Source: an uncultured Candidatus Saccharibacteria bacterium (GTDB taxonomy: Bacteria; Patescibacteriota; Saccharimonadia; Saccharimonadales; Saccharimonadaceae). Taken from it: DNA of 64,000 nt. The DNA lies in NCBI GenBank assembly GCA_963517325.1, contig CAUQDR010000001.1, positions 236,130-300,129 on the forward strand, written 5' to 3'. Shown one piece after another: positions 1 through 64,000 of this stretch (the stretch's first letter is position 1; each line of letters starts with the position of its first letter). The position numbers and the translations under genes are program-made. The notes below the pieces were generated by a model that saw nothing but the letters and a program-made list of their open reading frames with translations, was not told where the DNA came from and searched no databases.

Positions 1-218
1 GTATAAATCCGTAGAAGCTCGCCTTGTTCTGGGTTAAATGGATGATTTGAATCATAGCCAGAAATCATGTTAATAGCATTGCTAAGATTACTGCAGGATT
101 TATTAATATTTATATACTTAACCCTAGATTTGTCATGCGATAATTCTTTCCTATTTTTATAATAAAATGTTCTTAGTGCTTTTACATATTTATGTATTTT
201 TGCACATGCGGCATTCAT
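1..218 (-). CDS. hypothetical protein, N-terminal part only (gene runs off window start); most downstream visible gene of the NRPS operon
   Basis: Own minus-strand translation from ATG 218-216 gives MNAACAKIHKYVKALRTFYYKNRKELSHDKSRVKYININKSC..., open to position 1. Its ATG overlaps the NRPS TGA stop (ATGA at 215-218). No recognisable motif. Confidence 0.45.
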   Translation of the reverse strand, partial: MNAACAKIHKYVKALRTFYYKNRKELSHDKSRVKYININKSCSNLSNAINMISGYDSNHPFNPEQGELLRIY

Positions 219-3200
219 CGCGGATGAATTATAATTTCCAGATAAACGAAACGCGGCTTGTTCATGGTAGTTTTTTCATATCCGGCTGAGTAGTTTTCTA
301 AAATCTTTTCTACTATGTTGTTCTCGCTATCATTATTTTGTTCAAGATTGATTTTGTGTATCTTTGTCATTAATGTTATTAGTGTTTCTGATGAAAGAAT
401 GGACCCTATAGTAACATCAAGTGCTAACTTGTTGAGTTCATTTTTTAATCTTAACGCCAGGATAGAGTCTCCGCCGTTCGCGATGAATGATTGATTAGAA
501 TCGATATTGTTAATATTTGTTGAAACTATATCGGAAATTAGTTTTTTTAAGCTTTGTATATCTGAGAAATTAGTACTTTTTATCTGCGTGTCTTCTTCTA
601 TATACTTAGATTCTATCTCATAACACTCATCATTTAGCAGGCCATTTATAGAATTTACAAATGAGTCAATAATATTCTGCGGCTCTATACCGTTACTTGT
701 TGCAACCGTTAAAAATAATTCGCCGTTAGAGAAATCAAAATCAATCGCAAGAGGGAATTCAGTTTCTTCGTGTGTGTATATAATATCGTATTTTTGACTA
801 TCTATGTTTCGCGTTGTTATTGTTAGTAAAATGTCGAATGGTATAAATTTATTAGATGAAAGAGCTAATATTTTTTGAAGTGAATAATCTTTGAATGGTT
901 CGCGTTCTTTGTTTTTTGCAATCGTATCCAAGATATTTTTTGTCAGTACTGTTTTATTCGATATGTAAGGAACTGTATTTACTGACGGTTCCAAATTATT
1001 AAAATCGACCAAATTATTTCGAATATTATATACGAAGCCATATCCAATTCGTTTTTTTCCAAAATATTGAAGCGCCCAACAGTTAAAGACGCTCTGCACT
1101 ACTATTGCTGGTGTAGTAGAGAATTTTTTTGATAAACCATAAATTGACTGAGTTGCGTTTTTGCTTAGAACAACCTTTTTATTTTTATAGCCAGTTGCGT
1201 GTAGCTTCTTAGGAAAAGTGAAATCGCTCTTATCTATTTTCTGCATCTCATTTTTCCAATATAATATAGCTGCCTCTTCGCTATATTTTTTTGATGATAA
1301 TGGTAAAGGTCTATTTTTTATATTTCTTTCGCTCGTAATGAAATCTAATAAGAAAAATACACTATCTCCATCTAATAATACATGGTTATAACTGATACAT
1401 AAATAAAGATTGTCTATTGTATCAACAATTAAATAACGGATTGGTGGATATTTTTGTAAGTCAGGAATTTTTTTACGTTCATTCAGAAATATTTCGTTAA
1501 TTTCCGACTCTAGACACCATTCTTCGGTTAATATTGGTGAAGTAATATTAGAATCTTTTTGGAAAATCTCTCCATTTTTTTCATAAAACACCATTCTTAG
1601 TGACTTTATTTTCTGTGTCATGATGGTTATCTGCTTTTTTATATCCTCTTTTTTATACGACGATATATTTATGACAATTTGTTCTTTGTATAAATTATTC
1701 TTTCCAAATTCACTTCCAATAAGAAAACTCTTTTGAGCCGAAGTAGCAGGGATATCATCATTTTTTTGTAATCTTGAATATATTTTGCTTAGTGTATTTT
1801 TCGTAATCATAAGATTACTTTGCATTGATATTGTCGAGAGTTCTCGTCCAATGGTGATGTCTATTTCAATAAAAGGCACTGTACGGTTAATTATTGTAGG
1901 TAGTATTAATAGATTCTTGTTGTCGAGTTGGTTTTCACTTATTGTATTAAAAATAATTAATGGGCTTTTGTCTGAAATTTTTACAACACACGTTCCTTTG
2001 ACTTCACTAAAATTAGATGTTGTAAAATCAAATTTTTGTGATTCATAGTATGTCCCCCAGCCGATAGAGTTGATTGTATGGCTGTCATCATTTCTAACTG
2101 ACATCTCGTTTAGGATAACCAAATCACTGCTTTTTATTATCTGTGCATCATGGAGTGAGGATAATAATTGAGATTTTACATACTCCAAACTGTTGAGCTG
2201 TTGAGGAATATCAAGAAAGTTTATTTTTGTTTTTCCGTATTTTGCTTGGTTGTCTACTATAAAATTTGTTTTTTGATAAGAGTTATTAGACAGCGCCTTC
2301 TTGATGTAGTCTTCATTTTTGATATTAGCAAAATTATTTTCTCCGTCTAAGATTGAGTTTAAACCGTTGCTTAATATTTTCCACGAATAGATATCAAAAT
2401 AAAAATGATGGGATACAAACAAGATTTTTATATTATTATCTTGATAAAATGGAATGGCAATCATATTTATTTTATCTAAGACGAGTCGACCTCTATTTTT
2501 TTCTATTTCAGCATGAATGTCTTTTATTCCCGGTAAAGATAATATATTGTCCGAAAAATCAATTTTAAGAAATGGCAGAGACTGCCGTATTGTACGTAAT
2601 AAATATTTTAAATTTTCCTCGTTTAATTTTTTGTTAAAATATACTCCAGCTTGGATTTCCGCACTATTCTTAAGATTACCGGATAGCCTTAAATATGATT
2701 TCTGTATATTAGAATGCCTTGGTAAATCTCGATAGATAGTTTGATCGTTATTTTTTCTATTATCCAATAATTGAGCAATACCGACTGGTGTTCTCTCTTT
2801 AATTATGTCTCTTGGTCCAACTGGTATATTTATTTTATTGAGTTCATTAGAAGCTGTTAGACATAGCAAGGAATCTCCTCCAAGCTCAAAAAAATCCGAT
2901 TCAGCGTCGATCTTGCGTCCCAAAAGTTTTGCCCATATATTACAAATTTCTCTTATTATATTTGTTCTGCCATAAGAAGTGTTTCTCTCCTCCGGATTAG
3001 TTATTTCCTCACATAGACTGTCTAGTTTTTTTCTATCAAGTTTTCCGTTATTGTTTGTTGGTAAATGACTTATTGACTTTATTCTCCACGGAACCATATA
3101 ACATGGTAAAACATTGGATATGCGGGTTTTTAACAAATTCGCGTCTATCATATTGGTAGACTCAATAAAACAAACTAACCTATTATTGTTTTTGAATTTA

Positions 3201-5734
3201 TGAAAAACGATAGCTACCTTTTCAACATTTAATATTTGTCTAATTTTTTCCTCAATTTCGCCTAATTCTGCTCGTTGCCCACGTATTTTTACTTGATTGT
3301 CACGACGTCCATTATAGCCTAATATGCCATCCTTAATCCATCTCCCATAATCACCGGTTGCATAAACTTTTTCCCGTATTCCACTAATGTATTTAAAAAC
3401 TTCGGCTGTTTTGGCAGTATTATTTATATATCCATTAGATAACGAAATGCCATATATGCATATTTCACCTACGATTTTTTGTGGACAAATTTGATCATCG
3501 CAATCTAAAATTATGGTCCCGATATTATCTAATGGCATACCAATTGGAATATCTTCGTACTTAAGTATCGATTCGGAAGATATTTCAAAGAAATGAGTAT
3601 CGTCCGATGCTTCAGCTGGACCATATGCGTTTACGAGAGGATTGTTTGGATGCTGCTCATTCCATTTTACTGCAATTTTCTTAGCGATTCCTTCGCCAGT
3701 TGATATAATCTTTATACTATCTAGTATTTTATTTTTCGCAACATGAGATAATTCATAATCTAAGTATTCACTTATTAATGATGGTACTATTTCTAAGATT
3801 GTAATTTTATCCCTAGATATTTTATCAAGCATACCTTCAGGATCGATTAAAATATCTTTATCTATTATATCAATGGTGCCACCAACCATTAGGGGACAAA
3901 TTAATTGCCATATAGAAATATCAAAAGAGACTGGAGCGGATTGGGCGACAACGCTATTTTTTGATATATTAAAATACCGTATCATTATTTCCTGATGATT
4001 AACAAACCCAAGTCGATTAATCATAACACCTTTTGGTTTGCCGGTAGAGCCGGATGTAAAAATAATATAGGTTAAATCTTTGTCATCTACATGTTGTGAT
4101 TTTGGTAGTCTTCTTTGCCCTTTAATCAAGTCCTGAATATCTAGGTTCTTTACATTATCACAACGGCTTATTGGTGAATTCGTTATTACGAAATCTAGGT
4201 TAGCCTCATCTGATACCTCATCTATTCTATTTTGTGGTAACGCAGTGTCAAGTGGAATGAATGGTGCGCCAATTGAAATTAACGCAAGCTGGGCGGCGAT
4301 ATATTCAATGCTTCGCTCTAGGTTTATTCCAACTAAAGTCCCCTTCCTTATCTTTTTCCTACGTAAGTTATATTCGATATTAGCAACCAACCGTAACAGG
4401 TCTTTGTATGTGATTGACTTGTTGTTATGTATAATGGCATTTTTTCTAGGGTCCTTTTTTGCGATTTTTATTATTTTATTGATAATATTGGTATCACAAG
4501 CTAATGATTTTCCTTTTCCAAAATTTATTATTCGTTTTTCTTCTGCTTCTGAGCACATATGTAAAGAGGAGGCTTTATTATTTGGAGAATTGACAGTCTG
4601 ATTTAAGATTAAGCCAAATGAATTGGCTACGGCGTCGGCGTAATCATCAGAAATTTTGTTTTTATCAAACTCAATATGTATTAAGTATCGATTGTTCCTT
4701 TTGATGAGAGATAATGAAAAGCCAAGCCTCGCAGTCTTGTTTGGGATAGTTACGAAGTTATTTATACTTTTATCTTCGTCTACAAACTCGGCCATCACAT
4801 TATAAAGACCAATCTCTCTGTCGATACCTAGTTCGTTTAAAAGCTTATTGAGGGAGAAGTTTCTATGCTCAATTCCAGTCCACAACGAAAAAGTTGTTTC
4901 ATTTATTAACTCTAATATAGTCTTTGAAGATTCTATATGTATTGGGATTGGAAGAACGTTAATATTACAGCCATACTGAATTTTTGCGTCATCTGTATAA
5001 TTTCTTAGTGTTACTGGCGTGGAAATAACCATGTTGTCTTCTGAAAGAACTTTTCTTAATATGATAGCGGTAGTTAAAATCACGAGTGCTGTCGCTGAGG
5101 TACTATTTTTTGCCACAAATTCTTCCATACCTCTAGCGGTTGAATTGTCTAGTAACTTATCGATTATGCCAATCCCCACGCAACCTTCTGTTGGCATAAA
5201 GAATGAACATGGTTCATGATTATTTTTTAATTTTTCTTTCCAGTAAATATTATCGTCGACGCATATTTTGGCTTGTATGTGGTCGGATAGTTCAAATTTA
5301 TGATTAGGCTCTTTTATTAAGCTATGTAGCGTGTTAATAAAACTTTTTATAGAATCTTTATCAAAATAAAAATGATGTGTAGCGATAAAAATCGTGTTAT
5401 TGTTTCTAAAATAAAATCGAATTGATTCTCCTGTGTTTAAGTCGAAAACAAGGTGAAGTTCTTCTATGCTCTCTACCTCAACTATGTCATTAGTGTCTTT
5501 TGATTTATTTTTTAAATACGGTTCACCATCATTTTTTAATGAGACGCGCATGTCTAAGTTGGGAAAAAATAGTGCGGTCCTTTTTAAAGCTTTGCTAAAG
5601 TTATCTTTTTTTATGGGTTTTAAGAAAGTTAATTTTATAACGATATTGTCTCTATCGTCACGAAAGGTATTATTGGATATCCAGAAATTTTTTTCGAAGT
5701 CACATAATGATCTACTTTTCATCTTTATCTCCAA
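215..5734 (-). CDS. nonribosomal peptide synthetase, domain order C-A-T-C-C-T (no TE/R domain)
   Basis: 1839-aa ORF. Condensation His motifs: HHFYFDKDS (~aa 118), HHFYFDIYS (~aa 1108), NHVLLDGDS (~aa 1450). Adenylation cores: YIIFTSGSTGKPKGV, FDISIWQ, NAYGPAE, YATGDYGRW, GRRDNQVKIRGQR, NGKLDRK. Carrier Ser motifs: FFELGGDSLL (~aa 954) and IANGGDSILAL (~aa 1756). Confidence 0.93.
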   Translation of the reverse strand: MEIKMKSRSLCDFEKNFWISNNTFRDDRDNIVIKLTFLKPIKKDNFSKALKRTALFFPNLDMRVSLKNDGEPYLKNKSKDTNDIVEVESIEELHLVFDLNTGESIRFYFRNNNTIFIATHHFYFDKDSIKSFINTLHSLIKEPNHKFELSDHIQAKICVDDNIYWKEKLKNNHEPCSFFMPTEGCVGIGIIDKLLDNSTARGMEEFVAKNSTSATALVILTTAIILRKVLSEDNMVISTPVTLRNYTDDAKIQYGCNINVLPIPIHIESSKTILELINETTFSLWTGIEHRNFSLNKLLNELGIDREIGLYNVMAEFVDEDKSINNFVTIPNKTARLGFSLSLIKRNNRYLIHIEFDKNKISDDYADAVANSFGLILNQTVNSPNNKASSLHMCSEAEEKRIINFGKGKSLACDTNIINKIIKIAKKDPRKNAIIHNNKSITYKDLLRLVANIEYNLRRKKIRKGTLVGINLERSIEYIAAQLALISIGAPFIPLDTALPQNRIDEVSDEANLDFVITNSPISRCDNVKNLDIQDLIKGQRRLPKSQHVDDKDLTYIIFTSGSTGKPKGVMINRLGFVNHQEIMIRYFNISKNSVVAQSAPVSFDISIWQLICPLMVGGTIDIIDKDILIDPEGMLDKISRDKITILEIVPSLISEYLDYELSHVAKNKILDSIKIISTGEGIAKKIAVKWNEQHPNNPLVNAYGPAEASDDTHFFEISSESILKYEDIPIGMPLDNIGTIILDCDDQICPQKIVGEICIYGISLSNGYINNTAKTAEVFKYISGIREKVYATGDYGRWIKDGILGYNGRRDNQVKIRGQRAELGEIEEKIRQILNVEKVAIVFHKFKNNNRLVCFIESTNMIDANLLKTRISNVLPCYMVPWRIKSISHLPTNNNGKLDRKKLDSLCEEITNPEERNTSYGRTNIIREICNIWAKLLGRKIDAESDFFELGGDSLLCLTASNELNKINIPVGPRDIIKERTPVGIAQLLDNRKNNDQTIYRDLPRHSNIQKSYLRLSGNLKNSAEIQAGVYFNKKLNEENLKYLLRTIRQSLPFLKIDFSDNILSLPGIKDIHAEIEKNRGRLVLDKINMIAIPFYQDNNIKILFVSHHFYFDIYSWKILSNGLNSILDGENNFANIKNEDYIKKALSNNSYQKTNFIVDNQAKYGKTKINFLDIPQQLNSLEYVKSQLLSSLHDAQIIKSSDLVILNEMSVRNDDSHTINSIGWGTYYESQKFDFTTSNFSEVKGTCVVKISDKSPLIIFNTISENQLDNKNLLILPTIINRTVPFIEIDITIGRELSTISMQSNLMITKNTLSKIYSRLQKNDDIPATSAQKSFLIGSEFGKNNLYKEQIVINISSYKKEDIKKQITIMTQKIKSLRMVFYEKNGEIFQKDSNITSPILTEEWCLESEINEIFLNERKKIPDLQKYPPIRYLIVDTIDNLYLCISYNHVLLDGDSVFFLLDFITSERNIKNRPLPLSSKKYSEEAAILYWKNEMQKIDKSDFTFPKKLHATGYKNKKVVLSKNATQSIYGLSKKFSTTPAIVVQSVFNCWALQYFGKKRIGYGFVYNIRNNLVDFNNLEPSVNTVPYISNKTVLTKNILDTIAKNKEREPFKDYSLQKILALSSNKFIPFDILLTITTRNIDSQKYDIIYTHEETEFPLAIDFDFSNGELFLTVATSNGIEPQNIIDSFVNSINGLLNDECYEIESKYIEEDTQIKSTNFSDIQSLKKLISDIVSTNINNIDSNQSFIANGGDSILALRLKNELNKLALDVTIGSILSSETLITLMTKIHKINLEQNNDSENNIVEKILENYSAGYEKTTMNKPRFVYLEIIIHPR

Positions 5735-7361
5735 TTAATTTTTTTAAATCACTAAAAGAATAATCATTACGAAGTATATCGATCAAATTAATTTTTAGGT
5801 CGTAAACATCAGTAAGTGCCTTAACGAGCTTTAATGCTCTTAACGAGTCTCCGCCAGCAGCGAAAAAGCCTATTTCTGCGGTTTTTGGCACTTCTCCAAA
5901 AACCTCATACCATAATTTTAGCAACTTCTCATCCCTAGTATTATTACTACTGAAAGTTAGAGGACTCACCTCTGGGATATTCTTGATTTTTAAGGCTAGT
6001 TGTTTTCTGTCAATTTTTCCGTTCTGGCTAAGTGGAAAATTATTTATTATTGCAATCTTCCATGGTAGTAATTTATATGTAGATAGAAAATTTGTTTTTT
6101 TAATGCGGTTGTAATCTGACTTATTGTCGGTAACTGCAATGAGTGTGAGTTCATTTTTGTACTTTTTGGGGACAATAAATAAATTATCAATATCAAGAAG
6201 TTCCCTCAATTCCGTTTCTAATCCCTCCAGTTCGATTCTTTGGCCATTTATTTTGACTTGATTGTCTTTTCGTCCGAGGTATTCAATAATGCCGTTTTTA
6301 TGAATTTTTCCAATGTCGCCGGAATTAAACCAACGTTTACCGTGTATTTTTATACAATTATCTGGCATAGTGCCTAAATATTTATTGAATAATTGTTTGC
6401 TATTTATTAAAATTTCGTTATTTTCTGACAATCTTATTTTGACTCCATCGATTGGAAGGCCTATTGGGACTCTATATTTTTGTTCGCTTGTTATTTCATA
6501 TGTTGAGGCGCAGATAATGGATTCAGTTGGCCCGTATGCATTAATTAAATGTTTTACTTTTTTTCTACAACGATTAGCGAGTGCTACCGGGCATTCTTCG
6601 CCAGCTAAAATTAGGGTAGTAATATGATTTAAAATGGAATCGTCGATAGTTTTTGCGAGGCTAGGAGGAAGAGTGATTATATTGTTTCTATAGTTAGACA
6701 AAGTCTGTAGGGATTGATATGGATTTTCTCTCAATTCTTTGCCGGGAATTAATAGTGTAGCTCCACTCAATAGAGCTGTCCAAATTTCAGCTAGTGACGA
6801 ATCGAAACCGAGGTAAGCAAACTGTACTACATTGGAAGTGTTTTTAATATAATATTTCTTAATTAAAGCCTTTGCCAGTTGCCCTAGAGCATGCGAACTA
6901 GCAAAAACTGCTTTCGGTTCGCCGGTCGAACCAGAGGTGAAAATTACATATCCACCATTGGTTGAGATATTATTTTTATTAAACGTACCGTTGAACTTTT
7001 TTACAGTTGAGTATTTAATTAGTTCGAGGTTTTCTATATCTTTATGTGACTCTGAAAAATAAAATCGCGCATATCTTGATAAGAGGCTAGAAATCTTTTT
7101 TTGTTCTAATCTCGGATCAATCAACACAATGTTTTTACCAGCAAAAATTGTGGCGATAATACTGACTACTGCTAGATAATTTTGATCATCTATTATACCT
7201 ATAAATTCTTCATCGCTCAGCTTGGATGTTAAATATTTTATGAATGTATTTATGTCTTTTTTAAGCTCTCGGTAACTTATTATTGCTCCATTAAAACATA
7301 TAACTGCGGGAGCATCCAGGTATTTATTGGCAATTTTTAGGAAATCTTTATATAGACTCAT
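5712..7361 (-). CDS. stand-alone adenylation + peptidyl-carrier (A-T) didomain protein
   Basis: 549 aa. Motifs FTSGSTGEPKAV, FDSSLAEIW, NAYGPTES, GRKDNQVKINGQR and NGKIDRK, then carrier motif FFAAGGDSLRALKL. The stop region overlaps the NRPS start by 23 nt. Confidence 0.9.
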   Translation of the reverse strand: MSLYKDFLKIANKYLDAPAVICFNGAIISYRELKKDINTFIKYLTSKLSDEEFIGIIDDQNYLAVVSIIATIFAGKNIVLIDPRLEQKKISSLLSRYARFYFSESHKDIENLELIKYSTVKKFNGTFNKNNISTNGGYVIFTSGSTGEPKAVFASSHALGQLAKALIKKYYIKNTSNVVQFAYLGFDSSLAEIWTALLSGATLLIPGKELRENPYQSLQTLSNYRNNIITLPPSLAKTIDDSILNHITTLILAGEECPVALANRCRKKVKHLINAYGPTESIICASTYEITSEQKYRVPIGLPIDGVKIRLSENNEILINSKQLFNKYLGTMPDNCIKIHGKRWFNSGDIGKIHKNGIIEYLGRKDNQVKINGQRIELEGLETELRELLDIDNLFIVPKKYKNELTLIAVTDNKSDYNRIKKTNFLSTYKLLPWKIAIINNFPLSQNGKIDRKQLALKIKNIPEVSPLTFSSNNTRDEKLLKLWYEVFGEVPKTAEIGFFAAGGDSLRALKLVKALTDVYDLKINLIDILRNDYSFSDLKKLIGDKDEK

Positions 7362-9106
7362 CTTATTTTCTCAAAATAATAATCATTAATCACCATGCAG
7401 TCAATGTCTGATTTTATAAAAGATCTAATTGCGTCATCTTCGTAGCAGACAATTGGTTCGCTCTTAAGATTGAAAGATGTATTTAATATTACAGGTATAC
7501 CGGTGTTTTTCTCCATAAAGTCAAGCAAGCTCCAAATATCTGGTAGATCGTCTCTTGATACTGTCTGAATGCGGGAAGTTCCATCAATATGGATTACGGC
7601 CTGAAGTTTATCCCTATACCTGTCTCTAACCGTTGCATTTATCAGCATATGTTTATAGTTGCAAGATTTTGTTGTTATGAAGAATTTGTCTACGAACTCT
7701 GATTTTACCATTGGGGCAAATGGCCTAAACATCTCCCGTTCTTTTGTGATTTTATTCAATCTTTCCTTCGTCTTTATATCCCTAGGATCGGCAAAAATAG
7801 ACCTATGACCAAGTGCTCTTGGGCCAAATTCCATCTTTCCTCTAGCCCAAGCAACAATCTTTTTATTAATTAAGTCAGTACCAACTCTATGGATTAGCTC
7901 TTTGTCTGTCATTTTAGTGATATTTACCCCATCCACGGATTTACCAGAATATTTAATCTCTGGACCATAAAACGGCATGCCAGGGCAAAACTTACTACTT
8001 AAAGATTTTCCGTTTTTAATAAGAATATTCATACATGCACCTAACGACGTTCCATCGTCAGCTGAGGCTGGTGGAATATAAATTTTGTCAAATATGTTTT
8101 TTGAAGCTATGAATGCATTTGTTACGCAATTGAGGGCCACACCACCAGAAATACATAGTTGTTTTGCTCCAGTTTGTTTGCGCCAATAATCAACTAGCTC
8201 TAGCATTATCGTATTAGTCTTATGTTGTAGTGCTGCTGCTAAGTCAATATGCTCAGAAGTTATTTTGTCTTTTGGGTCCCGCTCCTTAAATAGATTTTTG
8301 CTTAGGAATCTCTTAAAGTGTCTATATGTCTCTCTGTCATATACTGTTGTAATTTTATCTGGGAATAGCATTTTTATATTGATGTTGCCATCGCAAAATA
8401 TAGCGGTATTATTCATGAATCCCTCATATTTTTTGGGGTTTCCAAAAGCCGCAAGTCCCATGATTTTATATTCATCAGAATTTGGATAAAAACCAAGGAA
8501 CTCAGTCGTTGCGGCATACATCATACCTATTGAACTATCAGCATTATATGTACGAAGTTTTGTGATTTTTTTGCCCTCTCCTAGATATATAGATATACTG
8601 TCAACTTCCCCTAATCCGTCGGCTATAACTATCAGTGTTTTTGTGTTGAAGGCGGAAGTAAGATATGCATATGTGGCATGGCAATCGTGATGGGCGATAG
8701 GCGTATATTTTTTGCTAATATCGACATAAAAATATTTACTAAAGAGTGATATTTGAGCATTATTTGAAAGAACTTCTTCATATAATCTTTTTGAATATTC
8801 ATTTAGCTCGTAAATTGCACTATATGGTTCATAATTAAAACCATGTGCTATTATATCTATGTCGTTTATTCCTATGTTAGCAACTCTTAGGCATTCTCTT
8901 ATTGCATTTACGGGGAAATCTCCAGTATGCTTTTTACCATTAAATCTTTCTTCGGCACAAGCACATATAATTTCTCCATCTTTCATAATGGCAGCCGCAG
9001 AGTCCATTCCTTGACCGATACTTTTCTCTATATCAGTTAAGTGGGGAGCATTAGTTCTTTTAAAGTTAATATATCCATCTAGGCCGCTATACCCTAAAAT
9101 ATACAT
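7358..9106 (-). CDS. carbamoyltransferase, NodU/CmcH (TobZ-like) family
   Basis: 582 aa. Family-typical segments: GMDSAAAIMKDGEIICACAEERFNGKKHTGDFP, CISGGVALNCVTN, FGPRALGHRSI, NTSFNLKSEPIV. There is a 4-nt overlap with the downstream A-T gene. Confidence 0.88.
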   Translation of the reverse strand: MYILGYSGLDGYINFKRTNAPHLTDIEKSIGQGMDSAAAIMKDGEIICACAEERFNGKKHTGDFPVNAIRECLRVANIGINDIDIIAHGFNYEPYSAIYELNEYSKRLYEEVLSNNAQISLFSKYFYVDISKKYTPIAHHDCHATYAYLTSAFNTKTLIVIADGLGEVDSISIYLGEGKKITKLRTYNADSSIGMMYAATTEFLGFYPNSDEYKIMGLAAFGNPKKYEGFMNNTAIFCDGNINIKMLFPDKITTVYDRETYRHFKRFLSKNLFKERDPKDKITSEHIDLAAALQHKTNTIMLELVDYWRKQTGAKQLCISGGVALNCVTNAFIASKNIFDKIYIPPASADDGTSLGACMNILIKNGKSLSSKFCPGMPFYGPEIKYSGKSVDGVNITKMTDKELIHRVGTDLINKKIVAWARGKMEFGPRALGHRSIFADPRDIKTKERLNKITKEREMFRPFAPMVKSEFVDKFFITTKSCNYKHMLINATVRDRYRDKLQAVIHIDGTSRIQTVSRDDLPDIWSLLDFMEKNTGIPVILNTSFNLKSEPIVCYEDDAIRSFIKSDIDCMVINDYYFEKIR

Positions 9107-9107
9107 T

Positions 9108-9656
9108 TTATATATCCTTATTTATTACTTGATAATCGTCTATTCTCAAGGCTGAGCATATAGCAAATACATAGTCATAATCTTTAATTATTTTATAAAA
9201 GCCTTTATCGACTAATCTACCTTGTCTTTTTAATTTATATTTATCATCGTTTGCAATCATAGAATATTCACTTGGGTCGGCCATCAAAAACCCTACGCCT
9301 TGTTTCTTTAAAGAAGCTTCTTTGAGGCACCATAGATCGATAAGTGTACTATTCTGAACAGAATCGTCTCCGGAAAATGCAATTTTTTGAACATTTTTTA
9401 ATTCGTTATTTCTAATTTTTGGCTCAAGGTCTACGCCTATAGGATATTGGGATAATGCTATGAATAATAAGCTATTCGCATGTGAATAGCTTATGTAGTA
9501 GTCACTATACTCTAGATGCGGTTTTCCGTTTTTGTCGTGTGTTAATTTAATATTTGTATTATTTAATTTTAACTTAGCAATTTCTTCCACCTTTTTTCTA
9601 CAAAAATCTCTCGAATGTGCCTCCTTGAGATTATATAAGATAAAATATTGCTCCAT
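9108..9656 (-). CDS. 4'-phosphopantetheinyl transferase, Sfp type
   Basis: 182 aa. Motifs GKPHL, ISYSHANS, IGVDLE and WCLKEASLKKQG, the classic Sfp/EntD arrangement. Ends 1 nt before the carbamoyltransferase start. Confidence 0.85.
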   Translation of the reverse strand: MEQYFILYNLKEAHSRDFCRKKVEEIAKLKLNNTNIKLTHDKNGKPHLEYSDYYISYSHANSLLFIALSQYPIGVDLEPKIRNNELKNVQKIAFSGDDSVQNSTLIDLWCLKEASLKKQGVGFLMADPSEYSMIANDDKYKLKRQGRLVDKGFYKIIKDYDYVFAICSALRIDDYQVINKDI

Positions 9657-9668
9657 TTTTTTCTCACA

Positions 9669-10166
9669 TTAGATCTTTAATGCCATTTCTAAATCATGTC
9701 GAATAAAACCATTTTTCTCATAAACAGCTATTGCACGCTTATTGTCGGATAAGACCAATAATCTTATACTAGTGCAATTTTCTGATTTGAAATAATCCTT
9801 CATCTTATCGAGTAGCTTTTTACCTATGCCACTGCCTCTATGTTCAGGTTTTACAAATAATAATCCAATCCATCCTTCTTTCGAAGGATTATGCGAAAGA
9901 TCATAAAAAATATCATCGCCTTTTTTGTGTTCAATTATCACTCCTTGGATAAAACCAATAATTTGGTTTTTCCATTCGGCGACAAAAATTTTACCATGCA
10001 TATTATTTGCGTCATCTATCATTTTCTGCATATAATGATGGGCGCTATCAATGTCGCTATATGGCAGCGACTCGTGCGTTTGGTCAATCTCTGAAAAATA
10101 CTTTTGGAGCTCAAATTGCATTTCGTCTATATATTTTCGGTCATTTATGTCTATTTCTCGAATCAT
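9669..10166 (-). CDS. GNAT-family N-acetyltransferase
   Basis: 165 aa. Acetyl-CoA binding motif RGSGIGKKLL, followed by a LLVLSDNKRAIAVYEKNGF beta-bulge region. Confidence 0.85.
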   Translation of the reverse strand: MIREIDINDRKYIDEMQFELQKYFSEIDQTHESLPYSDIDSAHHYMQKMIDDANNMHGKIFVAEWKNQIIGFIQGVIIEHKKGDDIFYDLSHNPSKEGWIGLLFVKPEHRGSGIGKKLLDKMKDYFKSENCTSIRLLVLSDNKRAIAVYEKNGFIRHDLEMALKI

Positions 10167-10183
10167 TTTTAATCCTTTATTGT

Positions 10184-11197
10184 TTAAATTACATTATCAC
10201 TGGTTACGATTTCTGTTTGTTCGGTATTCTCAGAAAGGCCATTGATGAACGAATTAAATGCTTTTGGCGTTACACTCTGATTATATCCACCGGATAATAA
10301 TACTAGTGCCGGCGTATCTATCTCCTTTAACATACGTCCCATACTTTCATAATCTGCGTCTTGAAGCATGGTTAGTGGTGGAAGGTCTTTGTATTCGTTT
10401 ATGTGTCCGTCAAATCCTGCATCGATAATGAGGTAGTCTGGAGAAAACTGTTTTACCCCATCTAACATTTTTCTAAATATGGCAAGATATTCGGGCGCGG
10501 ATATACCAATCCGCAAAGGGTAGTTATTGATATTTTTGTATAAAATATGATCTACTGAATAACCGGTATGGGGCATAATAATATTGGGATCAGCATGGAG
10601 TGAATTATATAATATATCATCTCTGCCTTTTACGATATCCTGTGTGCCATCCCCATGATGAATGTCAAAATCTATGATAGCACTTTTTTTCCCGATTTTT
10701 GAAACCTGGTCTGCAGCGATTGCTGCATTATTAAAATAACAAAAACCATGGTAAAAGTTTTTTCCGGCATGATGACCCGGTGGGCGATTGATTGATATAG
10801 CCAACCTGGTATTTTGATTGATTAGGTTATCTAAACCAAGTAAGGCGCATTCTACGGACATTAATGATTCTTCAAATGTTCCTGGATATATTTCTGACGT
10901 TCCGACATCTTTATCTATGTCAAATTCTGTTGTCTGAGAAACGCCACTATTTGATTCCTTTGATGCTCTATATATTGCTTTTATCATAGCTTTATCATGT
11001 ACATCCATGACTGCAGAGACTGTTTCTCGATGTAGCTCAGTAACAATATTCCAGTTTTTGTCATCTGCGTTATCTACAAATAATTCCTCGACAATCCGAA
11101 AAACTCGTTCTGGGGTGTCCCATGGTTTTTCTTGATCATCCCGATATCCTGGATGATTGGAATGATTAGGATTATATAAAAAAAGTTTTTCACTCAT
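10184..11197 (-). CDS. histone-deacetylase-like amidohydrolase (AcuC / acetylpolyamine amidohydrolase family)
   Basis: 337 aa. Motifs PPGHHAGKNFYHGFCYFNNAAIAA and DFDIHHGDGTQ (zinc/catalytic motifs of the HDAC superfamily), and LSGGYN near the C-terminus. Confidence 0.88.
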   Translation of the reverse strand: MSEKLFLYNPNHSNHPGYRDDQEKPWDTPERVFRIVEELFVDNADDKNWNIVTELHRETVSAVMDVHDKAMIKAIYRASKESNSGVSQTTEFDIDKDVGTSEIYPGTFEESLMSVECALLGLDNLINQNTRLAISINRPPGHHAGKNFYHGFCYFNNAAIAADQVSKIGKKSAIIDFDIHHGDGTQDIVKGRDDILYNSLHADPNIIMPHTGYSVDHILYKNINNYPLRIGISAPEYLAIFRKMLDGVKQFSPDYLIIDAGFDGHINEYKDLPPLTMLQDADYESMGRMLKEIDTPALVLLSGGYNQSVTPKAFNSFINGLSENTEQTEIVTSDNVI

Positions 11198-11457
11198 CTA
11201 GTTCTCCAATATTGATATCCATTTTTATCTCTAGATAAAAACCCGCTTTCAACTAATTCTCTACGAAGAAGAGGCCAATCCGAAAAAGTATGATGATCTT
11301 TTAAAATTTGATTAATCTCAATTTCAGAATAAAATCTATCTTTATCAAAAAAATTTGATAAATACTCTAGAACCAATAGCTGTCGGGTCCTTTTGGAAGG
11401 CCAAGAAGAAACATTATTAAATTCATCAAGGAAATGTTTTATCTGTGATATATCCAT
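11194..11457 (-). CDS. DUF2087-domain protein (first gene of the NRPS operon)
   Basis: 87 aa. The pattern WPSKRTRQLLVLEYL...YSEIEINQIL...DWPLLRRELVESGFLSRDKNGYQYWR matches the DUF2087 layout. There is a 4-nt overlap with the HDAC-like gene. Confidence 0.6.
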   Translation of the reverse strand: MDISQIKHFLDEFNNVSSWPSKRTRQLLVLEYLSNFFDKDRFYSEIEINQILKDHHTFSDWPLLRRELVESGFLSRDKNGYQYWRTR

Positions 11458-11465
11458 TAAGGCTA

Positions 11466-11474
11466 ATTATACAA
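11466..11474 (-). promoter_or_regulatory. extended -10 box (TTGTATAAT) 8 nt upstream of the operon's first ATG; implies a leaderless transcript
   Basis: The reverse complement of 11466-11474 is ttgtataat. The ATG is at 11457 and there is no Shine-Dalgarno between them. Confidence 0.45.
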
Positions 11475-11698
11475 CATTTATATATATTTCTAATACTTTT
11501 AGCGTATCTCTCTATCTAATTTTCTAATACTCCTCAATAATTTATTCCTGAACAGTAATATCGTTTCTGTTAGTTTCTAAATTTACGGTAGGACTACACT
11601 TAATAGGTTTTTCTCTTATAGTTTAAATTCTTTGCCATACATCTATAGAACATGTAATTCAGTTATGTAATAGTGCTCTAGTAATAAGTCTTTTTAAT

Positions 11699-11910
11699 AT
11701 GCCGCGACATCACTTATTTCAACACCAAACTCTTTACCTATATTTAAGTAAAGTATTTTTTACTGACTACTAATTTTTTAATAATAGTGTCATAGCTATC
11801 ACCTTTGGCTCCTAATTCTATGAATTTAGCTTGTTTTTTTCTATTTTATTATCTATTTGAATAATCTCCTTTAGCTCAAGAGAGCGTATGTTATGACGAT
11901 AATCTAGCAT
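11699..11910 (-). pseudogene. frameshifted helix-turn-helix ORF fragments (possible recombinase/transposase remnant)
   Basis: Own translation gives three consecutive minus-strand frames: MLDYRHNIRSLELKEIIQIDNKIEKNKLNS*, then KKQAKFIELGAKGDSYDTIIKKLVVSKKYFT*, then LNIGKEFGVEISDVAAY*. Two segments resemble the HTH pattern G-S-x-x-x-I-A-K-x-x-G-V-S. No intact ORF. Confidence 0.25.
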
Positions 11911-11976
11911 ACAGATTCTTTTTATTCTGGGGTAATTAATTACCATTTTCTAGTTATTTGGGTTTGGGTCCATAGT

Positions 11977-12141
11977 ATGGATGTAAATACCGCCAGTCAG
12001 CTATATGATAGATTAGACGAGAACGTAGTTCGACTGGACGACGAAGCGAGTGAAAGAAAAAAGCTAGCTTTTTTCTTTCCGAGCGAGGAGGAACAGATAT
12101 TTTTCTCAGAGAGAAAAATATCGACTAGTCAGGCCGCTTAA
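11977..12141 (+). other. 54-codon ORF or structured small RNA ending at an intrinsic terminator
   Basis: An ATG..TAA frame reads MDVNTASQLYDRLDENVVRLDDEASERKKLAFFFPSEEEQIFFSERKISTSQAA. It has no SD. It contains a perfect 28-nt palindrome (12052-12079) and an 11-bp-stem hairpin (12097-12121). The terminator begins 3 nt after the stop. Confidence 0.25.
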
Positions 12142-12143
12142 AT

Positions 12144-12167
12144 AACTCCTTACGGAGTTCTTTTTTT
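12144..12167 (+). terminator. intrinsic terminator, copy 1 (aactcc-ttac-ggagtt + T7)
   Basis: 6-bp GC-containing stem, tetraloop and T-run. Identical over 28 nt to the copy at 12418-12442. Confidence 0.7.
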
Positions 12168-12417
12168 GTTGTACAAATTGTGAACGACTGGCGATATTGG
12201 CTTTTTGGGCCTGATTTGATATGATGTAGATAAATCACGACGCAGGGATGCACCGAACGGAGAAATGCCTAAGGCGAACCTGCTTTTTTGATTGTCAGGC
12301 TATTTCTTCTTAAACTCAATCTTGCTTCTTACGGCAGAATCGTCAAGATATACCCTATATGTATCGGCCATGCGAGGTTCATAGGGCGGCGATAGGCTAG
12401 ACGCACAACATTAAAAT

Positions 12418-12442
12418 AACTCCTTACGGAGTTCTTTTTTTT
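12418..12442 (+). terminator. intrinsic terminator, copy 2 (identical hairpin + T8)
   Basis: Same aaataactccttacggagttcttttttt sequence as copy 1. It lies about 10 nt upstream of a TGTGTAAAAT -10-like box for the next gene. Confidence 0.7.
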
Positions 12443-12538
12443 GCGTTGTGTAAAATGACAGGATATTATAAGCTTAAGACAAGAATAACAGAAGAGATAT
12501 TTAAGCCGTACAGAAATTAGTGATGGAGGAGATATAAT

Positions 12539-13612
12539 ATGATTTATCCAGGAAAAATAAAAAAGGGCGCTACGGTTGGGATTGTTTGTTTATCAAGCGG
12601 AGTGCTTGGGGAACCATTCGTAAAGCATGAAGTTAAATTAATCGAAGAGCGCTTGCCTAGAGATTTTGGGTTAAAATTCAAATACATGCCAAACGCGCTA
12701 AACGGCGAGGAATTTTTAAAAAATCATCCAGAAAAGAAGGCAGAGGATTTAAAATCAGCGTTTTTGGACGAAGATGTGGATATTATTTGGTCCGCACTTG
12801 GTGGTGATGATGCATTTAGGACGTTGCCGTATTTAATGAATGATGAGTTTGCTGAAATTATCAAGCAACACCCAAAACCATTTTTAGGATTTTCAGATAC
12901 CACTAATAATCATCTAATGCTTTATCAATTGGGGCTAGCAACTTTTTATGCACCATCATTACTATCGGATGTTGCCGAGCTTGGTCCAGAAATTTTTACA
13001 TATACTAAAGATTGGCTGAATAAACTTTTTGATTCAGATAAGAATATAGTGATTGAGTCTAGCCCGGTCTGGTATGAAGCAAGGACTTCTTTTGATGAGT
13101 CTCAACTAGGAGTGTGGCGTAAAGAGCGAAAAGAAGAACATGGACATGAATATTTGTACGGTAAAGGAGTGGTGCAGGGTGATTTATTGGGCGGATGTCT
13201 AGAAAGTTTAGCTGAAATGATTACGGGAGGACGGCATCCAGATCAAAAAGAAGTATACAAAAAATATCAAATTTTCCCAACAAGGGAACAATGGAGCGGT
13301 AAGATAGCCTTTATTGAAACCAGTGAAGAAAGACCTAGTCCAGAAAAGCTAAAAAGTATGCTGGAGGTATTAGAAGATAGAGGAGTTTTTAGTGCTATCC
13401 GAGGATTAATTATTGGAAAGCCGCAAGATGAAGTGTATTATCGTGAATACAAAGAAATATACACTGCGTTAGCGAAAAAATATAACCTACCGACAGTGTT
13501 TAATTTAAACTTTGGCCATACTGCTCCGCGTATGGTTCTTCCATACGGTAAGCCAATTAAAATCGATTTTGCTAAGCAAGAGATTCTATTAGTAGACGGA
13601 ATGTTAGGATAA
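12539..13612 (+). CDS. S66-family serine peptidase (LD-carboxypeptidase / MccF-like)
   Basis: 357 aa. Nucleophile motif LGFSDTTNNH and C-terminal NFGHTAP His motif. GGAGG SD 8 nt upstream of the ATG. Confidence 0.85.
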   Translation: MIYPGKIKKGATVGIVCLSSGVLGEPFVKHEVKLIEERLPRDFGLKFKYMPNALNGEEFLKNHPEKKAEDLKSAFLDEDVDIIWSALGGDDAFRTLPYLMNDEFAEIIKQHPKPFLGFSDTTNNHLMLYQLGLATFYAPSLLSDVAELGPEIFTYTKDWLNKLFDSDKNIVIESSPVWYEARTSFDESQLGVWRKERKEEHGHEYLYGKGVVQGDLLGGCLESLAEMITGGRHPDQKEVYKKYQIFPTREQWSGKIAFIETSEERPSPEKLKSMLEVLEDRGVFSAIRGLIIGKPQDEVYYREYKEIYTALAKKYNLPTVFNLNFGHTAPRMVLPYGKPIKIDFAKQEILLVDGMLG

Positions 13613-13721
13613 AAAATGAAAGAAATTAACAAAATGAATTATTCGGGGTTCGTTGGTTAACCACAGATTTAATTGGTCGTTAAAAATAGAAAATCAGTTT
13701 CTTTGGTAATCCAAGATACAA

Positions 13722-14867
13722 TTACTTGAACAGATTCATATATTCAGTGTATCTATAAAGTCGATTTCTCGAGAATCCAGTTATCTCTTCTAATATATTT
13801 AGTCTTACAAGCTCCTTGAGGAGGGTATTTGTAGATGTTATAGAAGTCTCTGTGATTAAGGATGCTTTTTTAGAATCCAAAATAGGCATCCCGTACATGG
13901 CATCTATTAGCTTGGAAGCACTTTGTGTTCTTTTTCCAAGACATAAAATTAACTGGTCGTTTTTTGTTTTTAGATCAAGTATCTTTTGCAGAGTATTACA
14001 TGATTCTTCTGCTGTCTTAGAAACAGCTACTAAAAAGAACTTAATCCATCGCCCAATGTCATTATTGAAACGAACGGCATCAAGCGCGTCGTAATATTGA
14101 GCTCTATTTTTTGAAAAATAATCAGAAAGATACAATACTGGCTTAGAAAGCTTATTCTTTTCAATCAGGAATAAGACAATGATTAACCTTCCTAGCCTTC
14201 CATTACCATCAAGAAATGGATGTATTGTTTCAAATTGATAGTGACTTACAGCCGCCTTTATGAGTAACGGGGTCATCATTGCCTTATCATTCCAGTAATG
14301 ATCTAAGTCATTCATTAAGTCATTAATCATATGTGGTGCTGGAGGAACAAAATGAGCATCGCGTATTGTAGCTCCGCCAATCCAGTTTTGTGTCTTTCTT
14401 AATTCTCCTGGAGTCTTGTATTCGCCTCGTACGCCGGAAATTAATACTTTATGAGTTGATTTTAATAAATTTGTAGCTAGTGGGCGCGAGTTTAACCTAT
14501 CAATAGCAAAGCGCATTGCTTGAATATAATTTTGAACCTCTTTCCAATCGTCACGTCTTTCGGGTTCAATGTTTTCTTCGTCCATTACGGCTTCGTCGAT
14601 CTCTGTGCGTGTCCCCTCGATTTTGTTTGAAGCAGTAGCTTCTTTTGTTTCATGCATAGTAATAAAAAAGTCAACATTTGGGACTAACTTTGCATATGCG
14701 TTAAGTTCACCAAGTTGTTGTGTAGCTTCTTCAAGAAGTAAATTAATGCTTGGATCATCGAGGGGTAATTGATCGGGTAAAAAATTAGGCATAAAATAGC
14801 TATATTGGAAGTCTGTTCTAGCGGACTCTGTAATAAATTTTCCTGATTCAAATTGCTCACTTATCAT
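13722..14867 (-). CDS. Fic-family protein (AMPylase type) with intramolecular inhibitory motif
   Basis: 381 aa. Fic motif HPFLDGNGRLGRL. An N-terminal SNKIEG matches the (S/T)xxxE(G/N) alpha-inh motif. The C-terminal region is wHTH-like. Confidence 0.9.
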   Translation of the reverse strand: MISEQFESGKFITESARTDFQYSYFMPNFLPDQLPLDDPSINLLLEEATQQLGELNAYAKLVPNVDFFITMHETKEATASNKIEGTRTEIDEAVMDEENIEPERRDDWKEVQNYIQAMRFAIDRLNSRPLATNLLKSTHKVLISGVRGEYKTPGELRKTQNWIGGATIRDAHFVPPAPHMINDLMNDLDHYWNDKAMMTPLLIKAAVSHYQFETIHPFLDGNGRLGRLIIVLFLIEKNKLSKPVLYLSDYFSKNRAQYYDALDAVRFNNDIGRWIKFFLVAVSKTAEESCNTLQKILDLKTKNDQLILCLGKRTQSASKLIDAMYGMPILDSKKASLITETSITSTNTLLKELVRLNILEEITGFSRNRLYRYTEYMNLFK

Positions 14868-14873
14868 AGCTTT

Positions 14874-14882
14874 ATTATAGCA
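14874..14882 (-). promoter_or_regulatory. extended -10 box TGCTATAAT, 6 nt from the fic ATG (leaderless)
   Basis: The reverse complement of 14874-14882 is tgctataat. The spacer is aaagct and the ATG is at 14867. Confidence 0.5.
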
Positions 14883-14911
14883 AAAAATATTTTATATTCA
14901 AGTTTAAGCCA

Positions 14912-14990
14912 TTAAGTTGGAATATAAATAATTATATTAAACTTTAGTGTTATAAGTTGGAATATAATAAAATTATATTAAACTTTAGTG
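14912..14990. repeat. two tandem ~39-40-nt direct repeats, each with an internal AT-rich inverted repeat (operator-like)
   Basis: Copies are ttaagttggaatataaataattatattaaactttagtg and ataagttggaatataataaaattatattaaactttagtg. The inner palindrome is aatataat/attatatt. The repeats lie 30-110 nt upstream of the fic -10 box. Confidence 0.7.
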
Positions 14991-15021
14991 CGACTTTTAA
15001 TGAAGATTATTTTCAGTCTTC

Positions 15022-15831
15022 CTAGTAGCTTCTCTGTTCTGGACATCCGCCTAGGACATTGTTCATAGCAGATTTTTCTGCTTCCGTCACCCAGAGATTA
15101 TATTTTTTCTTCACCGAAATTTGGCGCGCCACGTATTGGCAGCGAAAACTTTTGTTCTTCGGCAGCCAACTCGCCGCATCGCTATCGGATTTTTGTTGAT
15201 TAGCTGGCCCATCCACCGCGGCAAGATTTAGTGGGTCAGTTGCAATCTGAAATCTAATGTCACTACTGAGATACTGCGCGCCTTTTTGCCAGGCGTCAGA
15301 GAGCGCCACGATGTGATCTATCTGGATTTTCTTACCAATCTCTTCACGGCTCGAAAAACTCATCCAAGTTCCAGTGTACGGCTCATAAAAACTCCCCGAA
15401 ATTACATTGCACTTTTTGTCCGTCTTCGCCGTCTCGCCGAAATCCCGCTTCAAGATTCGTTGTCTCAGATTGCAACCTTCGATCTCTGGCCAATTCTTAT
15501 AAAACTCGGTTCGTTTATAGCCAGTCTTTGGTGCGCGGCCCTTAACTTCGAGGCTAGATAGAATCTCGCTAGCTAGTGATTTGGGATTTGAGATGTCGGC
15601 ATCATCCGTGAGATCCGTATGGTTAGATTTATCTGGATTGTTTTGAGCTTCTGTGGGTTCAGCATCACTCACGTTACCATGCTCGTCGGACTTAACGCTT
15701 TTACTCTGCTGTTCAGAATGGACCGGTGTGTAATTATAAGATTTTGGATTTAGTGCCACCGTCAGTAAGAATAAACCCAGCAAACTTAGGCCGGTTATTA
15801 TTCTTCTTTTTAATAAACGTCGATTCTGCAC
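15022..15831 (-). CDS. membrane-anchored/secreted DUF1524 (His-Me finger, GmrSD C-terminal-like) nuclease
   Basis: 269 aa. N-terminal TM/signal IITGLSLLGLFLLTV, then a low-complexity linker, then IQIDHIVALSDAW and NLAAVDGPANQQKSDSDAASWLP motifs. GTG start preceded by GAGGA. Confidence 0.72.
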   Translation of the reverse strand: MQNRRLLKRRIITGLSLLGLFLLTVALNPKSYNYTPVHSEQQSKSVKSDEHGNVSDAEPTEAQNNPDKSNHTDLTDDADISNPKSLASEILSSLEVKGRAPKTGYKRTEFYKNWPEIEGCNLRQRILKRDFGETAKTDKKCNVISGSFYEPYTGTWMSFSSREEIGKKIQIDHIVALSDAWQKGAQYLSSDIRFQIATDPLNLAAVDGPANQQKSDSDAASWLPKNKSFRCQYVARQISVKKKYNLWVTEAEKSAMNNVLGGCPEQRSY

Positions 15832-15919
15832 TAAATCCTCAATCTGATCTATTTTAATTCAATATGGTTTAACTTAACTGATATAATCTAGTCTAAATAG
15901 CTTAATCAGTAAATTAATT

Positions 15920-16987
15920 TTACTTAAAGCGCTTTGCGTATTCTACTACTGAAGCCAAATCTTCATCCTTGGTAAAATCAGCCGAGTCATCAATTGCAAG
16001 GAGGGAACTTAGAAGTACGCGCGCGTCGAGCAGGCCAGAGATTTTTCCTGCCTCATCCACCACCACAAAAGCTTGCGCATGTGAACGTAGTAAGGTGAAA
16101 AGCGCCTCATAGAGTGGGTAATCTTCGGAAAGATAGACGATTTTGCGATCCATAAAAGCGGAAGCCTGATCAGTGTCTTTAATATCAAGCTGGAAAAGTG
16201 TTTTGGCATGTAAAATTCCACTCAATTCACCACGGCGATCGACTACAGGGAACTGACTCTGGCCAGATTTATATAATCCAGATAAGGTCAGCGGTCCCAT
16301 GTAATCTTCTTCGCCCACGAACTTTAATTCCGCCTTTGGTGTCATAATATCAGAAACTTTTTTACTATCAAAACTCATTACCTTACCAAGAGTTTCTTTT
16401 TGAATAGCTGAAAGCACCGAGTTTGGCATCTTTTTAATCAGCCAAACAAAATCTTCCGTAGTCTCCGGAATAAATACTTCTGGCATGGCAATAGTATTCG
16501 CCTCAGCAGTGCCAATATAGTAATTGGTATTTTTTAGATAATCTGTCGCCTCTTCGCGTCTGGTTAAGGTCTCTTCGTTTTTTTCGTGATTAATCATACC
16601 ATCGCCATCGGTATCCGTGGCACGAGTTGATTCGAGTTCAGAATTCGAAAAATGGTTGTTGGCTAAATTAGCTCCACCAAATTGACTAAGAACACCAGTC
16701 TCATGTGTGGTTTCTGTTGATTCATTTTCTGCTTTATTAAATTTACGATCGAAAAATCCACGCTTCATTGGCCCCTCGAAGGAGTCCGCTTCTTCATCAC
16801 CGTCTTTGCGGCTCAAAAATTGTTTAATCGCACCGAAAAAGGCCGCTAATTTCACACCAATTTTTTCAAACCAAACTTTTACTCCGTGGGAAGATTCTTC
16901 ACCACTGAATACTCCAGTCGCGTTTTCTTGTTCGCCGTTAAAATTGGTCCTATCTTCTGTTGTATCTGTCATATTCGCCTCTGACAC
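15920..16987 (-). CDS. CBS-pair domain protein with long acidic disordered N-terminus
   Basis: 355 aa. The C-terminal ~130 aa has two CBS-like modules (DIMTPKAELKFV..., VVDEAGKISGLLDARVLL). GTG start with an AGGAGG SD. Confidence 0.65.
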   Translation of the reverse strand: MSEANMTDTTEDRTNFNGEQENATGVFSGEESSHGVKVWFEKIGVKLAAFFGAIKQFLSRKDGDEEADSFEGPMKRGFFDRKFNKAENESTETTHETGVLSQFGGANLANNHFSNSELESTRATDTDGDGMINHEKNEETLTRREEATDYLKNTNYYIGTAEANTIAMPEVFIPETTEDFVWLIKKMPNSVLSAIQKETLGKVMSFDSKKVSDIMTPKAELKFVGEEDYMGPLTLSGLYKSGQSQFPVVDRRGELSGILHAKTLFQLDIKDTDQASAFMDRKIVYLSEDYPLYEALFTLLRSHAQAFVVVDEAGKISGLLDARVLLSSLLAIDDSADFTKDEDLASVVEYAKRFK

Positions 16988-17029
16988 GGCTCCTCCTTTA
17001 GTCTAAAATATTACAACTTAGACAAAATA

Positions 17030-17038
17030 TGCTAATAT
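17030..17038 (+). promoter_or_regulatory. extended -10 box TGCTAATAT (leadered transcript, SD AGGAGG at ~17073)
   Basis: Sequence atatgctaatat is about 45 nt upstream of ATG 17084. Confidence 0.4.
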
Positions 17039-17083
17039 TTATATTATACAAAAAATCTACCAAAAGTAGAAATTAGGAGGAAA

Positions 17084-17779
17084 ATGCAAAAACTGATTTA
17101 CGGACTTTTAGGGGTGCTAGCTGTGGGATTCTTGTGGCTTTGTGGTAACGCGATTTCTTCAAATCTTGCTTATGACAATTGGATTAAGGGTCTCGACACG
17201 AATAAATATATTGCCGCCGACTCTCGTAATGGTGATATGGGCGATAATTACGAGGGTAATAAGGATGCCAAGGTTATTATCTCTGAATATGCTGACTATC
17301 AGTGTCCATTCTGTTCCACGGTTTTTCCATATCTCTCTGATATCGTCAAGGAATACGACGGCCAAGTCGGCCTGGTTTTCAGAAGTTATATCCTAAGTTA
17401 TCATCAAAACGGCACCGCCGCGGCTTCTGCGGCTAATGCCGCTGCCCTCCAAGGTTACTGGGAACCATACGCTAAGAGACTCTTTAAGGAGCAGTCAAAT
17501 TGGGAGTCTCTTTCTGTCTCGGATCGCGACAAGCACCTCCGTGAATACTTTGTCGAAGTTACTGAGGGTAAGGGCGATACAGAAAAATTCCTCAAGGATA
17601 TGAATTCCGATGCAGTAAAGCAAAAAATCAAGGCCGATATGGCTATCTCGAAGCGTCTTGGCGTTAACGAAACCCCGACCATCTATATTAATGGCAAGGC
17701 TTTCGAACTTCCTTCCGCTAAGGAAAAAGAATTCAAGGAGAAACTCCGCGAAGCCATTAATCAAGAGCTAAAATCTTAG
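17084..17779 (+). CDS. DsbA-family thiol:disulfide oxidoreductase, membrane anchored
   Basis: 231 aa. N-terminal TM and a thioredoxin CPFC active site (YADYQCPFCS). Confidence 0.85.
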   Translation: MQKLIYGLLGVLAVGFLWLCGNAISSNLAYDNWIKGLDTNKYIAADSRNGDMGDNYEGNKDAKVIISEYADYQCPFCSTVFPYLSDIVKEYDGQVGLVFRSYILSYHQNGTAAASAANAAALQGYWEPYAKRLFKEQSNWESLSVSDRDKHLREYFVEVTEGKGDTEKFLKDMNSDAVKQKIKADMAISKRLGVNETPTIYINGKAFELPSAKEKEFKEKLREAINQELKS

Positions 17780-17799
17780 TTTAGGCATATACTAGTATT

Positions 17800-19350
17800 A
17801 TGAACCACAACTTTGATCCGGACTATCTGGCTGCTAATCACCCACCCACCTTTTTCTTCTATGATTTGGAGACTTCAGGTATTAATCCGCGCGAGGATCG
17901 CATCATGCAGTTTGCTGGTCAACGTACTGACCTCGAATTTAATCCCATCGGCGATCCGGTCAATCTCTTCGTGCGTCTCGATGAAGACACTTTGCCAAGT
18001 CCCTATGCTATCGTCACAACCAATATTACCCCAAATGATACGCGCATGGATGGTCTTTCGGAGCCTGAACTCTGTAAGATTCTGCAAGAGGAAATTTTCA
18101 CCCCGAACACCATTATCTGTGGTTTTAACTCTGTGCGCTTTGATGATGAATTTATCCGCTATCTATTTTGGCGCAATTTCTATGATCCATATACTTGGCA
18201 ATATCTTGATGGTCGTAGTAAATTCGATATTTTGGATGCCGTTCGTATGGTGCGGGCGTTGCGTCCAGAGGGAATTAATTGGCCAGTTGCTATAGATTCT
18301 AAGACTGGCGAGAAAAAACCGACCAACCGCCTCGAGCTCCTCACGGCCCTGAATGGCATTACCCACGAGCATGCCCATGATGCTCTTTCCGATATTTATG
18401 CTACGATTGCCGTGGCGAAAATTATTCATGAAAAGCAGCCGAAACTTCTCGATTTTCTCTTAAAGTTTCGTGATAAAAAACAGCTTCTGCGTTTTCTTAA
18501 CGCCACGAACCTTTCCGTCGATTCCGCCACGCCTTTTGTCTACACTAGCGGTCATTATTCTAGTAAAGCTAATCACACCACCGTTGCCATTCCGATCGCC
18601 CCTGGAAAAAACCAAAATATCATAGTCTTCGATTTACGCTATAATGTCGAGGATATTTTGCAAGCGGAAAAGGAATTTAAACCCGAAGAAAAAGTCAGTC
18701 GAGCCGGTAAAAAATATCAAACTTGGTTCGATTTTTCGAAATATGTCAAGGAATTAACTCCGAGTAAATGTCCAGCTGTGGCGCCGCTCTCAGTTTTAGA
18801 TGTGGTGAGCACCGAATCTAGTTCGAATGGCATCGAGGAATTTCCGGCCGGCACCACTGGCTGGCAGAAAATTAAGCTCGAAAAATCCCAGATGGAAAAG
18901 AATCTCGAGACCCTAAAAAACCACCCAGAATTCATTGAGCGAATGCGTGAATTATTCACTCGTGAGCGTAATTTTGATAAGCTCGAGGAGGCCGAAGCGA
19001 GGCTTTATGATGGTTTCTTAAATAACGAAGATCGTAAGCAAGCTTCCGTTGTGCCGAATCTTCGTGCTAATGAGTTAGCTGATTTTCATCCGCTCTTTCA
19101 GGATGAGCGTCTCGATTCATTACTACTTAATTACAAAGGCCGTAATTTCCCAAACGCGCTCAGCCAAGATGAAATCGCGAAATTTGAAAAATACCGTGCC
19201 GCTAGAATCGCTCGTCAGACCCCTGGCTTTATCCAAGCGATGAACGATCTATTGAGACATTACCAAACTACTGGCGAAACTGCCGACGGCCGCAAGATTC
19301 TCGACTCCACCCTCGAAGATCTCAAGATGTGGTTCGAATTAGTTTCTTAA
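17800..19350 (+). CDS. sbcB: exodeoxyribonuclease I
   Basis: 516 aa. DEDDh exonuclease motifs FFFYDLETSGINPREDRIMQFAGQRTD and HDALSD. Length and C-terminal SH3-like region are typical of ExoI. Confidence 0.9.
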   Translation: MNHNFDPDYLAANHPPTFFFYDLETSGINPREDRIMQFAGQRTDLEFNPIGDPVNLFVRLDEDTLPSPYAIVTTNITPNDTRMDGLSEPELCKILQEEIFTPNTIICGFNSVRFDDEFIRYLFWRNFYDPYTWQYLDGRSKFDILDAVRMVRALRPEGINWPVAIDSKTGEKKPTNRLELLTALNGITHEHAHDALSDIYATIAVAKIIHEKQPKLLDFLLKFRDKKQLLRFLNATNLSVDSATPFVYTSGHYSSKANHTTVAIPIAPGKNQNIIVFDLRYNVEDILQAEKEFKPEEKVSRAGKKYQTWFDFSKYVKELTPSKCPAVAPLSVLDVVSTESSSNGIEEFPAGTTGWQKIKLEKSQMEKNLETLKNHPEFIERMRELFTRERNFDKLEEAEARLYDGFLNNEDRKQASVVPNLRANELADFHPLFQDERLDSLLLNYKGRNFPNALSQDEIAKFEKYRAARIARQTPGFIQAMNDLLRHYQTTGETADGRKILDSTLEDLKMWFELVS

Positions 19351-19364
19351 ACCTATTCCGTTTA

Positions 19365-19373
19365 TGCTATAAT
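19365..19373 (+). promoter_or_regulatory. extended -10 box TGCTATAAT overlapping the first ATG of the ORF-track model
   Basis: Sequence is tttatgctataatg. If this box is used, transcription starts downstream of ATG 19372 and the real start is ATG 19384. Confidence 0.45.
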
Positions 19374-21162
19374 GAAAACATATATGTGCTGCATCTCCTC
19401 TCGCCTAAGTTCATTTAAACTCTCATTGAGGTCAATAATTTTAGCTGTCTTATTCTCTGCGGTATTGTATGAATTATCTTTTTCAAGCCAGGTATTTGCC
19501 TTATATACTCCAACGCTTTCCGCTTCGGTGGATCAATCAAACCTGCAAGTAAATGGTAATCAAGTGATTAATTCTACGAATAAAACTACAGAAATTCCAT
19601 TTAATTTTACCGTTAATACGAATAATCGGACAGGGTACACTGCGACCTTAAGCACAGAAACCGAAAATACGGCGCTAACTAATAGTAGCTCTACTACTGG
19701 GGCGAAAATTAACTCAGTTAGCAATATTTTATCCTTAAATAATCTGCCAAATAATTCTTGGGGCTATAAATTCGGAGCGTCTATGAATTACGCACCGATT
19801 CCAGCTTTGTCTACACCAGCGCAAATTCTTCAAACTACAGGGAAGACTAATGGTAATGAATTGAATCAACTTAGTATTGGTATGAAACTGGCCGATAATC
19901 TAGAGTCAGGGAATTATCAGAATAAATTGGTCCTTTCTTTTGTCTCCAACCCTTACCAAATGCGCGCGATGGTGACGAATGGTCCGGATTTTAATGCAAA
20001 ATTAAAATCTCTCGAGACTGCCACAAATAAAATTGAACATTTTAAAAAGAGTGCACTTGCGCCAGTAGTTTATATGAATACGGTAGATATTCAAGATGAG
20101 GACTCTGATTATAGAATCAAACTCTGGCTAGATCCGACAGATAAGACAGCCTATTATCATGCTGAACCAGAGAAGGTTTATTTAAATACTAATAGTAGCA
20201 TGATGTTCTTTTCAGGGGATAGTGAGCAAAAAATAAAAAATATTTTAGAACTAGATCTCTCTAAGTTCGATACCTCGAGGGTGACGAATATGAGCCATAT
20301 GTTTAATGGTATGCGTAATCTCACTACCCTTAATCTTTCCAACTTTAATACCTCTAATGTGACGAATATGGGCGGCATGTTTTTTAACATGACTAACCTC
20401 ACTGCTTTTAATTTTTCAAATTTTGATACCTCGAAGGTGACGGATATGGGCTCTATGTTTTATGGTATGTCTAGTCTCACCACCCTTGATCTCTCTAATT
20501 TTAATACCTCTCAGGTGACGATTATGGGTGGTATGTTTTTTAATATGACTAACCTCACCACCCTCAATCTCTCCAATTTTGATACCTCGAATGTGACGGA
20601 TATGCGCTCTATGTTTAATGGTATGACCAACTTAGCGTCTTTAGATATTAGTAGCTTTAATACTAAAAATGTCGAAAATATGTCTGGTATGTTCTCGCTG
20701 TTGCGAAAAATTGAACATCTAGACCTTAGTCATTTTAGAACCGACAAGGTGACAAATATGGGGTCAATGTTCTATCAAATGACAGCACTAAAAACTATCA
20801 ATCTCTCCAATTTTAATACAGCAAACGTTACCGACATGTCTAGTATGTTTTCAATGGACGATAATCTAACAGAACTAGATTTAAGATCATTCACTACACC
20901 AAAGGTGGAAAATTTTGGGTATATGTTCGCTAGCTTTACTACAGATAATCGACTGACTAGAATCTATACTTCAGGTGACTGGGATACTTCTCGAGCTATT
21001 GCCGCCGGTATTAGTGCACCTAGGAATGTGTTAATATTTGCCAATCGTGTAAATTTGGTTGGCAATAATGGCTGGATTTCTACTACTCCAAATAACGTTG
21101 GTCTCGAGGCTCTGCGCATTGACCGCCATCTAGCTCCAGGCTATTTCACACTTAGATCGTAA
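19372..21162 (+). CDS. DUF285/BspA-like leucine-rich-repeat surface protein, paralogue 1 (start possibly 19384)
   Basis: 596 aa. N-terminal signal/TM, then a ~200-aa beta-rich domain (NNRTGYTATLS, NSWGYKF, GNYQNKLVLSFVSNPY). About nine 26-aa repeats of type LxLSNFDTSxVTxMxxMFxxMxxLTx follow. C-terminal PGYFT motif. Confidence 0.85.
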   Translation: MKTYMCCISSRLSSFKLSLRSIILAVLFSAVLYELSFSSQVFALYTPTLSASVDQSNLQVNGNQVINSTNKTTEIPFNFTVNTNNRTGYTATLSTETENTALTNSSSTTGAKINSVSNILSLNNLPNNSWGYKFGASMNYAPIPALSTPAQILQTTGKTNGNELNQLSIGMKLADNLESGNYQNKLVLSFVSNPYQMRAMVTNGPDFNAKLKSLETATNKIEHFKKSALAPVVYMNTVDIQDEDSDYRIKLWLDPTDKTAYYHAEPEKVYLNTNSSMMFFSGDSEQKIKNILELDLSKFDTSRVTNMSHMFNGMRNLTTLNLSNFNTSNVTNMGGMFFNMTNLTAFNFSNFDTSKVTDMGSMFYGMSSLTTLDLSNFNTSQVTIMGGMFFNMTNLTTLNLSNFDTSNVTDMRSMFNGMTNLASLDISSFNTKNVENMSGMFSLLRKIEHLDLSHFRTDKVTNMGSMFYQMTALKTINLSNFNTANVTDMSSMFSMDDNLTELDLRSFTTPKVENFGYMFASFTTDNRLTRIYTSGDWDTSRAIAAGISAPRNVLIFANRVNLVGNNGWISTTPNNVGLEALRIDRHLAPGYFTLRS

Positions 21163-21194
21163 ACTTCTCACATCTCGACAAAACGCTAATTTTT

Positions 21195-21203
21195 TGTTAT
21201 AAT
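21195..21203 (+). promoter_or_regulatory. extended -10 box TGTTATAAT upstream of uvrA
   Basis: Sequence is tttgttataat, with a 17-nt leader and no obvious SD. Confidence 0.35.
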
Positions 21204-21220
21204 ACCTGATTGATTTAAGT

Positions 21221-24184
21221 ATGGAAAATGGGACTAAAAACGTGGAAGAACTAGTAAAAAATAAGGGTCTACTCTCTCCGGGTGGTAAGGCACTTCTGAA
21301 AGATAATCCAGATAACTACATCAAGATTCGTGGCGCTAGGCAGAATAATCTTAAGAATATCGATCTCGATATTCCACGCGATAAGCTGGTGGTGATTACT
21401 GGGCTTTCTGGTTCTGGTAAATCCAGCCTCGCCTTCGACACGATTTATGCTGAAGGTCAGCGTCGTTATGTTGAGTCACTTTCCTCTTATGCGCGTATGT
21501 TTCTCGGCGTGATGGATAAGCCGGACTTTGATACGATCACTGGGCTTTCACCAGCCATTTCTATCGACCAAAAATCTACCTCTAGAAACCCTCGTTCTAC
21601 TGTCGCTACGGTTACGGAAGTTTATGATTACTTGCGCTTACTTTTTGCGCGTGTCGGTGTGCCGCATTGTCCGATTTGTCACCGCGAAGTATCTAAACGT
21701 TCCGTGGAAGATATCGTCAATGAAGTCATGAAGCTTCCGATTGGTTCGAAATTGATGCTACTTGCGCCAATTGTGCAACAGAAAAAAGGTGAATTTCTCC
21801 ACATCTCCGAACAATACCTCCAAAAGGGTTTCTCTCGCGTGCGCGTGGATGGTGTGGTTTATGCCTTGGATGAATTCCCGACTCTTGAAAAACAGGAACG
21901 TCACGATATCGAACTAGTAGTTGACCGCTTCATTTTGAACCCAGAACTTTATTCCCGCATTTCTAGCTCCATCGAGCAGGCTCTCGAGCTTGGGCAGGGG
22001 CTAATTATGCTGCTCAAGATTAATGATAATTCTTCCACCATTGAAGGGAAGAATCTCGGTAAATCTAATACCGAAGTTCTTACTTATTCTCAGCGCTACG
22101 CCTGCCCAGTTCACCCAGATGAATTGATTCCAGAACTCGAACCACGTCTATTTTCCTTCAATGCACCTCAAGGCGCCTGTCCGACCTGTACGGGTCTTGG
22201 TACGCGTATGGAAATCGATCCGAATCTCGTATTCAATCAAAATCTTACTATTGCCGAAGGCGGTATTCGCCCATTTAATCGCGTACAAAGTGACTCTTGG
22301 TGGCTCAAACGTCTCTCGGCGGTGGCTGCGCGTCATGGTTTTTCGATTCACGTGCCAATTCGCGAGCTCACCGAAGAGCAAAAACATTTAATCCTTTATG
22401 GCACTGGTAATGAAAAATACGAAGTTAAAATTTCTGGCTCCGGTAAGTTTAAGGATGGTGCGACTTATGAGTCAATCTATGAAGGTGTCATCCCGACTCT
22501 TGAGCGTCGCCATAAGGAAACCGACTCTGATTTTATGCGCAAGGATATTGAACGATTCATGCGCGTACATGAATGTCAAACTTGTCACGGTGCTAGATTG
22601 AAGCCCGTCGTGCTCGCTGTGACTATTCACGGATTAAATATTAATGATTTCTGTAATTTAGACGTTGACGCGATGCTGGATGTTTTATCTCAGGATCTTG
22701 AATTTACCGAAGCAGAGGCCTTAATTGCGCGCCCAATTCTCAAAGTCATTCGTGAACGAGTTAAATTCATGCAGGACGTTGGTCTAGGTTATCTTGAGCT
22801 TAGTCGTGCCGCCAATACTCTCTCTGGTGGGGAAGCTCAACGCATTCGCTTGGCTACCCAAATCGGTTCTGGTCTCCAGGGCGTGTTATATGTGCTCGAT
22901 GAACCGTCGATCGGTCTACATCAACGTGATAATGATAAGCTTATTTCGACTTTGAGGCATCTGCGTGATCTTAGAAATACCGTGCTAGTTGTCGAACATG
23001 ATGAAGATACCATGATGAGTGCGGACTATTTGGTTGATATTGGCCCAGGCGCCGGTGCGCGTGGTGGTCAGGTGATTTCCGCTGGTACGCCAGAGGAAAT
23101 TGCGCATGACTCGGATTCGCTCACTGGTAAATATTTATCCGGTGCCAAGAAAATTCCTGTACCGAAAACCCGTCGTAGGCCAAAACTTAATCAATACCTC
23201 ACCGTAGTAGGCGCAAGGGAAAATAACTTGAAAAATCTCACGGTTAAATTCCCGCTCGGGGTAATGACAGTAGTTTCTGGCGTTTCTGGTTCTGGTAAGT
23301 CTACTTTGGTTAATGAAATCTTAGCTAACGAATTACTCGCTCGTCTTCATCGTGCTCAAACCGTGGCTGGTGAACATGAACGTATCGATGGTATTGATAA
23401 CTTAGATAAATGTATTGTGATAGACCAGAGTCCAATTGGTCGTACACCACGCTCAAACCCGGCTACCTATACAGGTGTCTTTACCGCCATCCGCGAACTT
23501 TTTGCCGCTCAACCAGAAGCGGAGATTCGTGGTTATAAGGCTGGTCGTTTCTCCTTCAATGTCAAAGGTGGTCGCTGTGAGACCTGTCAAGGTGACGGTG
23601 TGAATAAGATTGAAATGCACTTCTTACCGGATGTTTACGTCACCTGTCCGACCTGTCATGGCAAACGCTATAATCGTGAAGCGCTCGAGGTAAAATACAA
23701 GGGTAAGGATATTTCTGATGTCCTAAACATGACTATCGACGAGGCGGTGGAGTTCTTCGAAAATATTCCTGCTATCGCTAATAAACTGAAGACTATTCAA
23801 GAGGTTGGTCTCGGTTATATTCGTCTCGGCCAGTCCGCTACTACTTTCTCGGGTGGTGAAGCCCAACGTATCAAAATCGCCACCGAGCTTTCTCGTCGTT
23901 CGACCGGCAAGACTCTTTATATTTTGGATGAGCCAACCACTGGTCTGCATACCGATGATGTGAATCGCCTCTTGAAAATCCTAGATCGCTTGGTTGCTGG
24001 CGGCAATACCATGGTTATTATCGAACATAATTTACATGTGATTAAAAGTGCCGACTGGATTATTGATATGGGTCCAGAAGGTGGGCAACATGGTGGTCAA
24101 ATTATCGCCGAAGGTACACCAGAAGAAATCGCCAAAAATGATCAAACCCCAACCGGCGTTTATCTTCGAGAATTTCTCAAGTAA
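21221..24184 (+). CDS. uvrA: excinuclease ABC subunit A
   Basis: 987 aa. Two ABC modules ([23 protein letters not shown]; LSGGEAQR x2), CxxC zinc modules, and conserved FNxxxGxCxxCxGxG. Confidence 0.98.
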
Positions 24185-24215
24185 AAACAGCCTTTAGTTT
24201 AAGTATTGCGCCATT

Positions 24216-24248
24216 TAAAAAATCCCTAGTCAGACTAGGGATTTTTTG
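24216..24248. terminator. bidirectional intrinsic terminator between convergent uvrA and the 291-aa ORF
   Basis: Sequence aaaaaatccctagt-cag-actagggatttttt. An 8-bp stem is flanked by A-run and T-run. Confidence 0.75.
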
Positions 24249-24299
24249 AATCGTAGTATATCCAGTAGTTTGTCTTATCTACTTATTCGGTCGGTTATC

Positions 24300-25175
24300 T
24301 TATCTAATTGCTAAGGCTTCGCGCAGCTTATCGGATAATTGATTGATCTTCAGAGTCTTGTTGGCCTTTGAATTTTCGACATTAATTTTCGCAAGCATCA
24401 GAGCGCGCTGTAAATTCCAGTCTGTAATTAGTGCCGAGAAAATCGTGCCCGCAATAATTGTCGCTGCGACGTCACGCGTCACCTTTATGTCCTTATTTCG
24501 AAAATCTTCCTTAAAAACCCCAGCCAGAATTTGATTATCGGTTACATAAATTAATTTTAAGGTCGAAAGTGTGCTGAGAATTTGTTTAATTTTCATCATT
24601 TGGGATTTTTTACCCATCACGAAAACCATTTCTGCTCGCTGCAAAAGACGATAAAAAGTCGTCAAATTTGTTTTGCTTAAATCTGGCGCACTCAGTAATT
24701 TTGGTAGTTCCGATCGATCAAAACACCACGCTAATTTAGTTTTTGGATGTGACTCTAAGTAATCCAAAATCGTCTTAATCTGTACGTTATTTAATTCCGC
24801 CGACCAATCAATGTAAATGTAATCAAAATTAGCTGTGCGTTTTTCTAAAATTTTGCTATTAAAATCACATTGCTTGACAAATTCTGGCGCCAAATTAATA
24901 TAATTATTTTTCGAAAGCAAAATATATTGAAAATCATCACAAGTTTCTGGATTTTCCGGGCTAAAAGCCGTCTCCGTCTCAATCCGAAAATTCGAAATTA
25001 CCTCATCGGCCAGCTTCTGCCCGGTCATGATACTGAAGCGATCGTTATAGTATTTTTCACCCCCATCATAAACCAAGTCCAGGTGCGCATTCTGGTTTTT
25101 GTCTAGTTCAAAATTTTTGGCATCCAGAGAAAGATAAACGTTTTTAATATTTTTACCAATAATTAATACTTTCAT
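24300..25175 (-). CDS. hypothetical protein (weak ribokinase/PfkB-like layout, catalytic GAGD motif absent)
   Basis: 291 aa. N-terminal MKVLIIGKN. The C-terminal VTRDVAATIIAGTIFSALI sits where PfkB kinases carry DTxGAGDxF. Overlaps the upstream pseudouridine synthase gene by 4 nt. Confidence 0.4.
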   Translation of the reverse strand: MKVLIIGKNIKNVYLSLDAKNFELDKNQNAHLDLVYDGGEKYYNDRFSIMTGQKLADEVISNFRIETETAFSPENPETCDDFQYILLSKNNYINLAPEFVKQCDFNSKILEKRTANFDYIYIDWSAELNNVQIKTILDYLESHPKTKLAWCFDRSELPKLLSAPDLSKTNLTTFYRLLQRAEMVFVMGKKSQMMKIKQILSTLSTLKLIYVTDNQILAGVFKEDFRNKDIKVTRDVAATIIAGTIFSALITDWNLQRALMLAKINVENSKANKTLKINQLSDKLREALAIR

Positions 25176-25855
25176 CTTTTCTCCACCTCTTTAAATTCAC
25201 CATCCTTTAAGTTTTCTAGCGTATATCTTCCAAATTCAATGCGATGCAGTTCCATTACTTTATAACCTACCGCCAGGAAAGTGCGGCGAATTTGACGATT
25301 TCGCCCCTCACTCATTTCTACTAGAAAGGTACAGCCACTCGGGTCGGATTCTTCTTTTTTGAGGAATAATTTACTCTTACCATCCGGCAAATCAATGCCC
25401 ATATCAGAAATCATTTGTTGGTGTAGTGGCGCAAGTGGGCGATTTAGTTTTACAATGTAGCTTTTGATTTTGAAAAACTTTGGATGGGTCATCGAGAAAG
25501 CAAAATCACCGTCGTTGGTTAATAAAATTAACCCTGAACTGTCCTTATCGAGTCTACCCACCGTCTTCAATCCTTGGTATTTTTCGGGCAAAAGTTCAAA
25601 AAGAGTTGGCGTCTCACCCTGGCGTTTCTTGGAGCAAACATATCCCACGGGCTTATTTAGGATTAGATAAGTAAAACCTTTACGCTCTTCAATTTTTTGA
25701 CCGTCCAAAAAGACCTCATCGCGCGTTTCATCGAATCGACGGCCTAAAATGGCAACTTCCTGGTTGATTTTTACGCGACCATCTGCGATGAGGTTATCGG
25801 CTTCGCGGCGCGAAACGCCAGTTTGTTCGGCTAAAAATTTATTTAATCTATACAT
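25172..25855 (-). CDS. pseudouridine synthase, RsuA/RluB family
   Basis: 227 aa. S4 domain (RLNKFLAEQTGVSRREADNLIADGRVKIN) and catalytic GRLDKDSSGLILLTNDG. Confidence 0.9.
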   Translation of the reverse strand: MYRLNKFLAEQTGVSRREADNLIADGRVKINQEVAILGRRFDETRDEVFLDGQKIEERKGFTYLILNKPVGYVCSKKRQGETPTLFELLPEKYQGLKTVGRLDKDSSGLILLTNDGDFAFSMTHPKFFKIKSYIVKLNRPLAPLHQQMISDMGIDLPDGKSKLFLKKEESDPSGCTFLVEMSEGRNRQIRRTFLAVGYKVMELHRIEFGRYTLENLKDGEFKEVEKR

Positions 25856-26549
25856 TACCTAGAAATGGATTAGAGTTATTGATCGATGGCTGGACTGGCG
25901 CGACGGGCTGAGTTTGAACTGGCTGAGCTTGGGTGGCTGGCTGTGTCGGAGTGGTCGGTTGAGCTTGCATAGCCGGCTGTGCAGGTGTAAAGGGTTGAGC
26001 TGACATAGCTGGTTGTGCTGATAGGATAGACTGTATCGGAGCTTGTGCCTGCATTGCAGTTTTGGCCGGTGAGGCAGGTTGTGTTGTTGTTACGGCTGGA
26101 GTTTGTGCTGGCGCAGCCGCGAATTGAGTCATCATATTATCTGTAGTCGGAGCAGTTGCTGCGGCGACTGGTGCACCATTTGCGTCATTTAAGACTTCAT
26201 GAACAGCATTCACTACATCTTCAATTCCTACTTGCGATTTTACGAGGAAACGGTCCGCCCCAAGCGATTCACCACGGGCTTTTTGATCATCCGCTGAAAG
26301 TGCGGTCATCATAATTACCTTAATATTGGCGGTTTCTGGCGTCGAACGCAAAATATCGAGCATGTCAAAGCCAGAAATCTTTGGCATCATCACATCAGAA
26401 ATAATTAAGTCTGGGCGTTCTTTTACTGCTAGGGCAAGAGCTGCTTCGCCGTCACCCGCGGAGGCAATTTCATAACCTTCCGCCGTTAATCTAATTCCGT
26501 AAATCTCGCGTAAGCTTTGGTCGTCTTCAACTAATAAAATTTTTGTCAT
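25848..26549 (-). CDS. response regulator, receiver domain only, with Pro/Ala/Gln/Thr-rich C-terminal tail
   Basis: 233 aa. Receiver residues ILLVEDD, DLIISDVMMP and MMTA..K. No HTH or other output domain. The ~110-aa tail is low-complexity and ends NNSNPFLGNV. Confidence 0.88.
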   Translation of the reverse strand: MTKILLVEDDQSLREIYGIRLTAEGYEIASAGDGEAALALAVKERPDLIISDVMMPKISGFDMLDILRSTPETANIKVIMMTALSADDQKARGESLGADRFLVKSQVGIEDVVNAVHEVLNDANGAPVAAATAPTTDNMMTQFAAAPAQTPAVTTTQPASPAKTAMQAQAPIQSILSAQPAMSAQPFTPAQPAMQAQPTTPTQPATQAQPVQTQPVAPVQPSINNSNPFLGNV

Positions 26550-26558
26550 CTTCTCTCC

Positions 26559-28382
26559 TTACTTATTTAAGATGTTTGGGTTAGTTGGCGTAATTGGTGG
26601 GGTAGGCATAGTGGTGTTAATCGGTATAGCTGGAGTCGGGGCAGGATTGACTGACGCAGCTGGAGTCTGAGTAGGATTGACTGGTGCAGTTGGAGTCGAA
26701 GCAGGATTGACTGATACGGTTGAGGTCGAGGCGGGATTAGCCGGCGCGGTCGGCATGGTTTGTGTGTTTTGCGTGGTCGGTATAGTAGTTGTATTTTGAG
26801 CTGGAGTTGTAGTATTCTGCAAGAATGGATTGGATTGTGCAGTTGGCATAGCTGGTATAGCCGGTGTCGCAGAAACTATCGGAGTTGTAGATGTGGGTGA
26901 TACAGTTGGTTCAATTGGAGCTGAAATAATTGGTTCAGTTGGAGCTGGTGTTTGCATCTGAATTGGCGCAGACGGTTCAGTAGGAATTTGCGTTGATGCC
27001 GGTGCTGGCGTCTGAATTGGCGCCATAGTCGTCATTGCTTGTGGTTGTGTTTGTGCAGTAGGACCCGTTGGTGCCGGGGTCTGATTTTCATTAGCCTCTA
27101 AGACGCCAGGATTGGATATATTGGGAACAGAAGTGACGGTATTTTGTGGCGTCATTGCCTGAGTATTGGCTTCAATCTGTTTGCGGCGCAAATATTCTTC
27201 GTAGGTCAGGCGAGGGAAGGCCACGTAGAAAGTCGAGCCTTCACCGAAGGTGCTTTCCACCCAAGTCGAACCACTCATGGCTTCCACGCGTTCCTTCACA
27301 ATATAAAGTCCCAGACCAGTACCTCCAATCGTGCGAGTTTCTGAATTATCCGCACGGTAGAATTTTTGAAAAACATGTTTGCTATCTTCTGGAGAAATAC
27401 CAATACCAGTGTCTGTCACATTAATCAAAACACGGTCGCCATCGCCACGCACATTCACCCAAATTCCACCCCCGTTATTGGTATATTTAATCGCGTTTTC
27501 GATCAGGTTATTAATAATCTCACGTAAGAAATCCACATCGACCGCCGCAAAAACCTCTTGATTGATTACGCGTCCGCCATTCATATTGGCGGAAGAGGAA
27601 GAGCCAAAAGTAAAATGAATATCTTTTTCACTCATTTTAGGAATTTGACCTTCGGCAATCGAGCGCACTGTCGAGGTCACCTCAATCGGCGTGAGATGGG
27701 CTTTAATTCTTTTGTCATCAAGCTTGGTCACATCGAGAAGATCTCTGAATAATTTGCCGAGATGTTGGGAAGATTTATGCGCCTCTTCCAGATATTTTTT
27801 AGCGCGTTCGTCAATCGTGGCGGTTTTTGGATTTAAAGCCAAACCTAAATAGCCTTCGATCGAAGCTACTGGTGTGCGCATTTCATGAGAAGCTGTCGAA
27901 ATAAATTCGGTTTGCTCACTCTCGGCCTCCAGTTCGGAAGTAATATCATAAAAAGTTACGATGCGCTCATTTTTAGGTGAATGCGCGGTAATAATCTTGA
28001 ATGCCACGGGCTTTTTCTGACCCTGCAGATTAACCAAAAAATATTCCCGCGTGGTGTAATTTTGGCCATTATTTACCGCATAGAAAACCAGGTTATTTTG
28101 CGCTGGAATCGCTACGCCTTGGCCGTTTTCAAGTTTCAAAATATCTTCTAATTTAGCTCCCAAAAAGTTTTGCGACATCTGTCCACCTAGTAAGCTCACT
28201 GCTGCTGGATTGATGTACTCAATTACTCCAGTCGGCAACACAATAATTACGCCACTATCAGTCGTATTTAGTACTAGATTAGCTAAAATTTCTGCACTCT
28301 CCGCACCTGACACCGCGCCACCAGTATTATTTACGCCTGCCTGTGCGTCCGGTCCTTTTTTAATAAAATCAAAGATACTCAT
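26559..28382 (-). CDS. cytoplasmic PAS sensor histidine kinase with ~200-aa Pro/Thr-rich C-terminal tail
   Basis: 607 aa. PAS-like N-terminus. H-box STASHEMRTPVASI, N box NLIENAIKYT, G boxes DTGIGI and GGTGLGL. No TM helix. The tail contains SNPFLQN and 11-aa VNPxxTPxAxx repeats (33-nt DNA period near 26640-26740). Confidence 0.9.
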   Translation of the reverse strand: MSIFDFIKKGPDAQAGVNNTGGAVSGAESAEILANLVLNTTDSGVIIVLPTGVIEYINPAAVSLLGGQMSQNFLGAKLEDILKLENGQGVAIPAQNNLVFYAVNNGQNYTTREYFLVNLQGQKKPVAFKIITAHSPKNERIVTFYDITSELEAESEQTEFISTASHEMRTPVASIEGYLGLALNPKTATIDERAKKYLEEAHKSSQHLGKLFRDLLDVTKLDDKRIKAHLTPIEVTSTVRSIAEGQIPKMSEKDIHFTFGSSSSANMNGGRVINQEVFAAVDVDFLREIINNLIENAIKYTNNGGGIWVNVRGDGDRVLINVTDTGIGISPEDSKHVFQKFYRADNSETRTIGGTGLGLYIVKERVEAMSGSTWVESTFGEGSTFYVAFPRLTYEEYLRRKQIEANTQAMTPQNTVTSVPNISNPGVLEANENQTPAPTGPTAQTQPQAMTTMAPIQTPAPASTQIPTEPSAPIQMQTPAPTEPIISAPIEPTVSPTSTTPIVSATPAIPAMPTAQSNPFLQNTTTPAQNTTTIPTTQNTQTMPTAPANPASTSTVSVNPASTPTAPVNPTQTPAASVNPAPTPAIPINTTMPTPPITPTNPNILNK

Positions 28383-28389
28383 TAAGCTT

Positions 28390-28398
28390 ATTTTAGCA
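28390..28398 (-). promoter_or_regulatory. extended -10 box TGCTAAAAT, 7 nt from the kinase ATG (leaderless)
   Basis: The reverse complement reads tttatgctaaaat-aagctta-ATG (ATG at 28382). Confidence 0.5.
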
Positions 28399-28425
28399 TA
28401 AACTTATTGGTTCAGTGCAAATATA

Positions 28426-28434
28426 TGTTAAAAT
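28426..28434 (+). promoter_or_regulatory. extended -10 box TGTTAAAAT, 6 nt from ATG 28441 (leaderless)
   Basis: Sequence is tatgttaaaat-cgatgt-ATG. It diverges from the kinase promoter within a 58-nt intergenic region. Confidence 0.5.
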
Positions 28435-28440
28435 CGATGT

Positions 28441-30156
28441 ATGAATAAGGACACTTTTTACATCGAGCCTGAGGATGATATTACTGATATTATCAACCAT
28501 ATCAAAGCTTCCAAACAGAAAATTATTGCACTTGTTCCACCGAAAAAGTTGAACGTTCTGCGCAGCTCTATTAACCTTAAACTAATCGCTCGTACCGCAA
28601 AAATTCATGACAAAGCTATCGTGGTGGTCACCACTGATCCGACCCTCATGAAAATGGCGGCGCTTTCTAGTCTTCCTTTTGCCAAGAATCTAAACTCGCG
28701 CCCGACTTTGCCTTCTGAATTTAACGAAGCTGATCTGGAATATCCGGTCAAGGCCAAGAAATCCGGTCTGAATGAAGAAATCGAAATTAATGAAAAAGCC
28801 GCTTCGTCCGGTAGTGTTTCTCGTGTCCGCACTACTAATGAAGACACTACTAATCGTGCAAATGCCACCTCGAATCTGACGAAAAATTCGACTATGAATC
28901 TGGATTCCGAAGAAGTCGCGAAGAATTCTGAGGATGAAGAAGCGGATAATCAGACGAAAAAGATCCTCACTCTCGACTCATTGAAAAACCGTATTATTAT
29001 CGGTGTAGTGGCTGCGGTTCTTTTGATTGGAAGCTTCATCTGGGCTTTCATCTTGGCGCCTGCCGCTAAGATTTCCGTTAAAATTAAAACCATCGCCGAG
29101 AATTTCTCCGAAAATGTTTCTTTTGTGACTGATGCCAAGCAAGCCGTCTCGAAAGATGGTAAATTCTTCCTCGAAACCGCCAGTCTCGAGAAGAATTCTG
29201 AAGTTGAATTTGAGGCTACTGGTGAGAAAAATGTCGGAGATAAGGCTACCGGTGAATTACGCCTCATCGCTACCTTCGACATGTCGACCACCACTGCTAC
29301 GGCTTCTAGGCCAGATGTCGCAACTGTCCCCCAGGGTTCTGCCTTTGCCTACCGCAATCTCAATTTCTTAACCGACCAGGAGGTGAAGATTTCTTGGGAC
29401 GGCTCAATCTCGAATTGTGACGCCGGTCGCCACAGTGGTAAATGTCAGGTGGCCAAAACTGTGAAAGCTACCGCCATCGAAGGTGGTGCGAAATATAATA
29501 TTGAAGCCGTTAGCTCCGGCTGGCAATCTTCTGTGGCTGGAGTCGAAGGCTATGCTAATTCCGCATTTAAGGGCGGTACTGACAAGATTCAAAAAATTGT
29601 CACCGCTTCCGACATTTCTAAGGCTAAGGAAAAATTGACCGAAGCTGATGGCGCAAAGGAGGAATTATTCGAAAAAGTACCTTCTGACGATATTAAAATC
29701 GAAGATAGCTACAAAAAAGTTACCGCCGATCCTACTTCCAGTCCTGCCGTCGACCAGCCGACCGAGAATGGCAAAGCTAAACTCACGGCCAAAACTACTT
29801 ATAGTGTAAATTATGTCGATAAGACTGCCATTGAAGAATATGTTAAATCCGTGGTCTCTACTCGTCTGGGTAGCGATCAAAAAATTTATGAAACTGGCAA
29901 TATCTTCATCGAAAAATTCCAAAACAATAATAATTCTGCAATTGCTAAGATTAAGGCCACCTTGAAAACTGGTCCGGAAGTCACCGAACAATCTGTACTC
30001 GAAAAATCTCTCGGCAAAAAAGTTGGCGAAGTGACAACTTTAATTAAGTCCATCAATGGCGTATCTGATGTCGAAGTAAATACCTCCTTCCCATGGGTTC
30101 GTCAAATTCCAAACGACGCTAATAAAGTATCAATTAAAATCACGGTAGAGAACTAA
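28441..30156 (+). CDS. hypothetical single-pass membrane protein (cytoplasmic N-domain, large extracytoplasmic C-domain)
   Basis: 571 aa. TM IIIGVVAAVLLIGSFIWAFILAP at ~aa 190. No motif recognised. TAATG overlap with the next gene. Confidence 0.6.
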   Translation: MNKDTFYIEPEDDITDIINHIKASKQKIIALVPPKKLNVLRSSINLKLIARTAKIHDKAIVVVTTDPTLMKMAALSSLPFAKNLNSRPTLPSEFNEADLEYPVKAKKSGLNEEIEINEKAASSGSVSRVRTTNEDTTNRANATSNLTKNSTMNLDSEEVAKNSEDEEADNQTKKILTLDSLKNRIIIGVVAAVLLIGSFIWAFILAPAAKISVKIKTIAENFSENVSFVTDAKQAVSKDGKFFLETASLEKNSEVEFEATGEKNVGDKATGELRLIATFDMSTTTATASRPDVATVPQGSAFAYRNLNFLTDQEVKISWDGSISNCDAGRHSGKCQVAKTVKATAIEGGAKYNIEAVSSGWQSSVAGVEGYANSAFKGGTDKIQKIVTASDISKAKEKLTEADGAKEELFEKVPSDDIKIEDSYKKVTADPTSSPAVDQPTENGKAKLTAKTTYSVNYVDKTAIEEYVKSVVSTRLGSDQKIYETGNIFIEKFQNNNNSAIAKIKATLKTGPEVTEQSVLEKSLGKKVGEVTTLIKSINGVSDVEVNTSFPWVRQIPNDANKVSIKITVEN

Positions 30157-31913
30157 TGCGCATTATCGGTTTAGATGTGGGTACTAAGCGTATCGGCGTA
30201 GCGAAAGCGGACACTTCTGTTCGCATCGCTATTCCGAATGGATATGTCTTGGTCAATGGTCAGGAAATTCCAGAAATTCTTCGTATTGCCAGACTGAATG
30301 ATACGAATTTCTTCGTAGTGGGGCTACCTCGTAGTAATGATGGTAATGAAACAGCTCAATCCGCCTATGCGCGTAAATTTGCCGATACTCTCGCCGCCTC
30401 TATGCCAGGTGCCCGTATTTATTTTCAGGATGAATCGCTCACTTCTGTGGTGGCTGAGGAGCGTCTGAAAAAACGCAAAAAGAATTTTGAAAAAGGCGAA
30501 ATCGATGCTGAGGCCGCTAGCATTATTTTGCAAGATTTTATTGAACATTATGCCGCTAAGCTCGCTCAAAATTCTGCCAGTAAAATCCCGAATCAGCTAG
30601 TTAATACTACCACCAATATAAACCCATCTGCGAGTCCAGCTTCCACGCTCGGATCACCAGAAGTTCAATCTATTATTAATGAACCCACAAAGCCAGAACC
30701 AGATTCATCGGAGTCTCCCAGGCCAGATAGAAGTTTAGAAAAACCTATGAAAAAAGTTAAACGTATCTTACTTTCACTCTTTATCTTGCTATTTCTCGCT
30801 GGTCTATTTGGCGGTGGATATTATTGGTATTCCTTGCAGTCCGTCTCTTCCGCTAATTGTCGTTTTGATTCGGCTAAGGCCGCCTCTGAATCCAATGAAA
30901 AAGAGGCAGACTCTAATTGTGAGTATCAGACCATTGAGGTGACGGCTGGGGAATCCGTTAAGGAAATTGCCAATAGTCTCAAGCAAGCCGATTTGATTAG
31001 AAATCCTCTGGCTTTTGAGCTTTATGCTCGCATCAGTAACCTCCACGCCAAGTTAAAAGCTGGTAAATATAGCTTCCGTAAAACCATGTCAGCTCGTGCC
31101 ATCGCTAAACAATTAGTGAATGGGGTAGTCTCTTCTGATGTTTTTAATCTAACTATTCTACCAGGCACCAATCTCCTCGGAGATAAAGGCAAATCGCAGA
31201 CTGGCATCATTCATCAGTTCCGTACTCTGGGCTATTCCGAAGAGGAAATTAATCAAGCTCTCACTAAACATTATGACAATCCAGTCCTTAAGGGTCTCTA
31301 TGCTGACGAAAACAAACTCTCTAACCCGGATATTCCCGCGAAGTTAGCCCTTGAGGGATATCTCTATGGAGAAACTTATCAATTTTACAACCATGAAAAG
31401 CTCGAGAATGTTATTACGACGATTTTGAACCAATTTAACGACGTGGTAGTCTCCAATCAGCTAGAAGAAAAGTTTAAGGCTCGCGGCTTTACCTTACGCG
31501 AAGGTATTATTCTTGCTTCTATTATCCAAAAAGAGGCTAATACCGAAGATATGCCGGGTGTTTCTATGGTTTTTCAGAACCGTTTGAGGCAGGGAATCGC
31601 CCTGGGGTCTGATGTGACTGCGACTTATGCTGCCGACATTACTGGCATCGATCGTACTAATGCTACCAATGCTGATATTTTAGCTGTCAATAGTCTTTAC
31701 AATACTCGTAAGTTTCCGGGGCTACCTCCAGGCCCTATCGCCGTGCCTTCTAAGGCAGCACTTCTCGCGGTAGCTGAACCAGATAGCTCGAAAGCCTCTA
31801 TGCTTTATTTCTTGACAGGCGACGACGGTTTAATGTATTATAGTAGCACCGACGCTGAGCACAATCAGAAGATTCGCGACCACTGTCAGAAACTCTGTAA
31901 GGTGCAAATTTAG
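30156..31913 (+). CDS. fusion protein: YqgF/RuvX-like nuclease (N-terminal) + MltG/YceG endolytic transglycosylase (C-terminal)
   Basis: 585 aa. RuvX signature MRIIGLDVGTKRIGVAKAD...GLPRSNDGNET...DESLTS...IILQDF covers aa 1-135. A Pro/Ser linker follows, then TM ILLSLFILLFLAGLFGGGYYWY. The YceG motifs are LKAGKYSF, ASIIQKEA and NTRKFPGLPPGPIAVPS. Confidence 0.85.
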   Translation: MRIIGLDVGTKRIGVAKADTSVRIAIPNGYVLVNGQEIPEILRIARLNDTNFFVVGLPRSNDGNETAQSAYARKFADTLAASMPGARIYFQDESLTSVVAEERLKKRKKNFEKGEIDAEAASIILQDFIEHYAAKLAQNSASKIPNQLVNTTTNINPSASPASTLGSPEVQSIINEPTKPEPDSSESPRPDRSLEKPMKKVKRILLSLFILLFLAGLFGGGYYWYSLQSVSSANCRFDSAKAASESNEKEADSNCEYQTIEVTAGESVKEIANSLKQADLIRNPLAFELYARISNLHAKLKAGKYSFRKTMSARAIAKQLVNGVVSSDVFNLTILPGTNLLGDKGKSQTGIIHQFRTLGYSEEEINQALTKHYDNPVLKGLYADENKLSNPDIPAKLALEGYLYGETYQFYNHEKLENVITTILNQFNDVVVSNQLEEKFKARGFTLREGIILASIIQKEANTEDMPGVSMVFQNRLRQGIALGSDVTATYAADITGIDRTNATNADILAVNSLYNTRKFPGLPPGPIAVPSKAALLAVAEPDSSKASMLYFLTGDDGLMYYSSTDAEHNQKIRDHCQKLCKVQI

Positions 31914-31932
31914 GGGCAGCGACCGGCTAATT

Positions 31933-33060
31933 ATGACAAAGAAAAAACGATCACAATTTAGCTTAAATTACTTCCTCACCAAGATATTCCCGTACTTTGC
32001 TCTATCTGTTCTGATTTTTGGTGTGGCTTTTGTTGGTTCCAAAGATAAACAGCAGTCCGACGATAATTCCAGCCCTAATCTGGAATCCATTTCTAAAAAA
32101 GATTATGCAGTTTCTGCTGACCAACTTTCAGAATTCTATATGGTGTCTGAGCTCGCTGACACTATGAGTTTAGCCTCCTCTGATGTGCTTAACGTAAACT
32201 ATAACTCCTTTACTGTACTTCAGCAGTCCGGTCAGGCTTCTGTTGAAAAAATGGAAAAGCCGACTACTTTGAATCTTGCCGCCTGTGCTAAGGTTGGCGT
32301 AATCAAGCATGTCATGACCGAAGGTGAGACTCTCGATACTTTAGCTGCCAAATACGCTTCCTGTGGTGTCGATATCAATATGATTCGTTGGTCGAACAAA
32401 TTTAAGGCTTCCTATGTGCCGAAAGTGGGCGAATCGATCTATATTCCGTCCCGTGCTGGTATCGTTTACACAGTGAAATCTGGCGAAACTGTCGCCTCTA
32501 TTGCCGAAAAATATAAATCTTCCGCTGATGAAATTATTACCTCAAACAACCTTGAGCTAGATCAGACTCTTGTTGAAGGTCAGGCTATTTTACTACCGAA
32601 CGGTGAATTGCCGGATAAGGAGCGTCCTGATTATGTGGCACCCGTCGTACGTTCCACTTCTTCTTATTCTGGCAGCTCATCCTATTCAGTTTCTTCATAT
32701 CGTACTTATTCTACTTCCAGAAACCCAATGCCATGGGGTTGGTGTACTTGGTATACCTGGGAACGTCGTGCTGCTATGGGCTCTAGTCACATTCTGCCGG
32801 GCGGTCTCGGTAACGCTAATACTTGGGGCTATGCACTTTCTGGTCTCTTCCCAACTAGTCGCGGCACCAACCCGCAAGCCGGCGATATTTTCCAGACCAA
32901 CAGTGGTTATTATGGCCACGTCGGCATCGTGGACTCCGTAAACGCCGACGGTACGATCACGATTTCCGACATGAACGGTCGTGCTGGTTGGGGTGTGGTC
33001 GGTTCTTACACTATTGGCCCAAGCGAGTACGCTAAATATCTCTTTATTCACGGTCGCTAA
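31933..33060 (+). CDS. peptidoglycan hydrolase with two LysM domains and a C-terminal CHAP domain
   Basis: 375 aa. N-terminal TM. LysM-like HVMTEGETLDTLAAKY and YTVKSGETVASIAEKY. CHAP Cys region WGWCTWYTW and His region GHVGIVDSV. Confidence 0.85.
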   Translation: MTKKKRSQFSLNYFLTKIFPYFALSVLIFGVAFVGSKDKQQSDDNSSPNLESISKKDYAVSADQLSEFYMVSELADTMSLASSDVLNVNYNSFTVLQQSGQASVEKMEKPTTLNLAACAKVGVIKHVMTEGETLDTLAAKYASCGVDINMIRWSNKFKASYVPKVGESIYIPSRAGIVYTVKSGETVASIAEKYKSSADEIITSNNLELDQTLVEGQAILLPNGELPDKERPDYVAPVVRSTSSYSGSSSYSVSSYRTYSTSRNPMPWGWCTWYTWERRAAMGSSHILPGGLGNANTWGYALSGLFPTSRGTNPQAGDIFQTNSGYYGHVGIVDSVNADGTITISDMNGRAGWGVVGSYTIGPSEYAKYLFIHGR

Positions 33061-33130
33061 AATATTTCCTTCTGTCAATTAGAAGGAAATATTATCTTAC
33101 TTAAATCAAGCTGTATTAGTATGGTGTTTA

Positions 33131-33139
33131 TGCTAATAT
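33131..33139 (+). promoter_or_regulatory. extended -10 box TGCTAATAT, 6 nt from ATG 33146 (leaderless)
   Basis: Sequence is tttatgctaatat-cggaat-ATG. Confidence 0.5.
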
Positions 33140-33145
33140 CGGAAT

Positions 33146-34999
33146 ATGGAGAGAATTTGGCAAAAACTGCGAATTATTTATTGTTTTTTCATAGAGAAAC
33201 GAGTTATTTTACTCGGTTTTTTGTGTCTTTTATCTGCTATTATTTCTAATAGTGTTCTTACCTATACTAGTTTTGCAGTCGACCCAACTTTAACTGCTTC
33301 TCTCGACAAGGAAAACCTTGATTTTGATTTCTCTGGATCAGATTTGATTAATGAAGTTTCTCTCAGTAAACTATCCAAGCTTTCTGTGAAAACTAATGCC
33401 CGAGCTGGCTATACCGTCACTCTCAGTGCTTCATCCGATGAGACGGATTTGAAAAACACGAATACCGCACTTTCGACTAAAGTTTCTTCTATTGCTTCTG
33501 CCGATACTAGTTTATCCGCCAATACTTGGGGTTACCAGACGGACACGGGGACAAACTATAACGCTATACCGAAATTGTCTGAACCAAAAACCATTGCTCA
33601 GACTAACCAAAAATCCGAAAGCCAAGCTACACATCTTTTGCGTCTTGCAGTTAAAGTGGGTGAAAACCTAATGCCAGGGACTTATAAAAATAGCTTGGTT
33701 TATTCTGTGATTGCAAATCCTTATGAATTAGCCGCGCATTTGGTTAATGGTCTAGATTTTAATACTATGGTAAAATCCGTATCTTCAGGTGGTACGAACA
33801 TTAAGCAATTTGCTCGAAGTGCCACTCCTCCAGCGGCTGGCGTAGATGTCCGCGAAGTTAGTAATCCTGACAAAAGTGACTGTGATATAAAAATCTGGTA
33901 TCAAGCAGACACTTTTACTCTGTATTATTATACCGAAGCTGACAAAATCTATTTTCACGAAGATAGTTCGCGTGCTTTTAAAAATCTCAGTGGACTTCAA
34001 GTCCTAAATTTAAATGATTTTGACGCCAGTTACACTAAAAATATGACTGAAATGTTTTCTGGCTTAGAAAAAGTCTATAATATTGATACTTCTGGTCTCA
34101 ATGCAAAAAGCGTGACGAATATGGCTGGGATATTTGGCTATAATGCACGTACTTCTCATATCTCATTTAATGGTTTTAATACTGAAAATGTTACTGATAT
34201 GTCACGTATGTTTGAAGGTTGTACTGATTTAACCAGTGTTGACTTCTCAAACATCAATACCAAAAATGTCACGACTATGCGCTATATGTTTAGGCGTGCA
34301 ACTAAACTTGGTGCTATTATTTTAGAAAAATTTGACACTTCGAACGTTGTAGATATGTACGGAATGTTTAGTAACATGACCGCACTCCATCAAATAGTAG
34401 GACTGAATAAATTCAATACGGAAAAAGTTGAAAACATGGACGGTATGTTTTGGAACTGTACGTCATTAGGAACCTTAGATTTGTCTAGTTTTAGGACTCC
34501 GAAGCTCAAGATTATGAGAGCAATGTTCTATGGTATGAGTGGTCTTATGAGTATCAATCTATCTACCTTTGATACTAGTAATGTAACGAATATGTCCTCC
34601 CTCTTTGAAGGCGTCTCACGTTTAACTGAACTAGACTTAAGTAGTTTCCATACCGAAAATGTGGAAACTATGGAGAGAATGTTTGCATTGATGCCGGCTA
34701 TTCAAGTAATTCACATTGATAACTTTAAAACTCCAAAACTCACTAATGTCACTGAACTCTTTTCGAGGTTTGATCCAGGGGTAGCAATGGGGGCAACGGG
34801 TAGTGATCAACTTGAAAGAATCTATTGTAATGAGGATTTTGATGTTTCTAATATTACGCCGCAAGGAGGCGCAAGGATTTTTGCTGGACGCCGCAAAGTC
34901 AGAGATCATGTTGGACCACAGATGCTAACATTTAAAGATAAAACTTGGCTGCGTATTGGAGAGAGCAGCAAGCGAAGAGGAGCCTTTACGAAACCATAA
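33146..34999 (+). CDS. DUF285/BspA-like repeat surface protein, paralogue 2
   Basis: 617 aa. Signal/TM. The N-domain carries NARAGYTVTLS, NTWGYQT and GTYKNSLVYSVIANPY. About ten DUF285 repeats follow (FNTENVTDMSRMF etc.). Confidence 0.85.
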   Translation: MERIWQKLRIIYCFFIEKRVILLGFLCLLSAIISNSVLTYTSFAVDPTLTASLDKENLDFDFSGSDLINEVSLSKLSKLSVKTNARAGYTVTLSASSDETDLKNTNTALSTKVSSIASADTSLSANTWGYQTDTGTNYNAIPKLSEPKTIAQTNQKSESQATHLLRLAVKVGENLMPGTYKNSLVYSVIANPYELAAHLVNGLDFNTMVKSVSSGGTNIKQFARSATPPAAGVDVREVSNPDKSDCDIKIWYQADTFTLYYYTEADKIYFHEDSSRAFKNLSGLQVLNLNDFDASYTKNMTEMFSGLEKVYNIDTSGLNAKSVTNMAGIFGYNARTSHISFNGFNTENVTDMSRMFEGCTDLTSVDFSNINTKNVTTMRYMFRRATKLGAIILEKFDTSNVVDMYGMFSNMTALHQIVGLNKFNTEKVENMDGMFWNCTSLGTLDLSSFRTPKLKIMRAMFYGMSGLMSINLSTFDTSNVTNMSSLFEGVSRLTELDLSSFHTENVETMERMFALMPAIQVIHIDNFKTPKLTNVTELFSRFDPGVAMGATGSDQLERIYCNEDFDVSNITPQGGARIFAGRRKVRDHVGPQMLTFKDKTWLRIGESSKRRGAFTKP

Positions 35000-35092
35000 A
35001 GTCTACTTTATTAGAAAACCTTAGAAAGGTATGCGATATTCTTCCTGCTTATGCTGTATTTTTCCACCAAAATATATTAAAATATCTCTAAT

Positions 35093-36421
35093 ATGTTCTG
35101 TGATACGGCAAAAGTGAGTTTGAAAGCTGGTAAAGGTGGCGATGGCGCCGTCTCTTTTCGCCATGAAATTTACATCAATAAGGGTGGTCCAGATGGCGGT
35201 AACGGCGGTAAAGGTGGCTCTATTATCTTTCAAGCTGATAAAGATACGAATACTTTAATTGATTTTCGTTTCAATCCAATTCTCACCGCTCCAGACGGCG
35301 GCAATGGTTCCGGCACTCGCAGTAATGGCCGCTCCGGTAAGAACCTCATCGTTGAAGTTCCAGTCGGCACTGTGGTGAAGCGTGATGGCAAAATCATTGC
35401 CGACCTCACCGAAGATGGTATGCAAGCCGTAATTGCTAAAGGTGGCGACGGTGGTTTCGGTAATGCTCACTTTAAGTCTAGTGTGCGTCAAACTCCGGTG
35501 ATTGCCGAAGTCGGTGAACCAGGCGATGCTTTTGAAGCTGAAATTGAATTAAAACTTCTCGCTGATGTCGGTCTGGTGGGTCTACCAAACGCTGGTAAGT
35601 CGACTTTTCTCACTAGTGTTACTAATGCCAAGCCAGAAATTGCTGATTATGCTTTTACTACGCTCACTCCAAACCTCGGTGTAGCTACCATCGATCGTCA
35701 TGACCTCCTGATTGCGGATATTCCAGGTCTTATCGAAGGCGCCAGCGACGGACGTGGTCTCGGTCATGACTTCTTGCGTCACGTCGATCGCACCGCTGTT
35801 TTGCTCCATCTCATCGATGTTTATCAAGATGATGCCGGTCAAGCTTACTCAACGATTCGTGGTGAATTGGAAAAATATTCTGATCTCAAATCTCGCACTG
35901 AAATCGTCGCCCTGACTAAATGCGAAGGTCTAGATGACGAGCTTATCGAAATGCAAAAACAGGCAATTCTTGAAAAAAATCCCGAAGCCAAAATTTTTGC
36001 TATTTCTTCTGTGGCCAAGAAAAACCTCGACGACCTACTTCGCGCTCTGCTCGCGGCCGTGAAAGAGAATCAAAAACAACAGGAAATTACCGCTGAGCAA
36101 ATTGGTGCTAAACCAGTTGAATTTAAAACTGCGGTTATTTCACATCATGAATCAGAAATCCCAACTATCTCTCTCAGTCACCATGAACTGAAAAAAGCTT
36201 GGCAGGTTACACAGGATGAAAAGGGTATCTACCATGTCACTGGTGAAAAAATTGAAAGATTTGCTCGTCGCACTGATCTTTCGAATTACGCTTCGGTTAA
36301 CCGCTTGCGTGATATTATGAAAAAACTTGGTATTCGTGCTGAGCTCACTACTCGTGGTGCTAAGGCGGATTCAATTATTGAAATCTCAGGAAAACATTTC
36401 ACTCTCGTCGAAGATTATTAA
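35093..36421 (+). CDS. obg: GTPase Obg/CgtA
   Basis: 442 aa. Gly-rich Obg fold (KAGKGGDGAVSFRHE, GGNGGKGG). G1 GLPNAGKST, G3 DIPGLIEGA, and a C-terminal OCT-like domain. Confidence 0.95.
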   Translation: MFCDTAKVSLKAGKGGDGAVSFRHEIYINKGGPDGGNGGKGGSIIFQADKDTNTLIDFRFNPILTAPDGGNGSGTRSNGRSGKNLIVEVPVGTVVKRDGKIIADLTEDGMQAVIAKGGDGGFGNAHFKSSVRQTPVIAEVGEPGDAFEAEIELKLLADVGLVGLPNAGKSTFLTSVTNAKPEIADYAFTTLTPNLGVATIDRHDLLIADIPGLIEGASDGRGLGHDFLRHVDRTAVLLHLIDVYQDDAGQAYSTIRGELEKYSDLKSRTEIVALTKCEGLDDELIEMQKQAILEKNPEAKIFAISSVAKKNLDDLLRALLAAVKENQKQQEITAEQIGAKPVEFKTAVISHHESEIPTISLSHHELKKAWQVTQDEKGIYHVTGEKIERFARRTDLSNYASVNRLRDIMKKLGIRAELTTRGAKADSIIEISGKHFTLVEDY

Positions 36422-36541
36422 AATTCCCGGCAAAACACTTGCTTTTGTCGAAGACTACTAAAATCCCAGATAAATATTTTACTTTTATCGAAGACTTCTA
36501 AAATTCCTAGCAAATATTTCACTCTCTCTGAAGATTACTAA
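36382..36541 (+). repeat. four exact-period 40-nt tandem repeats; copy 1 is the last 40 nt of obg including its TAA
   Basis: Copies are at 36382-36421, 36422-36461, 36462-36501 and 36502-36541. Each ends gaaga(c/t)t(a/t)(c/t)taa. A fifth, partial copy merges into the terminator. Confidence 0.85.
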
Positions 36542-36548
36542 ACCCATG

Positions 36549-36576
36549 AAAAATATCCTCTTTCGAGGATATTTTT
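36549..36576 (+). terminator. intrinsic terminator after obg and its repeat array
   Basis: Sequence aaaaatatcctc-tttc-gaggatattttt, a 12-bp stem. Confidence 0.7.
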
Positions 36577-36769
36577 GCTGATGCGCGCCCACCCTAGGGC
36601 ACATTGGTTTGTTTTAATCCGTATTTTTTGTTTTTAATGAAATCTCCACACTCCACTAATTGCATAATGGAACCCTGTGAAGCGTATCAGCTTATGTTTA
36701 TCATATCGGTTACGCTCTCTAATGTCAAGAGGAAAACATAAGAATTTAGTCACCTGGTTAAAATTCTAG

Positions 36770-36803
36770 AAAAAACCATAAAAAAGACCAGCTTTTGCTG
36801 GCC
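36770..36803 (-). terminator. intrinsic terminator of the coiled-coil gene pair
   Basis: The minus strand reads ggccagc-aaaa-gctggtc followed by ttttttatggtttttt. Confidence 0.65.
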
Positions 36804-36860
36804 TTTTGGGTAATATCCCGAGATTAGTCGGTGTCGAAATTGTAGCAATCATAAGTCGAT

Positions 36861-37571
36861 TCATTTTTTCTGCAACTTAGCGAGCGCTTCGGTTACCGAT
36901 TTTTCCTCATCAATTAACTGATTGAGGGCTAGATTCGTTTTATCAAGTTCCTCATTTGCAGCAGCTCGTTTTTCGGTATGATTATTATGCTCTTCGCTGC
37001 AATAATCTAGCTTGAGGTCGCAATAATTAAGCTTATCCTGAAGATGCTCTAATTCATCTCGTGATGGCTTCGACTTTTCTTCATAAATCTCTGCCTCGAC
37101 ATTCATTCTGTCAATCACCATCTCAGATTGTTCGGACAGAACCTTGCTATATCTCGCTTCGATTATATTCAGAATTTTCGAATACGGCGCAATTTCGCCA
37201 GTCGGACCAGCCGTGCTGACCACTCCGAGTGTGTCTCTGAGGTAGTTAATTAGCTCCATCAGAAAATCAGTTTCTTCTCGGAACTTTTCCGAGTATAGAA
37301 TCGTCGCTCCATACGCTTTGAGCAATTCTTCAAGATGGTGTGTATCGCGGAAACCTTTCTCGTTCGACTCATCGGTTAGGCGATTAACAGATTCTCTGAG
37401 ACTGGATTGATAATTTTTATAGAAGTCTACAGCAAATGAAAGGTTATTCTCATCCCCTTCACATTCAATAAATTTATTTAACGCTTCGATGCAGGCATTT
37501 CGCCTTGGCTCCATCTCTTCTTGCAGTGCAAGTTGCCGTGCCTCAAGTTCCTCGATACGTTTTTGATTCAT
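36861..37571 (-). CDS. coiled-coil hypothetical protein (paralogue A); ATG 37571 preferred over GTG 37580
   Basis: Heptad-rich sequence MNQKRIEELEARQLALQEEMEPRRNACIEAL.... SD AAAGGTGG lies 6 nt upstream of ATG 37571. Confidence 0.55.
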   Translation of the reverse strand: MNQKRIEELEARQLALQEEMEPRRNACIEALNKFIECEGDENNLSFAVDFYKNYQSSLRESVNRLTDESNEKGFRDTHHLEELLKAYGATILYSEKFREETDFLMELINYLRDTLGVVSTAGPTGEIAPYSKILNIIEARYSKVLSEQSEMVIDRMNVEAEIYEEKSKPSRDELEHLQDKLNYCDLKLDYCSEEHNNHTEKRAAANEELDKTNLALNQLIDEEKSVTEALAKLQKK

Positions 37572-37602
37572 AATACCCACCTTTCTAAAAACAAAACAAA
37601 AA

Positions 37603-38208
37603 CTAGTCCAAATACTTATTCAGGTTACAATAAGCGGTATTTAACGCATTATATGTCGTTTTTACCGCTTCAGTTTCATTGTGCAATTCTTGGAATTTCT
37701 GTGTAGCTTCATTTGTGATATCAATTAAATCAATATACTTTTTTGACAAATCACACTCCGGAGAAATCTGCGATTTTGACATCATTTTCTGATGCCCAGC
37801 ATCCAGATCAATTTTCTCAGCCTTTAATGCTTCAAGCTTTTTCTCTACCGATTCTCGTTCAGATTCTGAGGGATTCGTTCGACCGAAGTTGTGCTTATTT
37901 CGATAGTCTGTCGTCGAATCGATAAATTTTAATCTACGAGTTAATCTTAAGATTTCATCTTCGATTTGATCAGAACGTTGCTGGTAGTCCAGCTGCTCTA
38001 TCAATTTTTCTTGCAGAAAATCTCGATTTTTCTTCTTTAACTCTAGCAGGGCGGAAAAACAGGTTCGCTCCGCTTCTTCGGCATTTGCTAAGTTCTGGTA
38101 AGCAGTTTTTAATAAAGCTTCCAATTCCGTTTGCCGCGGCCCCAAAGTCTCCAATTGAAGTTTTAACTTTTCTTGTAACTCTTTAATACGCTGATTTGCA
38201 TCTGACAT
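37603..38208 (-). CDS. coiled-coil hypothetical protein (paralogue B); ATG 38208 preferred over 38259
   Basis: MSDANQRIKELQEKLKLQLETLGPRQTELEAL... parallels the N-terminus of paralogue A. Confidence 0.5.
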   Translation of the reverse strand: MSDANQRIKELQEKLKLQLETLGPRQTELEALLKTAYQNLANAEEAERTCFSALLELKKKNRDFLQEKLIEQLDYQQRSDQIEDEILRLTRRLKFIDSTTDYRNKHNFGRTNPSESERESVEKKLEALKAEKIDLDAGHQKMMSKSQISPECDLSKKYIDLIDITNEATQKFQELHNETEAVKTTYNALNTAYCNLNKYLD

Positions 38209-38294
38209 TTTACACCAACCTTTCTGTGAAAGAACTAGCCGAATTTTCGGCTCCAACACTTATATTATACCATGAAAACTGATATTTGTAAATG

Positions 38295-38303
38295 TGCTAT
38301 AAT
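38295..38303 (+). promoter_or_regulatory. extended -10 box TGCTATAAT, 6 nt from trmD ATG 38310 (leaderless)
   Basis: Sequence is tgtgctataat-agattt-ATG. The ORF-track ATG at 38292 lies upstream of the box. Confidence 0.5.
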
Positions 38304-38309
38304 AGATTT

Positions 38310-38996
38310 ATGTCCAAGGTTAAATTCACCATTATTTCATTGTTTTCCAATGCACTCGATCCGTACCTGAACTCTTCCATGATGTGGAAGGCTAAGGAAA
38401 AAGGAATCGCGGAATTTGATTTTGTGGATTTGCGTGAATTTGGCCTCGGTGCGCATAAATCTGTCGACGACACACCTTATGGTGGTGGCGACGGTATGCT
38501 TTTGATGTGTGAGCCAGTTTTTAATGCTATTGAGAGTGTGAAGAAAACTAGCCCCAATGCCAAAGTTATTCTACCGACTCCAGCTGGCCAAACTTGGCAT
38601 CAGGGAATTGTGCGTAATTTTGTCGAACGGATTAATCATGGTGAAGAGGATCACTATATTATTCTTTGTCCACATTATGAAGGCTATGATGAACGCATTT
38701 TAACTATCGTTGATTATAAGATTTCGCTCGGTCATTTCGTCTTGACTGGTGGCGAATTGCCGGCGCTGATCGTGATTGATAGTATTGTACGGTTACTTCC
38801 AGGGGTGCTGGGTGGGGAAAACTCTGCCATTATCGAAAGTTTCTCTGAAGAAAACACTATTGAATACCCACAATACACTAAGCCAGCCGATTTTCGCGGC
38901 ATGCAAGTTCCAGAGGTTTTGCTCTCTGGTCATCATGCCAAAATCGCTGAATGGCGCAAAGCTCATAGTCGCCCAGTCGACCAGGGCAATCTTTAA
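38310..38996 (+). CDS. trmD: tRNA (guanine37-N1)-methyltransferase
   Basis: Begins MSKVKFTIISLFSNALDPYLNSSMM. SPOUT knot region GHFVLTGGELPALIVIDSIVRLLPGVLG, and QYTKPADFRGMQVPEVLLSGHHAKI. Confidence 0.92.
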   Translation: MSKVKFTIISLFSNALDPYLNSSMMWKAKEKGIAEFDFVDLREFGLGAHKSVDDTPYGGGDGMLLMCEPVFNAIESVKKTSPNAKVILPTPAGQTWHQGIVRNFVERINHGEEDHYIILCPHYEGYDERILTIVDYKISLGHFVLTGGELPALIVIDSIVRLLPGVLGGENSAIIESFSEENTIEYPQYTKPADFRGMQVPEVLLSGHHAKIAEWRKAHSRPVDQGNL

Positions 38997-41065
38997 TGCA
39001 ATTAAACTCGAGTCTAGGTGAGATTAAAGGCGTCGGCCCTAAAACTGCCGAAGCTCTCGCCGCTCGTGGCTTTCAAACTTTTAAGGATTTACTTTATTAT
39101 TTTCCGCGCAAATATGAAGATTATGCGGCCTACACCAAAATTTCCGAAATTCGCCCCGGTAAGGTGGTGGTAAGAGGAAAAATTCGTGGCTTACGCAATA
39201 TTCACACGCGCCGCCGTAATTTTACCATTACTCAAGGTGAAATTTTTGATGAAACTGGAGCGCTGCGGGTGGTTTGGTATAATCAAGCCTACCGTATTAA
39301 AAATTTTAAAGAAGATACGGAATATTATTTTACCGGTGAGTATGATTTTAAGTATAATCGCTATCAACTCACAGCGCCCACTGCGGTCTTGGCTTCGGAA
39401 GTCGAAGAATCGCGCCAGGATGGCGGCTTTCAACCGATTTATTCTGGTAGTGGTCGCTATAATTCCGCCTGGTATCGTCGAATTTTTGCCAAACTGCGCC
39501 CATTTTTTTATCAAATTCCCGAACTTTTGCCTTCGCAAGCTATTCCGAAAACTCTCACCAAGCTCTCGCGTAACCAAGCTCTTTTTAATATGCATTTTCC
39601 CGAGTCCGAGCAAGAAGTCGAAAAAGCCCGCACTTATCTCGGTTATGAGGAATTGTTTGAATTAATTTTGGCTTCCAAGCTTAATCAAAACGAAGTCTCC
39701 AAATTAAATGCCAAATCACTCAAATTTAATCTCACTGATGTCAAGAAACTTCTTAAAACTCTGCCCTTTGAATTGACTGATGCGCAGAAGCGCGTGACTT
39801 GGCAGATCCTCCAGGATCTCGAAAAAGTACATCCGATGAATCGCTTGCTGCAGGGTGATGTCGGTTCAGGTAAAACCATCGTTTCGGCCATTGCTGCCTA
39901 TCAAGCGATTAAAAATGGCGCACAGGTGGCCATTCTGGCTCCGACCGCCATTCTCGCAACTCAGCATTATGAGGGTTTAACCAAAATCTTGCAGCCGCTC
40001 GGTGTGAAAACTACCCTGCTAATCAGTGCCACCAAGGACAAAAACAGTGTAAAAGCCGCGATCAAGTCTGGCGAAATTGATCTCGTGATTGGCACTCACG
40101 CTATTCTGACCGACGATACCACTTTTTCCAGTCTCGGTTTTTGTATCATCGACGAACAGCACCGTTTTGGTGTTTTGCAGCGTCAGCATCTTTTGGAAAA
40201 ATCCTTTCAAAATCAAAATCCGGATTTTCAGCAAATTTCACCACATTTTCTGGCTATGACCGCCACGCCGATTCCGCGTTCGCTGCAACTTACAATTTTT
40301 GGCGATCTCGATATTTCGATTATTAACCAGATGCCGAAGGGGCGCACGCCAATCAAAACCCGTATCTACAATGAATTAAATCTTAAGGACGTAATTTATC
40401 CAGAACTTAGCGAGCATCTCGCCGCCGGCGAGCAAGTTTACGTGATTTGTCGCTTGATTGACGAGGCGATTTCCGATGATGATAAATCGCGTACTGTGCT
40501 AGAAACCGCGAAGCTCATGCAAAAACAGTTTAGTAAATATCAAATTGGTATCTTGCATGGTAAATTAAAACCCGCCGAAAAAGACCAGGTAATGCAGGAT
40601 TTTAAGGATAAGAAAACCCAAATTTTGGTCTCTACTACCGTGGTGGAAGTCGGTGTGGATGTGCCGAATGCCACTCAGATTGTGATTCTCAATGCTGATC
40701 GCTATGGTTTAGCTCAGCTTCATCAGTTGCGTGGTCGTGTCGGTCGTGGTGACAAGCCGAGCCAATGTTTCTTGGTTACCACCGGTGAAAATCCGCCGAG
40801 TCGCAGGCTTCTTGAAATGGAAAAGTCCACCGATGGTTTTTACCTTGCTGAAGTCGACCTCAAGCTTCGCGGTCCGGGGGAAATTTACGGTGCCATGCAA
40901 CATGGTGAATTAAACTTGAAAATCGCCAGTCTTACCGATACTAAAATGATTGAATTGGCGCGCACTCACGTCGAAAAGTTCTTAAGCTCGCCCGATTCTA
41001 TGCTAAAATATACAGAGTTAAGCCAAGATATTAAAAAATATCAGCAGCTGACGACTCTTAATTAA
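38996..41065 (+). CDS. recG: ATP-dependent DNA helicase RecG
   Basis: 689 aa. Wedge domain, then helicase motifs GDVGSGKT, DEQHRFG, MTATPIPRS and QLRGRVGRG. TAATG overlap with trmD. Confidence 0.95.
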   Translation: MQLNSSLGEIKGVGPKTAEALAARGFQTFKDLLYYFPRKYEDYAAYTKISEIRPGKVVVRGKIRGLRNIHTRRRNFTITQGEIFDETGALRVVWYNQAYRIKNFKEDTEYYFTGEYDFKYNRYQLTAPTAVLASEVEESRQDGGFQPIYSGSGRYNSAWYRRIFAKLRPFFYQIPELLPSQAIPKTLTKLSRNQALFNMHFPESEQEVEKARTYLGYEELFELILASKLNQNEVSKLNAKSLKFNLTDVKKLLKTLPFELTDAQKRVTWQILQDLEKVHPMNRLLQGDVGSGKTIVSAIAAYQAIKNGAQVAILAPTAILATQHYEGLTKILQPLGVKTTLLISATKDKNSVKAAIKSGEIDLVIGTHAILTDDTTFSSLGFCIIDEQHRFGVLQRQHLLEKSFQNQNPDFQQISPHFLAMTATPIPRSLQLTIFGDLDISIINQMPKGRTPIKTRIYNELNLKDVIYPELSEHLAAGEQVYVICRLIDEAISDDDKSRTVLETAKLMQKQFSKYQIGILHGKLKPAEKDQVMQDFKDKKTQILVSTTVVEVGVDVPNATQIVILNADRYGLAQLHQLRGRVGRGDKPSQCFLVTTGENPPSRRLLEMEKSTDGFYLAEVDLKLRGPGEIYGAMQHGELNLKIASLTDTKMIELARTHVEKFLSSPDSMLKYTELSQDIKKYQQLTTLN

Positions 41066-41072
41066 GGAAAAT

Positions 41073-41891
41073 ATGTATTCAACCCTAGCAATTAGTGATA
41101 AATCGAATGGGAAAATTGTTGGCACGCATCAGAAACTCGACCGAATTGCCCGCAAAATTATTGATAAAAATCTGCCACACAATTATTTTTTCCCAAACAT
41201 TTCAGAAATCTTAAATTTTGAAGGCATGGGCGGACCGGACGGCCTGAAGCGTAAAAGCCCTGGCGTCGACGAGCCGATGCACTTCATTGACCCAGATCAT
41301 GATAATGGTAAACTCATGACTTTGATTTTGGATCACCAATATAATCTAAGAAAAGCCATCGAAGAGGGAAATAAGGTACGTGCCAGCTTCGAGGCTGGCT
41401 GGATGGCCCATGCTATTACTGATGGTCTGACGCCCGCCCACCATTTTCCTCTGGAAAGTACCCAAAAACAACTGATGACCAAAGATGAATTTGTCAAAGT
41501 TTTTGGCATTCCGATTAAGGGAATCATGCGCGGACGCAATTCGCTTGAGACTCTGCGCAACAACTGGCTCTATTGGGGCGCTAATGGTTTTATGACGAAG
41601 CACGTGGCTTTCGAATATGGTGTCGCGATTACCCTTACCGCTTTGCCAGAACGTGCAGTAATGCCAAAAATCAAGAAAGCAGAACTCATAGATATCGACC
41701 TTGAAAAAGCCTTTCATGAGTCTCTCGCTAAAGTTCATGCCCTCAAAATGTATGAAAATTTCTTAAATCAAGGATGGAACACCGAGTTGGTTTTTCAAAC
41801 CAAGAACGTGCTTCTTCCAGAAATTGTCCGCGCTATTACTCTCGGTTGGGCTTCTTCGATTCCATATTTTAATAAAAAACTGCTAAAATAA
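41073..41891 (+). CDS. hypothetical protein (possible zinc-dependent phospholipase C / S1-P1 nuclease-like fold)
   Basis: 272 aa. His/Asp clusters THQKLDRIA, HFIDPDHDN and WMAHAITDGLTPAHH suggest a metal site. The assignment is weak. Confidence 0.35.
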   Translation: MYSTLAISDKSNGKIVGTHQKLDRIARKIIDKNLPHNYFFPNISEILNFEGMGGPDGLKRKSPGVDEPMHFIDPDHDNGKLMTLILDHQYNLRKAIEEGNKVRASFEAGWMAHAITDGLTPAHHFPLESTQKQLMTKDEFVKVFGIPIKGIMRGRNSLETLRNNWLYWGANGFMTKHVAFEYGVAITLTALPERAVMPKIKKAELIDIDLEKAFHESLAKVHALKMYENFLNQGWNTELVFQTKNVLLPEIVRAITLGWASSIPYFNKKLLK

Positions 41892-41895
41892 AACT

Positions 41896-42453
41896 ATGAA
41901 GTTTATGGCAAAATCTGGTAAAGTTACGGATCTGAGGATTACCTCCGGGGTGCTTCGTGGGCAGAAAATTCTCACCCCCAAGCTCGCCGTCACTCATCCG
42001 ATGGGATCGCGCGAACGCCTGGCGATTATGAATTCTTTGTCGTCTCATCTCGAGGGGAAAGTGGTACTTGACGTGTTTGCCGGTACTGGTGCACTGGGTT
42101 TCGAGGCCCTTTCTCGCGGCGCCAAGCATGTTTCTTTTATTGAAAATCATCGTGAAGTCGCGAAATTAATTCGCCAAAACGCGGAAAATCTCGGTGTATC
42201 AAGTCAGGTACGAATTTTTGCTAAAAAGGCAGAAACTCTGACTTTTGATAATCGTTTTGACATTGTTTTTGCTGACCCACCTTATGATAAAATCACTCCA
42301 AAATTGGCCGATTATCTCGCCACGCTGCCGAAACTCTCGAAAGATTTTTTAGTCTTGTCTCATCCAGCCACTTTTGACCCCCATCAACTCGATGCTGAAA
42401 TTCTTTCCACTAAGGCCTATGCCGGCTCTCGTATCACGATTTTTAAAGTGTAA
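41896..42453 (+). CDS. rsmD: 16S rRNA (guanine966-N2)-methyltransferase
   Basis: 185 aa. Motifs LRITSGVLRGQKILTP, DVFAGTGALGFEALSRGA and FADPPY. Confidence 0.85.
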   Translation: MKFMAKSGKVTDLRITSGVLRGQKILTPKLAVTHPMGSRERLAIMNSLSSHLEGKVVLDVFAGTGALGFEALSRGAKHVSFIENHREVAKLIRQNAENLGVSSQVRIFAKKAETLTFDNRFDIVFADPPYDKITPKLADYLATLPKLSKDFLVLSHPATFDPHQLDAEILSTKAYAGSRITIFKV

Positions 42454-42467
42454 TTTTATCGTGTTTA

Positions 42468-42476
42468 TGCTAAAAT
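42468..42476 (+). promoter_or_regulatory. extended -10 box TGCTAAAAT, 6 nt from ATG 42483 (leaderless)
   Basis: Sequence is tttatgctaaaat-tagctt-ATG. Confidence 0.5.
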
Positions 42477-42482
42477 TAGCTT

Positions 42483-43259
42483 ATGAATCTTCAAAAAATT
42501 TACGATTATTTCTTTAGTAATAATTATATGACTAAGATGCCGAGCTTCGGTGAGGTTTTGGCTTCGAATGTTATTACCTTGCTTTTGTTGTTAATTATTC
42601 TCGGTCTTTACGTTGCCGGCAAGGTTCTCTTGCTGAAGAAAATCTATGGCGAGAAAAAAATGTGGCAGGGTGCCATTCCGGTGCTAGGTTTGATGAAGCT
42701 TTACGATGCGGTCGAGTTAAATAAGTTATTCGCTATCTCGATTCTCATCCCAGTAATCGGTTTAATTCCTTACTTTATTTTCTGCTATAAGCTACCTGCC
42801 GCTTTTGGTGAAAAACAGCCAGTCTTTCCGTATCTAACGATTTTCTTCTCGCCAATCATCATGCTGATGCTAGCTACCGACCAAAAATATGAATATCAAT
42901 ACGTCCGCGGCAAAAATATCCCATTCCAAGGGGCTTTCGCTCTGAATAATACACAAGCACCTACCGGGGCTCCAGCTCAGCCTACCACTGAAGCTCCAGC
43001 TCAGCCTACCACTGAAGCTCCTGTTCAGTCAGTTGTCGAGAACCCAGTTCAGCCAACCGTAGAAGCTCCAGCTCAGCCTGTCTCAGAAGTTTCATCTCAG
43101 TCCATTCCTGAAGCTCCAGCTCAGTCAGTCGCCGAGAATCTACCTCCTTCAACTTCAGAGGCTCTAGTTCAAACTACTCAGGGAACCCCAATCGAATCGC
43201 AAAATCCTTCTGTTTCGGAAAATCAGGTTCAATCCAGCGACTTGAACAATCTCCAATAA
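42483..43259 (+). CDS. multi-pass membrane protein (DUF5684-like) with Pro/Ala/Gln/Glu-rich repeat tail
   Basis: 258 aa with 3-4 TM helices. The tail reads APAQPTTEAPAQPTTEAPVQSVVENPVQPTVEAPAQP and is encoded by 24-nt tandem repeats (exact copies at 42969-42992 and 42993-43016). Confidence 0.7.
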   Translation: MNLQKIYDYFFSNNYMTKMPSFGEVLASNVITLLLLLIILGLYVAGKVLLLKKIYGEKKMWQGAIPVLGLMKLYDAVELNKLFAISILIPVIGLIPYFIFCYKLPAAFGEKQPVFPYLTIFFSPIIMLMLATDQKYEYQYVRGKNIPFQGAFALNNTQAPTGAPAQPTTEAPAQPTTEAPVQSVVENPVQPTVEAPAQPVSEVSSQSIPEAPAQSVAENLPPSTSEALVQTTQGTPIESQNPSVSENQVQSSDLNNLQ

Positions 43260-43278
43260 TTTTATATAATATCAGCAT

Positions 43279-43363
43279 GCCCGAGTGGTGAAATTGGTAT
43301 ACACGTATGCCTTAGGAGCATATGCCTCACGGCGTGCTGGTTCAAGTCCAGTCTCGGGCACCA
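43279..43363 (+). tRNA. tRNA-Leu (anticodon UAG), type II with long variable arm, CCA encoded
   Basis: Hand-folded. Acceptor GCCCGAG/CTCGGGC, D stem GTG/CAC, anticodon stem TATGC/GCATA with loop CT-TAG-GA. Variable arm TGCCTCACGGCGTGC, T loop TTCAAGT, 3' ACCA. Confidence 0.9.
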
Positions 43364-43830
43364 AAGGAGAGTTGGATGGCTCATTTGAGTCATTTTTTTA
43401 TGGAATAACAAAGTAGAGTGGGCTCAAGTTGTGCGTCCCACTTTCTCAAACTCTCCAGTGCCAAGATTAGTCTTGCTTCCATCTTGGTTAAAGACTCTTC
43501 CAATTCCGCTTTTTTCTAGGATTTTAATAAAACGTTCGTGGTCGTCTTATGAATGTTTGTGTCGCATCACAGGAACTAGTTCAGTTTTTTCAATAAAAAA
43601 GTCAGCTAGTTGCCAACTTATAAGAGGGCGGTATCCCGCATATTACACTGCAGGTCCTGCCCTCATTACTTATAATTATACTCCAATAAAAAAATAACTC
43701 CAAAATGTGTGCCACTATAGTGGTAGGGACACCAATCAAGTTGTTTACAGAAAAGCTGTCGCCAGGGCGGTTTTTTGTTGTAAGCGCCCTAAAGCTTAAT
43801 AGTCACTGTAGTCCATGATAAAATATTTAC

Positions 43831-44358
43831 ATGTCAGTTGTGATAAGCGAATATAAAGATACATTGCTTAAAAGATTCATATCGGAGAAACAACGCTTAT
43901 TATCTTTTCTTCCAGACACTCTCATTGTTGAACATGTAGGAAGTAGTGCTGTTGGCATCGGCGGCAAGAATATTATAGATATTCTGATCGGTGTTAGTGA
44001 CAAAGATGAAATGCTTAGGGTTCGGGATATTTTAAAAGCAAACGGATATTTTGAAGGCCATGATTCTCACGATGACAGGATTTTTCTCGCAAGTAGTGAA
44101 AATGAAACCGGGGATGGTGATTTCCATATTCATATCTGTCCAATAACTAATAATTCTTATAAAGATTTCATTCTTCTTCGCGATTTTTTAATATCAAATC
44201 CAGAAAAGAGCAAAGAATATTATAATAAGAAAATCGAGCTTGCCAATAAAGCTGGTTTTGATCGTCAAAAATACAAAACATTAAAGTCACAATATTTAAC
44301 CAAATTATTATCTGAAATTAAAAACCTTGAAGGAGACATAGATGTGGGAAATGACTGA
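43831..44358 (+). CDS. GrpB-family (UPF0157) nucleotidyltransferase-fold protein
   Basis: 175 aa. Motifs VEHVGSSAVGIGGKNIIDILI and FHIHI, typical of GrpB. Confidence 0.8.
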   Translation: MSVVISEYKDTLLKRFISEKQRLLSFLPDTLIVEHVGSSAVGIGGKNIIDILIGVSDKDEMLRVRDILKANGYFEGHDSHDDRIFLASSENETGDGDFHIHICPITNNSYKDFILLRDFLISNPEKSKEYYNKKIELANKAGFDRQKYKTLKSQYLTKLLSEIKNLEGDIDVGND

Positions 44359-44674
44359 AAACGAATTAAGTGGGATTATCTCAAAATATCAAATGACAGA
44401 AGGTCGATATTCATTAGAAGAAGAAGGCTCTTTTGGTGAGAGTGAGTTCTTCTGGGTTATCAAAAATCAGTCTACGAATAAAAAGTACCTATTAGTGAAC
44501 ACTTATTCTCATCATGGCGTCGAATCCGAGCTTGAATGTTATCGTGAGGGTGGTTTTGATAATCTGGAGGCCATCCCAAGAAAAATTGAAACCTTAGAAA
44601 ACGCAAGTGATGCGGATGATGAAATCTCTAAATACCTATTTGGGATGTATTCTATTTTTGAAATAAAATCATAA
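44342..44674 (+). CDS. hypothetical small acidic protein
   Basis: 110-aa ORF that overlaps the end of the GrpB gene by 17 nt. No motif. Confidence 0.45.
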   Translation: MWEMTENELSGIISKYQMTEGRYSLEEEGSFGESEFFWVIKNQSTNKKYLLVNTYSHHGVESELECYREGGFDNLEAIPRKIETLENASDADDEISKYLFGMYSIFEIKS

Positions 44675-44738
44675 AATTGAGATGTTAACTCAGGGCAAAT
44701 TTTGCGTAATCAGCTCAAAAATTGTATAATATATAGGT

Positions 44739-46751
44739 ATGCCAGAGTTTCGCTTACATAGTAAATTTCAGCCCACCGGTGATCAGCCGGCGGCTATTGC
44801 TCAGCTCACCCGTGGTCTTAAGATGGGGATTCGTGAGCAGACTTTGCTTGGCGTGACGGGCTCTGGTAAGACTTTTACTATGGCAAATCTCATCGCTAAT
44901 GTTCAGAAGCCGACTCTGATTCTTGCCCATAATAAAACCCTGGCCGCCCAGCTCTATTCTGAGTTTCGTGATTTTTTCCCCGAGAATGAGGTACACTATT
45001 TTGTTTCTTACTTCGACTATTATCAGCCGGAAGCCTACATTGCTAGCACTGATACCTATATTGAAAAAGATTCGGCCATTAACGACGAAATCGACCGCCT
45101 GCGTCATGCCGCCACAGTTTCTCTGCTCACACGCAAGGATACGATTATCGTGGCTTCAGTTTCGTGTATCTATGGTATTGGTTCTCCGGATCATTACACG
45201 GAAATGTCACTGCATCTCGAGAAAACCGGACACACTTGGCAGGTAGTTTCGAAAAATACTCTCCCGGTCGCCAAGCTCAATCAGACTAACCTAATGATTT
45301 ATCTCATCGCCATGCAGTACCACCGAAATGACCTGGCATTTGAGCGTGGTAATTTCCGGGTTAAGGGCGACACGATTGATCTTTTTCCAGCTTCGGGTGA
45401 AATTGCCTGTCGCTTCGAATTCGCTTTTGATGAACTCGAAGAGGTTAAAATTATTGATCCGCTCACCGCTGAAGTACGTGAAAAACCCGATCAAGTTTTC
45501 ATCTTCCCGAATACCCACTACGCTACCCCGAAAGATCAACTTGACCGCGCCATTGATTTAATTCAGGCTGAATTTGACGAACGTCTAAAATATTTCGAGG
45601 CTAACCATAAATATCTAGAAGCGCAACGTATTTCTCAACGCACCAAATATGATCTCGAAATGTTGAAAGAAACTGGCTTCGTGAAGGGAATTGAAAACTA
45701 TTCTCGCCATTTAGATGGCCGTAAGGCCGGGGAACCACCTGCAACTTTGCTTGATTTCTTCCCAGATGATTTTCTCTTATTAGTCGACGAATCGCATATG
45801 ACTCTACCACAGGTGCGCGGGATGTATAATGGCGACCATGCTAGAAAATCTACTCTGGTGGAATATGGCTTCCGTTTACCGAGCGCCCTCGATAATCGTC
45901 CTCTAACCTTTGATGAATTTGAAACCCATATTCGTCGTGCGGTTTATGTTTCCGCTACTCCAGGCAAGTATGAATTAGAGGTCTCTCCAAAGCCAGCCGA
46001 GCAAGTGATTCGTCCGACTGGTCTACTCGATCCGGAAATTGAAGTTCGACCAAGTGAAGGCCAAATTGATGATTTGATGCATGAAATCGAAGACCGTATC
46101 GCCAAAAATCAACGCGTCATTGTTACTACTCTCACTAAGCGCATGGCGGAGGATTTGACCGACCACTTGAAGGACCATAAGATTAAAACCGCCTACATTC
46201 ATTCCGATATCGACACTTTGGAACGTGGTGATATTCTGCGTGATTTGCGTTCTGGAGCCTACGATGTGCTGGTTGGTATTAATTTGCTGCGCGAGGGGTT
46301 GGATTTGCCAGAGGTTTCGCTTGTAGCAATTCTCGATGCTGATAAGGAAGGTTTTTTGCGTTCTGAATCAGCTCTCATCCAGACGATTGGTCGTGCGGCG
46401 CGCCATGTCGAAGGTCATGTTATTATGTACGCCGACAATATTACTGAAAGTATGGAACGCGCGATCTCAGAAACTAATCGCCGTCGCGAAATCCAGCAAA
46501 ATTATAATAAGGAACATGGCATCACTCCGACCTCTATTAAGAAAGAAATTTCGTTGGGTCTTCGTGCGATTATTCCGGAAAAGGCCAAGGAGGATAAGTT
46601 AGACCTAAAGAAAGTACCAAAAACCGAGCTTCCGTCTCTGATGAAAGAACTTTCTGAACAAATGCAACTCGCCGCCGCTAATCTCGAATTCGAGCAGGCC
46701 GCGAAGCTTCGTGATATGATCCAAAAAATCAAAGACGCCGAGAACAACTAG
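44739..46751 (+). CDS. uvrB: excinuclease ABC subunit B
   Basis: 670 aa. Motifs GVTGSGKTF and DESH, helicase motifs, and C-terminal UVR motif [21 protein letters not shown] box lies 8 nt upstream of the ATG. Confidence 0.98.
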
Positions 46752-46889
46752 AATAAAATTAAACAATATTTGCTCTGATAATTCCACCTCAGGATACTGA
46801 TTTGGTTTTTAATCAAAACATAACCACCTTGATAACTTCCTGAAAATTAGCTATATTTGAAGTATAGAAATTATTTTTTGGAGGAAAAG

Positions 46890-48674
46890 GTGTATAGAAA
46901 AACTTTCAAGAGAATTTCATCCTTGATTATTCTTGTTTTTATTTCCATGACAGCATATCTTTTTCTCGATAATCCTTATGTTGCACCAAGAGCTAATGCA
47001 GAAGATAGACAGGAAGTTCGTGGTGGCCGCGTCACGGTTGGTGATAGTTATTTATCGATGAGCGTAGTTAGTGATAAGGTTACTCAAAAATTCACTACCG
47101 ACGAAACTAACCGACAAGTAATTAAAACATTCAGATTTTTCCCGAGATTTGAGACTTCTTCTGGACTTGGAGCGGATATGTATATGTCTACTCACACTGG
47201 ACCGGATTTAATTATGAACGCCGGCGATCAGGTCTATAAAATTGCATCCATTGAACAGCCGATGCTGATGACTGTTTCTCAAGGAATTGAAAAACTACCA
47301 GTAAACCATTGGGCAATTAGCTCTTCATATACCGATAATAACGGCAAGCAACAGCTTCCAGGTTATATGCCACTCCCGAAACTTGGTGAAATGCGTAAGG
47401 TTTCAGAGTTAAATAGATATGATAAATCGAGAAGTTTTACCGTCGACGCCTATGTAAAAGTTTCAAATACAATCCCTGCTGGTGAATATTCCACTACTTT
47501 AGATTTTACAGCCATTTCACGCTACGAACCAAACTCTGCGGTTTTTATGCGCGGTCAAGAATTTTCCAGACTTTTAAAGTCTAAAATCGAAAACCTAAAC
47601 AGTCAAGATCGCCCTACTATTTTCAAGCGTTCTAATGTGAAGCCGGCCTCTACTGAACAAGTTTTTGCTTGCCAAAACACAGATAGTGCCATATCTCTTC
47701 AACCATCCATTTCCGATGTTGCTATTGATTGCTGGATAGATAAGGCAAATAAGACGTTATTCTGGTATAGTGAAGCCACCAGTGTTAATTTCTGGGAATT
47801 AGAATACTTATTCTGGGGCCTGGGCTCTTTTAATGAGATTGATTTATCGGGAGTAGATAAATTGGTCTTTTATGGTGGCCCTAAGCAGTGGCTGGATGGG
47901 GTTGGTAGGGGCGGTAATGGTCCAGCTAAAATCATCTGGCCGGCTAAAGTGATATTTAAGGGCGACTCGATGGAAGACTTCTTTAAAGGCGCTAGTGTAA
48001 GAGATATTTCATTTGCAAACTTTACTTTTGAAAAACCGCTCAAGAGTTTTAAGGGTATGTTCCGTAGTGCTAGCGCTAGAAACATTGATTTTACTGGTAT
48101 CGATCTATCTCAGATTATTAATATGGATGAAATGTTTAATGGTTACGGTGGAACTGACGATGATCTTCGTGGGATTCTCTCACAATTAAACACCGGTAAC
48201 GTGACATCTATGAATGGCATGTTCTACTATTGTTCTAATTACAAGATAGACCTTTCCAATTTTGATACCAGAAAAGTCACTGATATGTCTAATATGTTCT
48301 ATTACACATCTCGTCTTAAAGATCTGAATCTCTCTAGCTTCGATACCTCCAAGGTAACTAATATGAGCGGTATGTTCCAGTATGCAGGATGGTATGGCGC
48401 GGGGCTTAATCTAGATATTTCTTCCTTTAATACACGTCAAGTCACCAATTTTGACAAGATGTTTAATGTAATGTCCAAAACTAAGACTATCTATGTTGGT
48501 GAAAATTTCATTGTAAATAGTGGCGCATCAACTACCGATATGCTGAAGGGGAACTTCCAATTGATTGGTGGTGCTGGCACTGCGTACGATGTAAATCATG
48601 TGGATGGTGAATATGCTCGCATTGATAATCCGGCCGCCGGTAAGCCGGGTTACTTTACGGTAAAAACCCCTTAG
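46890..48674 (+). CDS. DUF285/BspA-like repeat surface protein, paralogue 3 (GTG 46890 preferred over TTG 46857)
   Basis: GGAGGA lies 5 nt upstream of GTG 46890. TM SSLIILVFISMTAYLF. The N-domain ends GEYSTTLDFTAISRYEP. C-terminal DUF285 repeats (FDTRKVTDMSNMF, FDTSKVTNMSGMF) and a final PGYFT. Confidence 0.8.
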   Translation: MYRKTFKRISSLIILVFISMTAYLFLDNPYVAPRANAEDRQEVRGGRVTVGDSYLSMSVVSDKVTQKFTTDETNRQVIKTFRFFPRFETSSGLGADMYMSTHTGPDLIMNAGDQVYKIASIEQPMLMTVSQGIEKLPVNHWAISSSYTDNNGKQQLPGYMPLPKLGEMRKVSELNRYDKSRSFTVDAYVKVSNTIPAGEYSTTLDFTAISRYEPNSAVFMRGQEFSRLLKSKIENLNSQDRPTIFKRSNVKPASTEQVFACQNTDSAISLQPSISDVAIDCWIDKANKTLFWYSEATSVNFWELEYLFWGLGSFNEIDLSGVDKLVFYGGPKQWLDGVGRGGNGPAKIIWPAKVIFKGDSMEDFFKGASVRDISFANFTFEKPLKSFKGMFRSASARNIDFTGIDLSQIINMDEMFNGYGGTDDDLRGILSQLNTGNVTSMNGMFYYCSNYKIDLSNFDTRKVTDMSNMFYYTSRLKDLNLSSFDTSKVTNMSGMFQYAGWYGAGLNLDISSFNTRQVTNFDKMFNVMSKTKTIYVGENFIVNSGASTTDMLKGNFQLIGGAGTAYDVNHVDGEYARIDNPAAGKPGYFTVKTP

Positions 48675-48684
48675 AATAAAGCAT

Positions 48685-48715
48685 AAAAATAGACCTGTAT
48701 ACAAGGTCTATTTTT
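48685..48715. terminator. bidirectional intrinsic terminator between convergent genes
   Basis: Sequence aaaaatagacct-gtataca-aggtctattttt. Confidence 0.75.
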
Positions 48716-48723
48716 AACTAAGT

Positions 48724-49302
48724 CTATTTTAAAATCTCCCTTACTCGCTCTCGTAATACTGACACCACCTCTTTCTCGAACCAAGGATTCTTCGCCTGCC
48801 AGCGGAAGTTTAATGGGCTTGGGTGAACGATTGGGGAATATTCAGGTAGATAATCCTGAAATGCCCGTACTGTCTCGGTCAAATTCCCCTTAGCGTTAGA
48901 GCCGAGATAATACTTCATCGCATATTGTCCAATCAAAATCGTCAGCTTGATATTCGGCATCAATTTTAAGATTTCTGGATGGTATTCTTCCGCGATAAAT
49001 TTTCGTGGTGGTAGGTCGCCGGTCTTGCCTTTGCCCGGGTAATAAAAATCCATCGGTAAAATTGCAATCTTCTGCGAATAAAATTCTTCTTCACTCACCC
49101 CCATCCATTCGCGCAATTTTTCGCCTGATTTATCCGCGAACGGCACCCCATTTTCTTCGACTTTTCGACCTGGTGCCTGACCGATGATTAATATTTCTGC
49201 CTTATTACTCAGCTGGTAAATCGGCCCCACACCGCGCTCGGTATAGGATTCATTTCTCGGATCTTGCATTAATTTTTCCGTAATTTCATCAAATTCATTC
49301 AT
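48724..49302 (-). CDS. uracil-DNA glycosylase superfamily protein
   Basis: 192 aa. Motif A GQAPG and motif B HPSPLN. Confidence 0.82.
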   Translation of the reverse strand: MNEFDEITEKLMQDPRNESYTERGVGPIYQLSNKAEILIIGQAPGRKVEENGVPFADKSGEKLREWMGVSEEEFYSQKIAILPMDFYYPGKGKTGDLPPRKFIAEEYHPEILKLMPNIKLTILIGQYAMKYYLGSNAKGNLTETVRAFQDYLPEYSPIVHPSPLNFRWQAKNPWFEKEVVSVLRERVREILK

Positions 49303-49326
49303 CGTAATTCGATAATATCACTTTTA

Positions 49327-49335
49327 TGCTAAAAT
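49327..49335 (+). promoter_or_regulatory. extended -10 box TGCTAAAAT (leadered; SD AGGAGG before ATG 49373)
   Basis: Sequence is ttttatgctaaaat, about 37 nt upstream of the ATG. Confidence 0.45.
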
Positions 49336-49372
49336 TAAATAAATCATATATAAATTATTTGTTAGGAGGTAA

Positions 49373-50149
49373 ATGGCTAATACAAATAAAATTCTCTCTG
49401 TCGAAAAAGTTACCAAGACTTTTGGCAAGGGAAATAGCCTCACGAAGGCCGTCGATAATCTTTCTTTCTCCGTGAAGAAAGGCGAATTTCTCGCAATCAT
49501 GGGCGCCTCCGGCTCTGGTAAGAGTACTACATTAAACCTGATTTCCACGATCGACCGTCCAACCTCAGGTCAAATTCTTGTCGATGGTACCGATATTACG
49601 AAACTCAAAGGCGAGAAACTTAACCGCTTCCGTCGCGAATCACTCGGTTTTATCTTCCAAGATTTTAATCTCCTGGATAATCTCACTGCTTACGAAAATA
49701 TCGCGTTGGCGCTTTCGATTCAGAATGTCAAAGCCTCCGAAATCGACGAAAAAGTCAAAGCCGTCGCTAAAAATCTCGATATTGAAGCTATCTTACAAAA
49801 GTTCCCATATCAACTTTCTGGCGGTCAAAAACAACGTGTAGCTTCCGCTCGCGCTATTATCACTAATCCGAAATTAATTCTCGCCGATGAGCCTACTGGT
49901 GCACTTGACTCCAAGTCTTCTAAACTTCTCCTCGAACGTTTCGATTATCTGAATCAAGAACTTCAGGCCACCATCCTTATGGTCACTCACGATGCTTTCT
50001 CAGCCAGCTTTGCATCCCGCATTATCTTCATTAAAGATGGTCAAATCTACGATGAAATTCACCGTGAAAATAAGACTCGCAAGGAATTCTTTGACGAAAT
50101 CATCCGCGTGATGTCTACCCTAGGTGGAGGCGACGCTGATGTTATTTAA
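49373..50149 (+). CDS. ABC transporter ATP-binding protein (MacB/BceA type)
   Basis: 258 aa. Walker A GASGSGKST, signature LSGGQKQR, Walker B LILADEPTGALD. Confidence 0.92.
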   Translation: MANTNKILSVEKVTKTFGKGNSLTKAVDNLSFSVKKGEFLAIMGASGSGKSTTLNLISTIDRPTSGQILVDGTDITKLKGEKLNRFRRESLGFIFQDFNLLDNLTAYENIALALSIQNVKASEIDEKVKAVAKNLDIEAILQKFPYQLSGGQKQRVASARAIITNPKLILADEPTGALDSKSSKLLLERFDYLNQELQATILMVTHDAFSASFASRIIFIKDGQIYDEIHRENKTRKEFFDEIIRVMSTLGGGDADVI

Positions 50150-52325
50150 GCTTTCGTTTCGAAATATTACGCGCAGCATCAAGGATTATGCGATTTATTT
50201 CTTTACGTTAGTGCTCGGTGTTACGCTCTTCTATGTTTTTAATTCCGTCGGCTCTCAGGCAGCTGTGCTTGAATTAAATAATTCCAGAAAACTCATCGTC
50301 GACCTACTAGCGAAAATTCTCTCTGGTATGAGTGTTCTCGTGGTCTTTATTCTCGGTGCTTTGATTATCTACGCTTCCCGCTTTCTAATCAAGCGACGCA
50401 ATAAAGAATTCGCCATCTATCTCACTCTCGGTATGAGTAAGCGTAAAATCTCTCGTCTCCTCTTCTTCGAAACTCTGATGATTGGCGTAATTTCCCTCGG
50501 CGTGGGACTTCTACTTGGTATTGGCGTTTCCCAGTTAATTAGTGTCCTAATCGCCAAACTCTTCGAGGCTAATATGGATAAATTCACTTTTGTTTTTTCC
50601 GAAAAAGCCTTCTTCGACACCATTCTTTATTTCGGTCTGATCTATCTCATCGTGATTTTCTTCAATACCGTCATTGTCGGCCGTTTGAAGATAATTGAAT
50701 TACTGCATGGTAGCAAGAAATCCGAAAAAGCTTTTCTGAAAAATCCGTTACTTCGCGCCATCGTCTTCGTCGTTTCTGCTTCGGTGCTTGGTTATGCTTA
50801 TTGGTGGGTAAATAATGACAAGGTCTCCCTCATGGATCGTGTTTATAATCTCCTTTGGCCGGTTATTGCTGGTGTGGTTACCACCTTCCTAATCTTCTGG
50901 TCACTCTCTGGTTTGATTATGGAAATTGTCACTCGCAGCAAAAAGTTTTACTTCAAGGGTCTAAATTCCTTCGTCTTCCGCCAGATTTCCAGCAAGGTAA
51001 ATACTGCCGTAATTTCCATGTCTTTGATAAGTCTCTTGTTGTTCCTCACGATTAGTATTCTTTCGCTCTGTTTCTCAATCAATGAATCGATGAAAAGAGA
51101 ACTAGCTTACAATACGCCAGTCGATGCCATGGCTGAGCTGACTGATTATCTCGCGGTTTACGGCTCGAATAGTAGTGTTGGCTATTTATCCCAGATGTCT
51201 AATGATCAGGAAAAAGCCGCTCTTGCCACTTCGCAGGCCTATATGAAGAAATCGCTCTACCAGATTTTGATTAATCAAAACCCAGACCTTGCGAATGATA
51301 TTAAAGATCACCTTGAGCTGAATGTTTATGCTGATAGTAAATTCACTTATGGTCAAATTTTACCGTCAGGAGTTATGACGGGAACCGCGGAAGCCTTCAT
51401 GTCGAAAACTACTGTGCCAATGATTCGCGTCTCTGATTATAATAAACTCGCTAAGCTCTATCATCGTGATGAAATTCACTTGAAGGACAATCAATATCAA
51501 TTCCTGGCCGACTTTAAGACTATGGCGGAGATTCTCGATAAAACTCTTGCAGGCAATACTCAAATTAAATATCGTAATTTTATCCTCAATCCAGCTGCCA
51601 AAAAACACCAAGAAGGCTTCATTACTTCATCTGGTTTTAAGTCTAATACTGGTATTCTAGTCGTTCCTGATAATGTAATCACTGACCAGCCAATCGGTAC
51701 TCAAGCCATGCTGATGAATTACAATCTCAGCGGTACCCGCACTGCCGAACAGATTGATGATGACTTACGCAAGGCTTTCGACCTCGGAGGCTTATCCGTC
51801 AATGGGGTTAATTCATCTGAAGAGGCCACACAGAAATCCGAAAGCTCGGACAGAAAAGCTGATCGTCCAAGCGGTGTTGCCATTAATTTTTACACCAAAT
51901 TATTAGTAAAATCTGGTATGGTCGGCATGCAAGCCATTGCCACTTTCGTTGGCTTCTACCTCGGTACTATCTTCCTTATTTCCTCTGCTGCGATTCTGGC
52001 CCTTAAGCAACTTTCTGAATCTTCCGATAATACTGAAAAATATGCTGCCTTGCGTCGCCTCGGTGCCAGTAATAAGATGTTGAATCGTGCACTCTTCGTC
52101 CAGATCGCAATCTTCTTTATTGCGCCATTGCTCATCGGCATCATCCATTCCATTTTTGGTATTATGTTCGCCTCGAGTATTATCGAATCATTCGGTTCTG
52201 ACGGACTCCTTGCTTCGATTCCGATGACCGTTTCGATGATCGTGCTGATTTATGGTGGATATTTCCTCCTGACTTATATTAGTAGTAAGCGCATCATATC
52301 TGAAAAACAACTCCGCCGCGACTAG
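50139..52325 (+). CDS. FtsX-family ABC permease, BceB-like (10 TM, large extracytoplasmic loop)
   Basis: ATG 50139 is preceded by GGAGG at 8 nt; the ORF-track GTG is at 50124. There are two FtsX 4-TM modules, with a ~200-aa hydrophilic loop at aa ~330-560. Confidence 0.88.
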   Translation: MLFKLSFRNITRSIKDYAIYFFTLVLGVTLFYVFNSVGSQAAVLELNNSRKLIVDLLAKILSGMSVLVVFILGALIIYASRFLIKRRNKEFAIYLTLGMSKRKISRLLFFETLMIGVISLGVGLLLGIGVSQLISVLIAKLFEANMDKFTFVFSEKAFFDTILYFGLIYLIVIFFNTVIVGRLKIIELLHGSKKSEKAFLKNPLLRAIVFVVSASVLGYAYWWVNNDKVSLMDRVYNLLWPVIAGVVTTFLIFWSLSGLIMEIVTRSKKFYFKGLNSFVFRQISSKVNTAVISMSLISLLLFLTISILSLCFSINESMKRELAYNTPVDAMAELTDYLAVYGSNSSVGYLSQMSNDQEKAALATSQAYMKKSLYQILINQNPDLANDIKDHLELNVYADSKFTYGQILPSGVMTGTAEAFMSKTTVPMIRVSDYNKLAKLYHRDEIHLKDNQYQFLADFKTMAEILDKTLAGNTQIKYRNFILNPAAKKHQEGFITSSGFKSNTGILVVPDNVITDQPIGTQAMLMNYNLSGTRTAEQIDDDLRKAFDLGGLSVNGVNSSEEATQKSESSDRKADRPSGVAINFYTKLLVKSGMVGMQAIATFVGFYLGTIFLISSAAILALKQLSESSDNTEKYAALRRLGASNKMLNRALFVQIAIFFIAPLLIGIIHSIFGIMFASSIIESFGSDGLLASIPMTVSMIVLIYGGYFLLTYISSKRIISEKQLRRD

Positions 52326-52334
52326 GGAAATATT

Positions 52335-52377
52335 AAAATTAAGAAAGCTACCCAAAAGGTAGTTTTCTTAATTTTAA
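52335..52377 (+). terminator. long-stem intrinsic terminator after the ABC operon
   Basis: Sequence aaaattaagaaagctacc-caaaa-ggtagttttcttaatttt, with one G-U pair. Confidence 0.7.
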
Positions 52378-52417
52378 TTTGCGGTATTATCGGACCAACA
52401 ATAAATTGCTTTATAAT

Positions 52418-52738
52418 ATGGATATGATAATTCTAAATAAAGCAGAAGTAGAAAAAATTGCAAATTCTTTTGATTTTGATGAAAACCTGACTTTTGTTAA
52501 TGCTATTAATTTTGAACCAGATTGTAAGATTTATAAATTAAAAAATAATATTGGTGACAATTATATTTTAATTTGTAGGGATTATCAATTCGACGATGTG
52601 GGTGCTGAGGTGAGGATTTTTGCTAATGAATTAGGAATTAAGATTCTTGATAGATCCAAGTATAATCATGATTATTTCTTCAGGTCTAAAAATTTTGACG
52701 ATTTTGAATATATTTTCTCATTAGCACGAATCGCTTAG
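52418..52738 (+). CDS. hypothetical small protein (ATG 52418; the TTG 52379 model starts inside the terminator)
   Basis: 106 aa, MDMIILNKAEVEKIANSFDFDENL.... AT-rich and no motif. Confidence 0.4.
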   Translation: MDMIILNKAEVEKIANSFDFDENLTFVNAINFEPDCKIYKLKNNIGDNYILICRDYQFDDVGAEVRIFANELGIKILDRSKYNHDYFFRSKNFDDFEYIFSLARIA

Positions 52739-52768
52739 TGCGGACTTTTTGAATTTTTCCGTGTTAAT

Positions 52769-53080
52769 ATGAATATTAGTATGGATAATAAAATATACCA
52801 GGAAATCCTAAAACTCTACGAAAAATATCTTTTAAAATCAGCCTATGAATTTTCGGTGCAAGATTATAATAGTTTCGAACAGGAAATGTGGAATTTGAAA
52901 GAGGAATTTATCTACGAATTTAGTCCATTTTTACTTTTACCGGATCCTGCTAAGGATGCCGATTTTTTCATGATGAATGCATCAAGTGATGGTTTTGTGG
53001 AACCAAATTTAGCTGATAAGCAAAAATATCTAGATATGATGCAAGAATCTTACCAAAAATTTAAAAATCAGTTGAATTAA
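52769..53080 (+). CDS. hypothetical small acidic protein
   Basis: 103-aa ORF. No motif. Confidence 0.4.
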   Translation: MNISMDNKIYQEILKLYEKYLLKSAYEFSVQDYNSFEQEMWNLKEEFIYEFSPFLLLPDPAKDADFFMMNASSDGFVEPNLADKQKYLDMMQESYQKFKNQLN

Positions 53081-53095
53081 TCCTATACATATTAA

Positions 53096-53414
53096 TTAAA
53101 TCCACTTCATGGATTCCAGATAATCAAGAAAATCCACTACACCGTCACTAGTTATTTCTGGGTGAGCGTTATAATATTCAAGATGGTCTCTTTTTTTCAT
53201 TGAGTGCCATATAGATATAAAAAGATAATTCACAAAATCTATCATCTTCAGGTAGAGAATCATTTGAATAGCTAAAATTATCATCAAGGAAAATAGTATA
53301 TTTTTCAACTTCGTTTTCTAGCTCATCTAACTGAGTTTCAGTTATAGCTGATTTAATTTCATCAGCTAATTCCATACCATCACGTATTGCTATTTTAATT
53401 AATTTTGGATCCAT
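53096..53414 (-). pseudogene. frameshifted paralogue of the 53466-53801 gene (break in an A7 run)
   Basis: ORFs 53178-53414 and 53096-53308 are consecutive frames of one 319-nt reading unit. The junction is at aatgaaaaaaagagac (T7 on the plus strand, 53191-53197). Deleting one A gives ...YMALNEKRDHLEYYNAHPEITSDGVVDFLDYLESMKWI, which aligns with the C-terminus of the neighbour (DFMDGF...W). Confidence 0.6.
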
Positions 53415-53465
53415 TTGATTAAGTATATTGAATACTTTTATAATTTAAAAAACATAATAAGATAA

Positions 53466-53801
53466 TTATGTCCAACTCTCACCATCAAGTTCTTCAATAA
53501 AGCCGTCCATGAAATCTTTTGCTAGCACTTGTGTAGGTTCGAAATCTAAGTTCTCTGGGTAAAGTGATTTTCTCTTCCAGTCTAGCGCTACATAAAGAGA
53601 AGTGGTTAAGCTGCAATCTTTTTCATCACTAAAGTCTAATGGTTCACCAAAATTTTCATCAACAAAATCAGCGTATTTATCAATAATTGGCTTGAGTTTC
53701 TCTAACTCAGAAAGTTTGGAAATCGGGCGCATCCTATCGATGATTTCGTGGCCATCTTCAATAATTTTATTGATAAGTTTAGCTCTTTCTAAATAATCCA
53801 T
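53466..53801 (-). CDS. hypothetical small acidic protein (intact paralogue)
   Basis: 111 aa. It shares the N-terminal layout with the 53414 ORF (IEDGHEIIDRM / IRDGMELADEI; FVDENF / FLDDNF; SLYVAL / YIYMAL). Confidence 0.5.
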   Translation of the reverse strand: MDYLERAKLINKIIEDGHEIIDRMRPISKLSELEKLKPIIDKYADFVDENFGEPLDFSDEKDCSLTTSLYVALDWKRKSLYPENLDFEPTQVLAKDFMDGFIEELDGESWT

Positions 53802-53848
53802 ATCACAAATATAACATTATTTTTATAAAATATCCTAATCAAAAAAAA

Positions 53849-53857
53849 TGGTATAAT
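53849..53857 (+). promoter_or_regulatory. extended -10 box TGGTATAAT, 7 nt from gatC ATG (leaderless)
   Basis: Sequence is aaatggtataat-atatctt-ATG. Confidence 0.5.
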
Positions 53858-53864
53858 ATATCTT

Positions 53865-54152
53865 ATGAATAATACGCGCGATGATATTTTACACTTAGCC
53901 AAGCTGTCTAATTTACAGCTCACGGATGCCGAAATTTCCGCCCTCCAGCAGGACGTCACTAATATCGTGGGCTACATTTCTCAGCTTGATGAATTAGATA
54001 CTACTGGGGTCGAACCAACCTACCAGGTCTTTGAGATGGAAAATGTTTGGCGTGCCGACGAAATCAAACCTCAGGATGCCACCAGGGAGCAACTTCTTGC
54101 ACTCGCACCTGATCAAGCTCAAAATATGATTAAAGTACAGAAGGTTCTCTAA
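53865..54152 (+). CDS. gatC: Asp/Glu-tRNA amidotransferase subunit C
   Basis: 95 aa. Motifs LAKLSNLQLTDAEI and VEPTYQV. First gene of the gat operon. Confidence 0.9.
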   Translation: MNNTRDDILHLAKLSNLQLTDAEISALQQDVTNIVGYISQLDELDTTGVEPTYQVFEMENVWRADEIKPQDATREQLLALAPDQAQNMIKVQKVL

Positions 54153-55531
54153 TGAAAATTGCTGATTTACATACTTCCGCGGTTTCGCTCGTCAAGGAAG
54201 CCTTGGAAAAAGCCAAAAAATACGCTGACCACAATATTTTTATTTCGCTCAACGAAGATGAAGCTTTGAAGAAAGCCGCTGAAATCGACCAAAAAATCCA
54301 AAACGGTGAAAAGGTTGGTCGTCTCGCCGGTGTGCCTTATGCTTTGAAGGATAACTTCCTTAGCAAACAGGGAAACACTACCGCCGCTTCGAAAATTCTC
54401 TCGAATCTCCGTTCGCCAATCGATTCCACTACTGTCGCCAAGCTCGAAGCTGAAGGTGCCATTATGATTGGCCGCACCAATCTCGATGCCTTTGCTCACG
54501 GATCCTCGACCGAAAACTCTTACTTCGGTCCTACACACAACGCCAAGGATTTTGAGCGTGTCGCCGGTGGTTCCTCTGGTGGCTCCGCCGCTGCTGTTGC
54601 TCTTGATATTGTACCTTTTGCTACTGGTACCGATACTGGTGGTTCGATTCGTCAGCCGGCCTCTTTTAACGGCGTCTATGGTTTGAAACCGACTTACGGC
54701 ACGATTTCGCGTTATGGTGTGGTAGCCATGGCCTCCAGCACCGACGTTATCGGTTTCTTTACCCAAAATCCGGAAGATTTGGATCTCCTGATGTCGATTA
54801 CTAGTGGTCAGGATGAGAAAGATCTCACTTCTTTGCCAGATTATTATAATGAAACTGTCGTCGAAGCTGGTGCGAAGAAGCGTATTGGTGTGATTAAAGA
54901 TTTTGATAACGATAACGTCGCCCCAGAAATCCGCGAAGGTCTCAAATCTCAGATCGAAAAACTGAAAGCCGAGGGCCATGAAATTGTCGAGCTTTCGATG
55001 CCAGTCTTGAAGTACGCTTTGGCAGTTTATTATGTCGTAGTGCCAGCCGAAGTAGCCTCCAATCTCTCGCGTTATGACGGCATTCGCTATGGCTATCGCA
55101 GTTCTGAAGCCCATAGTATTGAAGAAGTTTTTGGTCTCAGTCGCAATGATGGCTTCATGCCTGAAAACAAGCGCCGTATCATGATCGGCAACTTCGTTCT
55201 AAGTAGTGGCTTCTATGATGCCTACTATCTCAAGGCTCAAAAAGTCCGTACCCTCATTATCAAGGCCTATGAAGAAGCTTTTGAAAAGTGTGACTATATT
55301 CTCACGCCAGTTTCACCATCCCCAGCCTTCAAATTGGGTGAAAAAGTCAATGACCCGGTCGCCATGTATCTAGAAGATGTCATGAGTGTACCGATCAACC
55401 TCGCCGGTTTACCAAGTTTAGCTATTCCAATCAATCGTGATAAGGATGAACTTCCAGTCGGCTTACAATTAATCGGCCCACGCCGTAGCGACAAAAACCT
55501 TTTGCAATTTGCCAAGGAGAATTTCTCATGA
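54152..55531 (+). CDS. gatA: Asp/Glu-tRNA amidotransferase subunit A
   Basis: 459 aa. Amidase signature GGSSGGSAAAVA...GTDTGGSIRQPA. Confidence 0.96.
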   Translation: MKIADLHTSAVSLVKEALEKAKKYADHNIFISLNEDEALKKAAEIDQKIQNGEKVGRLAGVPYALKDNFLSKQGNTTAASKILSNLRSPIDSTTVAKLEAEGAIMIGRTNLDAFAHGSSTENSYFGPTHNAKDFERVAGGSSGGSAAAVALDIVPFATGTDTGGSIRQPASFNGVYGLKPTYGTISRYGVVAMASSTDVIGFFTQNPEDLDLLMSITSGQDEKDLTSLPDYYNETVVEAGAKKRIGVIKDFDNDNVAPEIREGLKSQIEKLKAEGHEIVELSMPVLKYALAVYYVVVPAEVASNLSRYDGIRYGYRSSEAHSIEEVFGLSRNDGFMPENKRRIMIGNFVLSSGFYDAYYLKAQKVRTLIIKAYEEAFEKCDYILTPVSPSPAFKLGEKVNDPVAMYLEDVMSVPINLAGLPSLAIPINRDKDELPVGLQLIGPRRSDKNLLQFAKENFS

Positions 55532-55947
55532 ACTCCCCAGTTTTCTTTCTCTTAATTGCGGTTCTAATTGTGGGGATTTTGGTCTTCATCTCAATTTCTC
55601 AACTCGGCAACCGTACTCATACTTTTGACAAGGAAGACTACCAGGCCAACTTCCTTCGAATTGAAAATAATCTCTCGCGTGATAACCCCTTGAGCTTTAA
55701 TTATGCCCTCATCGAAGCCGATAAATTACTCGATAAGGCGATGATGGAACTCGGCGCCCCGGGCAAGACTATGGGTGAACGTCTGAAGGCTTCCGGCCAT
55801 CGTTTCTCGGAACTCAATTCAGTTTGGTATGTCCACAAGAAACGCAATCAAATTGCTCACGAGCAAAACTTTCAGCTCGATTACAATCAAAGTCGTCGCG
55901 CTTTAGAAACCTATAAACAAGCATTAAAAGATTTAGGAGCTATCTAA
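55528..55947 (+). CDS. small N-terminally anchored membrane protein inserted between gatA and gatB
   Basis: 139 aa. TM VFFLLIAVLIVGILVFISI. ATGA overlap with gatA and TAATG overlap with gatB. Contains a HKKRNQIAHE segment. Confidence 0.6.
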   Translation: MNSPVFFLLIAVLIVGILVFISISQLGNRTHTFDKEDYQANFLRIENNLSRDNPLSFNYALIEADKLLDKAMMELGAPGKTMGERLKASGHRFSELNSVWYVHKKRNQIAHEQNFQLDYNQSRRALETYKQALKDLGAI

Positions 55948-57422
55948 TGTCAGAAAATTCAGCTTACGAAATTACTATCGGTATTGAATGTCACGTTCAG
56001 CTCGCGACCAAGACCAAGCTTTTTTCTGAAGTCGACAATGATGCTCGCGGCAAGGAGCCTAACTCTTGTGTTTCGCCAGTCGAGTACGCTCTTCCTGGCA
56101 TGTTGCCACGCTTGAATCAAGAAGCCGTTCGTCTCGCTACTCGTGCTGGTCTAGCACTTAATTCCAATATCAATCTAATTTCACGCTTCGATCGCAAGCA
56201 TTATTTTTATCCAGATTCTCCGAAAGGTTATCAGATTACCCAGATGTACCAGCCAATTATTGGTCCAGGTTTTGTTGAGCTTCCGAATGGCACGAAGATT
56301 CGCATTGAACACGCCCATCTCGAGGGGGATGCTGGCAAGCTCACACATTTCGATACTTACAGTCTTGTCGACCTTAACCGTGCCGACACTCCACTCATTG
56401 AAATTGTCTCTATGCCAGACATTCATTCGAAGGAGGATGCTCGCGATTATTGTAAGGAACTTTGGCGCATTTTAACTTTTGCTGGCGTGACTTACGGTGA
56501 TCTTTATAATGGCAATATGCGTTTCGATGTGAATATTTCGCTCGCTAAAAAAGGTAGCACTGAGCTTGGTACGCGTGCCGAAATTAAAAACCTCAATTCT
56601 TTCCGTTCGGTTGAAATGGCGGTCGATTACGAATATCACAGGCAGAAAAAATTGCTGGATAATGGCGAAAAAGTGGTTCAGGAAACCCGTGGCTGGAATG
56701 ATAATACCGGCAAAACCACTTCTCAGCGTAGCAAGGAAGAGGCTAATGATTATCGCTACATGCCAGAACCAGATATTCCGCCAATTCATTTGACTGAGGA
56801 ATATGTTGAAGCTGAGCGCGCTAAACTAGTACGTCTGCCAGCCGATTATCGCGCCATGCTGCGTGTGGTGATTCCAGAGGAACAGCTAGAAATTCTTCTC
56901 GACCACCAAAATCTTGTCGAAAGTCTAGCCGAATTAAAATCCGCCTATGACACTAATGGTATCGAGAAGGAAATTACTAAGAACGCCATTTTAAAGATTT
57001 CTAATCTCTACACCTCGGTGCTTCTCGCAGAAGAAAATAGTAGTCTTTTGAATGATGAACTTCCGACCACCATGCAGCTTCGCGAACTTGCTGAGATGAT
57101 TAATAAGAACGAACTTTCTTCCACCAGTGTCAAGGAAGTGTTCCTGCGCTTCTTCGATCCAAACATGCACCACAAGTCGGCTCGCGAAATCGCCAAGGAA
57201 CTCAACCTGCTTCAAGAAAACGACCTCGGTGCGCTCTCTGATATTGTCGATCAAGTCCTAGCTGATCCAGCCTGCGCCCAAGCTGTTGCCGATTTTAAAG
57301 CAGGTAGTGAAAAAGTTATCGGCTTCCTCGTCGGTCAAGTCATGAAAGCTTCGAAAGGTAAGGCTAACCCAGCTATCGCTCAGAAACTTCTACGCGAAAA
57401 ATTGCAACAATCATCTAGCTAA
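55947..57422 (+). CDS. gatB: Asp/Glu-tRNA amidotransferase subunit B
   Basis: 491 aa. Motifs IGIECHVQL, YFYPDSPKGYQITQ and RFDVNIS, with a C-terminal YqeY-like tail. Confidence 0.96.
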   Translation: MSENSAYEITIGIECHVQLATKTKLFSEVDNDARGKEPNSCVSPVEYALPGMLPRLNQEAVRLATRAGLALNSNINLISRFDRKHYFYPDSPKGYQITQMYQPIIGPGFVELPNGTKIRIEHAHLEGDAGKLTHFDTYSLVDLNRADTPLIEIVSMPDIHSKEDARDYCKELWRILTFAGVTYGDLYNGNMRFDVNISLAKKGSTELGTRAEIKNLNSFRSVEMAVDYEYHRQKKLLDNGEKVVQETRGWNDNTGKTTSQRSKEEANDYRYMPEPDIPPIHLTEEYVEAERAKLVRLPADYRAMLRVVIPEEQLEILLDHQNLVESLAELKSAYDTNGIEKEITKNAILKISNLYTSVLLAEENSSLLNDELPTTMQLRELAEMINKNELSSTSVKEVFLRFFDPNMHHKSAREIAKELNLLQENDLGALSDIVDQVLADPACAQAVADFKAGSEKVIGFLVGQVMKASKGKANPAIAQKLLREKLQQSSS

Positions 57423-57466
57423 TCACTTGGATCAATTCCTATCAAAGCCAGTCAAAGCTAAAACCT

Positions 57467-57494
57467 AAAATCCGGCCACAGAGCCGGATTTTTT
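57467..57494 (+). terminator. intrinsic terminator after gatB
   Basis: Sequence aaaatccggc-cacaga-gccggatttttt. Confidence 0.75.
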
Positions 57495-57527
57495 AACAGC
57501 TAAAATTCCACTATCCGATTCTACTTA

Positions 57528-57536
57528 TGCTATAAT
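57528..57536 (+). promoter_or_regulatory. extended -10 box TGCTATAAT upstream of metK (31-nt leader)
   Basis: Sequence is cttatgctataat. Confidence 0.45.
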
Positions 57537-57567
57537 AAGTAAAAGTTAAGACCACAAGAAAGAAAAT

Positions 57568-58626
57568 ATGAAGCTATATAGTAATGAGATTGTTTTTCGT
57601 GGTCATCCTGATAAAGTTTGTGACCAAATCAGTGACGCCCTGCTTGATGCCTTTCTCTCTGGTGATCCCAGCTCCCGTTGTGGTATCGAAGTGATGGGTG
57701 GCAAGGGTAGGATTTTTATCACCGGCGAAGTCACTTCCGCCGCAAAGGTCGACGTTGAGTCTGTGGTGACGCGCGTTTTAAAAGAGGTTGGCTACATTAA
57801 TGGTGATAATGCGGAAAATCTCACACCTTCTGGTACACTCGCTGATTTTGAAATCGTTAATAATCTCGGCGTCCAGAGTCAGGATATTGCCCTCGGTACG
57901 AATGATGAGGTGGGTGGCGCCGGCGACCAGGGAATGATGTTCGGTTTTGCCTGTGATGACAATGCCGAATATAAGCCGACCGCCATGGCCATCATGCAGG
58001 AATTTTCCAAATTCTACGATGAACTACGCCAAAAAGATTCCCGCTTCCTCGCGGACGGTAAAACTCAGCTCACTGGTGAATACGACGAGAATATGCATCT
58101 TACCAAGATTAAAGACTGGACCATCAGTTATCAAAATACCGAAACTGATCGCGCCGAAACTGATCAAATTCTCATCGATAAGGCCCGCGAAATTGCCGGA
58201 AAATATGGCGTAGAGGTCGAAAAATTCCTCGTTAACCCTACCGGCAAATTCCTCATCGGTGGTTTTATGGGCGATGCTGGGCTCACTGGTCGTAAAATCG
58301 TAGTCGATAGTTATCAGTCTTTTGCTCCGGTCGGAGGTGGTGCTTTCTCTGGTAAGGATCCATCCAAGGTTGACCGCTCAGCTGCCTATAAGGCCCGCGA
58401 AATTGCTGTAGATTACCTCAAGCGTTATAATTTGCATTCATGTGAAGTGCAACTTTCTTACGCCATCGGTATTGCTGAACCACTTGCGATTTATATCAAG
58501 GGTGACGGTAAAAACATCACACCAGAGTCAGAATTATATGCCGCTTGTACGCCGAAAAATATCATCAAAGATTTGGATCTCTTACATAAAAAATACGAAG
58601 ATACTGCCAAATTCGGTCATTTCTAA
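57568..58626 (+). CDS. metK: S-adenosylmethionine synthetase (compact 352-aa form)
   Basis: Motifs GHPDKVCDQISD, GAGDQGMMFGFA and GGGAFSGKDPSKVDRSAAY. The protein ends right after FGHF. Confidence 0.92.
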   Translation: MKLYSNEIVFRGHPDKVCDQISDALLDAFLSGDPSSRCGIEVMGGKGRIFITGEVTSAAKVDVESVVTRVLKEVGYINGDNAENLTPSGTLADFEIVNNLGVQSQDIALGTNDEVGGAGDQGMMFGFACDDNAEYKPTAMAIMQEFSKFYDELRQKDSRFLADGKTQLTGEYDENMHLTKIKDWTISYQNTETDRAETDQILIDKAREIAGKYGVEVEKFLVNPTGKFLIGGFMGDAGLTGRKIVVDSYQSFAPVGGGAFSGKDPSKVDRSAAYKAREIAVDYLKRYNLHSCEVQLSYAIGIAEPLAIYIKGDGKNITPESELYAACTPKNIIKDLDLLHKKYEDTAKFGHF

Positions 58627-58630
58627 AAAT

Positions 58631-58661
58631 AAAAAAGAACCTCATCTCGGGGTTCTTTTTT
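58631..58661 (+). terminator. intrinsic terminator after metK
   Basis: Sequence aaaaagaacctc-atctc-ggggttctttttt. Confidence 0.75.
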
Positions 58662-58721
58662 CTTTAAAATAGTGTAGAATGAAACTAGAAGCATAAGCAT
58701 AAAATAAAAAGGAGAGAATAC

Positions 58722-60182
58722 ATGCTAAAACCCGTTAAATTTCTAAAAAGAGTTCAGGGGTTCTGTCAGCATGCTTTTAATCTCCTGCCAATCTTTTCAT
58801 TTGGTGGTATATCTCTTATCTTAGGTACTTTTGCCATTGTTCCTAATTTTATGAACTTCGCATATGCTGAAGAAAACACAACTTCGCCAAAGCAAAAAGA
58901 CATCACCCTCTCCATGAGTGTAAATTTATCATTGCATAAATTTGATGATGTTTATTTGACATCCCTTGGTACATCACAAGAGCCTGATAAAAATACCGTT
59001 TCCATAATTCCAAAAGTTCAAACTAATAATCCTGCTGGGTATAAGATTTTTTTCTCGGACGCCGATGAGGATACCAATATGAGAAGTATTGAGTCTACAG
59101 TAACTGACTCCATTCGTTCCGCCACTCCTGCTGACTTTGAAAATGGTGAACCGAAAAACACCACTGACAATTATTGGTATTGTGGAATTATTAATGGCGC
59201 TCCAGATGGATTTACTCATATACAAAAAACAAACTCAAATAATAATGATCTAAGTGTTCCAACTAAAAATTCACCGAAAATGATTGAGGAAGTTAAATAC
59301 GTAAGACCGAATGAATCTAGGTCAAAGGGTGTCCATTGTGGTATATCCATTAATAAGCAATTAGCACCTTCTACATACACAGATAGTGTAATTTTTAGCT
59401 CAGTGGCGAACACTAATAATTTAATCAATGCAAAAATCACAAACAGCGAACAGTTCTTTCGCAAAGCAAGAGATGTAGGGGGTGGCTTCAGTAAATTTAA
59501 ATATACAAAGCCGTGGAATAATTATAGCGAGCATATACTTAATGATGGACGAATTGTATCTCAACTTAAGTCAGACTATGAAATATTTATGGGGCAACCA
59601 TCCCCATCGTGTCCAGCTCAAATGGAAATGTATGACGCTGCGGAATCTGAAGAAATGGAACCAATATTGATGTGGAGAAGTGGATGTGAAAGGTCGCTGA
59701 ACTGGTGGACCCCATCTGGTACTTTGACTTTTGGAGAAGATTGTTCCTCATTTTTTGCATCTGGTCGCAGCCCTAGATTTGATGGAATTGATTTATCGAA
59801 TGTAGACATTTCAAATTGTAAAAATATGGAGTCTATGTTTGAAAGAAATGATGATGGATTTAAAGTAATTAATTTTGGAGACAATAAATTCTCACCAGAG
59901 CTAAAGAACACCAAGAAGATGTTTAAAAACAACCCGGATCTTACGAAGATTATTGTATCTCCTGGAACCGATTTAAGCTATGTGCCAGAAAGTAATGAAA
60001 TGTTCCTTGGGGATATTAAATTGGAAGGATATAAAACCTGGAAGCTATCTTACGGCAAAATTGGTTGCACTAGTACTCTCTATGAGGAGAGCTATGGTGT
60101 AGATGCTAGGAGGGCAGTAACGGGGTGGGGGTATCTGCATGACGGTAGTGATCCAAATATATGTGAAGAGCAACAGCTATAA
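58722..60182 (+). CDS. DUF285-related surface protein, paralogue 4 (tandem copy A)
   Basis: 486 aa. TM/signal FGGISLILGTFAIVPNFMNFAYAEE. N-domain NNPAGYKIFFSDADEDTNMRS, DNYWYCGI and STYTDSVIFSSVANTNN. C-terminal DUF285-type units IDLSNVDISNCKNMESMF and LKNTKKMF. Confidence 0.75.
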   Translation: MLKPVKFLKRVQGFCQHAFNLLPIFSFGGISLILGTFAIVPNFMNFAYAEENTTSPKQKDITLSMSVNLSLHKFDDVYLTSLGTSQEPDKNTVSIIPKVQTNNPAGYKIFFSDADEDTNMRSIESTVTDSIRSATPADFENGEPKNTTDNYWYCGIINGAPDGFTHIQKTNSNNNDLSVPTKNSPKMIEEVKYVRPNESRSKGVHCGISINKQLAPSTYTDSVIFSSVANTNNLINAKITNSEQFFRKARDVGGGFSKFKYTKPWNNYSEHILNDGRIVSQLKSDYEIFMGQPSPSCPAQMEMYDAAESEEMEPILMWRSGCERSLNWWTPSGTLTFGEDCSSFFASGRSPRFDGIDLSNVDISNCKNMESMFERNDDGFKVINFGDNKFSPELKNTKKMFKNNPDLTKIIVSPGTDLSYVPESNEMFLGDIKLEGYKTWKLSYGKIGCTSTLYEESYGVDARRAVTGWGYLHDGSDPNICEEQQL

Positions 60183-60194
60183 TGAAAACATTAA

Positions 60195-60221
60195 GAAAAG
60201 AGAGCCACGCTCTCTCTTTTT
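60195..60221 (+). terminator. intrinsic terminator after tandem copy A
   Basis: Sequence gaaaagagagc-cac-gctctctcttttt. Confidence 0.65.
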
Positions 60222-60371
60222 ATTTATAGTTCTCATAAAACACAGTACTTATACCTTAAAGATAATTCATTAAAACAAATAGAGTCTTAGCTGTAAAGGC
60301 TAAGAGTAAGACCTTGAATAAAACCATAAATGATATAGAATAGAGCTAGAAGCATAAGCACAAAAATCAAA

Positions 60372-61901
60372 ATGAAAGGTAGTATGTCTAAAATCAAAAC
60401 ATTTTTTAAGAGGCCATCGCGAAAGTGGCAGCGCATTTTTGGTTTCTTGCCGATTATTTCGCTTGGTGGCACAGCGTTCATTCTCGGCACCTTCGCCATC
60501 GCGCCGAATTTTATGAACTTCGCCCATGCAGAAGAAAAACCGGCCCTAAAGCCAAGTGATATCAAGCTAGCAATGAGTGTAGATGAAACTTTTCACAAGT
60601 TCAATGATGTCTATCTTACTTCGGATGGGGTGGAACATGAAGCTCAAAATAATACCACTTTTATACCGACAGTCGAGACTAATAATCCTGCCGGCTACAA
60701 AGTTTACTTCTCAGATGTTGATGAGGACACTAATATGCGCAGCGTTGATGCTACGGTGACCGACTCTATCCGCTCTGCCACTCCTTCCGATTTTGAAAAC
60801 GGCCAGCCAAAAAATACTACTGACAATTACTGGTATTGTGGTATCTTAGAGGTTCTAGATACGGTTGCGGGAGAAGTAGTGAAAATAAATTCCACTAACA
60901 ATGATTTGGCAATTCCTACCAGAAGTCACCCACGATTAATTGATGAAGTGAAATATGTAAAACCTAATGACAATAAAAATAACGGCGTCTACTGTGGTCT
61001 TTCGATTAATAAGCAATTAGCTCCATCTACCTATGTTGGCAAAATGATTTTCAGTACTTTAGCCAATACTAATAATTTGAAGCCTGCCACTTTGAAGGAC
61101 GGCTATTCAGCTTTTCGTAGAATTCCGAATGATTATCATACGGGTAAAAGGGAATTTAAAAGCTTTAAATATGCTAAACCGACCCCACAGGATTATTCAA
61201 GTGAAATTATTGATGATCAGACTATTACTTCCAATATAAAACCGGATTACCTATTGGTTAATAATAGCCCTGATATTGTTCCTCCTGGTGAGCCGTTGCC
61301 AGCTTGTCCTCCCTACAATGTAATATGTTTTAATATGTATAATGCCACCGCTAATAATACTGATAATGAGGAGCCGGTTTTAATTTGGGTCTCAAGATCC
61401 GAAGATAGTGGTTTGCACTGGTGGTCTCCATCAGGGACCTTAAAACTTGGTGAAAATTGCTCCAATTTCTTCTCTACGGATAATGCTCCACGTTTCGACA
61501 ACCTAGACCTTTCTGGGATTGATATTTCGAACTGCAAGAACATGGAATCTATGTTTGAGCGCACCGATGAAGGATTTAATAAAATCGATTTCGGTAATAA
61601 TCAATTTTCTCCTGAGATATCTAATACCAAGAATATGTTTAAGGGTAATTCTAATCTGGAAGAGATTAAGACTAGTCATGACCTTGACTTGACTTACGTA
61701 CCTGAAAGTAGTGGCATGTTCGATGGGGATACACAACTAGTAGGTTCATATTATAATAACGGTTGCGTCTTTACCGAATATAACACTTTGAAAACTGACG
61801 GCTCTATGGCTAAAACCGTAATCGGCTACTTCCATCGTACCTATGGCGACGATCGTGAATGTGTAAAGATTAAGCCTGGACGACCATCAGTTGGTCCATA
61901 G
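60372..61901 (+). CDS. DUF285-related surface protein, paralogue 5 (tandem copy B)
   Basis: 509 aa. Collinear with copy A (LGGTAFILGTFAIAPNFMNFAHAEE, NNPAGYKVYFSDVDEDTNMRS, DNYWYCGI, IDISNCKNMESMFERTDEGF). Confidence 0.75.
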   Translation: MKGSMSKIKTFFKRPSRKWQRIFGFLPIISLGGTAFILGTFAIAPNFMNFAHAEEKPALKPSDIKLAMSVDETFHKFNDVYLTSDGVEHEAQNNTTFIPTVETNNPAGYKVYFSDVDEDTNMRSVDATVTDSIRSATPSDFENGQPKNTTDNYWYCGILEVLDTVAGEVVKINSTNNDLAIPTRSHPRLIDEVKYVKPNDNKNNGVYCGLSINKQLAPSTYVGKMIFSTLANTNNLKPATLKDGYSAFRRIPNDYHTGKREFKSFKYAKPTPQDYSSEIIDDQTITSNIKPDYLLVNNSPDIVPPGEPLPACPPYNVICFNMYNATANNTDNEEPVLIWVSRSEDSGLHWWSPSGTLKLGENCSNFFSTDNAPRFDNLDLSGIDISNCKNMESMFERTDEGFNKIDFGNNQFSPEISNTKNMFKGNSNLEEIKTSHDLDLTYVPESSGMFDGDTQLVGSYYNNGCVFTEYNTLKTDGSMAKTVIGYFHRTYGDDRECVKIKPGRPSVGP

Positions 61902-61918
61902 TCTTTAGTAAAAATCCC

Positions 61919-61946
61919 AAAGAGAGCCCAGTGCTCTCTTTTTTTC
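61919..61946 (+). terminator. intrinsic terminator after tandem copy B
   Basis: Sequence aaagagagc-ccagt-gctctcttttttt. Related to the copy A terminator. Confidence 0.7.
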
Positions 61947-62008
61947 TTCTTGAAATTATGGTAAAATATCCTGAAAGTCTAAAAAACTATTAATTAATAA
62001 GGAAATTC

Positions 62009-64000
62009 ATGGCAGAAGCTACACATGATTTATCAAAATTGCGCAATATTGGTATTATTGCACATATTGATGCAGGCAAGACCACGACTTCAGAGGCTAT
62101 CCTCTACCGTACTGGCTTGAAGCACAAAATCGACCTCGTCAAGGGTGACACCGGTGGTGCTACTACTGACTGGATGGAACAGGAAAAGGAACGTGGTATT
62201 ACCATTACTTCCGCAGCTGTTACCGCCACTTGGAAAGGTCACAAAATTAACATTATCGATACCCCGGGCCACATCGACTTTACCGCAGAAGTAGAACGCT
62301 CTCTTCGCGTGCTCGATGGTGCCGTCACCGTTTTCGATGGTAAGATGGGTGTCGAAGCTCAATCCGAAACTGTTTGGCGCCAAGCTACCAAATATGGTGT
62401 GCCACGTCTCTGTTTCATTAACAAGATTAATCAAATCGGTGGTGACTTCTACAAGTCTCTCGATTCTATCCACAAGCGTCTCTCGAAGAATGCTTTCGCT
62501 ATTCACCTTCCAATTGGTTTCGAAAAAGACATCTGTGGTGTCGTCGACCTTATCGATATGAAGGCCTACACCTACAAGGAATATGCTGACCACGAATTGA
62601 CGGTTGGTGAAATTCCTGCTGATATGCTTGACAAGGCTAAGAAAGCTCGCGCTCTTCTCGTTGAAGAAGCCGTAGCTGCTGATGAAGATTTGATGAATAA
62701 GTACTTCGCCGAAGGTGAAGAAGCTATCACCGAAGCTGAACTTAAAGTAGCTCTTCGTAAGCGTGTACTTGATGGTGACTTCTTCCTCGTGACCGGTGGT
62801 GATGGTCGTGGTGTGATCGTTGAAAAAGTTCTCGACCTCTGTGTTGACTACCTCCCTTCACCTCTTGATCGTGATCTCGGTCAAACCGTTGGCACAGATC
62901 CAAAAACTGGTGATAAGGTTATCCGTAAGGCTTCTGTCACTGAACCTCTCACTGCTCTTGCATTCAAGATTGCTTCTGACCCATTCGTCGGTAAGCTCGT
63001 CTTCGTCCGCGTCTACTCTGGTGTCTTGAAGTCCGGCTCTTACATCTTAAACGCTACTACCAGCAATAAGGAACGTGTCGGTCGTCTAGTCCGTATGTTC
63101 GCTGATAAACGTGAAGAAATTTCTGAGGTTGCCGCTGGTGATATTGCCGCTATCGTCGGTCTCAAAGAAACTACCACTGGTACCACTCTCTGTGATCCAG
63201 CCCACCCAATTCACCTTGAATCTATCGAGTTCCCAGAACCACCTGTTTCTATCGCTGTTGAGCCTAAGACTAAGGCTGACCAAGAAAAAATGGGTCTTGG
63301 TCTTGCTAAGCTCGCCGAAGAAGATCCAACCTTCCGTGTTCACACCGATGAGGAAACCGGTCAAACTATTATTTCTGGTATGGGTGAGCTTCACCTCGAA
63401 ATCATTATCGATCGCTTGAAGCGTGAACATAACGTGGAAGCTAATACTGGTGCTCCTCAGGTTGCCTACCGTGAAACGATCCGTGGCACTGCTGAAGCTC
63501 AAGGTAAGCACATCAAGCAGTCCGGTGGTCGTGGTCAATACGGTGATGTTTGGATTAAGTTTGAGCCAAATGAACCAGGTAAGGGCTTCGAATTCATCGA
63601 TATGATCAAGGGTGGTGTGGTGCCTCAAGAATACCGCAAGCCAGTCCAACAAGGTGTGGAAGAAACCCTTAATGGTGGTGTGATTGCTGGCTATCCAGTC
63701 GTCGATATTAAGGCTACCCTCTATGATGGTTCTTACCACGATGTCGACTCTTCTGAGCTCGCCTTCAAACTCGCTGGTAGCTTGGCTACCCGTGAAGGTA
63801 TCAAGAAAGCTAAACCAGTGCTCCTTGAGCCATTTATGAAACTTGAAGTTACTACCCCTGAAGAATTCATGGGTGACGTGATTGGTGATATTAACTCTCG
63901 CCGTGGCCGTATCGACGCTATGGAAGACATTCAAGGTGGCGCCAAGCTTATTACTGCTTTCGCTCCACTTGCTAACCTCTTCGGTTACACTTCCGATCTC
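62009..64000 (+). CDS. fusA: elongation factor G, first 664 codons (continues beyond window end)
   Basis: Own translation from ATG 62009 gives [36 protein letters not shown]...[17 protein letters not shown]...IDTPGHIDF...[16 protein letters not shown]...[10 protein letters not shown].... There is no in-frame stop to 64000. It is absent from the ORF track because it has no stop in the window. Confidence 0.95.

Follow-up and report, generated by a model that had tools for sequence, protein, structure and literature searches.

Seven tightly packed genes on the minus strand filled positions 215 to 11457 of the 64-kb stretch of DNA analyzed here (the window). The first, at 11194 to 11457, encoded an 87-amino-acid (aa) DUF2087 protein (PF09860, 85.9 bits), which heads the cluster in most members of the family described below and is possibly regulatory. 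It was followed by genes for a zinc deacetylase resembling HDAC and acetylpolyamine amidohydrolase (APAH) (337 aa, 10184 to 11197; Hist_deacetyl PF00850, 187.9 bits), a GNAT N-acetyltransferase (165 aa, 9669 to 10166; Acetyltransf_1, 82.7 bits), an Sfp-type 4'-phosphopantetheinyl transferase (PPTase; 182 aa, 9108 to 9656), a carbamoyltransferase (CT) of the NodU/CmcH/TobZ type (582 aa, 7358 to 9106; Carbam_trans_N PF02543, 154.5 bits; Carbam_trans_C PF16861, 205.2 bits), a stand-alone A-T loading protein (549 aa, 5712 to 7361; Pfam AMP-binding and PP-binding) and a nonribosomal peptide synthetase (NRPS; 215 to 5734), whose layout in this contig, C-A-T-C*-C-T, was assigned from Pfam Condensation, AMP-binding and PP-binding matches, motifs and a pocket code. 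Neighboring genes overlapped by 4 nt (ATGA at 11194-11197, 7358-7361 and 215-218) or 23 nt (5712-5734) or were separated by gaps of 17 nt or less, and the packing described in the initial annotation was borne out by the ORF coordinates. A Pfam check agreed with all of its gene calls, the ACPS score of the PPTase (23.4 bits) falling just under the 25-bit cutoff.

Eight minus-strand genes had originally been counted. Seven of these stood, coordinates included, and the eighth, a partial gene without an assignment, proved to be the tail of the NRPS. The cluster had correctly been described as cut by the window edge: it continues for ~2.3 kb beyond position 1, through the remainder of a C' domain and a 408-aa class III aminotransferase, and ends at a tRNA-Leu gene. 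The complete cluster comprises eight biosynthetic genes, with the transaminase last. It had been suggested that a release enzyme or exporter may lie upstream of position 1, but the sequence there contained only the C' remainder and the transaminase; no exporter was found in the cluster, and no TE or R domain was detected in any family member examined. The GC content of the cluster was 0.33, compared to 0.42 for the rest of the window.

An AT-rich noncoding leader (11458 to 12009; GC content, 0.31) lay inside the island ahead of the DUF2087 gene and presumably is the promoter region. This 550-bp leader had no ORF of at least 80 aa. A promoter scan detected one weak minus-strand site (11843-11815) and a total no higher than that of shuffled sequence; given this chance-level result, no promoter was assigned. 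The core genes beyond the island began with that of an LdcA-like Peptidase_S66, at 12539 to 13612 on the plus strand. A role for the cluster as a defense system was also rejected, as a PADLOC scan of the cluster proteins produced no matches. Outside the cluster, a flanking Fic gene alone was matched by PADLOC, as SoFic.

The host of the window was assigned to Candidatus Nanosynbacter (Saccharibacteria) from protein clusters of at least 90% identity that contain NCBI-named proteins. UvrA and ObgE clustered at this level with "Candidatus Saccharibacteria bacterium" proteins and a BspA-like surface protein with a "Candidatus Nanosynbacter sp." protein, in agreement with the CPR/Saccharibacteria-like host proposed earlier. 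The fusA gene that had been named among the flanking genes does not occur in the window, and no rRNA genes were found in the 64 kb. The remaining 50 kb carried repair, translation and tRNA modification genes, surface proteins, a two-component system and an ABC transporter, and its gene content upheld the view that it has no second biosynthesis locus. Candidatus Nanosynbacter has a tiny genome and lives attached to other bacteria. Judging from the longest contigs, the genome size is probably ~0.7-0.8 Mb, and the NRPS pathway takes up ~2% of a genome of that size.

The synthetase and its frameshift

The NRPS of the present contig (L001) is broken by a 1-base frameshift. An A6 homopolymer occupies positions 271 to 276 (minus strand), whereas an A7 tract was present in 10 of 10 other assemblies. 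The truncated NRPS spans 1839 aa from a TTG start or 1835 aa from the ATG at 5722, and the remaining 309 aa form a separate 3' fragment (1 to 218, minus strand, continuing past the window edge; Pfam Condensation match) whose ATG at 218 overlaps the stop codon of the truncated gene. In L002 to L011, the fragment is in frame as residues 1836 to 2144 of a single protein, and the intact NRPS in all 10 other assemblies is a 2144-aa (1835 + 309) C-A-T-C*-C-T-C' synthetase. The 1839-aa C-A-T-C-C-T synthetase of the initial annotation is accurate for the present contig as read but falls short of the intact form by the C' domain. Truncated NRPS products were present in NCBI, Logan and ENA, and in another strain the NRPS was split into 1703 and 432 aa. 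With one base lost from the A7 tract (a -1 frameshift), the strain from which this contig derives probably makes no final product unless the tract reverts. On balance, the island in the present contig is probably nonfunctional; it is unlikely that this holds for the cluster family as a whole. A homology search with the T2-C' fragment returned two matches, a number that is no guide to family size since the word-index prefilter limits the reach of the search.

Condensation motifs were present at NRPS residues 116 (HHFYFD), 1105 (HHFYFD) and 1446 (NHVLLDGD), with the second His intact in all three. The terminal C-like domain had S-[I/T/A]-LVTDG, including the S-I-LVTDG form, instead of HHxxxDG, and both His residues were gone. 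Carrier serines were located in GGDS motifs at NRPS residues 948 and 1750 and at residue 503 of the A-T protein, with PP-binding scores above the cutoff; the second carrier domain of the NRPS (T2) had no cognate A domain. Both A domains matched AMP-binding in Pfam (194.8 and 126.2 bits) and had an Asp at the first code position (Asp235 equivalent) and a GK[IL]DRK motif (Lys517 equivalent), and the NRPS A domain exceeded the TIGR01733 cutoff (319 versus 317.4 bits).

These features bear on whether the machinery produces a diffusible metabolite at all or modifies a surface polymer or a carrier-bound amino acid, in a DltA-like or aminoacyl transfer role. Such a role would fit the good scores of both A domains against DltA models, the absence of an exporter and of TE and R domains, a terminal C-like domain that has no catalytic His and the envelope-related functions of the neighboring core genes (Peptidase_S66 and SBP_bac_5). 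The DltA matches, however, are generic for A domains and lie under the curated cutoffs (305 versus 476 bits), the envelope-related neighbors are core genes that are found in island-free strains too, and the presence of three carriers and of three condensation domains that retain the second His points to the formation of peptide bonds. We consider surface modification very improbable and favor a peptide-forming assembly line.

Substrate pockets and accessory enzymes

Pocket residues were read by alignment to a GrsA segment, which gave a Phe/Tyr-like code, DSATIAAICK, for the A-T protein and DIWEITA-DD-K for the NRPS A domain. Both codes were kept across the family, as DS[A/V]TIAAICK and as DIWEITA..K with E278, D330 and D331. 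The nearest specific solved A domains for the A-T protein were GrsA-PheA and TycA, and its best named NCBIfam segment was AusA module 2. The best named match of the NRPS A domain was the last module of NCBIfam NF004282, which we take to be the PvdL profile, with a last module that activates L-2,4-diaminobutyrate (Dab). A literature search for both codes and for a Dab code (DIWELTADDK and variants) retrieved no papers; hence, the grounds for assigning Dab are the acidic pocket, the presence of the transaminase and the match to the last module of NF004282. The 408-aa transaminase past position 1 is of the diaminobutyrate-2-oxoglutarate type (NF006733, 542.7 bits; cutoff, 438). It scored 522.7 bits against the 552.2 bits of the ectoine-specific equivalog TIGR02407 and was therefore not called EctB. 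No Dab transaminase was found in L014 or L016 within the stretch examined.

The CT combined a Kae1-like N domain with a YrdC-like C domain, its nearest structures being GdmN, NovN and TobZ, and at 158 bits it fell below the cutoff of 1000 for the NodU equivalog. In the PPTase, the GxDxE and WxxKExxxK motifs (G74, D76, E78, W109, K112, E113 and K117) were invariant in six family members, and the orthologues in L014, L015 and L108 matched PF01648 without a weak mark. The earlier proposal that the cluster carries its own PPTase is upheld by the invariance of these motifs across the family, and the cluster is further self-contained in that its transaminase supplies Dab. The GNAT matched no specific NCBIfam equivalog and is not EctA. 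For the deacetylase, the nearest structures were HDAC6, a lysine deacylase and APAH. Its translation contains PPGHHA, DFDIHHGDG, DAGFDGH and GGY, in which, assigning residue roles by analogy, the tandem His, the Asp-His-Asp zinc ligands and the catalytic Tyr appear to be present.

Boundaries and alleles of the island

Positions 1 to 12137 of the window are most of an accessory genomic island of ~14.4 kb, located directly 3' of tRNA-Leu(GAG) and between the core genes SBP_bac_5 and Peptidase_S66. The intact tRNA-Leu(GAG) lies outside the window, at L001 21380-21464, and abuts the other end of the island. At the right junction, a degenerate 3' end of tRNA-Leu(GAG) (TCGACTAGTCAGGCCGC; 12121 to 12137, plus strand) marks the point after which native sequence resumes; for comparison, an empty site reads ...TCGAGTCTAGTCAGGTGCACCA-TAAAAT.... 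A 48-bp direct repeat has its right copy at 12010 to 12057 on the plus strand (AGATTAGACGAGAACGTAGTTCGACTGGACGACGAAGCGAGTGAAAGA) and its second copy, with one mismatch, at L001 21290-21337. Two copies were found in 11 of 11 filled loci, one in the empty site L098 and none in L100 to L105. In all seven of these empty sites, an identical Peptidase_S66 protein adjoins tRNA-Leu and SBP_bac_5 without the cluster, and the L098 sequence equals the product of a simulated recombination between the repeats. Three allelic states are consequently known: a naive site, a filled site and an excision scar. Between the repeats, only the eight biosynthetic genes were called and no integrase, recombinase or other mobility gene was detected.

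An assembly chimera or bin contamination, in which an NRPS segment from another organism had been joined to a Saccharibacteria core, was named in advance as an outcome that would overturn the finding. The fall in GC content from ~0.42 to 0.33 at the boundary and the location of the junction in a repeat-containing intergenic region are what such a join might produce. Both the left and right junctions, however, were shared by 11 independent assemblies, which represent at least three assembly series and were made from different samples with different assemblers; precise, clean empty-site and single-repeat alleles were found, and diverged forms of the cluster lie within contigs (95 to 400 kb) of other Saccharibacteria. 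The probability of a chimera is practically nil.

Spread and evolution of the cluster family

Among carriers, the island was 99.16 to 100% identical (mean, 99.8%), compared to 88.8 to 99.9% (means of 92 to 93%) for the flanks. Since the island is 99.8% identical while the flanks differ by 7 to 11%, recent lateral spread is implied, which indicates that the island is laterally mobile and strain variable. All eight genes were intact in 8 of the 11 assemblies inspected, and the CT was frameshifted in 2 of the 10 other assemblies (L002 and L010). With the present NRPS also frameshifted, some copies may be decaying.

Related clusters with CT identities of 79, 76, 54, 52 and 48% had the same core gene order. 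The diverged versions in other Saccharibacteria include freshwater metagenome-assembled genomes (MAGs); one family member comes from an NCBI MAG with the title Candidatus Saccharibacteria bacterium ELA668, and the EF-G encoded next to another shares 99% identity with a protein from Candidatus Saccharimonadales. When the lineage of the relatives was checked, all inspected family members that could be placed by taxon were Saccharibacteria. CT relatives of 44% identity or less (L109) were excluded from the family, as they belong to a different cluster type with carbamoyl-phosphate synthase, TauD and MbtH. Comparison of two lineages detected equal divergence in cluster proteins (72 to 83% identity) and core proteins (77 to 78%). 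Within the island, pN/pS was 0.20 (L001 versus L003), and between L003 and L012 dN was ~0.09 to 0.15 versus a dS of ~0.9 to 1.6. Judged by these substitution ratios, the diverged versions are evolving under purifying selection. Their occurrence in other Saccharibacteria, together with this selection, suggests that the pathway is a functional, lineage-associated trait and no stray fragment.

A single, recent acquisition from a low-GC donor outside the CPR, such as an oral Firmicute or Fusobacterium, unconnected with Saccharibacteria biology, would account for a GC content below that of the flanks and a location at a tRNA site, both typical of foreign DNA, and for rarity among strains (protein clusters of 5 to 20 members versus ~1200 for core proteins). 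Several results oppose it. Among the matches listed from GTDB species representatives, the only family-level CT was that of one Saccharibacteria MAG, the others being 41% identical or less and from unrelated taxa; a megablast search of the island against plasmid and phage collections found no match; and the placeable relatives and the equal divergence of cluster and core described above run against it as well. Because cluster GC content follows host GC content throughout the family (0.33 to 0.50) and the matches listed contained no relative from outside the CPR, a low-GC Firmicute donor was rejected, and one-off import in general retains only a slim chance.

The frameshifts in the present NRPS and in the CT of L002 and L010, the split NRPS, the precise loss in the single-repeat allele L098 and the absence of the island from most strains raised the further question of whether it is a decaying, nonfunctional relic that is being lost via homopolymer frameshifts and repeat-mediated deletion. 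The retention of eight intact genes in most inspected assemblies, the pN/pS within the island and the low dN relative to dS between lineages argue otherwise, and near identity across strains with divergent flanks indicates recent gain, not old decay. Moreover, each of the two lesions is a single slip within an A7 tract and could in principle revert. A relic is unlikely. Overall, sequence comparisons place the cluster as a member of a conserved family across Saccharibacteria and not as a one-off.

Discussion

The explanation that best accounts for these observations jointly is a tRNA-Leu(GAG) island in an oral-type Nanosynbacter that encodes a complete NRPS pathway, and we hold it to be likely, together with the following mechanism. 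The island PPTase would turn the three carrier domains holo, and the EctB-like transaminase would produce Dab, provided that the cell supplies aspartate semialdehyde. The A-T protein would load an aromatic amino acid, Phe/Tyr-like according to its pocket code, and the NRPS A domain a basic residue, most likely Dab given its acidic pocket and the co-located transaminase. C1 would couple the aromatic and basic residues, after which the A-less C*-C-T-C' part may add or rearrange a further unit loaded in trans and then free the product without a TE or R domain. The TobZ/NovN-like enzyme could carbamoylate a hydroxyl or amine. A primary amine, for example the gamma-amine of Dab, may be acetylated by the GNAT and deacetylated by the APAH/HDAC-like enzyme in a putative cycle of protection or self-resistance. 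The predicted product is likely a small peptide that contains a Phe/Tyr-like residue and Dab, is carbamoylated and is transiently N-acetylated.

The pyoverdine chromophore module of fluorescent pseudomonads (the last modules of PvdL, with PvdH) similarly combines an aromatic residue with L-Dab from a cluster-encoded transaminase. In contrast to pyoverdine clusters, the island lacks an acyl-ligase starter, a Glu module and genes for siderophore tailoring; it pairs an A-T protein with C-A-T-C*-C-T-C', has a carbamoyltransferase, a GNAT and an HDAC-like deacetylase in addition and resides in a CPR episymbiont. The island CT shares the two-domain build of the tailoring enzymes TobZ, NovN, GdmN, NodU and CmcH, with both domains far over the Pfam cutoffs, but its identity to CTs outside the family, among the matches listed, was ~40% or lower (44% or less for L109). 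Its known relatives act on sugars, ansamycins and cephems, whereas the predicted acceptor pathway here is that of a small NRPS peptide. By analogy, a GNAT and an amidohydrolase alongside a small NRPS resemble pathways in which peptide antibiotics are protected and deprotected by acetylation or in which the producer resists its own product. N-acetylation occurs in phosphinothricin-tripeptide biosynthesis; the island deacetylase belongs to the HDAC/APAH zinc family, while phosphinothricin-type pathways use other hydrolases.

As in other tRNA-gene-associated islands and integrative elements, the present island has a site at a tRNA 3' end, a partial tRNA duplicate at the far junction, direct repeats, a deviant GC content, presence/absence polymorphism and a precise-deletion allele. 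It differs from integrative elements in having no integrase, excisionase or transfer genes, its cargo being the eight biosynthetic genes only. Saccharibacteria are naturally competent, and the island may have spread via an integrase acting in trans or by homologous recombination after DNA uptake.

The earlier view that this lineage is nearly devoid of secondary metabolism agrees with published reports, in which biosynthetic gene clusters (BGCs) are "rarely reported in CPR genomes" (PMC7298704) and two cultivated Saccharibacteria were without NRPS/PKS (PMC8694215). The CPR BGCs in the reports that were found also pointed to secondary-metabolite potential in ultra-small symbionts, but they were RiPPs (LAP/YcaO and lanthipeptide) and one terpene cluster and not NRPSs (PMC7298704, PMC12153355). 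Literature searches on Saccharibacteria, Patescibacteria or CPR with NRPS or BGCs did not find the present NRPS family described, nor did searches on Dab with carbamoyltransferase, deacetylase and acetyltransferase find the present cluster. No characterized homologue of the cluster was found. This, combined with the unusual features of the synthetase and cluster (the A-less C*-C-T-C' tail, the His-less terminal C domain and the HDAC-like deacetylase), makes it likely that the compound is new.

A broader reading, which we put forward tentatively and which as a whole is somewhat more apt to fail than to hold, is that this is the first recognized NRPS family native to and actively exchanged among Saccharibacteria. 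An eight-gene, self-priming island would be moving from one diverged oral Nanosynbacter strain to another and entering at tRNA-Leu(GAG), its product would be a previously unknown small Dab-containing carbamoylated peptide for use on the bacterial host, competitors or the human host, and the homopolymer tract may be an on/off switch.

With its naive, filled and excised alleles all known, the island provides a rare, well-resolved case of lateral transfer among CPR strains. Nanosynbacter strains are genetically manipulable and can be grown in coculture, so that any action of the product, whether on the Actinomyces/Schaalia host or within the oral community, is directly testable. CPR bacteria, including Saccharibacteria, are regarded as symbionts of minimal metabolism, takers rather than makers, and a complete NRPS line was unexpected in this group. 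An NRPS pathway that is under purifying selection, ranges from freshwater to host-associated lineages and has recently spread suggests that some episymbionts invest in chemistry of their own.

Gene content of the cluster and the NRPS frameshift

The cluster region had a GC content of 0.33, compared to 0.42 in the remaining window. An ORF check located seven minus-strand genes at positions 215 to 11457, where the initial annotation had placed them, and the operon spacing was as described, with 4-nt ATGA overlaps, one 23-nt overlap, and gaps of ≤17 nt. Pfam searches also bore out the domain assignments. In order of transcription, these genes encode a DUF2087 protein (11194 to 11457), a Hist_deacetyl protein (10184 to 11197), a GNAT (9669 to 10166), a 182-aa Sfp-type PPTase (9108 to 9656) whose ACPS match was below threshold, a 582-aa NodU/TobZ-type carbamoyltransferase (CT) (7358 to 9106; Carbam_trans_N and Carbam_trans_C), a 549-aa stand-alone adenylation-carrier (A-T) protein (5712 to 7361; AMP-binding and PP-binding), and the NRPS (215 to 5734; Condensation, AMP-binding, and PP-binding).

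The initial annotation had treated a partial eighth gene as separate and had suggested that a release enzyme or exporter might lie upstream of position 1. The sequence past position 1 was taken from scaffold_18 of ENA ERZ28638152, a 333,504-bp metagenome scaffold, and supported neither proposal: this flank contained only the remainder of the NRPS and one further gene, encoding a 408-aa class III aminotransferase that scored 542.7 bits on the NCBIfam diaminobutyrate-2-oxoglutarate transaminase model (cutoff, 438). No thioesterase, reductase, or exporter was detected in the cluster, this flank included. In 10 other assemblies, a single 2144-aa synthetase corresponded to the 1835-aa product of the window plus the 309-aa piece that had been called an unknown gene. 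The sole difference at the join was a poly-A run, which was A6 at window positions 271 to 276 and A7 in all 10 of the other assemblies. Because the join shows only this difference, we interpret the last two "genes" as a single NRPS gene with a -1 frameshift, through which the NRPS of the window contig loses its terminal domain.

Truncated NRPS products were present in NCBI, Logan, and ENA, and hence the break is unlikely to be a single assembler's slip. In another strain the NRPS was split 1703+432, and the CT carried an A7-to-A6 slip in two other carriers, L002 and L010 (position 2893 in the alignment of the cluster of carrier L003). The three gene-breaking lesions in the window NRPS and in the CT of these two assemblies were all single-base losses in an A7 tract. 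Such lesions could represent early decay, slip-strand on/off switching, or homopolymer miscalls. A fully intact cluster was present in 8 of the 11 assemblies inspected, one of them L003 (ERZ28634199 scaffold_568, 5300 to 19800), and the pN/pS ratio in the island was 0.20. The copy in the window contig is probably inactive.

Host lineage and remainder of the window

The initial assignment to a CPR/Saccharibacteria lineage was correct. UvrA and ObgE of the window clustered at ≥90% with NCBI proteins named Candidatus Saccharibacteria bacterium, and a BspA-like surface protein clustered with one from Candidatus Nanosynbacter sp. The longest contigs carrying proteins of these clusters were ∼0.75 to 0.78 Mb. 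The remaining window encodes UvrA, UvrB, RecG, ExoI, UDG, GatCAB, TrmD, RsmD-like, RluA-like, MetK, and Obg, surface proteins of the PARCEL and DUF285/BspA types, a two-component pair, a MacB-type ABC transporter, SoFic, and GmrSD_C, a content that matches a reduced episymbiont.

Three other features of this region were observed. A 585-aa single ORF at 30156 to 31913 (plus strand) joins an N-terminal RuvX (Holliday junction resolvase-like) to a C-terminal YceG/MltG, an unusual fusion of a nucleic acid enzyme with a cell wall enzyme. Genes for DUF285/LRR (BspA-like) surface proteins were located at 19372 to 21162, 46857 to 48674, and 60372 to 61901; downstream of ExoI, otherwise syntenic strains (including the island-free L098 to L104) had between one and three such genes of differing length, which suggests rapid turnover of these adhesin-like genes. 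A second low-GC patch (∼0.32) at 52379 to 53801 separates gatC from the MacB-type permease and contains four small ORFs of 119 and 103 aa (plus strand) and 78 and 111 aa (minus strand), and the two minus-strand products resemble acidic paralogues.

Junctions and alleles of a tRNA-Leu-associated island

A chimeric join, raised as a check in the initial annotation, was ruled out, as the cluster lay between the same neighbors, with shared junctions, in 11 independent assemblies and cluster-free alleles exist elsewhere. With the flanking Peptidase_S66 as the query, seven other contexts were found with an identical protein and without the cluster, and in these the spacing between SBP_bac_5 and Peptidase_S66 was ∼600 bp. 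This intergenic stretch contains tRNA-Leu(GAG), and in filled loci the island starts directly 3' of the tRNA end. The far island end is marked by a degenerate copy of the tRNA-Leu 3' end, TCGACTAGTCAGGCCGC, at window positions 12121 to 12137, with native sequence from there on. Just inside each island end is one copy of a 48-bp direct repeat (window 12010 to 12057; 21290 to 21337 of the window's own contig, L001). Two copies were present in all 11 filled loci, one in the empty site L098, and none in six other empty sites, and L098 was colinear with the simulated product of repeat-repeat recombination (880 bp, 95.8%). The site thus occurs in three allelic states, naive, filled, and excised. No integrase was found within the island, and the island had no match in plasmid and phage collections.

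Identity across the 11 carriers was 99.16 to 100% for the 13.4-kb cluster (mean, 99.8%) and 88.8 to 99.9% for the core DNA flanking the island (means of 93.2% and 92.1% for the two sides). Synonymous divergence within the island was only ∼0.02; since selection cannot freeze synonymous sites, the island must, on this comparison, have entered already-diverged strains recently, each time at the same tRNA. Protein clusters of the biosynthetic genes had 5 to 20 members versus roughly 1200 for core proteins, and thus carriers of the island are a small minority.

Further variation was seen around the insertion site. Some alleles have a 68-bp extra segment between tRNA-Leu and the island (L003 19596 to 19705, minus strand; L098 9363 to 9472). 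It terminates in a second CAGGTGCACCA, which copies 11 bp of the tRNA 3' end and is a possible att core; the segment is missing from the window's contig. In L012 and L013, from the lineage whose CT is 79% identical, the cluster has the opposite orientation to that in L001 to L011 with respect to SecG and SBP_bac_5. Its aminotransferase end nevertheless adjoins the tRNA-Leu 3' end, together with the same extra partial repeat (…CAGGTGCACCA). The usual island-flanking place of Peptidase_S66 was occupied in carrier L011 by a 439-aa transposase-like protein (HTH_23/28/29; 75 to 1394). The island is adjoined by genes for a SoFic defense-type Fic (PADLOC, 367 bits) and a type IV restriction-like GmrSD_C at window positions 13722 to 14867 and 15022 to 15831, both on the minus strand. 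The Fic gene was present in L001, L004, and L098 to L105 and absent from L002, L003, and L005 to L010, and hence the tRNA-Leu neighborhood appears to be a small hot spot of variation. A terminator-like hairpin of ∼30 nt, TAAAATAACTCCTTACGGAGTTCTTTTTTT, occurs in two copies ∼275 bp apart upstream of Peptidase_S66 (12140 to 12166, the native tRNA-Leu terminator, and 12414 to 12441); four terminator-like sites were found there versus 0.5 expected.

Related clusters across Saccharibacteria

Relatives of the CT formed a graded series of 79, 76, 75, 73, 62, 56 ... 48% identity, and those inspected within the series had the same cluster arrangement throughout. The 79% and 76% relatives had the same eight genes in different genomic contexts, and in the 79% lineage the cluster again adjoined a tRNA-Leu 3' end. 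The 54% and 52% relatives had the order DUF2087-HDAC-PPTase-CT-A-T, followed by the NRPS as two proteins (C-A-T-C* and C-T-C') and then the GNAT; the 52% copy was located in the NCBI MAG Candidatus Saccharibacteria bacterium ELA668 and in a 397-kb JGI contig. The 48% relative had the order PPTase-CT-A-T-NRPS1-NRPS2-aminotransferase and adjoined rpsL-rpsG-fusA, with an EF-G 99% identical to a Candidatus Saccharimonadales protein. A 44% relative belonged to a different cluster type and was excluded. In a GTDB scan of 185,579 species representatives, ELA668 was the only family-level genome among the matches listed, the other listed CT matches having ≤41% identity and coming from unrelated phyla.

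Cluster GC, which ranged from 0.33 to 0.50, was below flank GC in every case yet rose and fell with it. When the window lineage was compared to the 79% lineage, identities were 72 to 83% for the proteins of the cluster and 77 to 78% for enolase and UvrC, and dN was far below dS in the cluster. The similar divergence of cluster and core, the low dN, and the GC tracking argue that the NRPS pathway is old and maintained in the phylum; it is also mobile within Nanosynbacter.

Predicted enzyme functions and product

The three carrier domains have GGDS serines, there are two A domains, and the second His is kept in three C domains. A fourth, terminal C-like domain (C') is strongly conserved, with S-[I/T/A]-LVTDGWSF replacing HHxxxDG. 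The PPTase motifs GxDxE and WxxKExxxK were invariant. The CT was nearest to the O-carbamoyltransferases GdmN, NovN, and TobZ, and the zinc deacetylase, which shows the expected catalytic motifs, was nearest to HDAC6, lysine deacylase, and acetylpolyamine amidohydrolases.

Pocket codes were read by alignment to a GrsA segment. The A-T code was DSATIAAICK (DSVTIAAICK in freshwater copies), agreeing at 8 of 10 positions with what we take to be the GrsA Phe code; the closest specific solved A domains were GrsA and TycA, and the best named NCBIfam segment was AusA module 2. Together, these matches suggest a Phe/Tyr-like substrate. In the NRPS A-domain code, DIWEITA-DD-K, three of the pocket residues are acidic, which suggests a basic substrate, and the acidic pocket together with the transaminase points to L-2,4-diaminobutyrate (Dab), predicted to be favored over Orn and Lys. 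The best named match of this domain was the last module of NF004282, presumably the PvdL profile, whose last module we assume to activate Dab. In the predicted pathway, the first condensation domain would couple the A-T-bound aromatic residue with Dab bound to the first carrier domain, the A-less C*-C-T-C' tail would handle the product further, and the product would be carbamoylated. The GNAT may acetylate an amine, plausibly that at the gamma position of Dab, and the HDAC-like enzyme may later remove the acetyl group, which would serve protection or self-resistance.

Relation to known systems

Biosynthetic gene clusters are rarely reported in CPR (PMC7298704); the examples listed in the papers searched are RiPPs and a terpene cluster (PMC7298704, PMC12153355), and two cultivated Saccharibacteria lacked NRPS and PKS (PMC8694215). 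We found no published description of this NRPS cluster family in the searchable literature, and genome-mining pipelines may already have detected the family at the catalogue level. As a system it is of a known kind, since its enzymes all come from established families and together make up an NRPS cluster; the novelty lies in the host lineage, the unusual architecture and accessory set, and the well-resolved behavior as a mobile island. The initial finding is real, and its reading, which was essentially right, can be stated more precisely: the locus is a frameshifted copy of an NRPS island of oral Nanosynbacter that is laterally mobile and associated with tRNA-Leu. With its product chemistry at the level of prediction, the island belongs, as judged from its relatives, to a Saccharibacteria-wide cluster family.
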